Of a stretch of 64,000 nt of DNA, positions 1-64,000 are shown piece after piece. Source of the DNA: Candidatus Norongarragalinales archaeon (GTDB taxonomy: Archaea; Micrarchaeota; Micrarchaeia; Norongarragalinales; Norongarragalinaceae); the NCBI GenBank assembly GCA_038884755.1, contig JAWABJ010000001.1, forward strand, positions 19,856-83,855, in the 5' to 3' direction. Numbering within the stretch: position 1 is the stretch's first letter; each line of letters starts with the position of its first letter. The translations under genes and the position numbers were made by a program. The notes beneath the pieces are model-generated. The model searched no databases. It was not told where the DNA came from and saw nothing but the letters and a program-made list of their open reading frames with translations.

Positions 1-1238
1 AGGTTTTAGAGATAATAGAGAAAACTCCGGAACTCAACGTTCCCGTGAACGCGAAAGACTTTTACGCTTCCGCGGTGGTGCGGGAAATGGCGGGCTACAG
101 CCTGATAGACCCGCTGGTTGCGGACGACAATCTAGAGGAAATAATGATAATCGGGCCCGGGAAGCCGGTTTACGTGTTCCACCGCAAGTACGAGATGCTC
201 AAGACCAACGTGTTTTTTTACGACGACGAGGACATTCGCAACTTGATAGAGCGCATAGGGCGGACCGTAGGAAGGCGCATCGATACGCAAGTGCCCATGC
301 TCGACGCGCGCCTGCCGGATGGCACGCGCGTTAATGCAACCATTCCGCCGTCAAGTATAGACGGTTCGACTCTTACGCTGAGAAAGTTCCGCCGAGATCC
401 GCTAAGCATAATCGACTTGATTAACTTCAACACTTTGGACTTCGAGACGGGCGCGTTGTTGTGGATGGCGACCGACGGGCTGGGCGCGTATCCCGCGAAC
501 ATCTTGGTATCTGGAGGGACGGCGTCGGGAAAAACCACTACTCTCAACTGTCTTTGTTCTTTCGTTCCGAACAGCGAACGCATAGTCACTATAGAAGACA
601 CTGCGGAATTGAACTTGCCTTTGGAGCATTGGGTGAGGCTGGAAGTGAGGCCCGCTTCGCTGGAAGGGTCGGGAGAAATCACCATGAACGATTTGGTGAA
701 GAACAGCATCAGGATGCGCCCGGACAGGATTATCGTGGGGGAAATCCGGGGAGAGGAGGGGTATACGATGTTCAACGCGATGAACACGGGGCACAGGGGC
801 GTCATGGGAACCGTTCATGCGAATTCGGCGCAAGAGACGCTCGTCCGCCTTGCGTCGCCGCCCATCAGCGTTCCGAACATAATGATTTCTTCCCTCAACA
901 TAGTGCTGATGCAGCACAGGATTCACGACCGGCGGCTCGGAACGCTGCGCAGGATTACGGAAGTAGCCGAGGTGAGCGCTGGCGACCCGAACAAGCCTGA
1001 AATCCAGGTGATTTACTCTTGGGACCCGGTGAAGGACAGGATTTACCCGACCGGCCTGCCTTCGGTTTTCTTCGACTCGCTCAAGCGGTACACCGGCTTG
1101 GACGACGAGGGAATCGCGAAGGAATTGAAGGAGCGGGAAAGTCTTTTGAAGAAAATGGCGCAAAGCGGAATCCGCGACATGGCCGAAGTGTGCAAAATCA
1201 CCCAGGGCTACATTTCCAGGAAGAAGCTTTCGATTTGA
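1..1238 (+). CDS. Type IV pilus/secretion ATPase (VirB11/TadA/CpaF family), 5'-truncated by the window edge
   Basis: Walker A GGTASGKT, TIEDTAEL Asp box, RMRPDRIIVGEIRG Walker B, MNTGH..GTVHA His box; frame is open from base 3. Confidence 0.93.
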   Translation, partial: VLEIIEKTPELNVPVNAKDFYASAVVREMAGYSLIDPLVADDNLEEIMIIGPGKPVYVFHRKYEMLKTNVFFYDDEDIRNLIERIGRTVGRRIDTQVPMLDARLPDGTRVNATIPPSSIDGSTLTLRKFRRDPLSIIDLINFNTLDFETGALLWMATDGLGAYPANILVSGGTASGKTTTLNCLCSFVPNSERIVTIEDTAELNLPLEHWVRLEVRPASLEGSGEITMNDLVKNSIRMRPDRIIVGEIRGEEGYTMFNAMNTGHRGVMGTVHANSAQETLVRLASPPISVPNIMISSLNIVLMQHRIHDRRLGTLRRITEVAEVSAGDPNKPEIQVIYSWDPVKDRIYPTGLPSVFFDSLKRYTGLDDEGIAKELKERESLLKKMAQSGIRDMAEVCKITQGYISRKKLSI

Positions 1239-1293
1239 ATCCTCCCGCGCCGTGCGGGGCGTTTCAGCGTATGAAACCGTTTAAAAGAGATTT

Positions 1294-2349
1294 TTGAGTA
1301 AGGATTTCATGCCCGAAGATAGACTCAAGCGGTTGAGCGAAACCGTGCGCAAAGAACCGTCTAGCGAGGGCCTTGAACGGATAATTTCCAAGCTCAAGCC
1401 TAAGGAAGAGGCGGAGGGCGACGGCGGAAAGCCCGCCTTGGATTTCAGGAAAGTCGATTTCGAGGAGGGAAGCGGGCCCCTGGCCGCGATAGGGCGTTTT
1501 TACTCGATGCTCGAAGGGCCGGTGGAAAAGCTGGCTTCGTTTTTGTCCAACTTTCCTGCGGTCCGCAGCTTGGACAAGAACCTCAAGGCCGCGGCTTTGC
1601 CTTTCAACACCGAGACTTACCTGGTGATAGCTTCTTCCGTTTCTTTGCTAGTGGCCTTGTTCACTTTCATCCTGCTCGCGACCGTTTCGATTTCCTTCAA
1701 CGACCAGGTCTCGTTTTTCATCAACCCCATAATCTCCCTAGTAGTGTTCCTGATTTCGGCGGTAGTGATACTGGTTTACCCCGTCTCCCGCGCGAACCAG
1801 CGGGCGGCGTTGGCGGACAAGGCGCTGCCGTTCGCGTTGCGCCAGCTTTCCACGCAATTGAAGGCCGGTTTGAGTTTTTACAAGGCGCTGAGCTCGCTGG
1901 CGAAGTCGGAGTACGGCTTGCTGAGCAGGGAGTTTGAAATCGTTTTGAGGGATTTGGATTCGGGCTTGAGCAGCGAAGAAGCGTTGCGCTTGCTCACGCA
2001 GCGCGTTAAATCTGAAGGGTTGCGCAAGGCTGTTTTGCAGATAGTGCGGGCGATGAAAACGGGGGGCAACCTTTCGATGGTGATTTCGGAAATCGCCGAC
2101 GACGTTTCGTTCGAAACGCGCCAGCAAATCCGCGATTTCACCGAAAAGCTCAATCTTGTAAGCATATTGTACATCATGCTGGGCATAGTCATGCCCGTAG
2201 TCGTAGCGATACTTTCCGCGGTGCTGCAAATTCCCCTGTTCGCGGGCGCAATTCCGGGGTGGTTCGTTTACGCCGGTTTCGCGATGTCGGTGCTTTTCAT
2301 GGTTTTGATTGTTTACATCACTAGGAAGATGGAGCCGGCGGCTTGGTGA
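1294..2349 (+). CDS. Type II secretion system F domain protein (TadC/TadB-like pilus platform)
   Basis: LPFALRQLSTQLKAGLS...YGLLSREF T2SSF-like core with TM helices, directly after the ATPase. Confidence 0.85.
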   Translation: MSKDFMPEDRLKRLSETVRKEPSSEGLERIISKLKPKEEAEGDGGKPALDFRKVDFEEGSGPLAAIGRFYSMLEGPVEKLASFLSNFPAVRSLDKNLKAAALPFNTETYLVIASSVSLLVALFTFILLATVSISFNDQVSFFINPIISLVVFLISAVVILVYPVSRANQRAALADKALPFALRQLSTQLKAGLSFYKALSSLAKSEYGLLSREFEIVLRDLDSGLSSEEALRLLTQRVKSEGLRKAVLQIVRAMKTGGNLSMVISEIADDVSFETRQQIRDFTEKLNLVSILYIMLGIVMPVVVAILSAVLQIPLFAGAIPGWFVYAGFAMSVLFMVLIVYITRKMEPAAW

Positions 2350-2353
2350 AAAA

Positions 2354-3280
2354 ATGGTTTCTTTCGAGGATTTGAGGGAACGGTTTGCCGTCGAGTACGA
2401 GAAAATGCGCGAGTATTACGCGGCGACGGGCTTCAGCTTTTCATTCGAGGTTTTTCTCGCCGGCTTCGCCTTGCTTGCGCTTTTGATTGCCATAGTGCTT
2501 TTGCTTTTGAACCTGAGCCTTTTCGAAGTCGTGGTGGCGTTTTTCGCGGTCATGAGCTTTTCCATAAGCATTCCCATAACCATGCGCGAGAACCGGATTG
2601 CGGAGATTGAGTCGAACCTTCCCGACGCACTGAAGCACATGGCTTTGGTTTTGAAGGCGGGGGGAACTGTGGAAAACGCTTTGGAGGAAGTGGCGCTGCC
2701 GGACGGCTACGGCAGCCTTGGCGCGGATTTCAAGAAAGCGCTGGGGCGTTTGCGCAGGGGACAGAGTTTCGAGAGCGTTTTGGTGAAGATAGCTGAAGAG
2801 AGCGGCTCGCTTTTGCTCAGGCGGACTGCTTCCATAATCGTCGACGCGAGGCGGGCTGGCGCGGGCTTGGCCGACGTGCTTTTCGCGATTTCCGACGACG
2901 CCAAGGACGTTTTGCACATCCAGCGCGAGAGGCTTTCGCGCACGGTGATGCACGCGATTTTCATCGCTTCCTCGAGCATAATAATCGCGCCGTTCATTTT
3001 CGGATTCGCCTTGAGCGTCATCAACTTTATTGCAGTGAACATGCTCAAGGCTTTGCCCAACGCCAAGGCCATGGACGTGTGCTCTTTGAACACCACTTTC
3101 GTGCTGTTCCTGGTCATTCAGACCATCGTGGCGGCCGTCGCGCTTGGGATAGTGCGTTTCGGCAAGACTGGAAAGTATTTATTGTACCTTCCCGTGCTTG
3201 TTTTGATTTCGCTGCTGATTTTTGAGACGGCGAAGTGGCTGAGCAACGTGATTGTCGGAGGCACGGGATTGGTATGTTGA
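2354..3280 (+). CDS. Second T2SSF/TadC-like membrane platform protein
   Basis: IESNLPDALKHMALVLKAGG...YGSLGADF motif; ATG at 2354 after a GGTGA SD-like site. Confidence 0.85.
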   Translation: MVSFEDLRERFAVEYEKMREYYAATGFSFSFEVFLAGFALLALLIAIVLLLLNLSLFEVVVAFFAVMSFSISIPITMRENRIAEIESNLPDALKHMALVLKAGGTVENALEEVALPDGYGSLGADFKKALGRLRRGQSFESVLVKIAEESGSLLLRRTASIIVDARRAGAGLADVLFAISDDAKDVLHIQRERLSRTVMHAIFIASSSIIIAPFIFGFALSVINFIAVNMLKALPNAKAMDVCSLNTTFVLFLVIQTIVAAVALGIVRFGKTGKYLLYLPVLVLISLLIFETAKWLSNVIVGGTGLVC

Positions 3281-3381
3281 AGAGGGCGCAGACCACCATC
3301 GAATACGCTTTGCTTATAGCGTTCGTGGTGGCGTTGATTACGGCGATAGGCTATTTCATCAAAACCAGGGTGTTGGCTTGA
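3274..3381 (+). CDS. 35-aa micro-pilin with class III signal peptide (absent from the ORF track)
   Basis: Manual translation MLKRA|QTTIEYALLIAFVVALITAIGYFIKTRVLA*; overlaps the upstream stop and the downstream start. Confidence 0.75.
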   Translation: MLKRAQTTIEYALLIAFVVALITAIGYFIKTRVLA

Positions 3382-3557
3382 TTTTGCGCAAGGCGCAGAC
3401 CGTCATGGAATACCTGCTTTTGCTTGCGGGCGTGATGGTCATAATCGTGCTGATAACCATTCTTGTGCGCGGGGGGATTTTCATTCCCGCTTCCAATGAG
3501 ATAAGCACGAGCGTTTCTACCATAAAGGCGTTCGGCTCTGCTTTGGCCAGCCCGTAA
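3378..3557 (+). CDS. Small class III signal-peptide pilin
   Basis: RKA|QTVMEYLLLLAGVMVIIVLITIL; TTG start at 3378 or 3384 inside the track ORF 3252..3557. Confidence 0.78.
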   Translation: MILRKAQTVMEYLLLLAGVMVIIVLITILVRGGIFIPASNEISTSVSTIKAFGSALASP

Positions 3558-3570
3558 TTTGCATTAGTTT

Positions 3571-3578
3571 TTTAAATA
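3571..3578 (+). promoter_or_regulatory. Putative TATA box for the pilin at 3622
   Basis: TTTAAATA in the short intergenic gap about 45 nt upstream of the ATG. Confidence 0.4.
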
Positions 3579-3621
3579 CCGCGTGGTAATAGAATTAAAT
3601 TTCGTGGAGAGGGCGATTGTC

Positions 3622-3933
3622 ATGGCTTTGAAGGGGCAAGGGATGTTCGAGTACATTCTTCTTTTGGCGGGAATACTGCTCATAGTGGTTTTGGCGATAG
3701 TGGTTTTGAGGGGAGGCTTGTTCGGAGGGGCCGAGCAGGACATTCAACGGCAAAATTGCCAGGCTGCTTTGTCGCGCTCGTCTTACTGTTATGCGACGAG
3801 CGGATTGTGGAACGAGACCGGCGCGCCCACGCCGTACCCGCAAGTTTGCGTGAACATCGGCTACAACGGTTCCGGAGACGGGTGCAGCGTCGCGTTCGGT
3901 GACGACTGTTCGTGCGGCCCCAGGCCGGGTTGA
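3622..3933 (+). CDS. Cys-rich type IV pilin (candidate major pilin)
   Basis: MALKG|QGMFEYILLLAGILLIVVLAIVVL followed by a 6-Cys globular domain; own TATA-like element. Confidence 0.82.
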   Translation: MALKGQGMFEYILLLAGILLIVVLAIVVLRGGLFGGAEQDIQRQNCQAALSRSSYCYATSGLWNETGAPTPYPQVCVNIGYNGSGDGCSVAFGDDCSCGPRPG

Positions 3934-3939
3934 GTCGAA

Positions 3940-4107
3940 TTGCGAAAGAGCCAGGCTGCAATCGAATACATCCTTTTGGTAGCTTTGGGGTTGTTCATCA
4001 TAGTGGTCGGCTTCACCATAGCTTTTTTTGTTAATGATTTCACGAAAAGCGTGCTTGTGGGCGTCGACCAGACGCGCTCGCAGGCGATAGCCCTTTTGGT
4101 CAGGTAA
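3940..4107 (+). CDS. 55-aa class III signal-peptide pilin (absent from the ORF track)
   Basis: Manual translation from TTG: MRKS|QAAIEYILLVALGLFIIVVGFTIAFFVNDFTKSVLVGVDQTRSQAIALLVR*. Confidence 0.75.
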   Translation: MRKSQAAIEYILLVALGLFIIVVGFTIAFFVNDFTKSVLVGVDQTRSQAIALLVR

Positions 4108-4118
4108 ACGTTTTTGCG

Positions 4119-4574
4119 TTGGCTGATTTTCTTCCCGCGGCGGCTTTCGTTTTCGCTTTCGCCGCATCCGCTTCAGACTTGGGCTTGCGCCGGATTCCCG
4201 ACCCGCTGAACCTTTCGTTTTTCGCCCTCGCTTTTTCAGCCAGCCTCGCTTCCGGCGTGCTGCCGGCGTTCGCCCTTTTCTCGGTTTTTTCGTTTTTGCT
4301 TTCGAGGTGGGCTTACGGCCTGGGCGCTTGGGGCGGGGGTGACGTGAAGTTTTTCGTCTCTCTTTCTTCTTTCCTTCCTGCTTTGGGCGAGGGTTTGGAA
4401 AGCGTCTTTTTGCTTTTCGTGGTTTCAGCGTTCTTGTGCGGGCTGGCGGCGCTTTCGGCTTTTTCAATAAAACTATTAAAGAACGGGCGCGTGAAGAGTT
4501 TGGCCGGCCCGGGGCGGGTGGTTTTCGCGCCTTTCCTGGCGGCCGCGTTCGCAATAGTGGTGTTTTTCAAATGA
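4119..4574 (+). CDS. Prepilin peptidase (A24 family, PibD/FlaK/EppA-like), compact
   Basis: SDLGLRRIPD and WGGGDVK catalytic Asp motifs, C-terminal FAPFL, multiple TM helices. Confidence 0.85.
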   Translation: MADFLPAAAFVFAFAASASDLGLRRIPDPLNLSFFALAFSASLASGVLPAFALFSVFSFLLSRWAYGLGAWGGGDVKFFVSLSSFLPALGEGLESVFLLFVVSAFLCGLAALSAFSIKLLKNGRVKSLAGPGRVVFAPFLAAAFAIVVFFK

Positions 4575-5038
4575 AAAAATCCCAGTTGGGCGTTGAGTTT
4601 TTCCTGGTATTGAGCGTGGTCGTCGCTTTCATCGTGATACTTTACACCACCGCGTTCCAGGAAATCGGGAAAACGCGTGCGTTGAACGACGCGGTGCTTT
4701 CCAAGGCCGCGGTGGACGCCATGGCGCAAGGCATTGACTTCGCCTACTTGGGCGGAGACGGCAGCGTGCTGCAAAAGCAGCTTTTCGTTTCCCAGAATTC
4801 AAACTGCTTTTACACCACGCCGTCGGGTTTGCTCAAGGTTTACTGCACCGTTTCTTCCGAGTACTTGGATGTGCTTACTGGCGGGAAAGAGCAGGTTTTC
4901 AGCCAAGAGCTTTTCACCCCGCGGGGCAAGCTGGTTTTCTTCGACTGCGCCCCGCTCAACGGCGGCTGGGTCAACGTGAGCATTCGCAATGCGATTTCTA
5001 CTTTGGGTTTCGTTAATGTCTCGTGCAGGATGGCTTGA
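4571..5038 (+). CDS. Minor pilin-like protein with class III signal peptide
   Basis: MKKS|QLGVEFFLVLSVVVAFIVIL; ATG at 4571 overlaps the upstream stop. Confidence 0.75.
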   Translation: MKKSQLGVEFFLVLSVVVAFIVILYTTAFQEIGKTRALNDAVLSKAAVDAMAQGIDFAYLGGDGSVLQKQLFVSQNSNCFYTTPSGLLKVYCTVSSEYLDVLTGGKEQVFSQELFTPRGKLVFFDCAPLNGGWVNVSIRNAISTLGFVNVSCRMA

Positions 5039-5057
5039 CGGCTGCGTGGTGTTTAAG

Positions 5058-5456
5058 ATGCGGGGGCAGGTTGGTGCGGAGTTCATAATCCTCGTTTCGC
5101 TGCTCCTGTCGCTGTCGGTAATAATACTGGCGAATTCGTTCAAGGAAATGGAGACTGGCATGGTCGTCGCGGCAGTGCGAAGCGCTTCGGAAAATGTCGC
5201 CTTGCGACAGGGGGTTTCTTTCTACAACGTTTCCTATTCGGTCAAGCCTAATGCCGTGATTTTGAAGCCGGTTTTTTCCGGTGGTTTCCGCGATAGGGGC
5301 GAGTGGACTGAAGACATCGCCCTGCGGGCAAAGGCGGTGCTGGCTCCCAATTCCCAGCTTGAAGCTTGTTCCGGCCAGGTTGAAGGCTGTTGCGCCGACC
5401 CCGACGCGGCGGACGGCTTGTGCTTTTCCACGACGAGGTGCTTTTGCGTAAAGTGA
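5058..5456 (+). CDS. Minor pilin-like protein with Cys-rich C-terminus
   Basis: MRG|QVGAEFIILVSLLLSLSVIIL; tail C..CC..C..CFC. Confidence 0.72.
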   Translation: MRGQVGAEFIILVSLLLSLSVIILANSFKEMETGMVVAAVRSASENVALRQGVSFYNVSYSVKPNAVILKPVFSGGFRDRGEWTEDIALRAKAVLAPNSQLEACSGQVEGCCADPDAADGLCFSTTRCFCVK

Positions 5457-5806
5457 ATTTCAAGGAAGAGCGGATTTTCTTTTTGTCTTTGTTCTTGTCT
5501 TTCGCCGGAATCGCGGTTTTGTTCGCGCTTTCGCAAAGCGCGTCCGCGCGCGAAGCAGAGGTTTCCCAGCTTTCAAGCGAGGATTTCGGGAGGACTGTTT
5601 TGCTTAAGGGCAAGGCGGTTTCGGTTTCCTCGAACGGGGAAACCGTTTTCTTCCGCCTGTGCGCTTCGGCGTGCGTCAAGGTGGTGGTTTTCAGGAGCCG
5701 TTCTGCCGTTTCGGAAGGCGCGTTCGTTTCCGTGGAAGGCCGGGTTTCCGAGTTCGAAGGGCGGATTGAAATAATCGCCGATTCCGTTGAAGTGCTGAAG
5801 TCTTGA
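5453..5806 (+). CDS. Membrane-anchored OB-fold protein
   Basis: N-terminal TM, then GRTVLLKGKA...VSVEGRVSEFEGRIEIIADSV OB-fold pattern. Confidence 0.65.
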   Translation: MNFKEERIFFLSLFLSFAGIAVLFALSQSASAREAEVSQLSSEDFGRTVLLKGKAVSVSSNGETVFFRLCASACVKVVVFRSRSAVSEGAFVSVEGRVSEFEGRIEIIADSVEVLKS

Positions 5807-6967
5807 GTGGGTTTTTTGCTGGAAGAGTTTTTCTTGGGTTTTTTTTCCGGGTTTGCGGGCTTGCTGGCGTTCTTGCACGCCAACACCCTGCTTAAGCTTT
5901 CCTCGCCGTTCTTGTGGCCTGGTTTTTCCAAGGCGGTTTTCTCCTCGTCTCTTTCGTTCTCCAAAATCGTTTTCGAGCTCGTCCCGACCTTGTTTTTCTT
6001 CGCGCCTTCGATTTCCTACGGCGTTTCAATTCTTCCGGCGCAAAAGCTTTTCTTCGAGGGAAAGGGGATTTCGGCGTTGAAAACCACGCTTGCATGCTTT
6101 TTTCTCGCCGCACTGCTTTGCCTGGCTTTGGCGCCGCCGTTTTTCATAGCCTTACCTTTGCTTGACGCTCTAGTCTCGCCTTTCGCAGGGTGGGTTTTGC
6201 TTTTTGTTTTGGGCGCGTCTTTCGCGAGCAAGCAAAAGCGTTGGGCAAGCGCCTTCGCTTTCGCCCTTTCAGGAGTGTTGGGCATGGCGTTGTTTTCAAA
6301 ACCGTTTCTGCCCGACCCGCTGTTTCCACTACTGTCGGGCTTGTTCGGAATTCCCGCGTTGCTTTTTTCCCTCAATTCTCCGAAGCCAGCGCAAAAAGAA
6401 GCTGGCGTGGCGAACGTCGATTTGAAAATAATCTTTTGGGCCGTGGTTTTCGGGGGGTTGTCTTCCCTGTTGCCCGGCTTGTCGCCAGTCGTTTTGGTTT
6501 CCTTGCTGTTTTTGTTTCTGGAGGGCGCGGGAGCCATGGTTTTCGTCCAGGCTGTTGCGGCAACGCTGGTTTCAAAAACTTTCTTCGACTTTCTTGCTTT
6601 CGTTGCAATAGGCAAGGCTCGCAGCGGGGCAGTGGCTTTCGCTTCGCAAGGGCTTTCGGCGGGTTCGCTGCCGTCAGTGCTCGTCGCAGGCGTGGCATCG
6701 CTTTTCCTCGCAATAGCGACCATGCTTTTGCTCTACAAGCGGCTTTCCTCGCTTTCCTTGCTTGGTGGGAACAAGGTTCCGCTGGTAGTCGCGGTTTTCC
6801 TTGCAGCGGCTGTTTTAGCGTTCCAAGGGTTTTTGGGGCTGTTCGCGATGGCGGTCGCCGCTTGCCTGGGGGTTTGCGCGGGTTTATTGGGCGCCGACAA
6901 GACGTCGCTTCTCGGCTGCCTCTTCGTCCCTTCGCTGGCGTTCTACTTCGGCTTTTCCCTTGCATAG
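5807..6967 (+). CDS. TctA-like / DUF112 polytopic membrane protein
   Basis: GFAGLLAFLHANT N-terminal motif, ILPAQKLFFEGKG, LFPLLSGLFGIP, GKARSG; many TM helices. Confidence 0.7.
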   Translation: MGFLLEEFFLGFFSGFAGLLAFLHANTLLKLSSPFLWPGFSKAVFSSSLSFSKIVFELVPTLFFFAPSISYGVSILPAQKLFFEGKGISALKTTLACFFLAALLCLALAPPFFIALPLLDALVSPFAGWVLLFVLGASFASKQKRWASAFAFALSGVLGMALFSKPFLPDPLFPLLSGLFGIPALLFSLNSPKPAQKEAGVANVDLKIIFWAVVFGGLSSLLPGLSPVVLVSLLFLFLEGAGAMVFVQAVAATLVSKTFFDFLAFVAIGKARSGAVAFASQGLSAGSLPSVLVAGVASLFLAIATMLLLYKRLSSLSLLGGNKVPLVVAVFLAAAVLAFQGFLGLFAMAVAACLGVCAGLLGADKTSLLGCLFVPSLAFYFGFSLA

Positions 6968-7009
6968 CCTGAAAGGTTTAAAACGAAAAAATCCTTAATC
7001 CTCTCTCGG

Positions 7010-7507
7010 TTGCGGGTGGATGTTTTGTCGAAGCGCGGGCAGTTTTCAATAGAGTTTTTCGTGGTGCTCACTTTTTTCGTGCTCGTGCTGTTGTGGTTCA
7101 ACAACTACTACAACGACTTGCGCTCGCAAGACTTGGTTTTCATGCAGCAAAAGCAATTGGTGAAGCAAATCGCGCTTTTGGAAGGCGAGTCTTTCTCTCA
7201 AAACCAGACTCTTTACTTCGACTTGCCTTGCCTCGTTTCCGAGGGAAAGGCGTTCTCGTATTGGGTTTACGGCGGGAGCGTTTACGGGGGCGAAGTTCGC
7301 GCGGGAACCAACCAAACGACTTTGCTCGTCGTGCTCCGCTCGACGGGCCAGTCTGAAAACTCTTCTTTCGCGGTTTCCGCTTTTCCCAACCCGCTGGTTT
7401 TCGAGTGTTCGGGCGGCAGTGCGGGCAGAATTTTTTTCAGGAGGGAGAAAGTCCTGCCTTTCGGCGGCGGGGCGGCAGTAGACGGCGTTCTGTTGGGGAG
7501 AGGTTGA
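7010..7507 (+). CDS. Pilin-like protein with class III signal peptide (start may be TTG 7025)
   Basis: KRG|QFSIEFFVVLTFFVLVLLWF. Confidence 0.72.
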   Translation: MRVDVLSKRGQFSIEFFVVLTFFVLVLLWFNNYYNDLRSQDLVFMQQKQLVKQIALLEGESFSQNQTLYFDLPCLVSEGKAFSYWVYGGSVYGGEVRAGTNQTTLLVVLRSTGQSENSSFAVSAFPNPLVFECSGGSAGRIFFRREKVLPFGGGAAVDGVLLGRG

Positions 7508-7513
7508 TTTGAA

Positions 7514-7837
7514 ATGCGCAGGGGGCAGTTGTTCAGCGTGGATTTCTTGCTTGCGGTGGCAGTCTTGACCATGGCGCTCGGGATTTGGCTTAATTCGCAC
7601 TCGCAAATAGAGCGGAACGCCGGCGGCAGCATAGCGAACTCCAGCGCTTTCGCGCTTGCCGAATCTTATTACTCCCGGCTTTCGGCCGGCGAGTCGGCGT
7701 TGCAAATGGGTTGCCTTGAAAACGCGGGGGTAGTGGTTTGCGACTCGTGCCCTTCGGGCGGGGAAAAGTTTTTCGTGCAACGGATATACTCGCGGGCGGG
7801 GAGCCCGAAGCTTTTGAGGGTGGGGTCGTGTTCTTGA
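7514..7837 (+). CDS. Pilin-like protein with class III signal peptide
   Basis: MRRG|QLFSVDFLLAVAVLTMALGIW; 4 Cys. Confidence 0.7.
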   Translation: MRRGQLFSVDFLLAVAVLTMALGIWLNSHSQIERNAGGSIANSSAFALAESYYSRLSAGESALQMGCLENAGVVVCDSCPSGGEKFFVQRIYSRAGSPKLLRVGSCS

Positions 7838-7838
7838 A

Positions 7839-8201
7839 ATGAAGCGTGGCATTTTCCTTTTGATAGACGCTTTCCTTGCGCTCACGCTCGCGATTTTGCT
7901 TTCCCTTTCGGTCGCGGTTTTCTCGCAGGCGCACGAGCCCATGCTGGTGCAGCTGCACCAGCTGGGAAGGGATTACTTGGTTTTGCAGCACAAGCAGGGC
8001 GTTTCCTTCGATTTCGCCGGCCTTACCGGCTTCAATTCCACCTCGCGCCATAGCGTGGGAAGCAAAATCGTGGTGTACCCGCGGTTGTGCGTCGACCCGC
8101 CGTTGCCTCCCGCGAACCCGCATTGTTTTTCCGGGCAGGATGTTTTTGATTCGCGTGGGGCTAGGAAGGTTTTGGTTTTCAACACTACGGTGAGCCCTTG
8201 A
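7839..8201 (+). CDS. Pilin-like protein with class III-like signal peptide
   Basis: MKRG|IFLLIDAFLALTLAILLSL. Confidence 0.65.
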   Translation: MKRGIFLLIDAFLALTLAILLSLSVAVFSQAHEPMLVQLHQLGRDYLVLQHKQGVSFDFAGLTGFNSTSRHSVGSKIVVYPRLCVDPPLPPANPHCFSGQDVFDSRGARKVLVFNTTVSP

Positions 8202-8764
8202 CTTTGAAAAAATCTTTTGCGACCGCGTTTTTCGCCGCAATGGTAGTTTTCGCGCTGGCTTTCCTGGCGTCGGTTTTGCTGGTGCAGGACTCGGGCTTTC
8301 AAAACGCGCAACTGGAATCGCGCATTGCAGGCGCGCGTTTTGAGGACGCGAGGGATTTAGTGAATTGGACGCAGGAAGACGCAATTTTCGACGCGGCGTA
8401 TGCTTTCGCTTGCAACTCGCAGGTTTTCTGCGATACGTATCCTACGCTAGTAAATTCATACTGGAGCAACGTGCGCGGCGAGTTGAATGATTCTATCGTA
8501 AACGTGTCGTTTTCCGGAACCGTTGCGTCTTGCGGGTGGTTTCAAGTCTTGCCTGACACTTTCAGTTTCAACGTTGGTTTTACGGGCGTTATGGAAGTCA
8601 CTTCCAAAAATACTTTCAAGAACGCGAGTTTTGCTTTCGCAAAGACCGGTACGGTGCAGACGCGTTCCAGCCCTAGGGGAGCGACGGCGAGAGTTTTTGA
8701 GACGGGAACAACGTTTTCGTACGACTGTCCCGCAGGCTTTGGCGGCGGTTTGGAAGTGGGGTAG
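8198..8764 (+). CDS. Pilin-like/secreted protein
   Basis: KKS|FATAFFAAMVVFALAFL hydrophobic N-terminus; coupled to the upstream gene; several N-x-S/T sequons. Confidence 0.55.
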   Translation: MTLKKSFATAFFAAMVVFALAFLASVLLVQDSGFQNAQLESRIAGARFEDARDLVNWTQEDAIFDAAYAFACNSQVFCDTYPTLVNSYWSNVRGELNDSIVNVSFSGTVASCGWFQVLPDTFSFNVGFTGVMEVTSKNTFKNASFAFAKTGTVQTRSSPRGATARVFETGTTFSYDCPAGFGGGLEVG

Positions 8765-8813
8765 AACGCAACTTTTAAGTTTCGGCGGGTTGTAGTTGTT
8801 TGGTGGGTGTAGA

Positions 8814-9368
8814 ATGAAGATTTACTTTTTCCTTGCCGCGCTGCTGCTGGCCATTTTCCTTCTCTATTCCTTCTTTCCGAGGTTCCAACAGCCTTTGACC
8901 GAAGCGCAGGCGAAAGCTTTTTTGGCGCAGGACTTGGAGTCTTCCGACTGGCGGATTCTAAATTCTGGCAAGAGCGGGGAAACGTGGGAGTTCGAAGTGC
9001 TCGTGGTGCAGAATGCGCATTCGCCGTGCCCTTCCGCGGAAAAACGTTTTTACAAGCTTCCGCCAGTAAGCTTCCGCCCCGAGCCGTTCATAAACTCCTG
9101 CTATGAGCGTGATAAAATTTTCTTTAGGGAAGAGGCGCTCATAAACTCGGCTAAAAAACTGGGGTTGAGCGACGGTTACGGTTGCGCGTTCAAGGCTGGC
9201 GCGAATTGGTTTGAAGAAAAGGCTTATTGCCCTGCGTTGGACGAAAGCGCAATAGCTTCTTTCGCTTCCGACTTGCCTCCGGATGCGTGGGTTGCAGTGT
9301 GGAACCTTGGCGGCGACACCAAGTATTTGGCTATCGACGAGGACAATAACGTCCTCAAGGCTTCCTGA
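8814..9368 (+). CDS. Membrane-anchored hypothetical protein
   Basis: MKIYFFLAALLLAIFLLY signal anchor, then a soluble Cys-containing domain. Confidence 0.65.
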   Translation: MKIYFFLAALLLAIFLLYSFFPRFQQPLTEAQAKAFLAQDLESSDWRILNSGKSGETWEFEVLVVQNAHSPCPSAEKRFYKLPPVSFRPEPFINSCYERDKIFFREEALINSAKKLGLSDGYGCAFKAGANWFEEKAYCPALDESAIASFASDLPPDAWVAVWNLGGDTKYLAIDEDNNVLKAS

Positions 9369-9384
9369 ACCCGCCGCTTTTTTT

Positions 9385-9594
9385 TTACAAAAGCAGCATG
9401 AGTATTCCCACCAGGAACAGGAACGCGCCGAACAGGAACAGCCCGCCGTAAAACATCGTGAGCAGAACCCCGAACCACCCGCCGGTTATCACCGTTCCTG
9501 GCTGGTTGTACCACAGCAGGAAAGTTCCGAAGAACAGGACCGCCCCGATTATCAAACTCAGTATTCCGTATTTGTTGGCGTTCAATGCGACCAC
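9385..9594 (-). CDS. Small two-TM membrane protein
   Basis: 69-aa hydrophobic ORF filling the intergenic space. Confidence 0.6.
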   Translation of the reverse strand: MVALNANKYGILSLIIGAVLFFGTFLLWYNQPGTVITGGWFGVLLTMFYGGLFLFGAFLFLVGILMLLL

Positions 9595-9721
9595 CTTTTT
9601 TTTCCGGATTGCTTTACTGCTTTCGCGTATTAAAACGTTTTTTTTCCTTTGCTTCCGCCCGATTAAAGGTTAGGTTAAAATACTTTCGCGGGCGTAAGTC
9701 GTTTGAAAGGGTGTTTTTTGC

Positions 9722-9961
9722 ATGTCCAAGCACAAGGTAAAAATTTACACGACGCCCACGTGCGTTTACTGCTCGATGGCGAAAAAATATTTTCAGGAGA
9801 ACAAGGTCGATTACAGCGAGGTCGACGTCACGAAAGACCGGGCTGCGGCTAACGAAATGATTGAAAAAAGCGGGCAGATGGGCGTGCCGGTGATTGACGT
9901 GGACGGGAAGATAATCGTGGGTTTCGACCGCCCGGCGCTGAAGGAAGCCTTGGGCCTTTGA
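9722..9961 (+). CDS. Glutaredoxin / NrdH-redoxin
   Basis: YTTPTCVYC, GQMGVPVI, IVGFD. Confidence 0.92.
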   Translation: MSKHKVKIYTTPTCVYCSMAKKYFQENKVDYSEVDVTKDRAAANEMIEKSGQMGVPVIDVDGKIIVGFDRPALKEALGL

Positions 9962-9969
9962 CGGGGTTT

Positions 9970-10773
9970 TCAAACCATCGTCCGCGACAAGCGCGTTTCG
10001 GCGAGTTTTTCTATGAAATAAAGCATTACCGTGAGGTAAAACGCGTAAGAAAGCACTTCCAGCCAAGACGGATTGTCGTTATACCCGAGCAGGCTTCGCG
10101 CCACCGCGCCCACGCCCGCCTTGTCGTCCAAAAACCATTTCGTGTTCCACGCTTCGCCTGCGAAAGCAGTTATGGCGCCGGCTTCTTGGAATTCGTGGAT
10201 TCCGTGCGCCACCAGCCCCGCGGCGAACAGAATGAGCATGACGCTCGTCGCCTTGAAGAAGACTTTGATGTCGAGGCGTATTCCGACTTCGTAAATCGCC
10301 GTTCCCAACGCGACCGCCGCGAGCATTCCCAACAGCGCCCCGAGCAGGGGGTCGGTTTGGGAAGAAAACGCCAGCGCCTGCAGGAACAAGACCGTTTCAA
10401 AACCCTCCCTGTATACTGCGATGAACGCCAGCGCGGTCAGTCCGCCTGCGATGTTCCGATCCACTGCCTTCTGGATGTTTTGGGCTATTTGCCTTTGCTT
10501 GCTCATCCAGAATATCATCCACGTCAACACCACTGCCGCGATTATCATTATGCTTCCTTCGAAAAGCTGCTCGGCCGCGCCTTCCAGGCGTATTGCGAGG
10601 GAGTTGAGCGCTATTGCAGTGAAAATGCTGGCGAGGATTCCCGCGGCGATTCCCACGTAAACGCGGTTGTTGTGCTCGGTTTGGCCCGTTTTCCTGAGGT
10701 AGCCGAGCATTATCCCGACTATCAGCGCGGCTTCGAGCGCCTCGCGGAATCCTATTACGAATTCTGCAATCAT
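9970..10773 (-). CDS. FTR1-family iron permease
   Basis: Two RExxE motifs (FREALEA, YREGFET), HEFQEAG; ATG at 10773. Confidence 0.9.
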   Translation of the reverse strand: MIAEFVIGFREALEAALIVGIMLGYLRKTGQTEHNNRVYVGIAAGILASIFTAIALNSLAIRLEGAAEQLFEGSIMIIAAVVLTWMIFWMSKQRQIAQNIQKAVDRNIAGGLTALAFIAVYREGFETVLFLQALAFSSQTDPLLGALLGMLAAVALGTAIYEVGIRLDIKVFFKATSVMLILFAAGLVAHGIHEFQEAGAITAFAGEAWNTKWFLDDKAGVGAVARSLLGYNDNPSWLEVLSYAFYLTVMLYFIEKLAETRLSRTMV

Positions 10774-10784
10774 TTTTTTTCCAC

Positions 10785-10907
10785 TCAATCTTCCGGGTGG
10801 ACCAAATGCAGCAAAACGCCCGCCCCGATTATGAGCCAGCCCAGCGAATCGCCTTGCAAAGCCAGAAACCCGCCTATTGCGATTGCAACCCAGTCCAAGT
10901 ACATCAT
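10785..10907 (-). CDS. 40-aa membrane microprotein upstream of FTR1 (absent from the ORF track)
   Basis: Manual translation MMYLDWVAIAIGGFLALQGDSLGWLIIGAGVLLHLVHPED*; stops 11 nt before the FTR1 start. Confidence 0.5.
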   Translation of the reverse strand: MMYLDWVAIAIGGFLALQGDSLGWLIIGAGVLLHLVHPED

Positions 10908-11048
10908 GCTGGAGTGCGAGCGCAAAAAAACACCTTTTTTCCGGAAAAGCAACAAACAATATAACTCAGTTATATTTATAATTGGTTGGGTTTTCCTACT
11001 TAACCTTCCTCTGTTCGTGTAATAAATCCCTGCCGCCTTTTTGTTTTT

Positions 11049-11756
11049 ATGCGATTGTGGAAAGTCGATTTCGCTCGCGGCTGCGCGGTTGTGGCGATGG
11101 TTTTGTTCAACTGGCTTTTCGCCCTGGATTTTTTCGGTCTGACGGAATTCGACGCTTCGCAGGGCTTTTGGTGGGCTTTCGCGCGAATCACCGGAGGCGC
11201 GTTCGTTCTCATCGCGGGGGTTTCTCTTTGGCTTTCGTGTTTCAAACGCTCGCGGGCTGAAATCGCGTTGCGCGGCTTGAAGGTATTTTGCTTGGGCTTG
11301 GGCATTACCGCTGCAACCGCCTTGTTCTTGAAGCAGGGCGCGGTTGTGTTCGGGATTTTACACTCAATCGGCGTTTCCACAATTCTTGGAATCGCGTTTT
11401 TGGGGTGGAGTGAAAAAAGGCTTTTAGTTTTTTCCTTGCTTGCCGTGCTCTCCGGAGCCGCGCTCTCGTTTTTTTCCTTCGGTTTCCCGTGGCTGTTGTG
11501 GCTCGGGCTGCAGCCTGCCGGTTTTTACACGCTGGATTACTTTCCGCTCTTGCCTTGGTTCGGGGTTTTTACGGCAGGCGTGGCTTTGGGCAAAAAAGTT
11601 TATCCTGCACGTGCGGTGGAACCGCGGCGCGGGCCTCCCGCTTTTGCGCGTTCGCTGGTTTTTTTGGGCAGGCACTCGCTTGGAATATACCTTGCGCACC
11701 AGCCTTTGCTTGTCGTCGTGCTTTACGCTTTTGGCTTGAACCCGCTTGGTTTCTGA
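11049..11756 (+). CDS. DUF1624 / HGSNAT-like membrane acyltransferase domain protein
   Basis: R.WKVDFARGCAVVAM, FGILHSIG, DYFPLLPW, LGRHSLGIYLAHQP. Confidence 0.85.
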   Translation: MRLWKVDFARGCAVVAMVLFNWLFALDFFGLTEFDASQGFWWAFARITGGAFVLIAGVSLWLSCFKRSRAEIALRGLKVFCLGLGITAATALFLKQGAVVFGILHSIGVSTILGIAFLGWSEKRLLVFSLLAVLSGAALSFFSFGFPWLLWLGLQPAGFYTLDYFPLLPWFGVFTAGVALGKKVYPARAVEPRRGPPAFARSLVFLGRHSLGIYLAHQPLLVVVLYAFGLNPLGF

Positions 11757-12259
11757 AAGGCGCTGGTTTTCACCCTGCACTCTTCACAGAAGACTATTTT
11801 TGAGGAATAGTAGAGCGAAGCGGCGAGCACGATTGTGGCGAAGAGCGTTGCTTCAACCTCGTACTTGAGGATGAACGAGCCCGCGCCCGCAAAACCCGCT
11901 ATGCCCAGAAGCCCGGCAGTGACTGGAGAGCAGCAGGCGGTTGCTATCACTCCCGTTGCGAACGCCCCAAGCGCCCCGCCTCCGGATTTGGCTTCGTGCA
12001 TGGTAAAGCGGTAGTTGCGGAAAACGAAAACCTGGGTTGCGAGTATCAAGCCCAAAAGAACCGATGCTGTTGCCACGAACGTTTTCATCGTGTTGTTGGC
12101 GCTGTAAAGCCAGCTTTCGAAACTCTGACCAGGAATGCTCGTGAGCGTGACGAAAAGCCACGCGAAGAAGATTGCGGAGAGGGCAGACAAGGCGAAATAG
12201 GCTTTCCTTGAAAGGATGGTTTTTTGGGCTTTGAAAAACTCGCCGATTTTGTTGCCCAT
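11723..12259 (-). CDS. Membrane protein with intramembrane CC motif (MerT-like metal handling)
   Basis: ATACCSP in a TM helix, C-terminal CEEC. Confidence 0.55.
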   Translation of the reverse strand: MGNKIGEFFKAQKTILSRKAYFALSALSAIFFAWLFVTLTSIPGQSFESWLYSANNTMKTFVATASVLLGLILATQVFVFRNYRFTMHEAKSGGGALGAFATGVIATACCSPVTAGLLGIAGFAGAGSFILKYEVEATLFATIVLAASLYYSSKIVFCEECRVKTSAFQKPSGFKPKA

Positions 12260-12306
12260 AGTTTTTTTTTCCTCGCGTTCCGCATGAAAAAAAGAAAAAA
12301 GCGCTC

Positions 12307-13122
12307 TCAGCCGGCGAGCGCGTCTATGGCCGCCTTGAACGAGGCGTAAGGCTGGGCTCCGATGAGCCTTCCGCGCACGTCTCCGTTCAAGACTTGGAAG
12401 GTGAACCTTCCGCCCGAAGCGTCAGAGCTTTTGGCGACTACGAACGTCGGCGTGCCGCCAACGAACGTGTCTCCTGGAACGGTGGTTTGCAGTCCTTCGT
12501 TCAAGTGCGCATCCACGATTCCGGCTTTTTCGCCCGAATCGAGGCACTTGTTGAAACCTTGTTCGTTCAAGCCCATATCCTTAGCCCATTTTTTCAGTTC
12601 TTCCACCCCGTAGGTTGCGGTGGACCCGTCAGGCTTGAGCTTTTGCTGCTCGTCGAAAATCTTGTCGTGGAATTCCCAGAATTTCCCCTGGTCCCTGGCG
12701 CATTCGACCGCTTCCGCGGATTTCTGAGCTGCAGGGTGAATTTGGGTGAGCGGGAAGTGTTTGAAATAGATTTTCACGGTTCCCTTGTCCACGTAGTCTT
12801 TAAGAAGCTGCTTGTAAGTGTCGACGTAAAACCGCCTGCAGAACGGGCATTGCAAGTCGGAGTATTCGATTATGGTGACTGGCGCGTTTTCGTCGCCTTT
12901 CATGGCAACGTTGTTGACGTCTGCCGTGACGCTTCCCACTTGCGTGGTAGGCGTGGGCTGTACTCCGCCCGTGCCTCCCGTGGGGAAGGATTTCAATGCG
13001 GTTTTGAGTTCGTAAACACTGTTGGTGATGCCGCTTGCGGAAACCCAAACCACGCCTGATAATATCAACGCCGACGCGACTATGCTTATCGCAATCATGT
13101 ACTTTCCTTCGTGTTCGCTCAT
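12307..13122 (-). CDS. DsbA-family (thioredoxin_4) oxidoreductase, membrane-anchored
   Basis: GDENAPVTIIEYSDLQCPFC, HFPL..IHP.A, GTPTF, GAQPY. Confidence 0.9.
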   Translation of the reverse strand: MSEHEGKYMIAISIVASALILSGVVWVSASGITNSVYELKTALKSFPTGGTGGVQPTPTTQVGSVTADVNNVAMKGDENAPVTIIEYSDLQCPFCRRFYVDTYKQLLKDYVDKGTVKIYFKHFPLTQIHPAAQKSAEAVECARDQGKFWEFHDKIFDEQQKLKPDGSTATYGVEELKKWAKDMGLNEQGFNKCLDSGEKAGIVDAHLNEGLQTTVPGDTFVGGTPTFVVAKSSDASGGRFTFQVLNGDVRGRLIGAQPYASFKAAIDALAG

Positions 13123-13145
13123 ATTTCCAAACCACCTTTTGTTTT

Positions 13146-13529
13146 TCAATTTTGTTGCGCTATCCTCGCGCCGTGCGCTTCGAGCCACGCGCGCAAAGCT
13201 TCTTTTTGCGTGAAGCCCACTTGCCTGTCTCCGTTTGCAGCCAGGAATGTTGGCGTTCCGCTCACGTCGTACTGCTTCCAGTATTCCGGGTTCACGAGAA
13301 CGTCCATAAGCCTAACCCTGTATCCCTCTTTCGAGAGTTCTTCGAGTATTGGCGCTTGCGCCTGGCAGTGAGTGCATTGCGCGCTGTAGAAGTACATAAC
13401 CGGCGAGTTTTCGTCGACGTAGCCTTTCACGCCCGCGCCGGCGGAAGCGAAAAAGAACAGAGCTCCGCCCAGCGCTGCAACGGCGATTATTATCAAAACC
13501 AGCGTCTTAGTCTGCATTTTTTCCCCCAC
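13146..13529 (-). CDS. Membrane-anchored thioredoxin-family protein
   Basis: FYSAQCTHC, YDVSGTPTF. Confidence 0.85.
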   Translation of the reverse strand: MGEKMQTKTLVLIIIAVAALGGALFFFASAGAGVKGYVDENSPVMYFYSAQCTHCQAQAPILEELSKEGYRVRLMDVLVNPEYWKQYDVSGTPTFLAANGDRQVGFTQKEALRAWLEAHGARIAQQN

Positions 13530-13592
13530 CTTTACTTTTTTTCCATTCCTTTTCCTTTCGCGCTCAAGAAAAGCTTTTGCTTTAAACCCCGC

Positions 13593-14753
13593 TCACTCAG
13601 TAACGAGCGTTTGGTTTGTCAGGGCATTCTTATAAGTAACGTTGCTTCCCAGCGAACTCATGTTCCTGAAAACGTGCCACCCGTCTTTTTCAGTGCTGCC
13701 GATCTGCTTCCAAACGCCTTCCAGCTGGGTGAATGGATAGTATTCTTCCATTTCTTCGTCTATTAAAACCGTGGGCAAGAGAGTGATGTTGTATTTTTCA
13801 ATCAGTTCTTTCGCCTTGGGTTGGGTGTAGTTGTAGTAGGAGATTTCGGAGAACTGCACGCCCATCCTTCCCAGTATTCTAGAGTGCACTTCCAAATCGT
13901 AGCACGCTTTGCAATCCTGGTCGATTATGCCCATGAGGACTGCCAGTCCTTTGAGCTTTCCTGACGGAATCTCTTGGTACGGCGGCTGCACCAGCCTCCA
14001 GACCAGCGCTCCATCCTGCTCTTCGGTTCCGACGCTCTTCCAAGCATTTTTCAATCCAAGCTCGTCGTACGCGGCTATGTCTCCGGTGATTATGATTGAC
14101 GGTATTTTGGTGATGTTGTACTTTTGCGTGAGTTCCTTGCCCTGCGTGCTGTTGAACTCCCTCTCCTGCTCCTCCACAAAGCGTATTCCAGTCGTGGTTT
14201 CGAAATTGCTTTGTATAGTCGTCGCTTGCGTGCAGAGTATGCCGCAGCTAGAGTTTACCAGGCGCGTGACTTTCAGTTTTCCAACGAATTCTTTCTTTTC
14301 CAAGTCGTAGTACATTGGCCTGAGTTTGGTGAGGACGAGCGTGCCGTCAGCACTTTCCTCGCCGATTTGCCTCCACAAGTTTTTCAAGTTCGAGACTTTT
14401 GCCGTTTCTCCCGAAAGCAGTATGGCGGGGACTTTCTTTACGCCGTATTTGGCTATCAAGTCGCCGGCGTCCTTGTAAGAAACGGTCTTTTCGCTGATTA
14501 TTTGCACGTCGCCGGCGGATTTTATCATGGTTACGAGCTCTTTCAAGTCAGTGCAGTACCGGCATTCGGGAACGGTTATTACCGTAAGGACCAGCTGGGC
14601 TTTCGGGGTTTGGGTTGTGACTGGCGTTGGCGTAGGCTGTCCGCCGGAAATCTGGAAGTTGCTGGACACCAGCGCGTAGCCCGCGAGAAGCACTCCCGAG
14701 GCAATCAACACGTATAGCGCGCGTTGAAGGTGTTTTTCGGAAAGTTTAGCCAT
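13593..14753 (-). CDS. Membrane-anchored protein with three tandem thioredoxin-like repeats
   Basis: Repeats with CRYC / CGILC / CKAC, each followed by L..KY....P and W...G....DG. Confidence 0.7.
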   Translation of the reverse strand: MAKLSEKHLQRALYVLIASGVLLAGYALVSSNFQISGGQPTPTPVTTQTPKAQLVLTVITVPECRYCTDLKELVTMIKSAGDVQIISEKTVSYKDAGDLIAKYGVKKVPAILLSGETAKVSNLKNLWRQIGEESADGTLVLTKLRPMYYDLEKKEFVGKLKVTRLVNSSCGILCTQATTIQSNFETTTGIRFVEEQEREFNSTQGKELTQKYNITKIPSIIITGDIAAYDELGLKNAWKSVGTEEQDGALVWRLVQPPYQEIPSGKLKGLAVLMGIIDQDCKACYDLEVHSRILGRMGVQFSEISYYNYTQPKAKELIEKYNITLLPTVLIDEEMEEYYPFTQLEGVWKQIGSTEKDGWHVFRNMSSLGSNVTYKNALTNQTLVTE

Positions 14754-14869
14754 TCAAAACCACTTTTACGCCACAAAGCCCTTTCGTAATAGGCGCGGAG
14801 GCTTGGGCGCAAGCAACCAACCGCCCTCTATTCATTTCGAAAACCGTTTTTTTAAACAATTGGTTTTGT

Positions 14870-15142
14870 TCAATCACTTGTTGCCTTCAGCCCCCAGTTG
14901 TATGAAACTGCAATGAGCCACCCGACGAACCCGCCGACAATCAAACCGAGAACGATGCTGGTTACCCACGCGCCTATAGCGAACGCTGGGGAGGCAAACT
15001 GCATCATGCCGTAGTACATGCTTCCGTAAGCTCCCATCATGCCGGCTGGCGTGCCTAGAACCAGGAGCCCGAAAATCCCGTGCAGCGCCGCGCCAGTTAT
15101 TGCGCCTGAGACTACAGCAGCTTTTTCACTCAATTTTTCCAT
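14870..15142 (-). CDS. Small membrane protein (DUF5676-like)
   Basis: Two TM helices ending G..VGWLIAVSYNW; lies downstream of copA. Confidence 0.55.
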   Translation of the reverse strand: MEKLSEKAAVVSGAITGAALHGIFGLLVLGTPAGMMGAYGSMYYGMMQFASPAFAIGAWVTSIVLGLIVGGFVGWLIAVSYNWGLKATSD

Positions 15143-15160
15143 TCTTAATGCCCACCTCAC

Positions 15161-17392
15161 TTAGATTTTTTCCAGCCTCAACGACAGCGCGTTTGCAACT
15201 ACGCTGACGCTGCTCAACGCCATTGCCGCGCCTGCGATTGCGGGCGACAGCAGCCAGCCCGTTTGCGCGTAGAACACGCCCGCCGCAATCGGAATGCCTA
15301 TGACGTTGTAAATCATGGCCCAAAACAATCCGAGTTTGATTTTGCCGAGCGTTTTTCGCCCCAACAGCAGCGCGCGCGGCGCGTCTTCGACGTCGTTTTT
15401 CATGAGGACGATGCTTCCCGACTCCATGGCGATGTCCGTTCCGGAAGCCATTGCTATTCCCACGTCAGCCTGCGCCAAGGCAGGCGCGTCGTTGATGCCG
15501 TCTCCCACCATGGCAACTACCTTTCCCTCGTTTTGGAGTTTCTTAATTTCTCCAGCCTTGTCCGCAGGTAAAACGTTCGCCAAAACTTTTTCTATTCCCG
15601 CTTGTTTTGCTATGGCTTTCGCAGTGCGTTCGTTGTCGCCGGTAAGCAGCACGGATTGTATTCCCATCGCGCGAAGGGATTCAACGGCTTTTTTCGCGTT
15701 GTGTTTTATCGTATCTGCGACTGCTATCACGCCAATGGGCTTGAGCGTGTCGGCGCGAGCGTTGCTTTCAAACAGAACCATCGCAGTTTTTCCTTCGGTT
15801 TCTAGCTTTTCCACTCCTGCAAGGGTTTTGGAATGGTTTTTGGGAGAGCCGATGAAGTAATGCTTCGCTCCCACTTTTCCGAAAACGCCCTTACCGGCGA
15901 TTGCCTTGAACGAGGAAACTTTGCTTATCCTGGCTTTCTTTGCAAGCGCGTGGCCCACTATCGCTTCTGCAAGAGGGTGTTCGCTGGGTTTTTCTAGGGA
16001 AGCCGCTATTTCGATTATTTTTTTTTCAGGATAACCTTTGTCCAATGCAATGACACGGGTGACTTTAGGTTTTCCTTCGGTGATAGTTCCGGTTTTGTCC
16101 CAGACTATAGCGTTTATTTTTCCCGTCCTCTCAAGTGCAACGGCGCTTTTTATCAAAATGCCTTTTTCAGCGCCCATTCCAGTTCCGACCATTATTGCGG
16201 TTGGAGTTGCAAGTCCAAGCGCGCAAGGGCAGGCTATGACGAGGACGGAGACTGCAGCGACCAAAGCAAACGAAAACGCCTGCCCCGAGAAAAGCCAAGC
16301 GGCGAACGTCAGCATGGCGATGATGATAACTATGGGGACGAAAACTGCTGAGACTTCGTCCGCAAAACGCTGTATGGGCGCTTGCGAGCCTTGCGCTTCC
16401 TCGACGAGCTTGATTATTTGCGACAACACCGTGTCCTTTCCTACTTTGGTTGCCTTGAATGTGAGCGAGCCGTGCTTGTTTAGCGTAGCGCCGTAAACTT
16501 TCGAGCCTTTCGTTTTTTCGACTGGCAGTGATTCGCCAGTAAGCATGCTTTCGTCAACGCTCGAGTCTCCTTCAACAACAATTCCGTCGACCGGAATTTT
16601 CTCGCCGGGCCGCACGCGAATCAAATCCCCTGCAACCACTTGCTCTATGGGAATTTCTTTTTCCCTTCCGTTGCGTATTACGATGGCGGTTTTCGGATTC
16701 AATCCCACGAGTTTTTTGATCGCTTCCGAAGCCCTGCCTTTCGCGATTGCTTCAAGATACTTCCCGAGCAGCACGAACGTAATCAAAATCGCTCCTATCT
16801 CGAAATAATTTTCTTTCACTAGCCCGAAGAGCGATGCGACCGAGTAAAAATAAGCGGCGCTAGTGCCCATTGCGATGAGCGTGTCCATGTTCGCGCTGAA
16901 AACGCGCAACCCGGAGAGAGTTCCTTGGTAGAATTGCTTGCCTGCCCAGAACTGAACTGGCGTGGCGAGCAAAAACAAGACTAGCGTTTTGAATTGGAAT
17001 TCTGGCGTGAGCATTACTAATGCGAGGGCGGGAAACGAAAGCGCAGCTGAAACAATTACTTTTAATTTGAGCTCGTGCAGTTCACTTTCCTTAAGCATGG
17101 CCACGTGGTCATGTCCCGGCATTCCCATTGCTGGCGAAGGCGTGGAGTGGCCCATTTGCTTGGACTGCATTCCCTCCTCCATTCGGGGATACGCTTTGTA
17201 GCCGGTTTGCTCGACCGTGCTTACGATTTTTTTCTCGTCGCACTGGCGTTCATCGTATTCCACCGTCGCCTTTTCAGTCGCGTAATTCACGTTTGCGCTT
17301 TGCACTCCTGGCGTTTTCTCGAGCCTGCGTTTTATCAATACGCTGCACGAGGCACAGTGCATTCCTCCTATGTCGAAAACGCCTTTCCTCAT
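15161..17392 (-). CDS. copA: Copper-exporting P1B-type ATPase
   Basis: GMHCASC HMA domain, [29 protein letters not shown] and MALSS Cu(I) signature. Confidence 0.95.
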
Positions 17393-17393
17393 T

Positions 17394-18338
17394 TCAACCG
17401 CCAAAGCCAACCCACGCCAAAGGCCCTTTGGGCGCGTAGACCATTATCAAAACCAGTAGTAGTCCTACGGCCACGTTTGCAGCTACGATGTTCGGGCCAG
17501 ACGGGAGTTTCGCCTTTCCTTCCCTTCCACCCGCTTCCTTCCAGATCATGTAGCTCAACCCGCCCAAAACCACCGTGCAGGCAGCGAAAAGAATGAAGAG
17601 GAATGTGATGACGTGGTCGTTCAACAGCATTATGGTAGTCATGGCGCCCATTATTCCCGCCATCAAGCCCGCCATCAGCCCTTCCAGCACGCCCATTATC
17701 CCGCAGCAATAGCCCGTGTAAGCGCCTACGGCCATTCCGAAAAGCATTCCGACCACGCTTCCGACGAACATTCCGTTGGAAGCCGCGACAACCGCACCGG
17801 CCATGAACCCGGTCATCATTCCCAACGCCATCCCTACCATCATTCCGTTCATGCACGTGAATTCCTTGCGGTACGCGATTGAATGCCACACTGCAAAGGC
17901 GTTGGCGCTTACTGCAACGGCAGAAAGCACGAACAGCCATTTGTAATCCGCCAGCGGAATGTTCAGCACTATGGCTGCAAGAATTTCCGCGCCTATGGTA
18001 AGCAGGAAAGACAATAGCGTTGCTTGCAACAGTGACTGCTCCACTTGAAACCCGTGCTTTCCCCCGAACATCCCGAAAACGTAGTTCTTGCCGCTTTCGA
18101 AGGGGCTTTTTTCAACAGAGTAGTCTGTTTGCAGGGGCTGGCTGGAAAGGGAATATCCTTTCTCACGGACGGCCTGGATTATTTGCTTTTCGTCTTCCGG
18201 CTCGCACTCTATCGTGATGGCGCCAGTGTACTGGTTTGCCTCGACCAGGCTCGCGCCGGGAAAAGAGGAAACGACGCGAGAAATAACGCGGGCGCAAGAC
18301 TCGCACTCGAAGCCCTTTACGTAATAAGTGAATTTCAT
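17394..18338 (-). CDS. HMA domain fused to a Met/Gly-rich membrane domain
   Basis: GFECESC N-terminal HMA, then [20 protein letters not shown] and CCGIMG...[14 protein letters not shown] repeats. Confidence 0.7.
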
Positions 18339-18359
18339 TTTTTTTCCCCCCCGGCTTTT

Positions 18360-18563
18360 TCAACTTAAAACAGCATAACCCTCTTTTTCGATTGCTTTCT
18401 TGATTTGAGTTTCGCTTGCCGGGGGTTCGAACTCCACCTCAACCGAGTTTTTCGAGTGGTTGGCTTTCACGTGAGAAACGCCCGTTATTTCGGATATAGC
18501 GTCTTCCACGAGAATTTCGCAGCTTTTGCAGTGCATTCCTTTTGTTTTGAAGCTTTTTTTCAT
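18360..18563 (-). CDS. copZ: Copper chaperone (HMA domain, CopZ-like)
   Basis: GMHCKSC, IKKAIEKEGY. Confidence 0.85.
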   Translation of the reverse strand: MKKSFKTKGMHCKSCEILVEDAISEITGVSHVKANHSKNSVEVEFEPPASETQIKKAIEKEGYAVLS

Positions 18564-18568
18564 GTACA

Positions 18569-18970
18569 TCACTCTGCTACGAGCTTTCCGCGGAACATGT
18601 TCATGCTGCACCTGTAAACGAATTCTCCTGCAGGCGGAGTGAAGCGGAAAGTCTGTATCTTGCCGCTTTCAGCTACTGCCCTTATGCCGAAGTCTTTCAT
18701 CACGAAAGAGCGGCTGCAGCCGGCGGTCTTGTCCGCGGTGAGCCTGAGCTCGACAGGAACGCCCGCCTTGACCCTCACCGTGGAAGGCTCGTATCCCGAC
18801 GCCGTCGCCGTTATTTCGACCACCTGCGCTTTCCTTTCTTCATCAGTCGGTTGCTGTCCCGTGTTTATACCGCTTCCAGACGTCGAAGGGATTGAGAAAA
18901 TCAAAAGCCCAACGCCGAGAATGCCGAGCGCAATCAAGCCTAATAGTATTAACGCACCTTTTTCCAACAT
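18569..18970 (-). CDS. Membrane-anchored cupredoxin-domain protein (CupA-like)
   Basis: GYEPSTVRVKAGVPV, GCSR, YRCSMNMFRG. Confidence 0.85.
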   Translation of the reverse strand: MLEKGALILLGLIALGILGVGLLIFSIPSTSGSGINTGQQPTDEERKAQVVEITATASGYEPSTVRVKAGVPVELRLTADKTAGCSRSFVMKDFGIRAVAESGKIQTFRFTPPAGEFVYRCSMNMFRGKLVAE

Positions 18971-19021
18971 AAACACCCTGCCGTAATCATGCGGATTTTT
19001 CTTGTTCCCCACAAGAAATTT

Positions 19022-19279
19022 TCAGCTTTTTTCAAAGTAATTGTAAACTTTTGCGTAAAGAGCGCCGATGGCGAATCCCGAAATCATGCTCAAGGCCAGC
19101 CCTATTGCCGTAGTAACAACATCCAGAGGTTTTGAGTTCAACAAAATGCCGTGGAAAATGTAGTTTCCGAATGCCAGCGTCAAGTCCGGCAAGAGCGTAA
19201 AGGCAATGGCGCAAACCACGTACAAAATGCCCCACGTGCCGCCTACAGCGTATCCTGTTTTCTTCGCGTCCAAAGCCAT
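19022..19279 (-). CDS. Small membrane protein (DUF5676-like)
   Basis: YVVCA...IFHGI...GALYAKVYN pattern. Confidence 0.65.
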   Translation of the reverse strand: MALDAKKTGYAVGGTWGILYVVCAIAFTLLPDLTLAFGNYIFHGILLNSKPLDVVTTAIGLALSMISGFAIGALYAKVYNYFEKS

Positions 19280-19338
19280 TCTTTTTCCTCTGAATTCCAA
19301 TTCGCTTTACATAATGCAGCGCACCGGGTATTTAAAGT

Positions 19339-19355
19339 TTTACTACAACTGTAAA
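19339..19355. promoter_or_regulatory. Candidate BlaI/CopY operator TTTAC-N7-GTAAA containing the TACAnnTGTA cop box
   Basis: TTTACTACAACTGTAAA adjacent to a minus-strand TTTAAATA, upstream of the cop operon. Confidence 0.6.
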
Positions 19356-19359
19356 GCTT

Positions 19360-19680
19360 TTAACCCAGTATTTCGCCAAGAGTTTTTCCGGTTGCCTTAC
19401 GCAGGAATGAAGGTTCAACTTGCCTGAGGCAATCGGCGTATTGCCCTGGGTGGTGAGACAAGTGCTGTACGTTCGCCTCATCCTTTAAATTCCCGCACTC
19501 GTTTCCCAAAGCCTGCGCCTGCGCAGCGAAATACTGTTCGTTGGACTGCGTTTCCAAAAGCAGTCCGCGCGAGTCTCGGTCCAACTGGGGTTTTGACGTT
19601 GCGGCGAAAGCGCTCCAAGCCAAGACCAGCGTGGAGCCGAAAATCACGGCGTAAAGCAGGTATTCGTTTTTCATTTCCAT
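19360..19680 (-). CDS. Membrane-anchored hypothetical protein with C...HLSHHP...C motif
   Basis: N-terminal TM; His/Cys cluster suggests metal binding. Confidence 0.6.
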   Translation of the reverse strand: MEMKNEYLLYAVIFGSTLVLAWSAFAATSKPQLDRDSRGLLLETQSNEQYFAAQAQALGNECGNLKDEANVQHLSHHPGQYADCLRQVEPSFLRKATGKTLGEILG

Positions 19681-19708
19681 TTCAAACCATCTCCGTTTTT
19701 TTTTTCAA

Positions 19709-20278
19709 TCACTCCAAAAACCTCGCCGCGTAAGCCGCGATTATCGCAACACTCGCGACGATGCTCGCCTTGAATGCGAAATCGAATTGCGCCGCGCTAA
19801 AATGCCTGATTACCGGGTATTTTCCGCCGATGCGAATTTTCTTGAAAACCCCCAGCATCATGATTATGCCTACGACGTTCGACAACACTCCGATAATCAG
19901 GAACAGTTCTTGGTATCGCGATAAAACCGTTGCGAAGGCGGCAAGCCCCACGAACGGGAGTGCGTCTGTGAAGTGGTGGGCGCAGCACGCGACCATGGCG
20001 CCTGTTGACATGCCTCCCGCTGCAGCAACGCCGCCCTTAGCTTTCGCCAGCGCCGTTTTTTCGGCAATCGATTTTTTGAGCGTGGCGTAGAGGTACGCTT
20101 GGGTGGCGAAGCCCATTACGAGCGCAGCAATCCACGGGAAAAGCCTTTTGAATTCTGCAGCAGCTACGTCCCACGGGTTTGTAGCAAGCATGAGCCCGAA
20201 GAATACGGCGAGCAGGAACGAGCCTCCCGCTATTCCAGCCAAAAGGGGGTGTTTCCACAACGGCGAACACGAAGCCAA
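19709..20278 (-). CDS. Membrane protein with MVACCAHH motif
   Basis: Multi-TM ORF containing STGAMVACCAHHFTDALP. Confidence 0.65.
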   Translation of the reverse strand: MASCSPLWKHPLLAGIAGGSFLLAVFFGLMLATNPWDVAAAEFKRLFPWIAALVMGFATQAYLYATLKKSIAEKTALAKAKGGVAAAGGMSTGAMVACCAHHFTDALPFVGLAAFATVLSRYQELFLIIGVLSNVVGIIMMLGVFKKIRIGGKYPVIRHFSAAQFDFAFKASIVASVAIIAAYAARFLE

Positions 20279-20287
20279 GCGATTACC

Positions 20288-20304
20288 TTTACAACTTTTG
20301 TAAA
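20288..20304. promoter_or_regulatory. Candidate operator TTTAC-N7-GTAAA
   Basis: TTTACAACTTTTGTAAA within the longer palindrome 20282-20310, just upstream of ORF 19709..20278. Confidence 0.6.
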
Positions 20305-20350
20305 AGTAATGGCGTGCTTCCGCTTAAATAGTTTTTGCTTTTCTCGGCGT

Positions 20351-21106
20351 TTAGCAGTCGAGGGAAACCTTGCGTTTTGCGGAATCGAGATGTCGGCAAG
20401 TGTCTTGCCTGCTTGCTGCGTAAGAATCGGCTTTGAGCTCCTCTGTGTCTACGCTGAACCCGAAGCTGCGCACTGCGGCGAAAGGCGAGAATGCCTTCAG
20501 GAGTGCGGAAGAGAACTTGAACCACGAAGATGCGTTTTTCACGTGCGCCAATTCGTGCAAGAGCACCGCCTCGATTTCCTTTTTGTTGAGAGTCTCTTGC
20601 ATTCCCACACTGACGAAAATGCTGGGATTGAAGAAACCAAGCGTAAATGCAGAAGGCTTGCCGGAATCGAGTGACCGCAGTTCCGGCGTTTTGGAAAGCT
20701 TCAGCCGCCTGGCTTCGTTTTCAACGAACCTGCGCAGGCCCTGCGGCGCTTTCAAGCTCGTTTGCTTGTAATAACGCGGCAGCATTATGAATCCCGCAAT
20801 CACGGTTCCGATTATGATAAGAGGCAGCGAATAGAGCAGGAATTGGGTTATTGTAACCGCGCATGTTATCGAAGCGACTTGGCAGGAAATGGACAATGCA
20901 AGGAAAACAAGCGGCGCGAACAGGAACGCCAAATGCAAATACACCAGCGAAATGCGCTGCTTGTGCGAGAGTGTTTTGTCGTTGAGTTTTAGGAACAATA
21001 GAAGCGCTAGTGCAAGCGAGGTTATCGAGAGGGTTACGTTGACGGGATTAGCGAAAAAACCTGCTACGACGTCAGCCAAATGCTCCAGCATCAGGTCTTC
21101 AAACAT
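20351..21106 (-). CDS. M56/M48 metallopeptidase (BlaR1-like, no C-terminal sensor domain)
   Basis: TM helices, PSAFTLGFFNPSIFVS, VLLHELAH, EELKAD. Confidence 0.88.
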   Translation of the reverse strand: MFEDLMLEHLADVVAGFFANPVNVTLSITSLALALLLFLKLNDKTLSHKQRISLVYLHLAFLFAPLVFLALSISCQVASITCAVTITQFLLYSLPLIIIGTVIAGFIMLPRYYKQTSLKAPQGLRRFVENEARRLKLSKTPELRSLDSGKPSAFTLGFFNPSIFVSVGMQETLNKKEIEAVLLHELAHVKNASSWFKFSSALLKAFSPFAAVRSFGFSVDTEELKADSYAASRQDTCRHLDSAKRKVSLDC

Positions 21107-21116
21107 TCAACCACAA

Positions 21117-21494
21117 TTACTTCTTGAAGCGCTCGTTAAAATAGCTTACAGCAGTGCTTCCGAAGCCCTCTATAAGCTTGTTGACTGCGTTTTCCAAAAC
21201 CGAGTATTCCAGGTCTTTCTTCGAGGCTTTCGCGCTGTAAACGTAATACTGCCCGCCTCTGCCGTAAAGCGCTTTGCGTGTAACCAGCTTTTTGTCGTGC
21301 AGCCTGTCGAGAATGACTGCCACGCTGGTCAAGGCGCTTTTGCTTTTCAGCTTTTTGTGAATATCGCGCACGGTCGCTTCGCGACATCTGCACAGCACTT
21401 CCAAAACCTCGCTTTCGAGCGGGCTGAGCAAAGCGTTCAATCCCTTGGTTTTCGATCCCAGCTTTTCAAAACGTAGGCCCTTCACGTCTACCAT
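21117..21494 (-). CDS. BlaI/MecI/CopY-family transcriptional repressor
   Basis: LSPLESEVLEVL...ATVRDI...TSVAVILDRL..K.LV.R...YVY wHTH; paired with the M56 gene. Confidence 0.88.
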   Translation of the reverse strand: MVDVKGLRFEKLGSKTKGLNALLSPLESEVLEVLCRCREATVRDIHKKLKSKSALTSVAVILDRLHDKKLVTRKALYGRGGQYYVYSAKASKKDLEYSVLENAVNKLIEGFGSTAVSYFNERFKK

Positions 21495-21526
21495 AGAATG
21501 AAAATGCCACTTGCCTTATTTAAAGC

Positions 21527-21599
21527 TTTACAACAAATGCAAAGGTTTATTAAACACCTGCGACACGAAACTTTCGTAAAGTTTTACAAATGTTGTAAA
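21527..21599. promoter_or_regulatory. Divergent promoter region with two operator-like palindromes
   Basis: TTTACAACAAATGCAAA (21527-21543) and TTTACAAATGTTGTAAA (21583-21599). Confidence 0.6.
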
Positions 21600-21600
21600 G

Positions 21601-22368
21601 GTGGTTGTTTTGAGCGAGCACGAACGAAAGGCGCAGGACTTTTCCATGCCCGTTTACGCGGCGATGGCGTTGTTGGTGCTGGTCTTGGCTTTCAACCAAT
21701 ATCAGCTTTCCACGCTTTCAAACCAGATATTGCTTTATTCAGCGCCGGCTTTGGGCGCAGGCGGCAGCGTCGGGCAGCAGCCCGCTTCTGGCGCAACCTC
21801 TGGTGCAAGCTTGCAGGCGGTTGTTGACCGCGTGATTCCCAAGGGAGTGCCGGACGTTTACGGTTCAGAGTTGGGTGTGAGTTACGACAAGCCCGTGGAA
21901 AGCCTGACGATTCTGGGAAAGCTTGACGGCGACTTGTATCCTGACGGCACCCTCAAGTTTGCGGATTTGGATTCTGACGCGCAGCAGAGGTACGTTGCGC
22001 TGGGGAAAATGATTGCTTGCGAGTACTGTTGCGGTGCGACCGAACTGGTTTTTTCTAACGGCCAGCCGGCTTGCGGCTGCCAGCACTCTGCAGCCATGCG
22101 CGGGCTTGCAAAGTATTTGCTTTTGAAACACCCCGACTTAGAAGACAGTGCGATTCTTGAGGAGATGGCCAAGTGGAAGATACTGTTCTTCCCCAAGCAG
22201 CACATTTCGAAAGCGGTTTCCTTCGCTTCGTCCGGGATGGATTCGAACATAAACCCGACTGATTTGGCTTCCAACGAATTCCGGGGCTTCAAGGCCTCGT
22301 CTTCATCGCAGTCTCAGTCTTCATCCCAAAACATCGCAAACGCGCCCGACATGGTCGGAGGTTGCTGA
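21601..22368 (+). CDS. Membrane-anchored Cys-rich protein ending NAPDMVGGC
   Basis: TM anchor, CEYCCG...ACGCQHS cluster, Ser/Gln linker, terminal MVGGC. Confidence 0.75.
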   Translation: MVVLSEHERKAQDFSMPVYAAMALLVLVLAFNQYQLSTLSNQILLYSAPALGAGGSVGQQPASGATSGASLQAVVDRVIPKGVPDVYGSELGVSYDKPVESLTILGKLDGDLYPDGTLKFADLDSDAQQRYVALGKMIACEYCCGATELVFSNGQPACGCQHSAAMRGLAKYLLLKHPDLEDSAILEEMAKWKILFFPKQHISKAVSFASSGMDSNINPTDLASNEFRGFKASSSSQSQSSSQNIANAPDMVGGC

Positions 22369-22462
22369 AATGTACGGAAAAAAGAAAAAGAAAGGCGGCT
22401 GTTGCTGATGGTTTTTTCTAAAAAGAAAAATCAAGTGAAGAAAAAACAATGGAGGTGTTGCA

Positions 22463-22681
22463 ATGAACCAGCAGTTGGTTTTCGGAGTTTTGATAGGCGT
22501 TTTGGTAGTAGTGAGCGCGTTCCAAGCTGTGCAACTTTCGCAATTGAACGCGCAAGTGCAGTCCGGAATCGCGAAAAATTCTTTTGAACCCCGATCAGGC
22601 GGGAGCGCGCAACAATCCGGCGGAGACGTTCAGTTGCCCGCAGGACTCGCCAACGCTCCAAACATGGTGGGCGGTTGCTGA
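22463..22681 (+). CDS. Small membrane-anchored protein ending NAPNMVGGC
   Basis: GGAGG SD, TM anchor, Gly/Ser linker, same C-terminal motif as the upstream gene. Confidence 0.75.
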   Translation: MNQQLVFGVLIGVLVVVSAFQAVQLSQLNAQVQSGIAKNSFEPRSGGSAQQSGGDVQLPAGLANAPNMVGGC

Positions 22682-22721
22682 AGAAAATCCGCCCCCCCTC
22701 TTCACTCCCCAGTAAGGCCGC

Positions 22722-23342
22722 GTGTTGTTAATGAAAATTTTGTTGTCTGCATTGTTTGCCTTGGTTGCGTTGGCCGTTTTAGGCAGTAGTCTTATTTCCG
22801 CCTACTCCCCGCAAAACGCCGTGATTTACAAGAACGAGGCTTGCGGTCACTGCTCTTCTTACATTTTGAGCCTATACAAATTCCTGGAATCTGCAGGAGT
22901 TAAGCAAATCGAAGTCAAGGATTTTTTGGGTGACGTACAGGCGCGGAGAGAGGTTGCAGAACTGCAAGAGCGTTTTGCAGTGCCTTTTGAAATGCAAGGG
23001 CACTTGCTTACAATCGTGGACGGAAAGTACTTGTTTGAAGGGCACTTTCCCCTAGACGTGATGGACAAGTTTTTGCGCGAGGAAGCGCAGGACTATTCTT
23101 CGCTCGTGGTAACGCAGGATTCTATGGAGAAAGTAAGTTCTTACTTCCACCTCAAGGACGGAAATGTTTTGGAATGTCCAATAGCCCAACCCATCTCGGA
23201 ATGCTCGCACAACAGACGACAGTCGCAATCGGGAGGATGGGATTTGCTTAAAGTGCGTGTTGGCGCCAACGCCGCTGTCTTGGGTTTGCTTGCTTTAGCG
23301 TTGGTGTTTCTGGTTTTGGTTTACGCGAAAGTGATAAAATGA
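22722..23342 (+). CDS. DUF411/CopG-like metal-binding protein with extra C-terminal TM
   Basis: YKNEACGHC...GH...VDGKYLFEGHFP. Confidence 0.65.
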   Translation: MLLMKILLSALFALVALAVLGSSLISAYSPQNAVIYKNEACGHCSSYILSLYKFLESAGVKQIEVKDFLGDVQARREVAELQERFAVPFEMQGHLLTIVDGKYLFEGHFPLDVMDKFLREEAQDYSSLVVTQDSMEKVSSYFHLKDGNVLECPIAQPISECSHNRRQSQSGGWDLLKVRVGANAAVLGLLALALVFLVLVYAKVIK

Positions 23343-24013
23343 CCCTTGAATCCCTCCTTCCGCTCGTGGCAGTTTCAGGAGTAATTGATGGCTTGCACCC
23401 GTGCGGCTTTGCAGTGCTATTGTTTTTCATCGCGTTCCTTCTTTCGCTGGAGCACAAGCGCAAAAGCATTCTGCTCATGGGCGCCGCGTTCATTTTCGGG
23501 GTTTTCATCACTTATCTCTTGATAGGCTTGGGGATTTTGAAAGTCTTCACTTTCTTCACCCCGCACTTTATATCAAAAGTTGGCGCGCTGCTGGCAATAC
23601 TAGTCGGATTAATCGACATTAAGGATGCGTTTGCAGGTACGAATACCCTCACTATCCCTAAGTTTGCTTCTCCTCACATAAACAAGACAATTGAGAAAGC
23701 AACCATTCCCGCCGCGCTTGTCGCAGGATTGCTTGTAGGATTATGCGCGTTCCCGTGCGCAGGCGGGATTTATGTTGCGGTGTTGGGACTGTTGAACGCG
23801 CAGGCTACGGCGTTGGATGGCTTTGCGCTGCTTGTGCTTTACAACCTGATGTTCGTCTTGCCTCTAGCGCTCGTCCTACTTTTCGCTTCAAACGCGAGCG
23901 TGATAGACGGGATAGAACGGTTCCAGCATAGGCACAAGAAGGCATACAAGCTTGCATTGGGGACGATAATGATCTTATTCGGGCTGCTGATTTTGTACGG
24001 CGGCTTCATGTAG
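23339..24013 (+). CDS. CcdA / cytochrome c biogenesis-type membrane electron transporter
   Basis: DGLHPCGF and AFPCAGGIY paired PC motifs, YNLMFVLPL. Confidence 0.82.
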   Translation: MTLESLLPLVAVSGVIDGLHPCGFAVLLFFIAFLLSLEHKRKSILLMGAAFIFGVFITYLLIGLGILKVFTFFTPHFISKVGALLAILVGLIDIKDAFAGTNTLTIPKFASPHINKTIEKATIPAALVAGLLVGLCAFPCAGGIYVAVLGLLNAQATALDGFALLVLYNLMFVLPLALVLLFASNASVIDGIERFQHRHKKAYKLALGTIMILFGLLILYGGFM

Positions 24014-24037
24014 AAGGAGGAACCAATGTTCCTCCTT
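24014..24037. terminator. Perfect 10-bp hairpin directly after the ccdA-like stop
   Basis: AAGGAGGAAC-CAAT-GTTCCTCCTT; function uncertain. Confidence 0.35.
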
Positions 24038-24070
24038 TCTAAACCTCTTCCTTAGGTGGGGGTGAATGGA

Positions 24071-24181
24071 ATGATTTGCAAGAAGTGCAAGAGGGTTTTT
24101 TACGACTGCTGCGGAATAAGCCCGGTCTGCGAAAAGTGCGCTAAGGGAATGAGCAAGTCGGAAATAGTCACGCTTCTCTAA
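24071..24181 (+). CDS. 36-aa Cys-rich microprotein (absent from the ORF track)
   Basis: Manual translation MICKKCKRVFYDCCGISPVCEKCAKGMSKSEIVTLL*; GGGGGTGA SD-like upstream. Confidence 0.55.
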   Translation: MICKKCKRVFYDCCGISPVCEKCAKGMSKSEIVTLL

Positions 24182-24250
24182 ACGACGAGCAGTTCAAAAG
24201 CGCTTTAAACTTGAGCCTTCTTTTTAGTTTTGTGGGGAGGAGTTGGTAGA

Positions 24251-25003
24251 ATGTCTAGGCTTAGCGGTAAGGTTGCCGTGGTTACGGGAGGAAGCAAGGG
24301 CATCGGCGAAGGTATAGCCCGCGTTTTCGCGAAGGAAGGCGCGAAAGTCTGCATTGCGGACGTAGATTTTTCTAACGCGAAGAAAGTCGCGTCCTCCATA
24401 GGCGCGAATGCGCTTGCAGTAGCGTGCGACGTTTCAAAAATGGCAGACGCGAAAGAGGCCGTCGCGGCGACGGTCAAAAAATTCGGCAAGCTGGATGTTC
24501 TAGTGAACAACGCCGGAATATACCCTTTCAAAAACTTTCTCGATTATTCCGACGGCGAAGACGATTGGGAAAAGACCATGGCTGTAAACCTCGACGGCGT
24601 GAAAAACTGCACGTTGGTTGCGGCTAGGCAGATGAAAAAGCAAGGCAGAGGGGGGCGGATAATAACCATTTCCAGCATCGCCGGGTTGAAAGGATATCGA
24701 GGTCTGGTTCACTATTGCGCAACCAAAGCGGGAGTGCTTGGGTTCACGCGGGCGTTGGCTTTGGAACTGGCGCCTTTGAAAATCAACGTTAATGCAGTCT
24801 GTCCCGGGCTTATCGACACGCCGGGAGTGAGAGCTTTGGGGATGACCAATGAAGTTGTTAACGCAACAGCCAAAGCCATTCCAGTGCAGCGCCCGGGAAA
24901 ACCCGACGATATAGCGTGGGCGTGTGTGTATTTGGCGAGCGAGGAAAGCAGTTTCGTCACCGGTCAGGCGATAGTCGTGGACGGCGGCGATGTTGTAAAA
25001 TAA
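24251..25003 (+). CDS. Short-chain dehydrogenase/reductase (FabG-like)
   Basis: TGGSKGIG, NNAG, YCATK, NAVCPG. Confidence 0.93.
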   Translation: MSRLSGKVAVVTGGSKGIGEGIARVFAKEGAKVCIADVDFSNAKKVASSIGANALAVACDVSKMADAKEAVAATVKKFGKLDVLVNNAGIYPFKNFLDYSDGEDDWEKTMAVNLDGVKNCTLVAARQMKKQGRGGRIITISSIAGLKGYRGLVHYCATKAGVLGFTRALALELAPLKINVNAVCPGLIDTPGVRALGMTNEVVNATAKAIPVQRPGKPDDIAWACVYLASEESSFVTGQAIVVDGGDVVK

Positions 25004-25022
25004 AAAGAAGGAGGAGTGTAAA

Positions 25023-25250
25023 ATGGAATTTTCGAAAGCGATGGCGTTGAGGTGCACGCTGGTTTTGGGAGTTGCGGGAATGTTGTTTTCCGGTTATTTG
25101 AGCTTTGGGGAGCTTTTCGGAGTGGGCGCGGGCGGCTCTTGCCCCGCCGCGTCTGCGGCGATTTTGGGCGTTCCCACCTGCGTGTACGGCTTCGTGATGT
25201 ACGCCATAATCACGATAGTTTCCTTGGCAGGACTGACCGCGAGAGAGTGA
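25023..25250 (+). CDS. Small membrane protein resembling a VKOR N-terminal half
   Basis: FSGYLS...SCP...ILGVPTCVYGF. Confidence 0.55.
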   Translation: MEFSKAMALRCTLVLGVAGMLFSGYLSFGELFGVGAGGSCPAASAAILGVPTCVYGFVMYAIITIVSLAGLTARE

Positions 25251-25293
25251 ATCTGAAGCAAGGGCTATTAATTCGCGGTGCGCATTTTCTTGC

Positions 25294-26328
25294 ATGAAAC
25301 TGGTTTATCGCGAAGAGGAAAAGCTGAAGCTCGTCCCGCAGTCCCTAGAGGACTTGTGGTACTTGACGAAAGTGGTTAGCGCAGGCGATGTCGTTGAAGG
25401 GTATTCCTTCCGCAGTTTCAAGGCAGAAGGCAGGAACAGGCCTGTTACTGCCGAGAAAAAGAAGGTAAAACTTGAACTGCGTTTAGACAACGTGGAGTTT
25501 GCCGAGAGCGTGAACAAGCTTCGTTTGACTGGCGTGATACTTTCAGGAAGCCCGGAGGAGTACGTTTCTTTCGGCGAGCACCATACGCTTGACGTTGAGT
25601 TGGGCGAAAGCTTCGTTTTGAAAAAACGCTTGAGCACGCTCGAGGAAAGTTTTTTACAGGAGGCATTGAAGCGCACTGCAAGAACGAAAATAACGGTCGT
25701 GGTGATGGACGAGCATTCCGCTCGACTGGCACGCATAGACGCGCGGGGCGTCAAGTTTTCAGCGGAAATTGACAACAAGGCAAACAAGCGCGATCCAAAG
25801 AACTTCGATTCCCTGCAGGCTTCGTTTTTCCTGGAACTGGCGAAAGCGATAGAAAACGAGGATACCGTTGTAATCGCCGGCCCGGGTTTTGCACGCGACA
25901 ATTTCAAGAAGTTTTTGGAAGGGAAAAAACCCGAATTGCTGAAGAAAGCGCATTTCGAGCACTGCTCCACGGCAGAGCAAAGCGGGGTGTTTGAGTTGCT
26001 GAAAAACAGGGTTTTGGACAAGGTCATGAAAAACCAGCGCATTGCAATGGAATTTGCCTTGCTTGAAGAGTTGAAGATGCATATCTCCAAAAACGACGGG
26101 TTGGTGGAATACGGGGTGGAGAACGTAAACCAGGCGGTGGATTACAATGCAGTAGAAAAAGTAATGGTTTTGGATGAATTGGTGCGAAAAGACGCGAAAG
26201 CCAACGCGCTTGTGGAAAAGGCGAGGGAAAAAGGGGCGGAAATGGTGATTTTCGATTCGAACGACAACGCAGGGCGAGAGTTCGAGGCTTTTAAGATAGC
26301 GGCTTTGCTGCGCTTTAAAATACGTTAG
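25294..26328 (+). CDS. pelA: Pelota (mRNA surveillance / ribosome rescue)
   Basis: EDLWYL, LRLTG, GEHHTLDVE, AGPGF, IAALLRF. Confidence 0.93.
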   Translation: MKLVYREEEKLKLVPQSLEDLWYLTKVVSAGDVVEGYSFRSFKAEGRNRPVTAEKKKVKLELRLDNVEFAESVNKLRLTGVILSGSPEEYVSFGEHHTLDVELGESFVLKKRLSTLEESFLQEALKRTARTKITVVVMDEHSARLARIDARGVKFSAEIDNKANKRDPKNFDSLQASFFLELAKAIENEDTVVIAGPGFARDNFKKFLEGKKPELLKKAHFEHCSTAEQSGVFELLKNRVLDKVMKNQRIAMEFALLEELKMHISKNDGLVEYGVENVNQAVDYNAVEKVMVLDELVRKDAKANALVEKAREKGAEMVIFDSNDNAGREFEAFKIAALLRFKIR

Positions 26329-26330
26329 AA

Positions 26331-26519
26331 CTAGATTATGAATTCGTGGTCTTCACTCCTGGCTTCTCGCCTCGGGGTGGTGTGGTGGTGGAAAACCGCG
26401 ATTATTACCGCTGTCAATGCTATCAAGACGATGTTTGCCGTAAGCAGGCTGAAGCCGAAAATCACGGCCAAGCCGAAAACTTCCACGCTTTCTACGTTCC
26501 ACGGGTTCGCATATTCCAT
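26331..26519 (-). CDS. Small hydrophobic membrane protein
   Basis: 62 aa with a hydrophobic core and a GGAGG SD upstream. Confidence 0.55.
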   Translation of the reverse strand: MEYANPWNVESVEVFGLAVIFGFSLLTANIVLIALTAVIIAVFHHHTTPRREARSEDHEFII

Positions 26520-26831
26520 TTTTCTCCAACCTCCTTGGGGCGTTGGTTGGAGAAGAGGCGCCTCCTTGGGGTTACGTGTTTTTTATAAATATCAAGGCGC
26601 CCTTCCCACGCTTTTTTCCGTCTTCTTTTTTCGCCACCTCCTATGAAACGTTCAAACGCCGCATATTTATATATTTTTCCTTTTACCGAATTTCTGTATA
26701 AAATTATACTTATGCTGATATTTTATAATTTTTTGTATTTTTTACGCTATCCCATCAGATTTTTATAGTGGGTTTTGCATAGTGTTGTTGGTGGCTGTTG
26801 TTTTTAGCTGTTAGCACGGAGAGGAACTGCT

Positions 26832-27518
26832 TTGGATTATTCTGTTTCAGACGCTGTTTCGGAAGTGCTTTCGGAAATGCATTTTCTCCGCTTTTCGCTG
26901 CAGGAAGATTTGCTTAACTACTCCGCTTTGGCGCGTTTCCTCCAGCCTTTCGTGGAGGCGAAAGTGGGCGGGGAGGCTGGTCAGGATGCCATAGTCCTTG
27001 CAGTAAAGAAATACCGCGAGTCTTTGCCCAAGGACGCTTTTCACGTGTTCAAAATCCTGGCGCAAACGAAAATTTTCCTTAGGACGGGAATGAGTTTGAT
27101 TCACTTTTCTCGCACGTACGCGTTGCACAAGAAGCTCATTGACTTCCAGCACAACATAGACTGGGCTTCGGGTGAGAAGATGTACCTGCTGCAGCGGAGC
27201 GAGGAGATTTCGGTCGTTGCGCTTTCGAAATACGAGCGGGATTTGCTGGCGTTAGGAAAGGGACAGGTTTTGAAGGATTATTCCAACCTGGCGCTCGTGA
27301 CCGTGCACCTTCCGAAAGAACAGTTCGATTCTTTCGGAGTGCTGGAGTACCTGGCGAGGCAGTTCAGCGACTTGGGCGTGAGCATAAAAGAGGTTTTTTC
27401 TTCGCACGACAAGGTTTCCTTCCTTTTCGAGGGAAGCAAGGCTTCGCAAGTGTATGAAAAGCTGAGCAACGCGGTCAAGGCGAGCCGCGAGTTCGTTGCC
27501 GAAAAGGCGAAAGGCTGA
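26832..27518 (+). CDS. ACT-domain-containing regulator-like protein
   Basis: LLNYSALARFL N-terminal motif; C-terminal GVLEYLARQF...GVSIKEVFS ACT fold. Confidence 0.7.
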   Translation: MDYSVSDAVSEVLSEMHFLRFSLQEDLLNYSALARFLQPFVEAKVGGEAGQDAIVLAVKKYRESLPKDAFHVFKILAQTKIFLRTGMSLIHFSRTYALHKKLIDFQHNIDWASGEKMYLLQRSEEISVVALSKYERDLLALGKGQVLKDYSNLALVTVHLPKEQFDSFGVLEYLARQFSDLGVSIKEVFSSHDKVSFLFEGSKASQVYEKLSNAVKASREFVAEKAKG

Positions 27519-27520
27519 AT

Positions 27521-28750
27521 TCAGTATTTCACGACTATTTTTTCGCCAAGGCTGGCGATGTTGCGCATGCTCAAGTCGATTTTCTGGCCAGATGTTGTCT
27601 TCACTATGAACGTCTCGTTCTTCTTGCTTATGCCGACTATCGTTCCGACCAGCCCGCCAAATTCCGTGTAAACGCTTTTGCCTTCCAAATTCATTTTAGA
27701 GAACAAGTCGTGCTTGAACTCCCTGGCAAGGTAGGCGACGAGATACATAGCAGCAACACCGAGCAAGAGTGAGTAGAAGAAGTTTTCGAAAGACAGCGTT
27801 CCGATGACCCAGTCGGCAGCGTTAGTGAAAATGAGCCAGAACACGAGCACTCCCGCCGTTTGTATCAAATACTCTGGGAGAAAGTGGTTTTTATTTTCCG
27901 ACAGCGCTTGCAGGACTTCCCCGACTATGATGAGGAGGACTGCGACTGGCAGCAGCAAAAGCAGGTCTTTGAAAAACCAGGCGATTATTTTCGCAGTGCT
28001 TAAGGCTGCTCCGGCGTATTGCAGAGTAAAGACCCTGTTGAACGCCATCCACAGGGAAGCGACAAAAAAGGGTACGGACGCGAAATAAAAAATGAAGCTC
28101 ACGTTTTCGAACGAAATGCGGAAGTTGGACAGCGCGTTGAACGCCCTTTCCTCTACTCCCAGCGCGCGCATTATCAAATACCCGCCGAGCAGTCCTATGA
28201 ACAGGCGCGCGCCGAAGAATTCCGCCAGCGCGAAGAACAGCAGCGCTAGGCCCGGTATGCCGAAGACTATACGCGCGGTGTGCGGTTCCTTGAGCTTTTC
28301 TAGGACTGCAAAGTAAGTGGATTCGAGCTCTTTCGTCTGCTTTACCGTAACCGTCTTTACGCTGTTGACTTTCACTCGCGAATTTATGAGTGGAATCGTC
28401 TGCTCGTCGGTCGCGCCGTCGCTTACGAACACGCACGCGTCGGGGGAAAGGTCGTCGATTATCTTTTCAAGCTGTTTCACCACTTCAGTGTGCGCGTGAT
28501 ATCCCCCGCGCGTGTCTCCGCTAATGGTGGCGATGAAAACGTTTTTCGCCTCTTCGCCCAGCTCGTCGTAAAGCTTGACTGCCGCGAAAATCGTGTTTAC
28601 GTCCGAGTCTTCAGGGTCGGCTATGCCTAGCGCGTCGGCCGCGTAGATGTTTTCCTTGCGCCCTACGACCGGGCCTTTGATTTTCGCTTTAACGCCCAAG
28701 TCGTTGTCGACGTCCACGCACAACACGAGCAATCGCTTTGGTTTGGCCAT
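27521..28750 (-). CDS. DUF373-family membrane protein
   Basis: LVLCVDVDNDLG, DPEDSDVN, VSDGATDE; C-terminal PRC-barrel-like segment. Confidence 0.85.
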   Translation of the reverse strand: MAKPKRLLVLCVDVDNDLGVKAKIKGPVVGRKENIYAADALGIADPEDSDVNTIFAAVKLYDELGEEAKNVFIATISGDTRGGYHAHTEVVKQLEKIIDDLSPDACVFVSDGATDEQTIPLINSRVKVNSVKTVTVKQTKELESTYFAVLEKLKEPHTARIVFGIPGLALLFFALAEFFGARLFIGLLGGYLIMRALGVEERAFNALSNFRISFENVSFIFYFASVPFFVASLWMAFNRVFTLQYAGAALSTAKIIAWFFKDLLLLLPVAVLLIIVGEVLQALSENKNHFLPEYLIQTAGVLVFWLIFTNAADWVIGTLSFENFFYSLLLGVAAMYLVAYLAREFKHDLFSKMNLEGKSVYTEFGGLVGTIVGISKKNETFIVKTTSGQKIDLSMRNIASLGEKIVVKY

Positions 28751-28806
28751 TCTAACCCCTCTAGAACATAATTCGTGAAAGGCGTATTTAAGCGTCTTTC
28801 TTGCAC

Positions 28807-29562
28807 TCAGGCAGTTTCGCAGTTGCCGGGCAGCACTGCGAAAAGCCCGTCGCTTTTCCTGAGCGAAAGCTTGCCTTTCAGGATTGGAAATAGTTCTTCC
28901 TTTTTTTTCCCGCCGGGCACCAGGAAAACGAACCCCTTCTTTTGGGCTGCCGCAAGCGCCGGCAGAGCTATGAGTTCCCCGCCTTGCGTTCCCACTGCGA
29001 TTTCCAGCCGCATGTTCTTGAACCACTTCCTTTCCCCCGAAATCAGGAACGCGCCTTTGCCAACGAACTCGCCGTGCGAGTGTTTCGAAACTTGCTCTTT
29101 GCTAACGCAGTAAACGTCCGCAACCCCGCTTCCGAGCTTCCACGCGTTCGAATAGCAGGCGGCGAATTGAGCCGCTTCGCGTAAGTCTTGTTCCTTTGCT
29201 TTCGTCCCTTCTTTCAGTACGACCGCACTAGCGCCGTGGACGTCCGCATGGAAGAACAAGTCGCCTTCCTTCAGTTGCGAGGCGACGAGCGTGTCGTTTT
29301 GCTTCGCGTTCTTGCCTCCGACGCACAAGAAGCCGTTTGTCGTGGTGAAAAACCGGTATTCGTGAAACCATTTTTTCCTTTCCCTGCCCGAAGTTTGTTT
29401 TTTGGTTTCTTCCGTTTTGGTTTGTGCAAAAGCGATTTTGCGTTTTGTCTCTTCAATCGCTTTTCTTGCGCCTTCTGCCTTCCGGCGGAATTTCTTGGCT
29501 TCTTCGAAAAGCGCTTGCGCGTTTTGCATCGCGCTCTTGCGCACGTCGAGCGTTATTTTCAT
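28807..29562 (-). CDS. NFACT RNA-binding domain protein (short Rqc2-like)
   Basis: WFHEYRFF..T.GFLCVGGKNAKQND, FFHADVHGAS, QVSK, GAFLISGER. Confidence 0.85.
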   Translation of the reverse strand: MKITLDVRKSAMQNAQALFEEAKKFRRKAEGARKAIEETKRKIAFAQTKTEETKKQTSGRERKKWFHEYRFFTTTNGFLCVGGKNAKQNDTLVASQLKEGDLFFHADVHGASAVVLKEGTKAKEQDLREAAQFAACYSNAWKLGSGVADVYCVSKEQVSKHSHGEFVGKGAFLISGERKWFKNMRLEIAVGTQGGELIALPALAAAQKKGFVFLVPGGKKKEELFPILKGKLSLRKSDGLFAVLPGNCETA

Positions 29563-31601
29563 TTCTTTTCACTTTTTTCCGCCGGAGTCCAATTTCCCTT
29601 GCTCCAGTCTTTCTTGCTTTCGCAATTCGCCGTAAGGCACATTTCAAACGGCCGCCTGGCTTTTCTAATTACCGTAATTATGGGGGTGGAGCAAAACTGG
29701 CATTTTTTGCCTGTCGGCTTTACTAGCGCGTTTTTTGGCACTGAAAATGCGTTTTCGCATTCCGGGTAACGATTGCATGCAGCGAAAAGCCCGTATTTAC
29801 CCCTGCGCAAGGCTATCTGCCCTTGCTTGCACTTGTTGCACTCGCCGAGTTCGCTCGCCTTGCGTTGAGTCTCGCCAACCGCTTCCTTGAGTTCGTTTCC
29901 GATTTCCTTTTCTTGCTTTTTAAAGTCCTTCAGGATTTTGCCCAGCACTCTCTTTCCTTCCTCTACCACTTCGTCCATCCGTTTTTTTTGCGTTTGAATT
30001 TCTTCCATTTCACCCTCGAAATGCCTCGTTAGGTCCGAGGATATTATTTCGGGAACGTGGCGTTTCATCGCTTCGAAAACGCTCAGCCCCAGGGGTGTGA
30101 CTTCAATGGATTTTCCGCTTACGTACTGCCTGTCGTAAAGCGTTTGGATGATTTCGGCGCGCGTCGCTTTCGTGCCCAGGTTTTCCGACTCTAACGCCTT
30201 GATTATGGATGCTTCAGTATAGCGTTGCGGGGGCTGCGTGAGTTTTTCGACCAACTCTAGCTTTTCTATGCTTACACTTTCGCCTTCGTCAAAATGCGGA
30301 AGTTGTTTTTCCTTCAACCGAAAGAAAGGCCCGTACACCTCAAACCAGCCTTTTTCCGCAATCGTGACGCCATCCGCAACGTATTCTTCACTCCCGCCTT
30401 TCAGCGTTACCTTTTGCTTTTCGATTGAAGCGGGTTTTGAGAATGACGCGAGGTACCTTCGCGCGATGAGCTCGTACAGCCGCAGGGCGTCTTTGCTCGC
30501 GTCAGGCGCCAAGCCCGTGGGGTGGATTGCCGGGTGCGCGGGATCGCTCTTGGGGCCTTCGTGGGGGGCAAAACGCTTTTCTTTAGCGAGCTGCTGGACG
30601 AAAGGCGCGAGGTGCTTTTGCAATTCCAGTTGCTTCATGATTTTCTCGTGGTTGAGCTTTGCCGGGAGCTTTTGCGAGGAAGTTCGCGGGTAGCTTATGG
30701 CTGCCGTTTCGTACAGTTCTTGCGCCAACTGCAGGGTTTTCGAAGGGGAAAGCCCTAGCGCAGCGTAAGCTTCCACTTGCAGGCTGGTAAGGTCGAAGGG
30801 GAATGGTTGCAGTTGCTTGACGCGCTTGCGTTCGATGCTTTTTACCGCCGCGTTTTTGGAAGTGTTTTTTAACGCCGTTTCGGCGTCTTGTTTTTTCAGG
30901 AACCTTTCTTTCGCGTGGGTGAATTCCGTTCCTCTGGCGTGGGCGTACAGTTGCCAGTAAGGCGAGGGGACGAAACTCTTGATTTTCAGCTCGCGTTCCG
31001 AAAGCAAAGCCAGCGCGGGGCCCTGCACCCGCCCCATGCTGAGTATCTTGAACCTCCCCGCGCTGCGCACCGCGCTCATCAGCGCGCGGGAAACATTTAT
31101 TCCCCAAAGCCAGTCGAGAGTGTGCCTCGCTTGCCCCGCATCTATGGTGGGGTCATCGAGGGGTTGGAGCGATGCATAAGATTCCTTCAGGTCTTCAGCC
31201 GTGAGGGTTGAAAAAAACATGCGCTTGGCTTTTTTTCCTTTCGCCAGAAACCGGATGATGTTCCCGCCGATGGTCGAGCCTTCGACGTCCCAGTCGCACG
31301 CGTTGACGACTTCAGACGCTTCTTTCGCCGTTTTTTTCAGCAGCGCGTGGTATTTTTTGGAAAAGTCGTTTTTCTTGTCTATTTCGAACGACGGAAGCCA
31401 TTCGATTTCGAAAATAGGGTACCCTCCGCCCGGCGTTTTTTGTTTGAGCGAGAACAGGTGGCCGACCGCAGGCACCACGACCGCGTTTTTCTCGGGAATT
31501 TCGTAGTACGCAACGCCCCCGTGCGTTTTGCGCACAGGCTTTCCTAAAGCGAAAGCTATTTTTTCCGCTACCTTGGGCTTTTCCGCTATAATCAGTTGCA
31601 T
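29559..31601 (-). CDS. topA: DNA topoisomerase IA
   Basis: IIAEKP, AVGHL, ACDWDVEG, SMGRVQ, ISYPRT, LGTKATR, C-terminal Zn ribbons. Confidence 0.95.
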   Translation of the reverse strand: MQLIIAEKPKVAEKIAFALGKPVRKTHGGVAYYEIPEKNAVVVPAVGHLFSLKQKTPGGGYPIFEIEWLPSFEIDKKNDFSKKYHALLKKTAKEASEVVNACDWDVEGSTIGGNIIRFLAKGKKAKRMFFSTLTAEDLKESYASLQPLDDPTIDAGQARHTLDWLWGINVSRALMSAVRSAGRFKILSMGRVQGPALALLSERELKIKSFVPSPYWQLYAHARGTEFTHAKERFLKKQDAETALKNTSKNAAVKSIERKRVKQLQPFPFDLTSLQVEAYAALGLSPSKTLQLAQELYETAAISYPRTSSQKLPAKLNHEKIMKQLELQKHLAPFVQQLAKEKRFAPHEGPKSDPAHPAIHPTGLAPDASKDALRLYELIARRYLASFSKPASIEKQKVTLKGGSEEYVADGVTIAEKGWFEVYGPFFRLKEKQLPHFDEGESVSIEKLELVEKLTQPPQRYTEASIIKALESENLGTKATRAEIIQTLYDRQYVSGKSIEVTPLGLSVFEAMKRHVPEIISSDLTRHFEGEMEEIQTQKKRMDEVVEEGKRVLGKILKDFKKQEKEIGNELKEAVGETQRKASELGECNKCKQGQIALRRGKYGLFAACNRYPECENAFSVPKNALVKPTGKKCQFCSTPIITVIRKARRPFEMCLTANCESKKDWSKGNWTPAEKSEKK

Positions 31602-31675
31602 AAACTCAAGTTTCAACCCTTCTCGTATTTAAAGCAGAAGCTTGGGGGGGAAAGCGGTCTTTCGGTTGTGCAGGT

Positions 31676-32410
31676 TCAAGACAACAGCGAGTATTTGCTC
31701 AGGTAAATCTGGACTTTCAAGACTTCCAAGAACGGCAGGACCACGAGCGATTGCGTGACGAGCGAGAGAAAGCGCGCCGCGGGCCAGGCTTTGCTTATTT
31801 CGATGAAAAGCCACGTGTTGATTATGAACAGCAGCGCGGCGACTGCGAGGAAAAGCGCAAAGTATGGCAGTTTCCTTCGAATCAGAGATACGCTTCTTGC
31901 AACTGAATGGCTTAGGCTGGTTTCTTCGAGAACCGCCGCTTGCGGCGCAAAGAGGACTATGGACGACACTACCAGCGCGAAGGCCGTTCCCCACACTTGC
32001 GGGATGCCGTATTCCGCTATGAGCAGGTTGAATCCTACTATCGCCGCGAATGCAGTTAGGAAAATGAAGAAAAGGTTGAACGTCGCCCCTTCGATGAGTT
32101 CGACGTCGCGGGAAGTGAGCCTGTTCAGAGTACGCTGGCTTTTCACGACGACGTTTATCGACGCGATGGCGAACGCGAAGAACAACATTGAAATCAGCAG
32201 AGCGATTATTGTGACTAGGACGTCCGCCGCGCTCAAGTCGAGCTTTACGCTTCCGAGGCGGAGGAAAGTGCCGCTGAGAGCGACGAAGTTCGGCAAAAGC
32301 AGGGACAGCGGGAAAGATATCAGGAACGGGATGCTGAACGCCAATATTAGCTTGGAGTTTTTGAAGTAAGCGTCAACCGCGTGCAACAGTATTTCGGTAA
32401 AGCCGGACAC
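31676..32410 (-). CDS. Polytopic membrane hypothetical protein
   Basis: About 6 TM helices, fits the gene spacing. Confidence 0.65.
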   Translation of the reverse strand: MSGFTEILLHAVDAYFKNSKLILAFSIPFLISFPLSLLLPNFVALSGTFLRLGSVKLDLSAADVLVTIIALLISMLFFAFAIASINVVVKSQRTLNRLTSRDVELIEGATFNLFFIFLTAFAAIVGFNLLIAEYGIPQVWGTAFALVVSSIVLFAPQAAVLEETSLSHSVARSVSLIRRKLPYFALFLAVAALLFIINTWLFIEISKAWPAARFLSLVTQSLVVLPFLEVLKVQIYLSKYSLLS

Positions 32411-32446
32411 GTTTTATCCCGTTTTGAATTATGGTCTTCTTGTTTA

Positions 32447-33706
32447 TTAAAATGCCTTCGTGCCTTCGCCCACCAGGCAAGTCGCAAGGGCCTTGGAAAC
32501 CACCGCTTCGAGAAAAACGCCCGCCTCGGCTTTCGGAAGTATCACCGGCCTGTAGTCTTTCGTGCGGGAGAGAAAGCCGTTCTTGGTTTTTTCAGTGACC
32601 AAAACCCTTTCCCTTGCGCCGACAAACCGCTTGTTTTTTTTCTCGAGAATTTTTCTCGCCAGCGCGCTGGCTATTTCGCTCCTACTCTTTACTTCAGAGT
32701 TTTTGATTTGCTCGAGTCTTGCCGCGGGCGTTTTCGGGCGCGCCGAGTATTTCGAAACGTTCACCACATCGAATTCCGCCCATTGCAGGAAGCCGAGCGT
32801 TCGCCCGAAGTCCTCTTCAGTTTCGGTAGGATAGCCGACGATGACGTCAGTCGCGAGCATTGCGTCGGGAAAAGCGTTTTTGATGGACTGGATGGCTTGT
32901 TTTGCCTGCTCAGCGCTATACCCCCTACGCATGTGCTTCAAAACCGAGTCGCTGCCGCTTTGTATTGCTATATGAAAGAATTTGTACAGCTTTTCGTTTT
33001 GCGCGAAAACGCGAATCAGGTCTTTTTCCATGCGCAGGAAATGCTGCGGGTTGCACATTCCCACCCTAACCCGAAAATCCCCTTCGATTTCGCAAATCCT
33101 TTCGAGCAGTTGCGGTAATGCAACTCCACAGTCCAGGCCGTACGCTCCGGTGTCTTGCGAAGTGAGCTGGATTTCCTTGGCGCCTTGCGCCACGACTCGC
33201 GCGACAGCCTCGACGATTTCGCGCGGGCGGTAGCTTTTCACCCCCCCGCGCGCGAGTTTAGTCGAGCAAAAAGTGCAGGCGGAAGCACAGCCGGAGTTTA
33301 TTTGGATTCGCGCGAAAATGCCGTCCGCAAAAGGCGCGAGCGCGGGAATGCCGTTGTTTTTCGTCGCAACCGTTTTCTTTCCCGCGAATGCGTTTTCCAC
33401 CGCCTCTACGATGCTTGCCTGCGAAAACGTTCCGACTAGCGAGGCTGAAGGGTTGCTTTTAGCTACAATCGCTGGCGCCGCCTGAACCAGGCATCCTGCC
33501 ACGACCAGCGGCTTCGCCGTGTGCGAAACCTTGTACAGGATCTTTTGCTGAGTCGCGTCCTTGACGCTGCAAGTGTTCAGCACCACCACGTCTGCCGCGT
33601 CTTCGCTTTCAGCTATTTCGTGCTCGTGCTCTTTAAGCGTCAAAGCCATCCTGTCGCTGTCCGCCTGGTTGAAAGTGCACCCGTAAGTCCTGATGAAAAC
33701 CTTCAT
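32447..33706 (-). CDS. tRNA methylthiotransferase (MtaB/CDKAL1-type radical SAM)
   Basis: TYGCTFN, NTCSVK, GCASACTFC, QDTGAYG, QSGSD; C-terminal TRAM domain. Confidence 0.9.
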   Translation of the reverse strand: MKVFIRTYGCTFNQADSDRMALTLKEHEHEIAESEDAADVVVLNTCSVKDATQQKILYKVSHTAKPLVVAGCLVQAAPAIVAKSNPSASLVGTFSQASIVEAVENAFAGKKTVATKNNGIPALAPFADGIFARIQINSGCASACTFCSTKLARGGVKSYRPREIVEAVARVVAQGAKEIQLTSQDTGAYGLDCGVALPQLLERICEIEGDFRVRVGMCNPQHFLRMEKDLIRVFAQNEKLYKFFHIAIQSGSDSVLKHMRRGYSAEQAKQAIQSIKNAFPDAMLATDVIVGYPTETEEDFGRTLGFLQWAEFDVVNVSKYSARPKTPAARLEQIKNSEVKSRSEIASALARKILEKKNKRFVGARERVLVTEKTKNGFLSRTKDYRPVILPKAEAGVFLEAVVSKALATCLVGEGTKAF

Positions 33707-33828
33707 TCTGCTCCCTTGCATTATGAAATAAGACTTGCGAGAAAGCATTAAAAACTCTTTCAGACATGTTTTATTTCCGAGAATCTAATTCTCGATTATT
33801 CTTTGGAAATTAAAAGGTTAGAAAAATC

Positions 33829-34029
33829 ATGGTTAAAGCCGCCAAGAATTTCGTTTGCGAGCGCTGCAAGCGCGAGAGCGCTTTCGCGCAAGAGTGCGCT
33901 TATTGCTCGCGAAAAATCTGCCGAGCTTGCGAGAAAAGTTCCGCCACGCATAGCAAGATTTTGCGCAGCGCGATTTGCAAGAGCTGCTGGGGAGACTTGA
34001 AAAAACGGACGCGCTTCAAGAGCCTTTAA
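33829..34029 (+). CDS. Small zinc-finger protein
   Basis: CERC, CAYC, CRAC, CKSC motifs. Confidence 0.7.
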   Translation: MVKAAKNFVCERCKRESAFAQECAYCSRKICRACEKSSATHSKILRSAICKSCWGDLKKRTRFKSL

Positions 34030-34090
34030 ATTCCCGTAGCCTTAAACTCTATTCTGGATTTTTTTAGTTTCTATTAGTTCAGGTGGGAGT

Positions 34091-35053
34091 TTGGGCAAGA
34101 CTGATTTCGAGCCGTGGGTGGAAAAGTACCGTCCCCGTAAGCTGAGGGACATTATCGGGCACAAGCCAATCGTAGAGCGTTTGGAACATTTCGTTAAAAG
34201 CAAGAATCTTCCCAACATGCTTTTCGCCGGGCGCGCGGGAATAGGGAAAACAACCGCGGCGCTGGCACTGGCGAACGAGCTTTACGGGGAAGACATTTCC
34301 CAGTGTTTTGCCGAACTCAATGCCAGCGACGAGCGCGGGATTGACGTCGTGAGGGGCAAAATCAAGGACTTCGCGCGCTCGATTCCGTTGGCTTCTGTCG
34401 ATTTCAAAATCATCCTTCTCGACGAGGCTGATTCGCTCACGCCCGACGCTCAGCAGGCGTTGCGGAGGACAATGGAGGCGTACTCGAAAAACTGCCGTTT
34501 CATTCTGTCGTGCAACTACTCTTCGCGCATTATCGAGCCGATACAATCGCGCTGCGCCGTATTCCGTTTCAAAAGCCTCGAGGATTCCGAAATCAAGGGG
34601 ATAGTCGAGGAGATTGCGAAAAAGGAAGCGGTCGGCATGGACGGCAAGGCGCTTGAGGCGATCGCGTACGTTTCGGAAGGCGATGCGCGGAAGGCAATCA
34701 ATTGCCTTCAGGGCAGTGCGGAGAAAGGGAAGATAACCGACGAGCGGGTTTTCGAGGTTTCCAGCCGCGCGAGGCCCAAGGAAATCGCGGAGATGGTCGA
34801 GCTTGCGCTCAAGGGAAAATTCGGCGAAGCGCGCGGCCATTTGAATACCGTGATGGTGAAGTACGCGATGAGCGGCGAGGACGTTTTGAACCAGATTTAC
34901 CGCGAAGTCATCGCCCTGCCAGTTCCGGACGAATTGAAGGTGCAGCTGGTGGACCGCATCGGCGAGTACGATTTTCGGATGAGCCAAGGTGCGGACGAGA
35001 GAATTCAGCTTGAAGCGCTTTTGGCGCAGATAATGCTCTTTGGCAAAAAGTAA
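34091..35053 (+). CDS. rfcS: Replication factor C small subunit
   Basis: PWVEKYRP, GIGKT, ELNASDERG, LDEAD, IQSRC. Confidence 0.96.
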   Translation: MGKTDFEPWVEKYRPRKLRDIIGHKPIVERLEHFVKSKNLPNMLFAGRAGIGKTTAALALANELYGEDISQCFAELNASDERGIDVVRGKIKDFARSIPLASVDFKIILLDEADSLTPDAQQALRRTMEAYSKNCRFILSCNYSSRIIEPIQSRCAVFRFKSLEDSEIKGIVEEIAKKEAVGMDGKALEAIAYVSEGDARKAINCLQGSAEKGKITDERVFEVSSRARPKEIAEMVELALKGKFGEARGHLNTVMVKYAMSGEDVLNQIYREVIALPVPDELKVQLVDRIGEYDFRMSQGADERIQLEALLAQIMLFGKK

Positions 35054-35098
35054 AAAGGCGGCTTTCCCTTCTTTTTATTTTCCGGGGGAAAAGCTGCG

Positions 35099-35398
35099 TT
35101 GGGAATTTCCGAGGCTTTGCATTACGCGCACGCGCTGCACATGCTTCACTACCAGAAGGAAAAGCGCGAGCGCAAGCTGGAGGAGAAAAAGCGCAAGCTG
35201 GTGAAAATAAAAGTAAAGCTCAAGGACAATCTCGACGCTTTTTTGCAGGGAAAGCAGGCGAGGGTAAGCGGGTTGAGCCGCGCTTTCTTGCGGCAGGCGC
35301 TTGCGGTGAGCGAGGAAAAGAAAAAACTCGATGCCTTGAAGGCAAGGCTGGCGTCGGCAAAAAAAGCGAGTTTTGGCTCGTCGTTGAGGCGGCAGTAG
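35099..35398 (+). CDS. Basic coiled-coil hypothetical protein
   Basis: Lys/Arg-rich 99-aa ORF. Confidence 0.5.
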   Translation: MGISEALHYAHALHMLHYQKEKRERKLEEKKRKLVKIKVKLKDNLDAFLQGKQARVSGLSRAFLRQALAVSEEKKKLDALKARLASAKKASFGSSLRRQ

Positions 35399-35408
35399 AA
35401 ACTCTTTT

Positions 35409-35820
35409 AAAAGCCGGCAGTATAGTGTATTCATACCTAAACCCTTGAAAGGTTGGAAATAATGAGCCTAGACGAAATAGCACGACAATTCGGCAGAATC
35501 TATACTGTTATTGCTTTTCGCTGGGGCCTCTTGAACGTCAAGCTCGTGCACTTCAAGAGATCTAAGTCCAAGGACACCTTTTGAGGGGATGAAAGCTCTT
35601 CGGTTTTTGAGAAAAAAACCTGCTGACCCTTTTTGGATGGGAGTTTTCAAGAAAATCTTCCGGATGCAAATCTTGTTCAGCTTAAGCTTGGAATAGCGTA
35701 AAGTTTAGGCTGGTGTTTAGAGACTGTGGTGCGAGAGACACGAGCAACCCCAAGGAGGCAATTCCAGAAGACGCTAATGTGCCCAGTCTTCCCGCAACCA
35801 CTCTGTGCAAAATTCGGAAA
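35409..35820. ncRNA. Candidate structured non-coding RNA (unassigned)
   Basis: No convincing ORF; several stems (35418-25/35500-07, 35528-35/35552-59, 35726-46/35778-801); TATA-like CTTATAAAG on the minus strand at 35844-35852. Confidence 0.35.
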
Positions 35821-35892
35821 GATTAATTATCCATTATTTACGCCTTTATAAGCGTTTCGCTTATTGTCGTAGGGGGGGTTTTTGGGTTGTTT

Positions 35893-37761
35893 TTAGGCGA
35901 TTTCTTTCTTGATTTTGGAAAGCAAGGCGTTTTTCTTCTTTCCTTCCTTTAAAGCGACACTCAAAACGTCGTAAATGTCTTTCGCGGGAATGATTTCAAT
36001 GCGCTTGAGCTGCTCTTCACTCAGCACCACGTCGTCCTTGTTGGCGTAAGGCACTACGGCTTTCTTCAAACCCGCTTCTATTGCCGCTTCGACTTTCTGT
36101 GTAACTCCTCCTACTGGCAAAACCGCGCCCCGCACGCTCAGCGAGCCTGTCAACGCAACGTCTTGCCTTATGGGCGCTTCTTCCAACGCGGAAATGACCG
36201 CAGTCGCAACGCTCACGCTTGCGCTGTCGCCTTCAACGCCTTCGTAAGTCTGCAGAAACTGGATGTGAATGTCGAAAGAAGAAGTGTCTTTGCCGGTATG
36301 CCTCTTGATTATTGCCGAAACGTTTTCAACCGCTTCTTTTGCTATGTCCCCGAGTTTTCCTGTCGCTATCGTCTTTCCTTCTTCCCGGGAGCTGGCTGGC
36401 GCGACTTCTGCGACTATTGGCAGTACAATTCCACTGTCGCCCATTACCGCCAAGCCATTTACCTTGCCGACTTGCGCGCCGGTGGTTGTGAACACCCTGT
36501 ATTCCTTGCGCATTTCAACCGCTTGCTTGGCCATTTGTTGTTCGAGCGTTTGCGCTATGCCTTTTGCCTTGAAAACGTGTTTTGCGCTTGCGAGCGCAGC
36601 GCCTTCTTCAAGCGCAACGTCCCCCGTAGCGCGTATCAATCCGCCCAGTTCGCGGAGCTTGAGCGTAAGCTTGTTTTTTCGTCCGCTGCGTTTTCTAGCT
36701 TCCTGGATTATTTCCTCTATTGCCGAAGCGTCGAAGTGCGGGATTTTCCCGTCCTTAGCTATTTCCTGCGCTATGAACTGCACGAGCTTACCTTCGTTTT
36801 CGGCGTTGTCTTCAATCGACTCTTCCATGTACACTTCGTAGCCGTACCCGCGAATGCGCGAGCGGATTGCCGGATGCATGCGCTGCAAATCGCTGTAGTT
36901 TCCTGCGGCGACCAGCACGAAGTCGCAAGGCACCGGCTCTGTCCTGACTTGCGCTCCGGACGAGAGTTCGCTTTGTCCGGTTATCGAGTATTTCTTTTCC
37001 TGCATTGCCGTAAGCAGTTCCTGTTGGCTGCGCGGGGAAAGTGCGGAAACTTCATCTATGAACAAAACTCCTCCGTTGGCCTTGTGTATGAACCCCGCGT
37101 CTACGCGCAAGTGCGCTGGAGTTCCCAAACCCCCGCTTTGCAGGGGGTCGTGCTTTACGTCTCCGAGAAGCGCGCCGGCGCGTGCGCCGGTTGCTTCGAC
37201 GAAAGGCGCGTTTTTCTTTCCGGAATTGTCGATGAGCAGCTTGGGGCCCAGCGCTTCACCGAAAAGCCTGCTTCTTCCAAGTTGCATTCCTACCGCTACG
37301 ATGCCGCTTACTATGAAAAGTCCGATGAGCAGCGCTGCGGTGATGACGTCCCCCCACTGTTGCCTTCCGAACGAAAGCAGGAAGAACGAGGAAAGAAAGA
37401 GGATGAGGATGATTACGAGGTTGAAGTTGTTGCTCGGAACGCGCATTCTTTCTTGCTCTATTATCTTCCTTCCTTCGCCGGCCTTGACCACCCTTATTCT
37501 CGGTATGTTAGAGTCTTCCTCGTTGGCGTAGACCAGCACGTCTTTCAATTCGGCGGCGGGCACTAGTTCGCTCATCGCTTGTGCGAGCATTGACTTACCC
37601 GTGCCAGGCGTTCCAATCAAAAGCACGTTGCGCTTTTGCCTAGCTGCTTTTTTTATTATCGCTACGGCGTTCTCTTGGCCTATCACCCTGTCTACCGTCC
37701 TTTCGGGAACTTTCACTTGTGACGTGTCCTTCACTTTCAAGGCGGTTTTGAGTTTAGCCAT
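35893..37761 (-). CDS. lonB: Archaeal membrane-bound Lon protease
   Basis: [10 protein letters not shown] insertion, LFIDE, EGDSAS catalytic Ser, [11 protein letters not shown]. Confidence 0.95.
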
Positions 37762-37859
37762 TTGCAATCCCAACATAAAATAAGCTTGCCAAACTTATTT
37801 CTTGAAGTCTTTTAATTAAATGCTTCCGTGCCTTAATCGTTTTTTGGATTGTGAGGAAA

Positions 37860-38744
37860 ATGATGCGCTTGGTGGTTTTGGGAAGCGGAGGGTCCATGCC
37901 CACAAAAGACACTCTGCCGGCCGGGTTCGCGTTCAAGTACGGCGGGGTGTATTTATTCGATTGTCCGGAAGCAGCGCAAGTGCAGCTGTTGAGGTGCGGC
38001 GTGGGTTTTGGCGTAGATGCGATCTTCCTTTCGCACTTGCACGCAGACCATTTCCTGGGGTTGTTCGGGCTGGTGCAGAGCATGGGGCTCTTGGGGCGGA
38101 AAGAAGAGCTCAAGATTTTCGGGCCCAAGGGTACGAATGAGTTCTTGTCGAAAATCTTTTCCCTGCCGCACTTGCGCCCGGTTTTTCCTATCGCTATTAA
38201 AGACGTTTCTTCCGGCGTTTTCTTCAAAACGCCTTTGTTTTCCGTGAAGGCTTTTGCGGTTAAGCACAACTGCCCTGCGCTTGGCTACGCGCTGCAAGAG
38301 CCGTCGAAGTGGAATTTCGACGAGAAAAAAGCGAAGTTGCTGGGCGTGCGCGGGAAATTGTTTTCCGACCTGCTAGCGCGCGGGAAAGTGAAAATCGGGA
38401 GGAAGACCGTGAAGCTCGAGGACGTCGCTTGTGAGAGGCAGGGAAAGAAAATAGTTTTCACTGGAGATTCCTTGCCGTGCAGGGAAATCGTGAAAAACGC
38501 CGAGAACGCCGACTTGCTTGTGCACGATTCTTGCTTCGCTTCTGCTGAAGAGGGGGCGGCGAAGGAAAAGTTTCATTCCACTTCGCGGCAGGCTGCGCAG
38601 ACGGCGTCGAAGGCGAAGGTGAAAAAACTCTTGCTTTCGCACGTGAGCAACCGTTACGAGGACCGGAGCGTGGTGCTGCGTGAGGCTAAGGAAGTTTTTC
38701 CGGACAGCGTGATGGCTAAGGAAGGCATGGAATTATTTATTTGA
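37860..38744 (+). CDS. rnz: Ribonuclease Z
   Basis: LGSGGSMP, FDCPE, SHLHADH, exosite, KFHST, SHVSNRY. Confidence 0.93.
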   Translation: MMRLVVLGSGGSMPTKDTLPAGFAFKYGGVYLFDCPEAAQVQLLRCGVGFGVDAIFLSHLHADHFLGLFGLVQSMGLLGRKEELKIFGPKGTNEFLSKIFSLPHLRPVFPIAIKDVSSGVFFKTPLFSVKAFAVKHNCPALGYALQEPSKWNFDEKKAKLLGVRGKLFSDLLARGKVKIGRKTVKLEDVACERQGKKIVFTGDSLPCREIVKNAENADLLVHDSCFASAEEGAAKEKFHSTSRQAAQTASKAKVKKLLLSHVSNRYEDRSVVLREAKEVFPDSVMAKEGMELFI

Positions 38745-38771
38745 ATCCCTTCTTTTTTCGGTGCGTTTGCA

Positions 38772-39260
38772 ATGGAACGGAATGAAATCGCTTTAGCAGC
38801 AATAGTCGTTTTGGTTGTTTTCGCCGCCGTGTTTTTTTTCCTTTCGGAAAAAAGCAAGTCGGGCGAGACGCTAGTGGAAAACAGCCTTTTGGTAAAGTCG
38901 GGCGATCCGGTGGGTGAAATCCAAAAGCGCATTCCCGAAAAGCGGGTTTTGATAGAGCAACGGCTTTTCGAGGGGAACAGCTCGAAAAACTCGGTTGTCA
39001 CCATAATGTCTTCCGAAATAGCGAGGAGCCTGGCGTTGAGAAGGCTCAACGTTTCCGTATATGCCGTAGTCGAAGGCGGGGAGAACGTTTGTTTTGACAC
39101 CGACTGCACCGGCGCGAGCGTGGCGGTGCAAATCGGAGAATGCAATTGCGTGCGTTTCGACGAAACGCGCGTGATAGTGGAAGGGGACGAAAAGTTTTTG
39201 GTGGACCAGAGCGTGAGGGTGGGAAGGCTTCTTGGTTTTGCGGTTTTGAAGAGGGCGTGA
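38772..39260 (+). CDS. Membrane-anchored hypothetical protein
   Basis: N-terminal TM, 4 Cys. Confidence 0.6.
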   Translation: MERNEIALAAIVVLVVFAAVFFFLSEKSKSGETLVENSLLVKSGDPVGEIQKRIPEKRVLIEQRLFEGNSSKNSVVTIMSSEIARSLALRRLNVSVYAVVEGGENVCFDTDCTGASVAVQIGECNCVRFDETRVIVEGDEKFLVDQSVRVGRLLGFAVLKRA

Positions 39261-39264
39261 AGAT

Positions 39265-40740
39265 ATGCTCAAGGAACTGGAAAAAAGCGTGTTGTCGAAA
39301 GTCCAGGAAAAAAGGGAGGCGGTGGAACTAGCGAAGCTGTGCGGCGTTCCCTTGTCTTCGGTGATGAGCGCGGTGGAAAGCTTGCGCGAAAGGGGTTTTG
39401 TAGCGACCGAAGTTCACGCTTCGTTCGAGTATGCCTTGACCCAAGAGGGTGCGGAAAGCGCGGTCAAGGGACTGCCTGAGGAAAAGCTCGCCCAGGCGCT
39501 GTCGAAAACCAAGAGTTCTTCAATCCAGGAATTAAAGGAAGCGCTGGCTTCGAAAAGCCCTTTGGAAGGCGGGCTTTCTCCCGAAGAGTTCGGCATCGCG
39601 CTGCAGTGGGCTAAGGCGCTTTCGCTCGTTGAAATAAGGCAGGGCTCGCTTGCGTACCGCTCGCCAGTGTCGCCCCACGCTTTGCTTTTGGAAAAAATCG
39701 GCAAGGGAACCGCTCAATCCGGTCTTTCCGAAGCTGAGTTGAAGGTTTTCGGCGAGTTGGAAAAAAGAAAGCTCGCCGAGCGGAAGGTTTTGAAGAAAGT
39801 TTTCGTGCAAGCCACGCCTTCGGGCGTCAAGGCGTTGCAGGAAGAGCGCGGCGACGTGATTACGCAATTAACTCCCCAGTTGTTGAAAACGCGCGGTTGG
39901 GAGGGTAAGAAATTCGCTCCTTATGACGTTTCGTCTCTCCACTCGACTGGATTTTTGTACGGAAAAAAACACGCTTACAAGCAACTGCTTTTGGAAATAA
40001 GGCAAAAGCTCGTGGGTATGGGTTTCGTGGAAGAACACGGGCCGTTGGTTGAATTGGAATTCTGGAACATGGACGCTTTATTCATGGCGCAAGACCATCC
40101 TGCACGCGAGATACACGACGTTTTCCAAATCGAAGACCCGGCGCGCGGGGAGATTCTCGAAAAAAAGCTTTTGGAGAGCGTGCGCTCTGCGCACGAGAAG
40201 GGTTTGGACGGAAGCAAGGGCTGGCGTTACAAGTGGGACCCTGAAATTTCGACGAGGTTGGTGTTGAGGTCTCACACCACGCCCGTTTCCGCCCGCAATC
40301 TCTATAAAGGCGTGAAGCCGCCTCAACGGATTTTCTGTGTAGGTCGGGTTTTCCGGCCGGATGAAATCGACTGGAAGCATTTCATCGAATTCAACCAATG
40401 CGAGGGCATAGTAATGGACGAGAGCATGAGCTTCCGTGAATTGCTGGGTTATCTGAAGGAATTCGCACTCGAAGTTTTCGGGGCAAAGGAAGTGCGCTTT
40501 GCACCTTCTTATTTTCCTTTCACCGAGCCGAGCGTGGAGCTTATGGCTAAAATCCCGGGCAAAGGCTGGGCTGAAGTGGGCGGAGCGGGAATGTTCAGGC
40601 CGGAAATGCTTAAAGCGTTGGGCGTCAATGTCCCAGTGTTAGCGTGGGGCTTGGGCATCGACCGTTTGGCGATGATTAAACTTGGGTTAAAGGACATACG
40701 CGATTTGTTCACCCAGGACTTGTCGAAGTTGAGGGCGTAA
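39265..40740 (+). CDS. pheS: Phenylalanyl-tRNA synthetase alpha subunit
   Basis: QDHPARE, LRSHTT, YFPFTEPS, GMFRPEML, WGLGIDR. Confidence 0.96.
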   Translation: MLKELEKSVLSKVQEKREAVELAKLCGVPLSSVMSAVESLRERGFVATEVHASFEYALTQEGAESAVKGLPEEKLAQALSKTKSSSIQELKEALASKSPLEGGLSPEEFGIALQWAKALSLVEIRQGSLAYRSPVSPHALLLEKIGKGTAQSGLSEAELKVFGELEKRKLAERKVLKKVFVQATPSGVKALQEERGDVITQLTPQLLKTRGWEGKKFAPYDVSSLHSTGFLYGKKHAYKQLLLEIRQKLVGMGFVEEHGPLVELEFWNMDALFMAQDHPAREIHDVFQIEDPARGEILEKKLLESVRSAHEKGLDGSKGWRYKWDPEISTRLVLRSHTTPVSARNLYKGVKPPQRIFCVGRVFRPDEIDWKHFIEFNQCEGIVMDESMSFRELLGYLKEFALEVFGAKEVRFAPSYFPFTEPSVELMAKIPGKGWAEVGGAGMFRPEMLKALGVNVPVLAWGLGIDRLAMIKLGLKDIRDLFTQDLSKLRA

Positions 40741-40743
40741 AAA

Positions 40744-42354
40744 ATGGTTTCTATCCGAGTAAGCAAAAAGGGGTTGTTCAAGAGAATCGGGGCGAAGGTG
40801 AGTGAAGACAAGGTTTACGAAGCGCTGCACCAGACCAAAGTGGTTTTTGAAGGGGAAGAGCGCGGAACTGTTTCGCTGGAAATAACTGCCGACAGGCCGG
40901 ACTTGCTTTCGCTGCAGGGCGTTGCGCGCGCGGTGCGCGGGTTCTTGGGTATTGAAAAGGGAATGCCCAAAATGCTTTTGCAGGAAAGCCCTTTTGTGTT
41001 GCACATAGACAAGAGCGTCGCGAAAGTGAGGCCGGTCATAGCGTGCGCGCTCGTCGAGGGTGTGAAGCTTGACGGCGCGGGTTTCGAAGAGCTGATTCAA
41101 ACGCAGGAAAAGCTCACGCTCACGCACGGACGGAGGCGGAGGAAAGTCGCGATCGGAGTGCACGACGCTTCGCAAATTCGGTTTCCCTTGGTTTACAAGG
41201 CCATTCCATCTTCCTCTCCAGTCCAGTTCGTGCCGTTGAACGAAACCAGGAAAATGACCGTCGCGCAAGTGATGCGCGAGCACGAAAAGGGAATGGAATA
41301 CGGGTTTACGCTTGCAGGGCAGCCGTTTTATCCCGTGATTTTCGACGATTACGGGGACATAATTTCCTTTCCTCCCATAATCAACTCCGCCAAGACGACT
41401 GTTTCCACTCGGACGACGAAGCTGTTGCTTGACGTTACTGGAACGGATTTCGAGGCGTGCAACGCCGCGCTCAACATTTTGTGCCAGGATTTCGCAGACG
41501 ACGGCGCTCGGGTTTATTCCGTCAAAACCGGCTCGAGGTGGACGCCGGAAATTGCTCCTGAAAAAATAAGTTTAGACGCGGGGAAGGCGGGAAAGCTGCT
41601 CGGCCTGCAGTTGAGCGCAAGGCAGGCTGCCGACTGCCTGCAAAAGCAGAGGCTTGGTGCAAGGGTTTCCGGAAGCAAAATTGAAGTTTCAATTCCTAGA
41701 TACCGGACGGACTTCTTGCATTGGATTGACTTGGTCGAGGAAATTGCGATTGGCTACGGCTACAACGAGTTCGAACCGAAAACGCCTGGCGTTTTCACTA
41801 TAGGTCGCTTGAGCCAAGAAACGCTTTTGGAGGAAAGGCTGAGGGATTTGATGGTCGGCGCGGGGTTCGTGGAACAGTGGACTTATATCCTCACTTCGGC
41901 TTCAAAACACCCTGCAGGGGAAATAGTGAGAATAAAAAACCCTGTTTCGAGCGATTACAACGCAATTCGTTCGTCGCTTTTGCCTTCGCTTTTCGACACT
42001 CTTTCGAAAAACACGCACGAGGCTTACCCGCAAAAAGTTTTTGAAGCCGGCGAGGTGGTGGTGAAAGATGCAAAGCATCCCAACCGCACCGTTTCCCAAA
42101 GGCGATTGGGTTGCGTTTTTGCCGGCGCCCAAGCGAACTTCAGCGAAATCGCTTCGCTTGCACTGAAGGCTGCGAGAGTGCGGTGGAACGGCGTTTCTTT
42201 CAGGAAGGCCGAACGCGAGGGTTTCATCGAGGGAAGGTGCGTTTCGCTTTGGGTGGCCGGAAAGGAAATAGGCTTTGCTGGCGAAGCACACCCGTCTGCG
42301 TTGGAAAAAATGCAGGTCGAAGTGCCGGTAGTGGCGTTCGAACTCGTGGTTTGA
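40744..42354 (+). CDS. pheT: Phenylalanyl-tRNA synthetase beta subunit
   Basis: DRPDLLS, QEKL...GR.R.KVAIGVHD, SFPPIIN, YRTD..H..DLVEEIAIGYGY. Confidence 0.95.
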   Translation: MVSIRVSKKGLFKRIGAKVSEDKVYEALHQTKVVFEGEERGTVSLEITADRPDLLSLQGVARAVRGFLGIEKGMPKMLLQESPFVLHIDKSVAKVRPVIACALVEGVKLDGAGFEELIQTQEKLTLTHGRRRRKVAIGVHDASQIRFPLVYKAIPSSSPVQFVPLNETRKMTVAQVMREHEKGMEYGFTLAGQPFYPVIFDDYGDIISFPPIINSAKTTVSTRTTKLLLDVTGTDFEACNAALNILCQDFADDGARVYSVKTGSRWTPEIAPEKISLDAGKAGKLLGLQLSARQAADCLQKQRLGARVSGSKIEVSIPRYRTDFLHWIDLVEEIAIGYGYNEFEPKTPGVFTIGRLSQETLLEERLRDLMVGAGFVEQWTYILTSASKHPAGEIVRIKNPVSSDYNAIRSSLLPSLFDTLSKNTHEAYPQKVFEAGEVVVKDAKHPNRTVSQRRLGCVFAGAQANFSEIASLALKAARVRWNGVSFRKAEREGFIEGRCVSLWVAGKEIGFAGEAHPSALEKMQVEVPVVAFELVV

Positions 42355-42364
42355 TTTTTACGCT

Positions 42365-43867
42365 TCAAACGACGTCGATTATCACGCGCTCGACTTCGAT
42401 TATTTTCACGGTTTTCAGCTGTTCCAGCGCGAAGTCGATTTTTTCTTTCCTTTCGGCGTACATTTCGAACAGGACGTCGCCCTTGTCCACGTGCTCTCCC
42501 TTGGAAACCATGAAAATCATTCCGGCTTTCTTGTCTTTCGGCGCGCCAAGCGCCCTGCAGACGCGCGATATCGCGCGGTTGTCTATGTGTTCGACGCGCC
42601 CTTCTTCGCCAGCCTTCACTATGTGCTTGTACTTTCCGGGCTTGAGGCTTTCCGGCGTCACGTTGGGGTCTCCCCCTTGCGCTTGCAGGATTTGCCTGAA
42701 TTTTTCAAGCGCTTTTCCGCTCAACACCTGCCTTTTCGCGAGCTTGTAGCCTTCTTCCCTGCTTATTCCCTTCACCATGCTCAGCAGTATCCCGCTCATC
42801 GAACAGGCTTTTTCGAGCAGCGCGTGGTTGTGCTGGTTTGAAAGCGTTTCCAAAACCGTGCGGGCTTCGAGCACCGGGCCTATGGTTTCGACCAGCGGCC
42901 CGCTTCCGTCGGTGATGGTGCTTTCGACTTTCATTCCCAACAGCGAACCTATTGCGGAAAAGTCCGCCGCAAGTTCCTTCGCCGCTTTCACGTCGTTCAG
43001 CTTCGCCCCTTTTCCGACGGGCAGGTCTATCAAGACGAATTTCGCGCCTTCCGCCTTTTTTTTGGCGAGAATGCTCGACAGCAAGAGCGGCTTGGGGTCG
43101 AGGCGGAGGGGATTGCGTATTTTGATGAGCTTGTCGTCGGCCGAAGCCATGTTCAGCGCTCCTCCCCAAACGAGGCAGCCGCCGGTTTTTTTCACTACTT
43201 GGCCGACTTTTTTTATGGGCAGGGCGACCGGCGCCAAGACTTCCATGACGTCGGCTGTTCCCGCGGCTGAGGATATCGCGCGAGAGCAGGTTTTCGGTAT
43301 GACGAAGCCGAGCGAAGCCATTATCGGCACGAGAATCATGGAAACCCTGTCGCCCGCAACGCCGCCTATGCTGTGTTCGGAAACCACCTTTCCGCTTTTG
43401 AAGTGCAGCTGCTCGCCGGACGAGTAAATCGCTTTGGTGAGTGCGACGGTCTCGTCGGTGTTCAGCCCGCGCGTGTAGATGCCCGCGATGAAAGCCGCAA
43501 GTTCCGCTTGGCTCAGGCTTTCGGAATTCAAGTCGCGTATTATCGAGGCGATTTCCCACTCGCTTAGGATTCCGCCGTCGAGCTTTTTCCTGATCAAGTC
43601 CAGGCTGGACGGCCTTTGTATGACTTCGACCTTTATCCTGTCGCCGTTTTTCGCCTTGAGGGCGTCGGCAACTTCCCTGAAAACCCCGATAGTGCCTTGC
43701 GGGACGCAGCCCACGCAAACGTCCACCATCGCGGTTATGCTCTTGCTTCTTAGAGTGATTTTAACTCTGTCCATTATTCCCAAGTCCATTTGCTTGGCCT
43801 GGTCTTCGCTCAAGACGATTTCGTTCTGCCCTTGTTCGATGTCGAAAACCGCGGCTTTAAGTTCCAT
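42365..43867 (-). CDS. AMP phosphorylase (thymidine phosphorylase family)
   Basis: HSIGGVAG, IPKTCSRAISSAAGTADVME, SSILAKK, ILQAQGG, GAPKDKKAG; start at 43867. Confidence 0.92.
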   Translation of the reverse strand: MELKAAVFDIEQGQNEIVLSEDQAKQMDLGIMDRVKITLRSKSITAMVDVCVGCVPQGTIGVFREVADALKAKNGDRIKVEVIQRPSSLDLIRKKLDGGILSEWEIASIIRDLNSESLSQAELAAFIAGIYTRGLNTDETVALTKAIYSSGEQLHFKSGKVVSEHSIGGVAGDRVSMILVPIMASLGFVIPKTCSRAISSAAGTADVMEVLAPVALPIKKVGQVVKKTGGCLVWGGALNMASADDKLIKIRNPLRLDPKPLLLSSILAKKKAEGAKFVLIDLPVGKGAKLNDVKAAKELAADFSAIGSLLGMKVESTITDGSGPLVETIGPVLEARTVLETLSNQHNHALLEKACSMSGILLSMVKGISREEGYKLAKRQVLSGKALEKFRQILQAQGGDPNVTPESLKPGKYKHIVKAGEEGRVEHIDNRAISRVCRALGAPKDKKAGMIFMVSKGEHVDKGDVLFEMYAERKEKIDFALEQLKTVKIIEVERVIIDVV

Positions 43868-44030
43868 GCTGTTCGCTCTCCAAAGCAAATGCTTTTTATT
43901 CGCTATGCAAATATAATTGTGTTCGTTAAACCCCCCACTGGAGGGCAGGCTCGCAAGAGCAGGGGGTTTTAAAGCGTGCAGGGCAATTTGTTTTTCGTAA
44001 ACACGCGTTTTTGCAAGAGGGTGTTTTTGC

Positions 44031-45131
44031 ATGGCAAGGCCAGATTTTGACAAGATGTTCGGAAACAGGAGTTCGGTCGAGCTTCCGGGTACCGGCAAGC
44101 CTTTGACCAAGGAAGACGAGGAGTTGATGCAATTCCTGTCAGAAAGCGCACCCAAAATTGCTATTGTCGGGGCCGGCGGAAGCGGAACGAACACTCTCAA
44201 CCGCCTTGCGGAGCTCAGCGTCGCGGGCGCGAAGGTTTTTGCAACTAACACTGACGCCCAGCACTTGATGACCATCAAGGCTGACAAGAAGATTCTGATG
44301 GGCAAGATGAAGACCAAAGGCAGGGGTGCCGGAAGCAATCCTGAAGTCGGCGAGGCTGCTGCCCTCGAAACGCGGGAGGAGTTCAAGAAAGCGTTGGAAG
44401 GATATGACTTGGTTTTCGTGACTTGCGGGCTTGGCGGCGGGACTGGAACCGGAAGCGCGCATGTGATAGCTTCTTCTGCCAAGGAGAACGGCGCGCTCGT
44501 GATAGCGGTTGTCACCTTGCCGTTTACTTCCGAAGGCACCAAGCGCATGCGCAACGCGATGGTAGGGTTGGAAAAGCTCAAGAAAGTCGCCGACACTTGC
44601 ATAGTCATTCCAAACGACAAGCTGCTTTACTTTGTTGCTGACCTTCCTTTGAATTCGGCGTTCAAGACGAGCGACATGGTGCTCGCGAATGCAGTCAAAG
44701 GAATAACCGAACTCATAACGAAACCTGGACTGGTGAACTTGGATTTCGCCGACGTGCGCACCATCCTGGAAAAAAGCGGGAGTGCGATGATTGGGTTGGG
44801 GGAAGTTTCTACTCCCGACCAGCGCAACAAAGTGGTGCTTGCGGCTGAAAAGGCGTTGAGTTCTCCGCTGTTGGACTTGGACATAAGGCAGGCGGACAAG
44901 GTTTTGATAAACATCACGGGCGGGAGCGACATGACTCTTGGCGAAGCCGAGGCTGCGGTGCAGGCGATAGGCGCGAGAGTAGCGAAAGAAGCGCACATAA
45001 TTTGGGGCGCGGCGGTCGACAACACGATGCAGAACACGAACGTGCGAGTTCTTGCAGTTCTCGCTGGCATCAAGGACGAAGGAGCGCCCGGCGGGGAAGA
45101 GCAAGAGCCCATAGATTTGGAGTTCATTTGA
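44031..45131 (+). CDS. ftsZ: Cell division protein FtsZ
   Basis: GAGGSG, NTDAQHL, GLGGGTGTG, NLDFAD. Confidence 0.97.
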   Translation: MARPDFDKMFGNRSSVELPGTGKPLTKEDEELMQFLSESAPKIAIVGAGGSGTNTLNRLAELSVAGAKVFATNTDAQHLMTIKADKKILMGKMKTKGRGAGSNPEVGEAAALETREEFKKALEGYDLVFVTCGLGGGTGTGSAHVIASSAKENGALVIAVVTLPFTSEGTKRMRNAMVGLEKLKKVADTCIVIPNDKLLYFVADLPLNSAFKTSDMVLANAVKGITELITKPGLVNLDFADVRTILEKSGSAMIGLGEVSTPDQRNKVVLAAEKALSSPLLDLDIRQADKVLINITGGSDMTLGEAEAAVQAIGARVAKEAHIIWGAAVDNTMQNTNVRVLAVLAGIKDEGAPGGEEQEPIDLEFI

Positions 45132-45183
45132 TTTTTCTTTCTTTTTGAAAAGAAAGAAAACGGGAAAAGGTTTTTTTTTGAAA

Positions 45184-45372
45184 ATGGTTGACTTGAGCGG
45201 AATCGGGCAGGGCGTGAGCGGGTTCATCGAGCAGTCGCAGCGCGTCATAAGCATTACTTACAAGCCTAGGGACGTGGAGTTCAGGCAAATGGCTTTCACC
45301 ACCGCGATAGGAATGCTTTTGCTCGGCGTGATAGGGTTCGTGATTACGCTCGTTTCTTTCGTGTACCGTTGA
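45184..45372 (+). CDS. secE: Protein translocase SecE / Sec61 gamma
   Basis: RV..ITYKP...EF, G..LLGVIGFVI; conserved position between ftsZ and spt5. Confidence 0.88.
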   Translation: MVDLSGIGQGVSGFIEQSQRVISITYKPRDVEFRQMAFTTAIGMLLLGVIGFVITLVSFVYR

Positions 45373-45393
45373 TTGGGGAGTTGAAAAAACAAA

Positions 45394-45843
45394 ATGTTGT
45401 TCGCATACCGGGTTACCGCGGGGCAAGAGAGCATTGTCGCTGATTTGCTTTCCGAGAAAGTGCGCAAGTCGAGCGCGCCCATTCAGGCTATAATCGTTTC
45501 CCCCCGCTTGAAAGGGTATTTGATGGTGGAAGGGGCGGACCAGGCGGAAGTGAAAAAGCTCGTCGCAGGAGTTCCGCACGTCAAGGGGGTTTTGGCGAAG
45601 AGCATCGAGATAGGCGAAATCAAGGAGCTTTTGGAAAGCGCGCCAGTGGAAATCAACCTCGAGCGCGGGCAGCTCGTGGAAATAACGAGCGGGCCGTTCA
45701 AGGGAGAAAAGGCGAAGATAGTGCGCATCGACGAGGCGAAGGAAGACGTGACTGTGGAGTTGGTGGAAGTGGCGGTGCCTATCCCTGTCACAATCAAGCT
45801 CGACACGATTAAAGTCTTGCCTCAAGGCCAGCAGCACGGCTGA
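45394..45843 (+). CDS. spt5: Transcription elongation factor Spt5/NusG
   Basis: VTAGQE, LKGYLMVE, KOW motif VEITSGPFKGEKA. Confidence 0.95.
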   Translation: MLFAYRVTAGQESIVADLLSEKVRKSSAPIQAIIVSPRLKGYLMVEGADQAEVKKLVAGVPHVKGVLAKSIEIGEIKELLESAPVEINLERGQLVEITSGPFKGEKAKIVRIDEAKEDVTVELVEVAVPIPVTIKLDTIKVLPQGQQHG

Positions 45844-45846
45844 GCC

Positions 45847-47553
45847 TCACGCGCTTTTGATGCATTCGGGGATTATTCTCCTTGCAACAGCAAACCCGTT
45901 TTTGATTCCGTTCCTGCAGATGTTTCCATAAACCACTTTTCCCTTGCTGGAGCTTGCGTGAATCATGGTGCACTCGCCGTAAGGCGCGTTCGGAATAGCG
46001 TTTCCAACGTAAAGCATCACGTGGCTCATAGTCTGCCACGAATATCTTTTTCGGTTGGGGTTCACCCGCAGGAAAAGCAAATCTCCCGGAACTATGTCTT
46101 TCCGGTTTACGGCAACGCCTTTGGTCGCCTGGAGCGTTGCGAGGTGCGCGAGCGGAATTCCTATTTTCTGGTAGGCTTTCAGCGTCAATCCCGAGCAATC
46201 CACTCCCCTCGTTATGCTTTCGCCACCCCAAACGTACGGGAGGTTCAAGTACCTCTGGGCTTCCTTGATTACCTTTTGCGCCTGCTCTTGGCATTTGGAC
46301 GTGGTTTTTTTGTTTTCGGGGTTGCTGACAGGCTCTAGTTCGGAGGAAACAGAATTAAATTCCTCGAGGCTCACTTGCCGTTCGTAATCCCGCTTTTCTT
46401 CTGGCGTGGTTTCAACGTGGTTGACCTTCACGACTATCGGAATGCTTTTGCTTTCCGCCTGTAGCCTCGAAAAGAAGACGAATAGTTTGTTTTGCGATTC
46501 GTCGAAGTCGAAAAACCCGTACTCGTCCGTGTCCCTGCTGGCGAAGTCGGCGTTGATTTCGAAAGAGTATTGTGTTGGCGTCGTTTGCCTGGTGGTTACC
46601 TGAAGGTAGTCTTTACCATCGCCTTCAACCCTTACTAGCGCAGAACCCAAGTCGACCTTGGATTCAGCGGTGAATTCCAGGACGTCGGTCGGTTCGTCCT
46701 CGCTTATTTCGAGGATTACCGATTGAGGCAGCTGTGGGAATTCGAATCCAGTGATGTCGGTTTGCTGGCTTTGCCGGGTTATGTTGGCCTGCGTTTGCTT
46801 GAGGCGGTCGAGAAAACTTTGGGGCGGCGGCGTTGGTGAACCCGAGGGGGAGACGATAGTCGCAGGAGTCGGGGTTGCCGAAGCCTCGTCTTTCGCTTTC
46901 TTCACTTCGTCCAGAAACTCGCCCAACCCTTTCGCGGTTTCCTCGACGGTATTCTCGTTTTGCCTTGCTTTGAGCATGGCTTCGTTGAGCTTTTCCTCGA
47001 AAACCTCCCTTTCGTCGTCTTCCATGCGCTCCAACAGAGAGCTTGCCTTGCGCAAGACTGGCTCGAGGGTTTTCTTTTCCTCTTCGCTCAATCCTTTCGG
47101 CGAGAAAACGTGGATGGGCTTTTTGGCTATGGGGAACAAAGTGAATTTTTTGCTTTCAGTCTTGCGCTCGAAAGACTGTCCCGGTCCGAGCGTAATCGCA
47201 GTATGCCTCAAGACCGGCGGTTCGCTGTTGTCGAAAAACGTGGTTTTCGCTTCAGCCCGCTCGGAGTTCGCGAAAAACACTTCCTGCGAGTTTTCGGCTA
47301 CAGACGGAGGAATGACGTCTATCACTCCGAACTCGACGCCTTGCGTGCCTTGATTTTCGTAAACCACAACGTCCCCCGTGGGGGTGAAAGTTTTTTTGAC
47401 TGCGACGGCCTGCCCGTCGATGGAATAGTTTTTCCCTTCGGGGGTTTTTTGCTTTGACGTCTCCAAAACAGGAGGACTGGGGTTGAGGATTGCAAGCAAG
47501 GCGAGCAGAACGAAGAAAATTGCGATGCCAACTTTGTAGTCGGAAAGTTGCAT
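45847..47553 (-). CDS. Membrane-anchored protein with C-terminal NlpC/P60 (C40) cysteine peptidase domain
   Basis: N-terminal TM; C-terminal YLNLPYVWGG...GVDCSGL...PGDLLF...SHVMLY...MIHASS. Confidence 0.85.
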   Translation of the reverse strand: MQLSDYKVGIAIFFVLLALLAILNPSPPVLETSKQKTPEGKNYSIDGQAVAVKKTFTPTGDVVVYENQGTQGVEFGVIDVIPPSVAENSQEVFFANSERAEAKTTFFDNSEPPVLRHTAITLGPGQSFERKTESKKFTLFPIAKKPIHVFSPKGLSEEEKKTLEPVLRKASSLLERMEDDEREVFEEKLNEAMLKARQNENTVEETAKGLGEFLDEVKKAKDEASATPTPATIVSPSGSPTPPPQSFLDRLKQTQANITRQSQQTDITGFEFPQLPQSVILEISEDEPTDVLEFTAESKVDLGSALVRVEGDGKDYLQVTTRQTTPTQYSFEINADFASRDTDEYGFFDFDESQNKLFVFFSRLQAESKSIPIVVKVNHVETTPEEKRDYERQVSLEEFNSVSSELEPVSNPENKKTTSKCQEQAQKVIKEAQRYLNLPYVWGGESITRGVDCSGLTLKAYQKIGIPLAHLATLQATKGVAVNRKDIVPGDLLFLRVNPNRKRYSWQTMSHVMLYVGNAIPNAPYGECTMIHASSSKGKVVYGNICRNGIKNGFAVARRIIPECIKSA

Positions 47554-47684
47554 AGCATTCAACACTCAAAACAAAGTCTTAAATAATTGCTTTGGGCAAG
47601 TTTTGTTGCAGCTTCTATTATTTCGAATGCGTTGTTAGATAGTTTAGTTTGGAGTTTTGAATTTCAAAAAAGGTGTTTGCACAT

Positions 47685-48179
47685 ATGGCGAGACAGACGA
47701 TTGCGGCGATGGTTGAAGGCGGGAAAGCGAGCGCAGCCCCTCCTTTGGGTCCGGCTCTCGGGCCAAGCGGATTGAACATTGGCGAAGTCATTGCTAAAAT
47801 CAACGAGAGGACGAAAGATTTCGCTGGGATGCAGGTTCCCATTAAAGTGATTTTTGAAAAAGGCAGCAAGACTTTCGAAATCGAAGTTGGAACGCCTCCA
47901 ACGAGCGCGTTGGTGAAGAAAGAACTTGGCATCAACGCGCCGGTGAAGGAAGAGGCGGGAGTGAAAGGAAAGAAGACAATCGGAAACCTGAGCATAACGC
48001 AAATAGTGAAGATTGCGAACATGAAGCGCGATTCTTCGCTCGCTACCACTCTCAAGCAGCAGGCGAAGGAAGTTGCCGGAACGTGCTTGAGTTTAGGAGT
48101 CACAATTGAGGGGAAGAATGCGCGAGAATTTATTAAGGTAGTAAATGAAGGGTTGTTCGACTCGCAACTGGCGGGCTAG
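47685..48179 (+). CDS. rpl11: 50S ribosomal protein L11
   Basis: GGKASAAPPLGPALGP, VGTPPTS. Confidence 0.96.
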   Translation: MARQTIAAMVEGGKASAAPPLGPALGPSGLNIGEVIAKINERTKDFAGMQVPIKVIFEKGSKTFEIEVGTPPTSALVKKELGINAPVKEEAGVKGKKTIGNLSITQIVKIANMKRDSSLATTLKQQAKEVAGTCLSLGVTIEGKNAREFIKVVNEGLFDSQLAG

Positions 48180-48212
48180 TGTTTTTATTTTCGTTCGACT
48201 CCTATTTTTCTC

Positions 48213-48926
48213 ATGCCAAAATCGGAAGGTCCGCGACTCGAATTTGTGGAATTGTTTCCTCACGTTGGCTTGAAATCTCGTGGTAGGGTAAAGCAAGCAC
48301 TAACCTCGTTTTTAAACCACCATTCGGAAGAGCAGGCGAAAAGACTAGCAGCTTTTATTGGCGCGCACGTGTTGCACGGAAAAAGATTGAATCAAGAACG
48401 AGTAACGAGTTTTTACAAGCACGTTGGATTTTTCATTGAAAACCCTCAAGCTGTTGACGCAGTTCGAACTCTTGTCGGAGAGGCAAATGCGGTTGTTGGA
48501 AGCATGAACGCGTTCAAGAGAGACATGCAGCTATCCAAGGCAGAAGAGCGGGCGCGTCATCTACAAAGCGGGCACACTCTCGAATCTAGTTTGATAGAGT
48601 TTTCAAAACTACTTGCAAACCACTTGTCGAGCTACGGCGTCAGCGAGCAAGCCCTAAACCATTTTGCTCCTAAAGATCCCGTTGCAATCATGAGGACGCT
48701 TACTCTAGCCCGAGTTGATAGAAAGCACTTTCGAGGCCGAGAAGATGCGATAGCATGTAATCCGTTAGAAAAAGACCGGCGCGAGAGCTGGAAGTATTAC
48801 TTGAACCAAAAATTTTCCAAGGGCATTTCTCAACGTTTGTCTAATCTTTTTGAAAACTCTAAGTCTTTCTTTCCCGTGGTTTTAAGCAAAAAAGCAAAGC
48901 CAAAACAATACGGCTTGTTTGATTAG
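48213..48926 (+). CDS. Hypothetical ORFan inserted between rpl11 and rpl1
   Basis: 237-aa ORF, no recognisable motif, visibly more AT-rich. Confidence 0.55.
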   Translation: MPKSEGPRLEFVELFPHVGLKSRGRVKQALTSFLNHHSEEQAKRLAAFIGAHVLHGKRLNQERVTSFYKHVGFFIENPQAVDAVRTLVGEANAVVGSMNAFKRDMQLSKAEERARHLQSGHTLESSLIEFSKLLANHLSSYGVSEQALNHFAPKDPVAIMRTLTLARVDRKHFRGREDAIACNPLEKDRRESWKYYLNQKFSKGISQRLSNLFENSKSFFPVVLSKKAKPKQYGLFD

Positions 48927-49012
48927 GCCTAAGCCAAACGCTAGGGAAGTTTCGCTAGGGAAAAGGTTTTAAATCCCCGGGCGAAAGTTATTTTCTGCTC
49001 GTTTTCCCGTTA

Positions 49013-49135
49013 CTGGCGAAAGCTTAAGCCTGAGCTTTCGCAAATCACTGTCTTCGAGTGAAGCCAGGAGGGGCGGCAAAGCTTTGCTTTGCAACTGCTT
49101 TAAGGAAAACCGGGTTTCCACAGAGCTTAAAGTGC
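49013..49135 (+). promoter_or_regulatory. Structured leader upstream of rpl1-P0-P1
   Basis: Four consecutive hairpins after a TTTTAAAT element near 48967. Confidence 0.45.
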
Positions 49136-49141
49136 ATTAAA

Positions 49142-49798
49142 ATGGTTTTGCTGGACAAGAAGAGTGCGGACAATGCTTTAGCCGAAGCTATCGCGCAAAA
49201 GGGCGAGAAGAAGTTCGTGCAAAGCATCGACCTAGCAATTAATTTTCAGGACGTCGATTTCAAGAAGCAAGAGGGGAGGATAAACCTCGAAGTCATTCTC
49301 CCGTTCGAGCCCAAACCTTCGCGCGTTTGCGTTTTCGCCGACGGCCAGCAGGGGCTGGATGCGAAGAAGGCCGGGGCGGATTTGGTGGTTTCTTCAGCCG
49401 AGATAGACTCTTACGCGAAGGACAAGAAAAAACTCGGCGAGCTTTTGGAGTACTCGTTGCTTGCAGTGCCGCAGCTCATGGTTCCCATTGGAAAGTCCTT
49501 GGGCAAAGTGCTGGGCGCGAGGGGAAAAACGCCGAAACCCATTCCGCCGAATGCGAACTTGCAGAATTTGGTTTCTTCGGCAAAGCGCAGCTTGACGCTC
49601 AAGGCGAAGGGAAAATTCCTTCCCAGCGTGCACTGCATCGTGGGCAAGGAAAACATGCCCCGAGAGCAAATTTTGGAGAACATTCTCGCCGTTTTCGCTG
49701 CAATAGAGCGGCAGGGTTTCGACAAGAACGTGAAAAGCGTTTTCGTCAAGACGACTATGGGCAAGCCCGTGAAGCTGGGCGCGGCGAAAGCAGCGTAA
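49142..49798 (+). CDS. rpl1: 50S ribosomal protein L1
   Basis: KFVQSIDLAINF, LGKVLGARGK.P.P, VKTTMG. Confidence 0.95.
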   Translation: MVLLDKKSADNALAEAIAQKGEKKFVQSIDLAINFQDVDFKKQEGRINLEVILPFEPKPSRVCVFADGQQGLDAKKAGADLVVSSAEIDSYAKDKKKLGELLEYSLLAVPQLMVPIGKSLGKVLGARGKTPKPIPPNANLQNLVSSAKRSLTLKAKGKFLPSVHCIVGKENMPREQILENILAVFAAIERQGFDKNVKSVFVKTTMGKPVKLGAAKAA

Positions 49799-49811
49799 AG
49801 GGTCGTAAAAA

Positions 49812-50648
49812 ATGGTTTCTAAGCAGGAAAAACATGGCATCGTGCTGAAAGTCAAGGAAGAGTCTAAAAGGCATTCCGTGATTGCCGTTGCTTCGATAGA
49901 TTCGCTTCCGTCACGCAATTACAGTGCGATAAAGAAAAAGCTGCGCGGGCAGGCGGACATTGTTTTCGCTAGGCACACGCTTTTGAAAATGGCTTTGGAG
50001 GAAGGGAAGCCCGAGGCGAAGGAATTGCTTTCTTTTTTGGGCAACGGCGGGGTTTTGGTTTTTACTTCGCTTCCTGCGTTCAAGCTTTACAAGCTGTTCA
50101 AGCAGAACAAGAGCAAGTCGGCCGCAAAACCGGGACAGGTTGCTCCTTACGACATTATCATTCCCGCTGGGGAAACCAATCTTGCCCCAGGGCCAGTGCT
50201 TACCGAATTGAAACAGGCAAAAATCGACGCCAAAATCCAGGGAACAAAAGTAGTAATCGCGAAAGATGCTGTTGTGGCGAAGAAGGGCGACGTTATTTCC
50301 GACCAGGCGGCCAAGATTCTGGTAAAGCTCGGCGTGCAGCCGATGGAAATAGGCATTGACGTGAAGGCAGTTTGGGACAACGGCCTACTCTACACGCAAG
50401 ACGTTTTGGATGTGGACGAGGTTGCTTTCACCGAGAGCTTGAAGCAGGCTCACGCGCAGGCAATAAACCTCGCAGTGTTCGCGGGAATAATGAACGAAGC
50501 GACAGCGCAAATAATAATCGCCAAGGCGGCTCGCGAGGCGAACGCTTTGCAGAAACTGGTAGGCTCGAAGTCCGCCGCTCCTGCGCCGGCCGAAACTCCC
50601 GCAACGCAGGAAAGCCAGGCGACGGCGGAACCCGCCCCCGCACAGTAA
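49812..50648 (+). CDS. rpl10: 50S ribosomal protein L10 / P0
   Basis: AKPGQVAP.DIIIPAGET...PGP, KLGVQPM. Confidence 0.95.
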   Translation: MVSKQEKHGIVLKVKEESKRHSVIAVASIDSLPSRNYSAIKKKLRGQADIVFARHTLLKMALEEGKPEAKELLSFLGNGGVLVFTSLPAFKLYKLFKQNKSKSAAKPGQVAPYDIIIPAGETNLAPGPVLTELKQAKIDAKIQGTKVVIAKDAVVAKKGDVISDQAAKILVKLGVQPMEIGIDVKAVWDNGLLYTQDVLDVDEVAFTESLKQAHAQAINLAVFAGIMNEATAQIIIAKAAREANALQKLVGSKSAAPAPAETPATQESQATAEPAPAQ

Positions 50649-50677
50649 AACCGTGATTTTAGGAGTGTGAATGAAAA

Positions 50678-50971
50678 ATGAAGGACGTATACGCGGCTTT
50701 GCTCCTGCACAGTGCAGGCCAGCCCATAAGCGAGGAAAACGTCTCCAAAGTGTTGAGCGCGGCAGGCGTCAAGGAAGACGCTACGAAAGTCAAGGCGCTA
50801 GTAGCTGCTTTGGAAGGCGTTAACATCGAAGAGGCTGTGAAGCAAGCGGCTTTCGCGCCGGTTGCTGCTGCGCCCGCAGGCGAAGCCAAGAAGGAAGAGA
50901 AGAAGGACGAGGTCAGCGAAGAGAAGAAGGAAGAAGAAGCCGCTGCCGGTCTTGCTGCTTTGTTCGGTTGA
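50678..50971 (+). CDS. rpl12p: Ribosomal stalk protein P1 / L12p
   Basis: YAALLLH...[12 protein letters not shown]. Confidence 0.95.
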
Positions 50972-51222
50972 AAACCCTTTTTTTTTCAGTTTTTTCAACC
51001 CGAACAATCTCAAGGCTATTCCTATTGCTATTTCTAAAACGGTTAAACTCGAAGTTTCTAAAGTGCTTTCAATAGTTTTGCAAAGCTTTCGTTAAGCTCT
51101 ATTCTCTCCTTAAGGGCTTTGAAAGGCGTGAGCCACTAGGGTTCCGAAAAGTTTTCTTTCGAGTTGTCGTGGAAAGACAATTCCGACAAGTCTTTGCACG
51201 AGCATTCTTTTCTTGAGATGGT

Positions 51223-51636
51223 TCAGCCTGCTTTGCTTGCAGGCTGGCCGGGCAAGTTCATTATGCGCGTGCGCGGCACGTTGACGGGCGCGGAAACGTT
51301 GATGCCGAAAGCCAAGAGCGTTCCAACCGTGCTCGTTATATAGTTTATAGCCATGAGCACTTCCTCGGCTATTTCGTTGGGCATTTGCTTGGTTTTCTTC
51401 CACTCTTCGGTCATTTTCTTTCTTTCCTTGTCGTCAGCCTCGGCGTAAACCACGCCTTTGATGCGCATTTTGGCGTAATTGTCCTTGTACGTAGTGGCGT
51501 GTTCGAAGTGCAGTTCCAGGCGCTTGTCGACTTCCTTCAAGTCCGTTACTTGAATGTTTATGTCGTAACCCTTGAACTCGTTTCCATCGAGCTTTTCGGC
51601 GCCCAGCGATATTACCCTTCCACCGTTTACTTTCAT
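51223..51636 (-). CDS. Conserved archaeal hypothetical protein (possible SecB-like fold)
   Basis: Beta-rich pattern F.H.T.Y....A.M.I.G, C-terminal P.N.P. Confidence 0.6.
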   Translation of the reverse strand: MKVNGGRVISLGAEKLDGNEFKGYDINIQVTDLKEVDKRLELHFEHATTYKDNYAKMRIKGVVYAEADDKERKKMTEEWKKTKQMPNEIAEEVLMAINYITSTVGTLLAFGINVSAPVNVPRTRIMNLPGQPASKAG

Positions 51637-51736
51637 CGCAATCCAAACCTCCGTTAAAATGAATGTTTTGTTGCAACAGAAACAGCTTTGCTTGGAACAA
51701 AGTGTTCGGCTTTAATTATTTGGTTGCAGCGCGTTT

Positions 51737-52411
51737 TTATAAGCTAACGGTTTCGCCCACTTTCAAAACAACGGGGTTGGTTTTGGTCGAAATGGAAACG
51801 CGCCTGGCGAAATCTTCTGCGCTTGCTTTTATTCGGTCGAAAGTGTTGTAGTGCATTGGAATAGCGTTCTTCGCGCGCATTCTCTTAAGCGAGGTTACGG
51901 CCCCGATGATGTCCATGGTAAACGTGCCCCCGATGGGCACCAACGCCGTCTTCACGTCTACGCTTGCAAGATCGTAAAAATCATAAGTGTCGCCCGCGTG
52001 GTAGAGCGTTTCTCTCCCCACGCCGATGATGTAGCCTACTGGGTATACTGATTGCGGGTGTTTTGCCGGCGTAACGCTTATTTGCGTTCCCATTAGAGTG
52101 AATGAATCGCCTTCCTGCACGGGCACGCGCGAGCGTGCCGGGACGTCGAGCAAAGCGAGGGTTTCTTCCGGCGCTACGACTTGCGCTAGCGTTCTTGATT
52201 GTATGACGCCCACGCTATAGGGGTCGCAGTGGTCGAAATGCTCGTGCGTCAGGAGAATCAAGTCGCATTTCGTGATTTGGTTGGGCGCGAGGGCGGGGGG
52301 TATCAAGCGTTCAAGCTGCCTCGGTTTAGAGTCGAGCCACGGGTCTATCAAAATAGTGCGGGGGCCCATTTCCACCAGAAAGCTCGAATGCCCGATGTAG
52401 GTTACGTTCAT
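51737..52411 (-). CDS. Metallo-beta-lactamase fold hydrolase (UPF0173-like)
   Basis: YIGHSSF, IDPW, THEHFDH, YHAGDT, PIGG.FTM, IPMHYNTF. Confidence 0.9.
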   Translation of the reverse strand: MNVTYIGHSSFLVEMGPRTILIDPWLDSKPRQLERLIPPALAPNQITKCDLILLTHEHFDHCDPYSVGVIQSRTLAQVVAPEETLALLDVPARSRVPVQEGDSFTLMGTQISVTPAKHPQSVYPVGYIIGVGRETLYHAGDTYDFYDLASVDVKTALVPIGGTFTMDIIGAVTSLKRMRAKNAIPMHYNTFDRIKASAEDFARRVSISTKTNPVVLKVGETVSL

Positions 52412-52478
52412 TTTTTTTTGCCTTTTCGAAAGTCGTTTCAGAACAATCTTTAATAGCATCCGTCCGTTAAAAAAAGGT

Positions 52479-53318
52479 ATGTCTAGGGGCGTGGTTTTCG
52501 GGCCCGGCGGAGTGCCCATACAGTGCAAGGGCGGCAGCATGGCCGAGGGCGTGCTCTTCACAAAGCGCTTGGGTTTGGGTGCGATTGAGTGGGAATTGGT
52601 TCACGGCGCCAAGGTGAAGCAGGAAACTGCTGAAAAAGTAGGCTTGGCAATAAAAGAAACGCGATTGCGTTTGAGCGCTCACGCGCCTTACTACATTTCA
52701 CTTATTTCCCACGAGCATCCCAAACGCAAGAAAAGCTACGAGTACGTTTTGGATACTGCCAGGGCGGTGCACTATGCTGGCGGAGGGCGGGTGGTTTTTC
52801 ATCCTGGCTTTTACGGGAAGTGGGACAAGAAGAAGGCGTTCGAGGAGATGAAAGGAGAATTCGTGTTTTTGCTTGAGGAAATTAAAAAACAAAAACTCAA
52901 CGCCTCGCTTTGGCCTGAAGTGACGGGAAAGCTTTCGGCTTGGGGCTCTCTGGAAGAGCTTTTGGAAATGCGCTCGCAAGTCAAAGGCATCGGGGTGTGC
53001 ATAGATTTTTCGCACGTGCACGCGCGTTCTCAAGGCGGTTTGGACTCGAAAAAGGATTTCGAGAAAACGTTCGATTTGCTTGAAAGCTATGGCCGCGGGA
53101 TTCTCGACGAAATGCACGCGCACTTCCAGAGCGTAAGGTACGGTGCGAAGGGCGAGCTTTCGCACTTGGAAATAAGCGAAGACAGCCCTCCTTGGAAGCC
53201 GTTCGTGGAGATGCTTGTCGAGAGAAATTGTGGGGGGACGATCATTTGCGAAAGCCCGGTTTTGGAGGCCGATGCGTTGCGCATGCAGAAATACTACTCT
53301 TCCCTTGCTGGAAAGTGA
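52479..53318 (+). CDS. nfo: Endonuclease IV (TIM barrel)
   Basis: FGPGG, SAHAPYYI, VFHPG, PEVTGK, CIDFSHVHAR, ICESP. Confidence 0.85.
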   Translation: MSRGVVFGPGGVPIQCKGGSMAEGVLFTKRLGLGAIEWELVHGAKVKQETAEKVGLAIKETRLRLSAHAPYYISLISHEHPKRKKSYEYVLDTARAVHYAGGGRVVFHPGFYGKWDKKKAFEEMKGEFVFLLEEIKKQKLNASLWPEVTGKLSAWGSLEELLEMRSQVKGIGVCIDFSHVHARSQGGLDSKKDFEKTFDLLESYGRGILDEMHAHFQSVRYGAKGELSHLEISEDSPPWKPFVEMLVERNCGGTIICESPVLEADALRMQKYYSSLAGK

Positions 53319-53364
53319 AAAACGCGCTCCATCTGTTTTTAAACTTTAATTCGCTATTTTTGTC

Positions 53365-54771
53365 ATGAACACTCAGGCTTGGGTAGAGCGCTTTTCCAAG
53401 TGCAAGGCGCCGAAACTAGCGGGCGTGCTTACGGCTTTCAACGCGAACGTCGACGCGATTGTTTTGGGGCTAGGGCAGCCGAACAGGGTTTTGGCTTCGC
53501 TTTCAGATTCCGAATTGGCCGAGGTCGAGAGGAAGAGCGACAGCGAGTTCAGGGAAGTGAAGACTCCCACGGATTTTTTCGCCGCTTTGCTGCATTCAGT
53601 GAAAACCGGCAAGGCTATGCACTTGCACGCTTCGCCGGGGGTTTTCGACTGGATAGGCAGTGTTTTCACCGCTGATGAAACTCGCATTGGCGGGCAGGCG
53701 GGAATAATGGCCAACCAGCTCGCCGCTTTCAACGACTCCGTGGTCGCTTACACTTCTTTGCTTTCCCCTTTGCAAGCTTCTTTCTTCGACCCTAAAGTGT
53801 GCTTTCCTTCGGCGAGCGGCAAAAAGCTAGCATGCCTTCCAGCGAAGAAGGCGGCGCGCAAGGGCGACGCCACCAAAGTGAATTGGATTTTCGAGTTCAA
53901 GTTCGGAGAGAAGATGAGAGCGAAAAGCGAATTTCATTCTCCTCGCGCCAACCGCCTAATAATATCTTCTCCAATCCACTACACCCCCGTTTTCGAAAAC
54001 GTTGACGTGAAACAACTGGCCAAAAACGCCGGAGCTGCTTTGCTTTCGGGCTTTCAACACATTCACGACTCCAAGGAATTGCCTAAGGTTTTGAAGACCA
54101 TAACCTCACAAATTTCGGAAATGAAAAAAGCGAACGCGAAAATCGCGGTGCACTGGGAGTTCGTGCCGATGGAAGACAAGAAGGCCGAAAAGCTGGTTTT
54201 GCTCGGCGTGGGGAAAGCGGTCGACAGCATGGGTCTGAATGAAGTTGAGACTGCGGAAGTGTTGAAGGCGCTTGGGGCTAAAAAGGAGGCTGACAGGCTA
54301 GGCAAGCTGGAAAATGCCTACACGCTTTACTTGGGCGGGAAAAAACTTTTGGAGTTGCTGAAGCTCAAGAGAGTGCACTTGCATTCTTTCGGCTTCCAGC
54401 TTTTGGTTTTGAGAAAGCCTTACCCCGTTGCGGTGGAAAAAGCCAGGGACTCCTTGATTTTTTCTTCCATCGTCGCCGCCCTCAAGGCGCTAAAGGGAAG
54501 CGGCTTCATTTCAAAGAAAGAGTTTGAAGACCACAAGCTCGTGCCTTCCGAAACGGGTTTCAACCAAATCCGTGCTTTGGAGGGCGGTTTGGACGAGGAA
54601 CGGGTGAAAAGGTTTTCATCGATGGAGCGGCGTTCGCTTTTGGAAAACGGCATTTTCGAGCTGAAAGATCATTACGTTATCATCGTCCCTTCTCCCATAG
54701 TTCATCCGAAAAGCACAGTAGGCTTGGGCGACGTGATTTCCAGCATGGCTTTGACTGCCGAGAGAGGCTAG
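53365..54771 (+). CDS. ADP-dependent glucokinase/phosphofructokinase
   Basis: FNANVDA, GGQAGIMAN, NWIFEF, PRANR, GLNEVE, STVGLGD. Confidence 0.9.
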   Translation: MNTQAWVERFSKCKAPKLAGVLTAFNANVDAIVLGLGQPNRVLASLSDSELAEVERKSDSEFREVKTPTDFFAALLHSVKTGKAMHLHASPGVFDWIGSVFTADETRIGGQAGIMANQLAAFNDSVVAYTSLLSPLQASFFDPKVCFPSASGKKLACLPAKKAARKGDATKVNWIFEFKFGEKMRAKSEFHSPRANRLIISSPIHYTPVFENVDVKQLAKNAGAALLSGFQHIHDSKELPKVLKTITSQISEMKKANAKIAVHWEFVPMEDKKAEKLVLLGVGKAVDSMGLNEVETAEVLKALGAKKEADRLGKLENAYTLYLGGKKLLELLKLKRVHLHSFGFQLLVLRKPYPVAVEKARDSLIFSSIVAALKALKGSGFISKKEFEDHKLVPSETGFNQIRALEGGLDEERVKRFSSMERRSLLENGIFELKDHYVIIVPSPIVHPKSTVGLGDVISSMALTAERG

Positions 54772-54775
54772 GCTT

Positions 54776-56185
54776 ATGCTTAAGCTATTCAACTCGCTTT
54801 CGCTGAAGAAGGAAAACTTCAAGCCTCTGCACGGAAAAAGCGTTTCGCTGTACTCCTGCGGGCCGACAGTATACAACTACGCCCACCTCGGAAATTTCCG
54901 GGCGTATTTGTTTTACGACTTGCTGCGGCGTTGGCTGAAGCACGAAGGTTACGCCTTGAGAAGCGTGATGAACATCACGAACGTCGACGACAAGACCATT
55001 CGCGGTTCTCACGAACAAGGCAAAACGCTCAAGGAGTTCACCGGCTTTTACGAGCAAGCGTTCTTCCAAGATTTGAATGCGCTGGGCATAATGCCTTGCG
55101 ACTATTACCCGCGGGCAACGGATTTTGTGCCGCAAATGATACAGCTTACTGAAAAGCTTTTGGACAAGGGCTATGCTTACGAGGGCGAAGACGGGAGCGT
55201 GTACTACAAAATCTCGAAATTCAAGCGCTACGGAAAGTTATCGCATTTAAACCTCGAGAAGTTGAAGGCAGGAGGAAGCGGAAGGGTTGGGGAAGACGAG
55301 TATACGAAAGAAAACGTGAGAGATTTCGCTTTGTGGAAAGCGTGGACTTCAGACGACCGAATGGTTTTTTGGGACTCTCCTTTCGGGCGCGGGCGTCCTG
55401 GATGGCACATCGAGTGCAGCGCCATGTCAATGCATTACTTGGGGGAAAGCTTCGACATCCACACTGGCGGTGTAGACTTGAAATTCCCTCATCATGAGAA
55501 CGAAATCGCACAGAGTGAAGCTGCAACGGGCAAGCGTTTCGCGAAGTACTGGCTTCACAACGAGCATTTGTTCGTGGAAGGAAGGAAAATGTCGAAGCGG
55601 TTCAACAACTTTTACACTTTGCGCGACGTGCTTGCGAAAGGCTATTCTGCGAAAGCCGTGCGCTTGTTGCTTTTATCTACTCACTACCGCTCGCAGTTGA
55701 ACTTTACCTTCAAAGCGTTGGACCACGCTGAGAACACGGTGAAAAAGCTGAGTGAATTCGCTTTCAGGCTCAAGAGCGCGAGCGGCGGCGAGGGAGACGC
55801 GAGTTTGGACAAGGTTTTGGTTCAAACGAAAAATGATTTTGCTCTTGCTTTGAACGACGATTTGGACGTGGCGAATGCGTTGGCTGCTGTTTTCGATTTC
55901 GTAAAGGAATTCAACAAGGCGATTGACAAGAACAAGCTTTCTGCTGTGCAGGCGAAAAGCGCTCTAGAGTTTTTGAGGGAGTTAGATTCAGTGTTCGGAG
56001 TCGTGGATTGGAACGCTTCTCAAGAGGTTTCTCTTGGCAAGGAGGTGGAAAAACTCGTGCAAGAAAGGGAGAAAGCGCGAAAAGCGAGAGACTTCAAGAA
56101 GGCGGACGAAATCCGCGCGTTGCTTAAAGCAAAAGGAATAGTTTTGGAGGATACCGCGAAGGGCGTGGTTTGGAAGAAAGCGTGA
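54776..56185 (+). CDS. cysS: Cysteinyl-tRNA synthetase
   Basis: CGPTVY..AHLGN, DFALWK, GRPGWHIECS, PHHENE, KMSK. Confidence 0.97.
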   Translation: MLKLFNSLSLKKENFKPLHGKSVSLYSCGPTVYNYAHLGNFRAYLFYDLLRRWLKHEGYALRSVMNITNVDDKTIRGSHEQGKTLKEFTGFYEQAFFQDLNALGIMPCDYYPRATDFVPQMIQLTEKLLDKGYAYEGEDGSVYYKISKFKRYGKLSHLNLEKLKAGGSGRVGEDEYTKENVRDFALWKAWTSDDRMVFWDSPFGRGRPGWHIECSAMSMHYLGESFDIHTGGVDLKFPHHENEIAQSEAATGKRFAKYWLHNEHLFVEGRKMSKRFNNFYTLRDVLAKGYSAKAVRLLLLSTHYRSQLNFTFKALDHAENTVKKLSEFAFRLKSASGGEGDASLDKVLVQTKNDFALALNDDLDVANALAAVFDFVKEFNKAIDKNKLSAVQAKSALEFLRELDSVFGVVDWNASQEVSLGKEVEKLVQEREKARKARDFKKADEIRALLKAKGIVLEDTAKGVVWKKA

Positions 56186-57010
56186 TTACAGGATTCCGCT
56201 TTGCTGGAGGACCATCATTTCCTCCCTGCTTATCTTTTCGCCCGCCTTCAGCCGGTCGTAAATCGCTTTCGCCTTGTTTTCCAGCTTCTTCTGCTGCGCT
56301 TGCATTATCCGAGCCTCGTTGCGCAATTCCCTCTGCCTCTCTTCCATTTCCTTGAGCTTCCTTTCTCCCACGCTTTTCACCAGCGCCTCGTGTTTTTCTT
56401 CCGCAGCGCCTTCCTTTTCCTTGAGCAGTTCCATCGATTTCGAAATGCTTTGCTGGAGTGAAGTTATGCTCTTGCTTTCGGCGATGAGCGAACCGTGAGC
56501 GGCTTGCGCCTTTTTCGAATGCTCGAGTGCCTTCTCGTGAAAGTGCTTTTCCTGTTCGATGAGCTTGCCGAGCGAAGCGCGTTCCGCAGAATAGTCTTTC
56601 AAAAGCTGTTGGAAGCCTTGCGCTTGCGGCATTTGCTTGAGCAAGTCCTTGATTTTCTTGGAAAGGTCCTTCTCTTCCTTGGGGGAAAGGTCTTCGGTTT
56701 GCAGTATCCATTCCAGCCGCTCGACTTCCTCTTGGATGGCGGCGGGGTTTCGCCCTGCCCCTTCGGAGCGCATTTTCCCGCGCATTTGCGAAAGCTTTTG
56801 CTTTGACGCGGAAATTTGCTCTTTCAGCGAATCGCGCTTGCCGCGGAATTCGTTCGCCAAAGAGTTTTCTTTATCACGCAGGACCTTGAGTTCGCTTGCC
56901 TTGGAAAAGTGCGAGCGCAGTTCGCTTATCTTGCCGCGGTTGTCCACCGAGATGGTCCTGACTTCCCGCCTGGCGGAATCGCGTTCGTGCTTTAGCTTGC
57001 CGACGTCCAT
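56186..57010 (-). CDS. Archaeal coiled-coil protein (COG1340-like)
   Basis: LEWILQT..LSPKEE, terminal LKAGEKIS..E. Confidence 0.75.
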   Translation of the reverse strand: MDVGKLKHERDSARREVRTISVDNRGKISELRSHFSKASELKVLRDKENSLANEFRGKRDSLKEQISASKQKLSQMRGKMRSEGAGRNPAAIQEEVERLEWILQTEDLSPKEEKDLSKKIKDLLKQMPQAQGFQQLLKDYSAERASLGKLIEQEKHFHEKALEHSKKAQAAHGSLIAESKSITSLQQSISKSMELLKEKEGAAEEKHEALVKSVGERKLKEMEERQRELRNEARIMQAQQKKLENKAKAIYDRLKAGEKISREEMMVLQQSGIL

Positions 57011-57051
57011 TTTACAATTGCCTTTTTTAGTGTAGAAAAAGATTTTTCCTT

Positions 57052-57471
57052 TCAGTAAGTCGAATTCGGCTTTTCTTCCGGAGGCAGTTCGAGCTCGATT
57101 TCGGTTATGATTTCGTCCAGCTCGGCCCTCTGCTTTTCGAGAACTTTCTTAATCCTGCGGATGCGCTTTTCGTTCAGCGCTATCTCGCGGTATTTCCTTG
57201 CGGCCTTGTTGAAATGCTCTATGCTGAGCGTGAAATACTCTTCCTCGTTCATGCTCATGGCTATGTCGCCGAGGATTGTTCCCAAAAGCATGTTTGCTTG
57301 CACTTTTACGTCGCGCTTGATTTGGTGCGGGTTTTTCATGTTCTGCTTGATTATTTTCACGACGCGCGCGTTGGGGAACGGCAGGTTTTCGCTTTCCGCC
57401 TCCTCTTCGCTGAGCTCTTCGTTTTCTAGCTCTTCAGCCGGCACTTGCTCTTCCTTCAATTCTTCAGCCAT
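57052..57471 (-). CDS. Histone-fold-like protein with acidic N-tail and C-terminal coiled coil
   Basis: LPFPNARVVKIIK...I..DV....N..L..I..DIA...TLSIEHF..A resembles a histone fold. Confidence 0.55.
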   Translation of the reverse strand: MAEELKEEQVPAEELENEELSEEEAESENLPFPNARVVKIIKQNMKNPHQIKRDVKVQANMLLGTILGDIAMSMNEEEYFTLSIEHFNKAARKYREIALNEKRIRRIKKVLEKQRAELDEIITEIELELPPEEKPNSTY

Positions 57472-57571
57472 GTGTAAACCACCTTGAAAAATGCCCGGGT
57501 TTTGGGAATAGTTTTTCAGTCAAAACCCTCGTGTAGAAATTAGGTCGGAGGCGGTTAAAAAACCCTTTTTT

Positions 57572-57922
57572 TCAGCGTGGTTTTCGGCTGTCAGAGTACT
57601 GGCGTATGGCTTTCGCCCACGCGGTTTTCAGGGAGATTTCGCCCTTGCTTTCGAGAATGTCTTTGAGCTCCAGTTCTCCTGGTTTTTTTTGGGTGCGTAT
57701 CACGCCGTGGACGTCCATCATTTCGTGAAGTTTTGCTTTGGTCATTAGCATCAAGAAATTCCCGGCTTCTTTGTCTGAAAGCCGCGCTTTGTACTCGTTC
57801 AGCCCTCCCCACGTGTATTCGATAGGGTCTCCGGCAGCAGTAGTGAAGTGCTTGGCCATGTCCATTACTTCGTTGCGCGTTAATTTTCCTTCGTTGACCA
57901 GTTGCTTGAGCTTTTCTAACAT
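57572..57922 (-). CDS. Hypothetical protein
   Basis: ORF fills the gap after the peptidase gene. Confidence 0.5.
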   Translation of the reverse strand: MLEKLKQLVNEGKLTRNEVMDMAKHFTTAAGDPIEYTWGGLNEYKARLSDKEAGNFLMLMTKAKLHEMMDVHGVIRTQKKPGELELKDILESKGEISLKTAWAKAIRQYSDSRKPR

Positions 57923-57935
57923 TTTTTTCCGGACC

Positions 57936-58958
57936 TCACAAAAACACCGCGTCTTCGAAGCGAACTCCAAAGCGCTTCGGAACGTATATTCCCGGTTCTA
58001 TTGTGAAAACCATTCCTTTCGCTAAACGCACTTCCTCGAGCTTGAAGCCGTCGTGGACCTTTAAACCCAGGCTGTGCCCCAACGCCAAGCCCGCTTTCTT
58101 GAAAGAGTGTTTTCCGAAGCCGTATTCCCTTATCACTTGCTCCGCCGTTCGCGCGAGGAGCTTTCCTTTCGTTCCAGGTTTGGCGATGCGCTCTGCCGCT
58201 TTCTTCGCTTCCGCAACGGCTTCGACCGCGTCTTTGGTTTCCTTGCTTTTTCCCCAGTAGCGCGTGGTGGTGAAATCGCCGTGGTATTGCCCGCAAGTGG
58301 CGCCGCAGTCGATCAAGGCCATTTGGCTGATTTTTTCTTGCGAAGGGGTAGAGTGGGGGATTGCCGTTTTCGTGCCCGTCGCGATTATGGGCGGGAAGGA
58401 GTCCAGCGCCAGCCCCTTCCTCCTGCACGCCCATTCCATGAAGCCGGCTATTTCGCTTTCGGTGCGCCCTTCCAGCCCGCGGTCTTCCGCCTCTTGCACG
58501 CATTTTTTCGTGGCCTGCTGCGCGGTGCGGATGAGTTTTTTTTCTTTCTCGTCTTTCAGCGCCCGAAAGCCTTCCAGCTGCCGCGAATAGTTTTCGATCT
58601 TCACTTTCGCCTTTTTTTCCATTAGCCTGAATCCCACGCGGCTGGCTTCGGTGGAAAAATCCAAGCCCACGCTTTTGACCTTGTTTTTGGCGAAAAACTT
58701 TTTGTAGAAATCCTTCGCTTTCTTCCAAGCGTGCGTTTCGCCGAACTGGGGGAAGTCTTTTTCCTTCAGGTCTTCGGTGGTGAACGCGACGCTGGAGTTT
58801 TTGGTCACGTACGCCAGGAGGGGCTCGAGAGACCCGGAGTAGTAGTATGCGTTGGCTTCCGGGTGGTTGACTTGCGTTATGACTGCGCAGTCCACGCGCA
58901 TTTCCCTTTGCAGCCTTTCCACCCTTGCCTTGAAGTCGAACACCACGCGCACCCGCAA
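57936..58958 (-). CDS. Xaa-Pro peptidase (M24 family)
   Basis: SFPPIIA, IPH, IDCG..Y.GD.T, LGHSLGL.VHD, TIEPGIY, GVRFED. Confidence 0.92.
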   Translation of the reverse strand: MRVRVVFDFKARVERLQREMRVDCAVITQVNHPEANAYYYSGSLEPLLAYVTKNSSVAFTTEDLKEKDFPQFGETHAWKKAKDFYKKFFAKNKVKSVGLDFSTEASRVGFRLMEKKAKVKIENYSRQLEGFRALKDEKEKKLIRTAQQATKKCVQEAEDRGLEGRTESEIAGFMEWACRRKGLALDSFPPIIATGTKTAIPHSTPSQEKISQMALIDCGATCGQYHGDFTTTRYWGKSKETKDAVEAVAEAKKAAERIAKPGTKGKLLARTAEQVIREYGFGKHSFKKAGLALGHSLGLKVHDGFKLEEVRLAKGMVFTIEPGIYVPKRFGVRFEDAVFL

Positions 58959-59037
58959 GTCTTTTATTCGATTAAAATCAACTCAATTAACTTTTAGATA
59001 AGTATGCTTTGCTATTAAGCAGAATGGTGGTTTTGGA

Positions 59038-59322
59038 ATGAAGATTTCTGAATTGACGCCGGGAACGGGAAACGTGGAGCTTGAGGCCGAAGTCGTCGGG
59101 ATAGAAAAACCGAGGGAGATAAACAAGAACGGGCGGCTGCTGCGCGTGGCAAACGCCACGCTCAAAGACGATTCCGGAACCATTTCGCTGGTGTTGTGGA
59201 ACGACGCTATCGACTCGGTCCAAGAGGGGAGCAAGGTCCGCATAACCAACGGCTACGTGAACACTTGGCAGGACAAGATGCAACTCACGCTGGGCAAGTT
59301 CGGGAAGATGGACGTTCTTTGA
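59038..59322 (+). CDS. Single OB-fold ssDNA-binding protein (SSB/RPA)
   Basis: KISEL.PG..NV, VANATLKDDSGTI.L.LW, ITNGYV..WQ. Confidence 0.88.
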   Translation: MKISELTPGTGNVELEAEVVGIEKPREINKNGRLLRVANATLKDDSGTISLVLWNDAIDSVQEGSKVRITNGYVNTWQDKMQLTLGKFGKMDVL

Positions 59323-59323
59323 T

Positions 59324-60157
59324 TCAAAATCCGAGGGTTGCGAATGCTATTACTCCGGTAAGGAGTGCGTAGAGCGTGTAGTTCCTTATTTTCTTGAGTG
59401 AAGCTGGCGTTTGGTTCAAAGCGAGGCTCCACGCGCTCACTAGAATCAAGACGTCTGTTGCTGCAATCAAAACCATGTATGCCGGGTTTTGCGTTTGCGT
59501 CAACGGCATGAGGCTCATTACGACCGCAACGTGGAACAAGGCTATCGCGGCGGCGACGGTTGCTTTTGCCCCTATGACCATGGGCAGGGTCTTCGCGCCT
59601 ATCTTCCTGTCGCCTTTTACGTCGCGAAGCGTGAGAACAAGCTCGCGGCCCAAGCCGGCGGCGAGCGAAACCGCGATGAAAAGCATTACGAAGTAGTTTA
59701 ATTGGCTTGAGACGGCGTAATTGCCGTAGAGGAACGAGATGCTCATCGAGCTTGCTATGAACGCGTTGCCCGCCAACGGAAGTTTTTTGAATACCGGGTC
59801 GTAGAGCATGGACGCGGCCGTGAAGACCGCCGCAATCAAGAACGCGGTTTGGTTCACGAAATACGCCGCCGCGACGCCGAGAACGAACAGCGCGAGCGCA
59901 GCGTAAAAAGCGGTTTTGGGTTTTATGGCGCCTTTGACCAGCGGCCGGTCGAAGCGCTTCATCGCCTTGTCTGTTTTAATCCCGAAGTAGTCGTTCCAGG
60001 CGAACGCGCCGAGGGTGATCAGTGCTGGACCGACTGCGGGAAAAACCATTTCCAGCGCAAAGCGCTTCGCTACGACGAACTCGCTGGCGATTACGGCAAT
60101 CGCTACTATGAGCGCGTGTTCGGCGCGCGTGAGCGCAATCCAGTCTTTCAACCGCAT
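59324..60157 (-). CDS. UbiA prenyltransferase (DGGGP synthase-like)
   Basis: NDYF...D...RPL..G, GRE.V..RD..GD...GAKTLP. Confidence 0.88.
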   Translation of the reverse strand: MRLKDWIALTRAEHALIVAIAVIASEFVVAKRFALEMVFPAVGPALITLGAFAWNDYFGIKTDKAMKRFDRPLVKGAIKPKTAFYAALALFVLGVAAAYFVNQTAFLIAAVFTAASMLYDPVFKKLPLAGNAFIASSMSISFLYGNYAVSSQLNYFVMLFIAVSLAAGLGRELVLTLRDVKGDRKIGAKTLPMVIGAKATVAAAIALFHVAVVMSLMPLTQTQNPAYMVLIAATDVLILVSAWSLALNQTPASLKKIRNYTLYALLTGVIAFATLGF

Positions 60158-60213
60158 AACTATCGTTTGCGCGCCTTGTTTTTAATACTAGGGCGGTTTG
60201 TTGCAAAGAATCT

Positions 60214-63200
60214 TCATTTCGGCGCTTGGCCTTCGAACGCGGTGCCGCCTTCGGAACCGAGCCAAACAACGTCCTGGTTAAGAGTGGAAACAAGCTGTAG
60301 GGTGCGATAGTTGATTTCACTCTTCATCAAAAGCGAGTTTGCGCCTCCTGTCTTGTCCGTCCAAGTTTGCCCCGCGTCGTGGCTGTAGAATATTCCGACC
60401 TCGTCGTTTTGCGTGTAATCGTCTTTAACCAATTCTCCCGAAGCCGCGTAAACCCGCTGCGGGTATTCGGGGTCGGTGTCGACTGCGGACAAGAAAGTGT
60501 ACGGAAGCCTTCTGCTCCAAGTCCATTCGCTTCCGCTTTTAACCCCTTTCCACAATCCTCCTGACGCTCCATTTGGGCTGGTGTCGCTTTGCCCTATTTT
60601 CCTGAACGCTGCTATGTAGAGAGTTCCGTCGCTCGCCAATTCCAAATCCCTAATGTCTTTCGGGGGCTTGATGAGTTGGTTGACCGAATCTATAATGTTG
60701 AGCTGCGTCCACGTTTGCCCGCCGTCGGTGCTCTCCCACACTCCGCCTCCCCCGCTTAAACCTTCTTGGATTCCGAGGAAAATGCGGTTCAAGTCGTTTT
60801 CGCCAACTTCAAACGCGTAGATGTTGGGGTTTGAAATTCCGAGCGTGGTTGTAATGCTTTGCCAAGTAGCCCCGCCGTCGCCGCTTTTGTACAAGCCGTT
60901 GCCGTAAACCGCGGCGAACAAGACGAGGTTGTTGCCCGCGTCCCGGAACGTTTTCAAATCAGTGATTTGCCTTGCCGGCAAACCGTTTTGCGGAATCGGC
61001 TCTCCGTTCGCGTCGCGCGCGTAGTCGCCCGGGTTGTATCCGCAAATGCTTTTAGGCTGACCTACCGTACAAGCGAAAACTTGCACCGGCGTCCATTGCT
61101 CTTGCGGCGTGTCCATGCCCGTTATCTTGAACAGCACGCCTTTGTTGTCTTTGCCGTAATTGTTTTTGAGGCCGAACCCGACGAAGACCGATTGCGTTTG
61201 CTCGTCCGCCGCGATGGCGTAAGCGTCTTGCCCGTATTCGTTGAAAATGTCGAGCGTCATTTCGAGCGTGTAATTGTGTTTCGGTATGAACGTATTGCCG
61301 CCGTCTGAGGTTGTAGTAACGCCTACGTCGAAGTGGGCGAAAACAACGTGCTGCGCGTCCCAAGGCAGCGGCAGGATGTCGTCGGTGTACAAAACTTCCG
61401 GCCCTTTCGTGCTCCAAGTCCCCAGCCTGCGGCCGCTCCCGCCGTAATTCACGTACGGCTCGTCGGAAATCTTGTTCGAGTAAAGCCCTTGCCACGTTGC
61501 CCCGCCGTCCTTCGACTCGTAAACTTGCGACCACGTTGCAGACAATAGGTGGTCTGAAGGGCCTAGAGTTTTAACGAAAGTGTTCCTGAACGTTCCCGCT
61601 TCGTGCCAAGAGTCTTGGAAATTGCTCGCCGTCCACCTGCCAGAGCTTGAATCGTATTCGGGAAGCGGCCTTGTTATTTTAGCCCAAGTTGCGCCTGCAT
61701 TGGCGCTTTTCCACAATCCCCTGGCCCACCAGCATCCCAAGTGGTTTCCGCTCGCGTAAACGACGTTAGCGTCGGCGGGCGAGGCTGAAACGCCCAGCCA
61801 CCGTTTTCCTGAAAAAGTCGGCAGCCCGCCGTTGTCCATGGTTCCTGTGTCGGCGTCGTAGAAAGAATCGCTGCAGCCGTTGTTTGAAGGGATTGGCCGG
61901 GCGTTGGCTTTAATCCAGCTTGCCTGCTTGGTCAGGGGGTTGAGAGTTCCGACGTAAACGCCCCCGTCGGGCTGACCTTGGCCGTTGGTGAACTCGTCTA
62001 CGACAACGTAGAGCTTTATTCCCTGGCCTGCGGTATAGCCCAACGCCATTTTCTTTATTCCGTACTCTGCGCTTTCGTAAGCGTTGCCGTTGGACATTGC
62101 AGGCGAAGGCAGCCCTTGGTTTTCTTGCTTCCAGCTCCAAGAGCCGTCGGGATTGTGCATTCCCCGCCAGAATCCGCCTTCATTTGGAATGGTTTGGGGG
62201 TTGTCGTATTGGTATGCGAACAACTGGGACTGGTTGGTGGGGTCTATGTACAATCCGGCTATGGATATTCCGCCGTTGAAATTGAGGTTGTAGACCGGGT
62301 CGTTGTTGCCGCCTATTGCAACGCCGTCTTGGGCGCGTATTTTTACCGGAGTCCAGCTCGCGCCCGTCCGGTTGTAGTACAATACCGCCCCAGCGCCTCT
62401 TACTGCGGCGTAAACGCCGTGCGTTGTCGCTTGCGTTTCGTTCAAAGCCAACGCCGTAAATGGGGCGCCGTCGTTGTTCCACCCGAAGTTGTGCTGGAGG
62501 CGGGCCCAGTTTTGCCCGCCATCAGTGCTTTCGAAAAGCCCGTGCGTCGAGGCGTAAAGCAACCCCGGGTTTTTGGTTGAGGCGGCAATGTCGTAAAACA
62601 CGCCGTACCCGCCCCACCCTCCTCCAATAAAACCTTTGGACGAAGGAACCCAGTTTGCGCCCGCGTCAGTGCTTTTGTAGACTGTTCCCATGTCGTTTGT
62701 TGCATAGTATGTGGCTGGAACGAGCGGGTCTGCAATGATGTTGGTGAAAGCCCCGCCTCCGCCTATGCCTTTCTGCAGCCACAAGAAATCTCCCGGAGGC
62801 GATGGACTGGGAGAGGGTGATGGCGAAGGGCTTGGAGAAGGGGAAGGCGATGCGCTGGGCGAAGCCGACGGAGAAACGCTAGGCGACGGGGAAACGCTAG
62901 GCGAAGGAGAACCTTGCGTTTGAACTTGAATTCCAACCTCCCCGCACCACAGCTTGTCTTGCGGAAGGATGCTTATGCAGCCTTGCGGCCTTTGCAAAGA
63001 AGCGCAAAAACTCCCGTCAGGCAAAACGTATTTAGAACGGTCGACTTGCCCGCACGCGTTCCACTGGCTTCCAGCATAACAACTGGAATCCTTAGCCAAA
63101 CGCGCCCAACAATTCGTTGCCTCGACGCTTTGCGAAGCGGGGGCGAAGACGAAGCTGCGGAATACAACCAGCCCCACGACCGCGATGAGCAAAACCCCTG

Positions 63201-63243
63201 CGAGCAGAATCATGTACTCGAATGCAGCCTGCCCGCGCTTCAC
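60214..63243 (-). CDS. Pilin-domain / Ser-Pro linker / Asp-box beta-propeller (GH74/sortilin-like) fusion protein
   Basis: MKRG|QAAFEYMILLAGVLL class III signal peptide; (SP)n linker; eight SxD/NxGxxW/F Asp boxes. Confidence 0.85.
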   Translation of the reverse strand: MKRGQAAFEYMILLAGVLLIAVVGLVVFRSFVFAPASQSVEATNCWARLAKDSSCYAGSQWNACGQVDRSKYVLPDGSFCASLQRPQGCISILPQDKLWCGEVGIQVQTQGSPSPSVSPSPSVSPSASPSASPSPSPSPSPSPSPSPSPPGDFLWLQKGIGGGGAFTNIIADPLVPATYYATNDMGTVYKSTDAGANWVPSSKGFIGGGWGGYGVFYDIAASTKNPGLLYASTHGLFESTDGGQNWARLQHNFGWNNDGAPFTALALNETQATTHGVYAAVRGAGAVLYYNRTGASWTPVKIRAQDGVAIGGNNDPVYNLNFNGGISIAGLYIDPTNQSQLFAYQYDNPQTIPNEGGFWRGMHNPDGSWSWKQENQGLPSPAMSNGNAYESAEYGIKKMALGYTAGQGIKLYVVVDEFTNGQGQPDGGVYVGTLNPLTKQASWIKANARPIPSNNGCSDSFYDADTGTMDNGGLPTFSGKRWLGVSASPADANVVYASGNHLGCWWARGLWKSANAGATWAKITRPLPEYDSSSGRWTASNFQDSWHEAGTFRNTFVKTLGPSDHLLSATWSQVYESKDGGATWQGLYSNKISDEPYVNYGGSGRRLGTWSTKGPEVLYTDDILPLPWDAQHVVFAHFDVGVTTTSDGGNTFIPKHNYTLEMTLDIFNEYGQDAYAIAADEQTQSVFVGFGLKNNYGKDNKGVLFKITGMDTPQEQWTPVQVFACTVGQPKSICGYNPGDYARDANGEPIPQNGLPARQITDLKTFRDAGNNLVLFAAVYGNGLYKSGDGGATWQSITTTLGISNPNIYAFEVGENDLNRIFLGIQEGLSGGGGVWESTDGGQTWTQLNIIDSVNQLIKPPKDIRDLELASDGTLYIAAFRKIGQSDTSPNGASGGLWKGVKSGSEWTWSRRLPYTFLSAVDTDPEYPQRVYAASGELVKDDYTQNDEVGIFYSHDAGQTWTDKTGGANSLLMKSEINYRTLQLVSTLNQDVVWLGSEGGTAFEGQAPK
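62795..62910 (-). repeat. Coding Ser-Pro tandem repeat (linker)
   Basis: PSPSVSPSPSVSPSASPSASPSPSPSPSPSPSPSPSPP. Confidence 0.85.
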
Positions 63244-63326
63244 AGAAAAATCTCCTCTTACGGTTTTCCCACCCTATGGAAATCTTAAAACGAAAGAGTG
63301 TTATTAATCCGTTTGCTTTTTCCTAC

Positions 63327-64000
63327 GTGATTTTCAAGAACGAGCTTGCGTTGAAGGCGGATTTCGTTCCCGATTCGCTGCCCGGGCGAGAGGGTGAGAT
63401 AAACGAAATCGTTTTTTCCCTAGAGCCGGCTTTCGAAGGGCGCAAGGCGCGCAACTTGTTTTTGTTCGGGGCGACGGGGACAGGCAAAACGTCGTGCGTG
63501 AAAAAAGTTTTCGGGCGCTTCAACGAGGAGTCGAAAACCGCGAAAGCGGTTTTCGTCAACTGCTGGCAGAACCCGACCCGCAATTCCGTGCTTTCGCGCA
63601 TTGCGGAAGCGTCCGGCGAAGCTTTGCCGCGCAGGGGTTTGGGGACCGACGAGGTGCTCGAGCGGGTGGCGCAAGCTTTCCGGATGCAGAAAGCGTCTTG
63701 CGTTATTGCATTGGACGAGTGCGACCGTTTGCTGCACAACCGAGAGGATGCGGTTGTTTACGACTTGCTTCGCAGCGATTTCGTTTCGGCAATCGTTTGC
63801 ATCACCAACGACGCGGGGTTTCTGGAAAAGATTGACGAGCGAATCCGCAGTTCTCTCCAGCCTTCCGCGCTTGAGTTTTCCCGCTATTCTCCGGTCGCGT
63901 TGAAGCGAATCCTTTCGGAAAGGGCTTCGCTTGCCTTCAAGCCCGGCGCTTGCGGCGAGGAAGCGATTGCGCTGGTCGCGGCTTACGCGTCGAAGCAGGG
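63327..64000 (+). CDS. cdc6: Cdc6/Orc1 AAA+ replication initiator, 3'-truncated (absent from the ORF track)
   Basis: Manual translation from GTG: IFKNELAL..DFVP..LPGRE.EI, GATGTGKT Walker A, VNCW, IALDECDRL Walker B, RIRSS, F.RY. Confidence 0.9.
   Translation, partial: MIFKNELALKADFVPDSLPGREGEINEIVFSLEPAFEGRKARNLFLFGATGTGKTSCVKKVFGRFNEESKTAKAVFVNCWQNPTRNSVLSRIAEASGEALPRRGLGTDEVLERVAQAFRMQKASCVIALDECDRLLHNREDAVVYDLLRSDFVSAIVCITNDAGFLEKIDERIRSSLQPSALEFSRYSPVALKRILSERASLAFKPGACGEEAIALVAAYASKQ

What the first reader, a model, noticed from the sequence alone, without database searches (positions are those of the whole stretch)
60214..63243. Pilin-glycosidase-like fusion: a paralog of the 3622 pilin carries an ~860-aa Asp-box beta-propeller region on a Ser-Pro stalk
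Seen: the N-terminus RGQAAFEYMILLAGVLLIAVVGLVVFRSFVFAPASQSVEATNCWARLAKDSSCYAGSQWN aligns nearly gap-free with the pilin at 3622 (KGQGMFEYILLLAGILLIVVLAIVVLRGGLFGGAEQDIQRQNCQAALSRSSYCYATSGLWN). The match includes NC, CY and WN beyond the signal peptide, so a whole pilin domain appears to have been recruited. Then follow an (SP)n linker and eight Asp boxes, starting GGGGAFTNIIADP..PATYYATNDMGTVYKS. Established: GH74 xyloglucanases begin with a similar GGG...P...Y.RTD.GG motif bearing a catalytic Asp and form two propellers. A second candidate Asp lies in HFDVG. Inference: a cargo pilin, encoded about 57 kb from the pilus operon, that is built into the filament to display a glycan hydrolase or lectin. 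This would be a pilus-based enzyme display system, analogous to a cellulosome, for attacking host S-layer glycans or environmental polysaccharides.
Basis: partly seen in the sequence, partly recalled or inferred. Interest (0 to 1): 0.85.

Follow-up and report, generated by a model that had tools for sequence, protein, structure and literature searches.

The report
Archaeal pilin fused to GH74-like enzyme
A tiny-genome archaeon carries a gene in which a complete pilus-subunit module is joined by a Ser-Pro stalk to a two-propeller domain resembling xyloglucan-cutting enzymes, and the same pilin module is reused on at least three other sugar-active proteins, suggesting that its pili or surface display enzymes.

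Summary
ORF 60214-63243(-) encodes 1009 aa: a class III (prepilin) leader, a hydrophobic helix, a six-Cys pilin head, a 40-aa Ser-Pro linker and an 860-aa Asp-box domain. The N-terminus is 48% identical over 64 aa to the operon pilin at 3622 (E 3e-10). The part beyond the helix scores 71 against 27±5 for shuffles (0 of 2000 reach it).

The genome (0.93 Mb, Micrarchaeota-like DPANN) holds at least three more genes with the same ~150-aa module (82-87% identical, pN/pS 0.11-0.14). Their cargos differ: GH51-like plus CBM60, LamG plus a GH-A TIM barrel, and TSP3 plus a beta-helix.

The target's cargo folds as a tandem propeller (pLDDT 74). Its best PDB matches are all GH74 (Foldseek E 5e-27; 613-651 residues aligned). 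Six bacterial homologs align with it end to end. A profile of the seven hits GH74 chains at E 4.5e-45, against 2.5e-10 for sortilin. Both GH74 Asp positions (D184, D639) are invariant in all seven.

Best reading: an archaeal modular pilin that presents a GH74-like glycanase through the type IV pilus machinery. Cleavage, filament incorporation, activity and substrate are untested. The closest precedents are bacterial modular pilins and archaeal bindosome proteins, so this is a new variant of a known kind.

The parts
60214..63243 (-). Whole gene: 1009-aa modular pilin with a GH74-like cargo (stop codon 60214-60216)
   Evidence: ORF listing and translation; coordinates checked
63232..63243 (-). 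Leader (M)KRG. The predicted prepilin-peptidase cut lies after G4, which leaves Q5 as the mature +1 residue and E9 as +5
   Evidence: Pfam Class_IIIsignal PF04021 on residues 2-23, 24.5 bits against a cutoff of 23.7. Q5/F8/E9/Y10 are invariant in 27 pilin modules. The cut site itself is inferred.
63094..63231 (-). Pilin alpha-1 helix (residues 5-50), hydrophobic in its first half, with a kink at FAP (33-35)
   Evidence: AF2 model of residues 1-112: helices 3-32 and 36-50, mean pLDDT 85.6
62914..63093 (-). Small pilin head, residues 51-110. C55, C64, C80, C89 and C100 lie here; the sixth Cys of the module, C45, lies in the helix part
   Evidence: Cys positions. C45, C55, C80 and C100 are invariant in 27 modules and free pilins. 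pN/pS of the head is 0.12-0.17 between paralogs. No structural match in the PDB.
62794..62913 (-). Ser-Pro linker, residues 111-150 (40 aa)
   Evidence: Sequence. Linkers of the same type sit at the same place in the paralogs. An independent short contig (62761-62886) bridges linker and cargo.
61582..62793 (-). Cargo, N-terminal propeller (approximately residues 151-554) with the GGGG motif and the D184 loop
   Evidence: AF2 model with pLDDT 74.4 and pTM 0.77. Foldseek and VIA matches to GH74. Collinear alignment to the N-termini of at least 10 GH74 chains. The domain boundary is approximate.
62692..62694 (-). Codon of D184 (cargo D35), candidate catalytic Asp 1
   Evidence: Pairs with the Asp of 'rtDigg' or 'asDmeg' in GH74 chains 4lgn, 5jwz, 6p2k and 6p2m. 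Invariant in 7 of 7 subfamily members.
60217..61581 (-). Cargo, C-terminal propeller (approximately residues 555-1009) with the HFDVG loop
   Evidence: The domain boundary is approximate.
61327..61329 (-). Codon of D639 (cargo D490, in HFDVG), candidate catalytic Asp 2
   Evidence: Invariant in 7 of 7. The profile column pairs with the Asp of 'algDlggf' in 4lgn and 'algDiggf' in 6p2o.
3622..3933 (+). Free-standing 103-aa pilin (P0002) of the pilus operon, the closest small paralog of the module
45..4574 (+). Pilus machinery: a T2SSE ATPase (45-1238), two T2SSF platform genes (1294-2349, 2309-3280), three small class-III pilins (3252-3557, 3622-3933, 3940-4107) and an A24 prepilin peptidase (4119-4574)
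   Evidence: Pfam: T2SSE 4.2e-51, T2SSF 1.1e-22 and 7.3e-13, Peptidase_A24 4.7e-10; ORFs

Best explanation
The gene encodes an archaeal modular type IV pilin. The short leader (MKRG) is probably removed by one of the genome's two A24 prepilin peptidases. The mature N-terminus (QAAFEY..., Glu at +5), the hydrophobic helix and a small six-Cys head form a complete pilin subunit homologous to the free pilin of the nearby pilus operon. This module would dock the protein into the type IV pilus system, most likely at the tip or interspersed in the filament, or in a short surface stub. The 40-aa Ser-Pro stalk holds an 860-aa tandem seven-bladed Asp-box propeller away from the filament. That propeller belongs to a bacterial-type, GH74-related subfamily and keeps both Asp residues that GH74 uses for inverting hydrolysis of beta-glucan chains. 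It is therefore more likely a glycanase than a mere lectin. The same pilin cassette is fused to three other carbohydrate-active cargos in this genome, so the organism appears to use one pilin module as a general display handle for extracellular glycan-active proteins.

Shown: domain anatomy, homology of the module, the paralog family, purifying selection on the module, the GH74-like fold, conservation of the two Asp, and presence of the machinery genes. Inferred: cleavage, assembly into filaments, catalysis, substrate and biological role.
For: Module:
- Pfam Class_IIIsignal scores above its cutoff.
- The module is 48% identical to the operon pilin, E 3e-10, and the similarity extends beyond the helix (0 of 2000 shuffles reach the score).
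- Ten invariant positions, including four Cys, across 27 modules and free pilins.
- The AF2 model shows a long N-terminal helix plus a small head, pLDDT 85.6.

Machinery:
- The same window holds an ATPase, two platform genes and an A24 peptidase.
- The genome holds 2 A24 peptidases and 5 T2SSE ATPases.

Cassette reuse:
- Three further G000 genes share the module at 82-87% identity with different cargos. These are CBM60 plus GH51-like, LamG plus a GH-A TIM barrel, and TSP3 plus a beta-helix.
- DNA homology starts at the QAAFEY codons and ends with the linker. There is no shared upstream sequence.
- pN/pS is 0.11-0.14 with pS 0.59-0.67, so these are old copies kept by selection.
- Same-genus genomes G001 and G002 carry orthologous fusions.

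Cargo:
- AF2 pLDDT 74.4, pTM 0.77.
- The listed Foldseek rows down to rank 24 (21 entries) are all GH74, E 5e-27 to 1e-22. The next fold comes at 1e-16.
- VIA aligns 613-651 residues to GH74 chains at 17-19% identity, Z about 28.
- The N-terminus is collinear with at least 10 GH74 N-termini, and D184 sits on their conserved Asp.
- A profile of the cargo plus six full-length homologs hits GH74 chains at 4.5e-45 down to 1e-24, against 2.5e-10 for sortilin. Its D490 column sits on the GH74 'GD[IL]GGF' Asp.
- D35, E467 and D490 are invariant in 7 of 7.
Against: - There is no experimental or expression evidence. No RNA holder was available, so nothing can be said about transcription.
- The pilin head has no detectable structural relative (Foldseek none at E<=0.001, VIA best Z 3.3). 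'Pilin fold' therefore rests on sequence family and helix-plus-head topology only.
- P0002 itself scores just under the Pfam cutoff (22.7 against 23.7 bits).
- An 860-aa cargo is bulky for a filament subunit. In archaea, the described class-III-signal cargo proteins are thought to sit in a bindosome at the envelope rather than on long pili (PMC3047682 abstract; PMC13705601 passages).
- Identity to GH74 is only 14-19%, and single seven-bladed WD40 propellers tie with GH74 in VIA Z.
- That the two aligned Asp are the catalytic pair is recalled knowledge.
- The nearest sequence relatives are unannotated bacterial BNR proteins, not characterised enzymes.
- No ortholog of this cargo was found in 4 same-genus genomes, which are 69-89% complete.
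- Which of the five ATPase systems serves these proteins is unknown.
Confidence: 0.62

Rival explanations
1. Surface anchor only (bindosome-like). The class III signal and helix serve for export and retention at the membrane or envelope, perhaps in a short pseudopilus. The enzymes act at the cell surface and are never part of extended pili.
For: [quoted passage not shown] The cargo is very large compared with the 100-aa pilin. Five T2SSE ATPases in the genome leave room for a dedicated non-pilus system. Large class-III-signal proteins are common in related genomes, mostly without the full head plus Ser-Pro linker.
Against: The fusions keep a complete Cys-rich pilin head, not just the signal and helix, and the head is under purifying selection (pN/pS 0.12-0.17). 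The head is homologous to the pilin encoded inside the pilus operon. A 40-aa extended linker is what one expects if the cargo has to clear a filament surface. In bacteria, modular pilins of this design are modelled as entering pili through the pilin module, probably at the tip (PMC8179133, sections read).
Confidence: 0.25
2. Non-catalytic adhesin or lectin. The propeller binds a glycan (on a host cell, biofilm matrix or particle) and the protein is a pilus tip adhesin, functionally like PilY1/PilC or S. sanguinis PilC, without hydrolysis.
For: Asp-box propellers include non-enzymes such as Ycf48 and sortilin. Pfam hits here are to Sortilin-Vps10 and PSII_BNR. The closest sequence relatives are uncharacterised. 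One same-genus fusion carries only a LamG lectin-type domain (G002:C46, 479 aa). Bacterial modular pilins mostly carry binding modules (PMC8179133 section 9).
Against: Both GH74 Asp positions and the GlE motif are invariant in the subfamily. The paralogous cargos carry clan GH-A motifs: an NE motif (FEVGNEVN; EGPNEPD) and a nucleophile-type TE motif (LTEFN; ITETGG). These are read from the sequences; their assignment as catalytic motifs is recalled. Their family hits are to GH51 and GH5/GH39.
Confidence: 0.3
3. Assembly artefact. The pilin module was joined to an unrelated propeller gene by misassembly across a repeated sequence.
For: The module is a multi-copy repeat, and one copy does break the assembly: the C3 end and the C1 start carry the two halves of a fourth gene.
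Against: The target's module differs from every other copy at many synonymous sites (pS 0.59-0.65 to the two complete copies) and lies inside a 714-kb contig. Three complete fusions each have their own module variant. An independently built short contig bridges linker and cargo at 100% identity (record 7, 62761-62886), though that run may be the source sample. Same-genus genomes from other assemblies carry equivalent fusions.
Confidence: 0.03

Closest known systems
Bacterial modular type IV pilins (Streptococcus sanguinis PilB with a vWA module, PilC with a concanavalin/LamG lectin module; more than 1,200 proteins and 264 architectures in InterPro; PMC8179133)
   Same: An N-terminal pilin module, a linker and a grafted functional module. 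Carbohydrate-binding modules such as PF13385 (LamG) and PF13620 occur there and also in this archaeal lineage. The proposed logic is presentation by the filament.
   Different: This one is archaeal, with a class III signal of the Q(+1) type. The linker is a long (40-aa) Ser-Pro stretch rather than a short loop. The cargos are glycoside-hydrolase-like catalytic domains. One near-identical cassette is reused on four cargos in one 0.93-Mb genome. The paper's text has 0 hits for 'archaea' or 'glycos'. I could not see its Dataset S1.
Archaeal class-III-signal substrate-binding proteins and the Sulfolobales bindosome (GlcS, AraS, TreS; PMC3047682, PMC13705601)
   Same: An archaeal non-pilin cargo behind a prepilin-type signal. 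The genes are encoded away from the T4F machinery, which serves them in trans. The N-termini are conserved while the C-termini vary.
   Different: The cargo there is an ABC-transporter solute-binding protein; here it is enzyme-like propeller, TIM-barrel and beta-helix domains. Here a whole Cys-rich pilin head and a Ser-Pro stalk are retained. No adjacent ABC transporter was seen next to the target; its neighbours are UbiA and Orc1/Cdc6.
GH74 xyloglucanases and OXG-RCBH (PDB 4lgn, 6p2k, 6p2m, 6p2o, 5fkq, 1sqj/2ebs, 2cn2, 6mgj, 7kn8 and others)
   Same: Tandem seven-bladed Asp-box propellers. The N-terminal GGGG...D[IM]G motif and the C-domain D-x-G motif are both conserved, and so is the G-l-E motif.
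   Different: Identity is 14-19%. The cargo has about 100-160 extra residues in loops (860 aa against 696-789-aa chains; insertions are visible). There is no CBM2/CBM3 and the host is archaeal. The closest full-length relatives are an uncharacterised bacterial subfamily. The substrate is unknown.
PilY1/PilC pilus-tip adhesins and archaeal DUF2341 class-III proteins (PMC4858521)
   Same: A large beta-rich domain thought to be presented at the pilus tip.
   Different: PilY1 is not itself a pilin and its propeller is of another family. The DUF2341 proteins are encoded inside the T4P locus.
Myxococcus Kil (Tad) pilus with interchangeable minor-pilin tips (PMC12075869, abstract read)
   Same: One filament system with several alternative tip subunits exposing variable domains.
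   Different: That system is bacterial, uses multi-protein tip complexes, serves prey killing and has no fused glycosidases.
Cellulosome
   Same: Analogy only: several carbohydrate-active enzymes tethered to one scaffold by a common docking module through Ser/Pro/Thr-rich linkers.
   Different: Docking there is by cohesin-dockerin pairs on scaffoldin. Here it would be polymerisation of a pilin module. No co-assembly has been shown.

Membership tests
Type IV pilin / archaeal class III signal peptide protein | Short basic leader ending in G/A/S followed by a hydrophobic stretch (Pfam PF04021) | tested here: met
   PF04021 on residues 2-23, 24.5 bits against a cutoff of 23.7. The KRG|QAAFEY pattern is shared with 26 other modules and pilins.
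Type IV pilin / archaeal class III signal peptide protein | Long N-terminal alpha-helix with an acidic residue at mature +5, followed by a globular head | tested here: met
   AF2 shows helices 3-32 and 36-50 and then a small head, pLDDT 85.6. E9 is +5 if the cut is after G4, and it is invariant.
Type IV pilin / archaeal class III signal peptide protein | Head domain structurally similar to solved pilins | tested here: inconclusive
   Foldseek against the PDB gives no match at E<=0.001. VIA wide gives a best Z of 3.3, from long helices only.
Type IV pilin / archaeal class III signal peptide protein | Cleavage by an A24 prepilin peptidase and polymerisation by a T4F machinery | not testable with these tools
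   The genes for the machinery are present. No biochemical data are available.
GH74 | Two tandem seven-bladed beta-propellers forming one catalytic domain | tested here: met
   The listed Foldseek rows down to rank 24 (21 entries) are all GH74, E 5e-27 to 1e-22, TM (by target) 0.60-0.69. VIA aligns 613-651 residues, rmsd 3.8-4.5.
GH74 | First conserved Asp in the N-terminal 'D-[IVM]-G-G' loop after the GGGG motif | tested here: met
   D184 pairs with this Asp in 4lgn, 5jwz, 6p2k and 6p2m. It is invariant in the subfamily. Its catalytic role is recalled, with the title '6mgl D60A mutant' as a hint.
GH74 | Second conserved Asp in the C-terminal-domain 'G-D-[IL]-G-G-F' loop | tested here: met
   The profile column of D639 pairs with the Asp of 'algDlggf' (4lgn, chain D451) and 'algDiggf' (6p2o). 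It is invariant in 7 of 7. The target was aligned through the profile, not singly: a single-sequence search of residues 590-760 found nothing. The catalytic role is recalled (title '2ebs D465N').
GH74 | Family-level sequence similarity (a CAZy/dbCAN assignment) | tested here: inconclusive
   The single sequence against PDB GH74 chains gives E 1.6e-8 for the whole protein and 5.7e-15 for the N-terminus. The subfamily profile gives 4.5e-45. Identity is 14-19%, the repeats inflate scores, and no dbCAN model was available.
GH74 | Hydrolysis of xyloglucan or beta-1,4-glucan | not testable with these tools
   No assay was possible.
Sortilin / Vps10 domain | Single ten-bladed propeller matching the 446-position Pfam model over its length | tested here: inconclusive
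   PF15902 scores 36.6 bits (cutoff 33), but the best stretch covers only profile positions 3-68 of 446. The subfamily profile hits sortilin at 2.5e-10 against 4.5e-45 for GH74. The model's best full-length matches are the 7+7-bladed GH74 structures; I did not count blades in the model.
Bindosome-type substrate-binding protein | Cargo is a solute-binding protein associated with an ABC transporter | tested here: not met
   The cargo is an Asp-box propeller. The flanking genes are UbiA and Orc1/Cdc6.
NCBIfam F510_1955 glycosylhydrolase (NF045728) | Score above the curated cutoff | tested here: not met
   77.9 bits against a cutoff of 175.

The most novel reading that the evidence does not exclude
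Micrarchaeota of this genus build a pilus-scaffolded enzyme array. Four or more cargo pilins share one polymerisation cassette and co-assemble with the small operon pilins into a single filament. The filament would then carry a GH74-like glycanase, a GH51-like arabinofuranosidase with CBM60, a LamG plus GH-A enzyme and a beta-helix enzyme on flexible Ser-Pro stalks. It would be an archaeal, polymerisation-based counterpart of the cellulosome. The archaeon could use it to cut biofilm or host-envelope polysaccharides at a distance from its very small cell, and perhaps to reach or open its host.
Probability: 0.15. Interest if true: 0.85.

Novelty: new variant of a known kind. Interest (0 to 1): 0.66.

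Why it matters
DPANN archaea such as Micrarchaeota have minimal genomes and live attached to other cells. ARMAN-type cells are reported to contact Thermoplasmatales through pili-like structures (PMC5864196 introduction). How they reach and process external polymers is poorly understood.

A reusable pilin cassette fused to four different glycan-active domains in a 0.93-Mb genome is a large investment. It gives a concrete, testable hypothesis: type IV filaments, or their machinery, serve as an enzyme-display platform in archaea. That would extend the 'modular pilin' principle from bacterial adhesion modules to archaeal catalytic modules. It would also extend the archaeal 'bindosome' idea from binding proteins to enzymes.

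The cargo further defines an uncharacterised GH74-related subfamily, mostly bacterial and secreted by Sec or T9SS, with both catalytic Asp conserved. This subfamily is a candidate source of new glycanase specificities, here from a hot-spring community.

Tried and rejected
- Structural identification of the pilin head failed. Foldseek against the PDB gave no match at E<=0.001, and VIA wide gave a best Z of 3.3, from long helices only.
- A single-sequence PDB search with residues 590-760 (the HFDVG region) found nothing relevant. The second Asp could be mapped only through the subfamily profile.
- P0263 was the best hit of the N-propeller search (E 2.1e-45). It turned out to be a regular-repeat BNR protein that is not collinear with the cargo, so I dropped it as an ortholog.
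- P0055 and P0079 match only the Ser-Pro linker, which is low-complexity sequence.
- A search of the 5.8-billion-protein collection with the 112-aa module against longer proteins returned only the genome's own paralog, out of 202 candidates. This is weak evidence of rarity.
- No ortholog of the propeller cargo was found in 60 related genomes. The only hits were weak ones in G043 (5.2e-7) and G005 (2.2e-5). The four same-genus genomes are 69-89% complete, so absence is not shown.
- Expression: no RNA holder was listed. The one metatranscriptome of the same study (X3) laid nothing. This says nothing about expression.
- Logan contigs left bins 61987-62430 and 63097-63207 uncovered. No conclusion can be drawn from that.
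- Complex prediction (module with P0002) was not run. The tool text advises against filaments, and a pass between two hydrophobic helices would not have moved my odds.
- A VIA second look at the cargo showed that single WD40 propellers tie with GH74 in Z. I therefore do not use Z as evidence, only the aligned length and identity.
- I considered the Vps10 (ten-bladed) and sialidase (six-bladed GH33) readings. They score far lower than GH74 with the subfamily profile: 2.5e-10 and about 1e-6 against 4.5e-45.

Literature:
- I found no description of archaeal pilin-glycosidase fusions in searches.
- Term searches inside papers also found nothing: PMC13705601 has 0 hits for hydrolase, modular, fused, enzym or cargo; PMC4858521 has 0 for hydrolase; PMC8179133 has 0 for archaea or glycos.
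These are Dataset S1 of PMC8179133, and the S-tables and S9 Fig of PMC13705601.
- Szabo et al. 2007 (PMC1797317) is not held. What I say about it is taken from citing papers.

Full report
WHAT IS THERE

Window 60214-63243 (minus strand) is one open frame of 1009 codons starting with GTG. From the N-terminus it reads as follows:
- a four-residue basic leader, (M)KRG;
- QAAFEYMILLAGVLLIAVVGLVVF, a hydrophobic stretch that Pfam recognises as a class III (prepilin-type) signal (PF04021, 24.5 bits, cutoff 23.7);
- about 60 further residues, so that the 110-aa module holds six cysteines (45, 55, 64, 80, 89, 100);
- a 40-residue Ser-Pro run (111-150);
- an 860-residue region with seven canonical and one degenerate Asp box.

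The flanking genes are a UbiA prenyltransferase and a divergent Orc1/Cdc6. About 56 kb away, at the start of the window, lies a type IV filament locus. It has a T2SSE ATPase, two T2SSF platform genes, three small class-III pilins (59, 103 and 55 aa), an A24 prepilin peptidase and several further pilin-like ORFs.

BLASTP of the protein against the 103-aa operon pilin gives 31/64 identities and E 3e-10. I removed the helix and compared only residues 33-111 with the corresponding part of the small pilin. The local score is 71 against 27.1 ± 5.3 for 2000 shuffles, and none reach it. Against a second free pilin elsewhere in the genome the score is 55, and one shuffle reaches it.

In a 27-sequence alignment of such modules and free pilins from this and related genomes, Q5, F8, E9, Y10, L13, G16 and four cysteines (C45, C55, C80, C100) are invariant. 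Free 118-aa pilins of a related genus (G005) share the module's pattern W-N-x-C...V-D...Y...C...G-C...(Y/W)-C-G right to their C-terminus. The fusion has therefore kept an entire pilin, not just a signal.

AlphaFold2 on this alignment gives a long helix (3-32, 36-50) and a small head at mean pLDDT 85.6. The head has no detectable relative in the PDB.

THE DECISIVE CONTEXT: THE MODULE IS A REUSED CASSETTE

The window's genome is 926,659 bp in 9 contigs, 93% complete. Searching it shows three further genes whose first ~150 residues are 82-87% identical to the target's:
- an 841-aa protein with a CBM60-type module (Pfam 1.6e-8) and an N-terminal catalytic region matching GH51 alpha-L-arabinofuranosidases (PDB 3ug3, 1.4e-9);
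- a 764-aa protein with a LamG/Laminin_G_3 domain (1.1e-20) followed by a domain that the ESM Atlas places with GH5/GH39-type TIM barrels (feature score 0.95-0.98, TM 0.79-0.91; this is a lead);
- a fourth gene that the assembly has broken inside the repeat. Its first 64 codons end contig C3 and its remaining 824 codons start contig C1. It carries thrombospondin type 3 repeats and a right-handed beta-helix.

At the DNA level the similarity begins at the codons for QAAFEY and stops at the end of the linker. The upstream regions are unrelated, and each has its own A/T-rich box and GAGG-type ribosome site (my reading of that alignment).

Between the three complete copies the synonymous differences are near saturation (pS 0.59-0.67) while the non-synonymous ones are few (pN 0.07-0.09). 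The ratio is 0.11-0.14 overall and 0.12-0.17 for the head alone. The cassette is therefore old and kept by selection in each gene.

Two same-genus genomes carry equivalent fusions: LamG plus TIM barrel, TSP3 plus beta-helix, and LamG alone.

More widely, 56 of 61 related genomes, G000 included, have class-III pilin matches. Ten large class-III proteins sampled from other genera carry:
- GH114 (1 protein);
- beta-helix/NosD (3 proteins);
- CarboxypepD_reg (1 protein);
- no recognised cargo (5 proteins).

In 52 loci from the species-level genome collection I found 65 ORFs with the module's N-terminal motif. Nine of them are 200 aa or longer, and only one has the full head, Ser-Pro linker and hydrolase design; it comes from the same-genus genome. 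The complete design thus looks genus-specific within a lineage-wide habit.

Of those 52 loci, 47 are titled Micrarchaeota, Micrarchaeia or Norongarragalinales. The organism is therefore a Micrarchaeota-like DPANN archaeon. The run that holds more than half of the stretch's sampled words is a hot-spring metagenome.

THE CARGO

Single-sequence searches give only repeat-type hits: Sortilin-Vps10, BNR and PSII_BNR. An exhaustive HMMER search of 1.84 billion representatives finds 12,236 proteins at E<=1e-3 but none closer than 1.4e-45, with about 39% identity in stretches. No ortholog was found in related archaeal genomes.

AlphaFold2 with 74 homologs gives pLDDT 74.4 and pTM 0.77. In Foldseek against the PDB, the listed rows down to rank 24 (21 entries) are all GH74 enzymes (E 5e-27 to 1e-22, TM by target 0.60-0.69). 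Unrelated double propellers follow at 1e-16. VIA-align aligns 613-651 residues to GH74 chains at 17-19% identity. Single WD40 propellers tie in Z but cover only about 300 residues at 7-12% identity.

The first 111 cargo residues align collinearly with the N-termini of at least ten distinct GH74 chains. D184 sits on the Asp of their 'rtDigg' or 'asDmeg' loop.

Scanning the fetched homologs for this motif picked out bacterial proteins with Sec-type N-termini, at least one of them with a T9SS tail. Six of them align with the cargo from end to end at 25-27% identity. The target's extra length is explained by loop insertions.

In that seven-sequence alignment the following are invariant:
- the GGGG motif;
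- D35 (= D184);
- E467;

A profile of it hits GH74 chains at 4.5e-45 (4lgn) down to 1.2e-24 (3a0f), against 2.5e-10 for sortilin and about 1e-6 for sialidases. In the printed alignments the D490 column pairs with the Asp of 'algDlggf' (4lgn) and 'algDiggf' (6p2o), and 'rGlEtt' pairs with 'kGlEet'.

That these two Asp are the GH74 catalytic pair is my recollection (OXG-RCBH D35/D465, C. thermocellum Xgh74A D70/D480). The recollection is consistent with the PDB titles 'D465N mutant' and 'D60A mutant' and with the 413-residue spacing in 4lgn.

I conclude that the cargo is a member of an uncharacterised GH74-related subfamily that retains the catalytic apparatus. A formal CAZy assignment and the substrate remain open.

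HOW IT PROBABLY WORKS

Shown:
- the anatomy;
- the homology of the module to the operon pilin;
- reuse of the cassette and selection on it;
- presence of the processing and assembly genes (two A24 peptidases and five T2SSE ATPases in the genome);
- the GH74-like fold and conserved Asp pair.

Inferred:
- the leader is cut after G4;
- the module enters a type IV filament or a short surface stub;
- the Ser-Pro stalk (up to roughly 10 nm if extended; my estimate) holds the enzyme clear of the filament;
- the enzyme cuts a beta-linked glycan.

Since the other three cargos are also carbohydrate-active, the set looks like a surface-displayed glycan-processing toolkit. The nearest relatives of at least two cargos are bacterial. 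This suggests acquisition from bacteria and replacement of their Sec signal by the resident pilin cassette. I ran no rooted tree, so the direction of transfer is not established.

Rivals are surface anchoring without filaments (bindosome-like), a non-catalytic adhesin, and misassembly. The last is very unlikely, given the distinct module variants, the 714-kb contig, a bridging independent contig and the orthologous fusions in other assemblies.

COMPARISON WITH WHAT IS KNOWN

- Modular pilins are established in bacteria. Raynaud et al. 2021 (PMC8179133; I read section 9 and passages) report more than 1,200 proteins in 264 architectures. The modules are mostly binding modules, including LamG and CarboxypepD_reg-like folds, plus one peptidase type. 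Many are from CPR bacteria.
- In archaea, class-III signals on sugar-binding proteins and the bindosome are known (PMC3047682 abstract; PMC3387779 passages).
- A 2026 survey proposes that substrate-binding proteins functionalise T4F machineries. It places 'system 1', with two platform genes as in this window, in DPANN (PMC13705601, passages).
- Makarova et al. 2016 (PMC4858521, passages) discuss large DUF2341 class-III proteins as putative tip adhesins.
- Myxococcus Kil pili have interchangeable tips (PMC12075869, abstract).
- I found no description of archaeal pilin-glycosidase fusions or of a reused pilin cassette (searches, and the term searches within papers listed under Tried and rejected).

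VERDICT

The 'cargo pilin' interpretation is substantially strengthened by the paralog family and by the GH74 evidence. Filament incorporation, activity and the host-attack idea are unproven. It is a new variant of a known kind and of good interest to pilus and DPANN biologists, and it offers clear experiments.

Noticed in passing
G000 contig C3:2-187(-) and contig C1:2-2473(+) (outside the window; loci L011, L032): A fourth fusion gene (pilin module, Ser-Pro linker, thrombospondin type 3 repeats and a right-handed beta-helix) is split between two contig ends. Its module DNA is almost identical to that of the C2 paralog, so the assembly probably broke in the repeat and C3 and C1 are neighbours.
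   Followed up: partly
window 4436-8764 (+): Downstream of the A24 peptidase lie at least six more ORFs with pilin-like N-termini (for example KSQLGVEFFLVL, RGQVGAEFIIL, RGQFSIEFFVVL, RRGQLFSVDFLLAV). They are probably minor pilins of the same system.
   Followed up: no
window 3940-4107 (+) and 3252-3557 (+): Two mini-pilins of about 55 and 59 aa flank the 103-aa pilin. The 55-aa one (QAA[IV]EYILLVALGLF...) is conserved next to the larger pilin in many related genomes. Which of the three is the major subunit is unknown.
   Followed up: partly
G000 whole genome: A 0.93-Mb genome carries five T2SSE-family ATPases and two A24 peptidases. One ATPase and peptidase pair on contig C2 lies about 19-21 kb upstream of the LamG plus TIM-barrel fusion gene.
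   Followed up: no
L045:72-4310 (G014 contig C1): A 1413-aa protein in a related genus combines a class III signal and a Cys-containing pilin-like region with a GH114 domain (Pfam 4.1e-20). This is another enzyme-type cargo in the family.
   Followed up: partly
window 63222-63998 (+): An Orc1/Cdc6 gene is transcribed divergently from the fusion gene. Its listed ATG overlaps the fusion gene's first codons, so the true start is probably further downstream. The intergenic region might lie near a replication origin.
   Followed up: no
window 1294-3280 (+): The two T2SSF platform genes overlap by about 40 nt. This is the two-platform arrangement that the 2026 survey calls archaeal T4F 'system 1' (PMC13705601).
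   Followed up: no
L036 and L039 (G002:C56, G001:C96): A divergent version of the module (about 33% identical; leader GKRGISDAGFAVLMMGLLLF, no Q at +1) is also fused to a Thr/Ser/Pro-rich linker, a LamG-like region and a TIM-barrel-type domain in same-genus genomes. A second cassette lineage may therefore exist.
   Followed up: no
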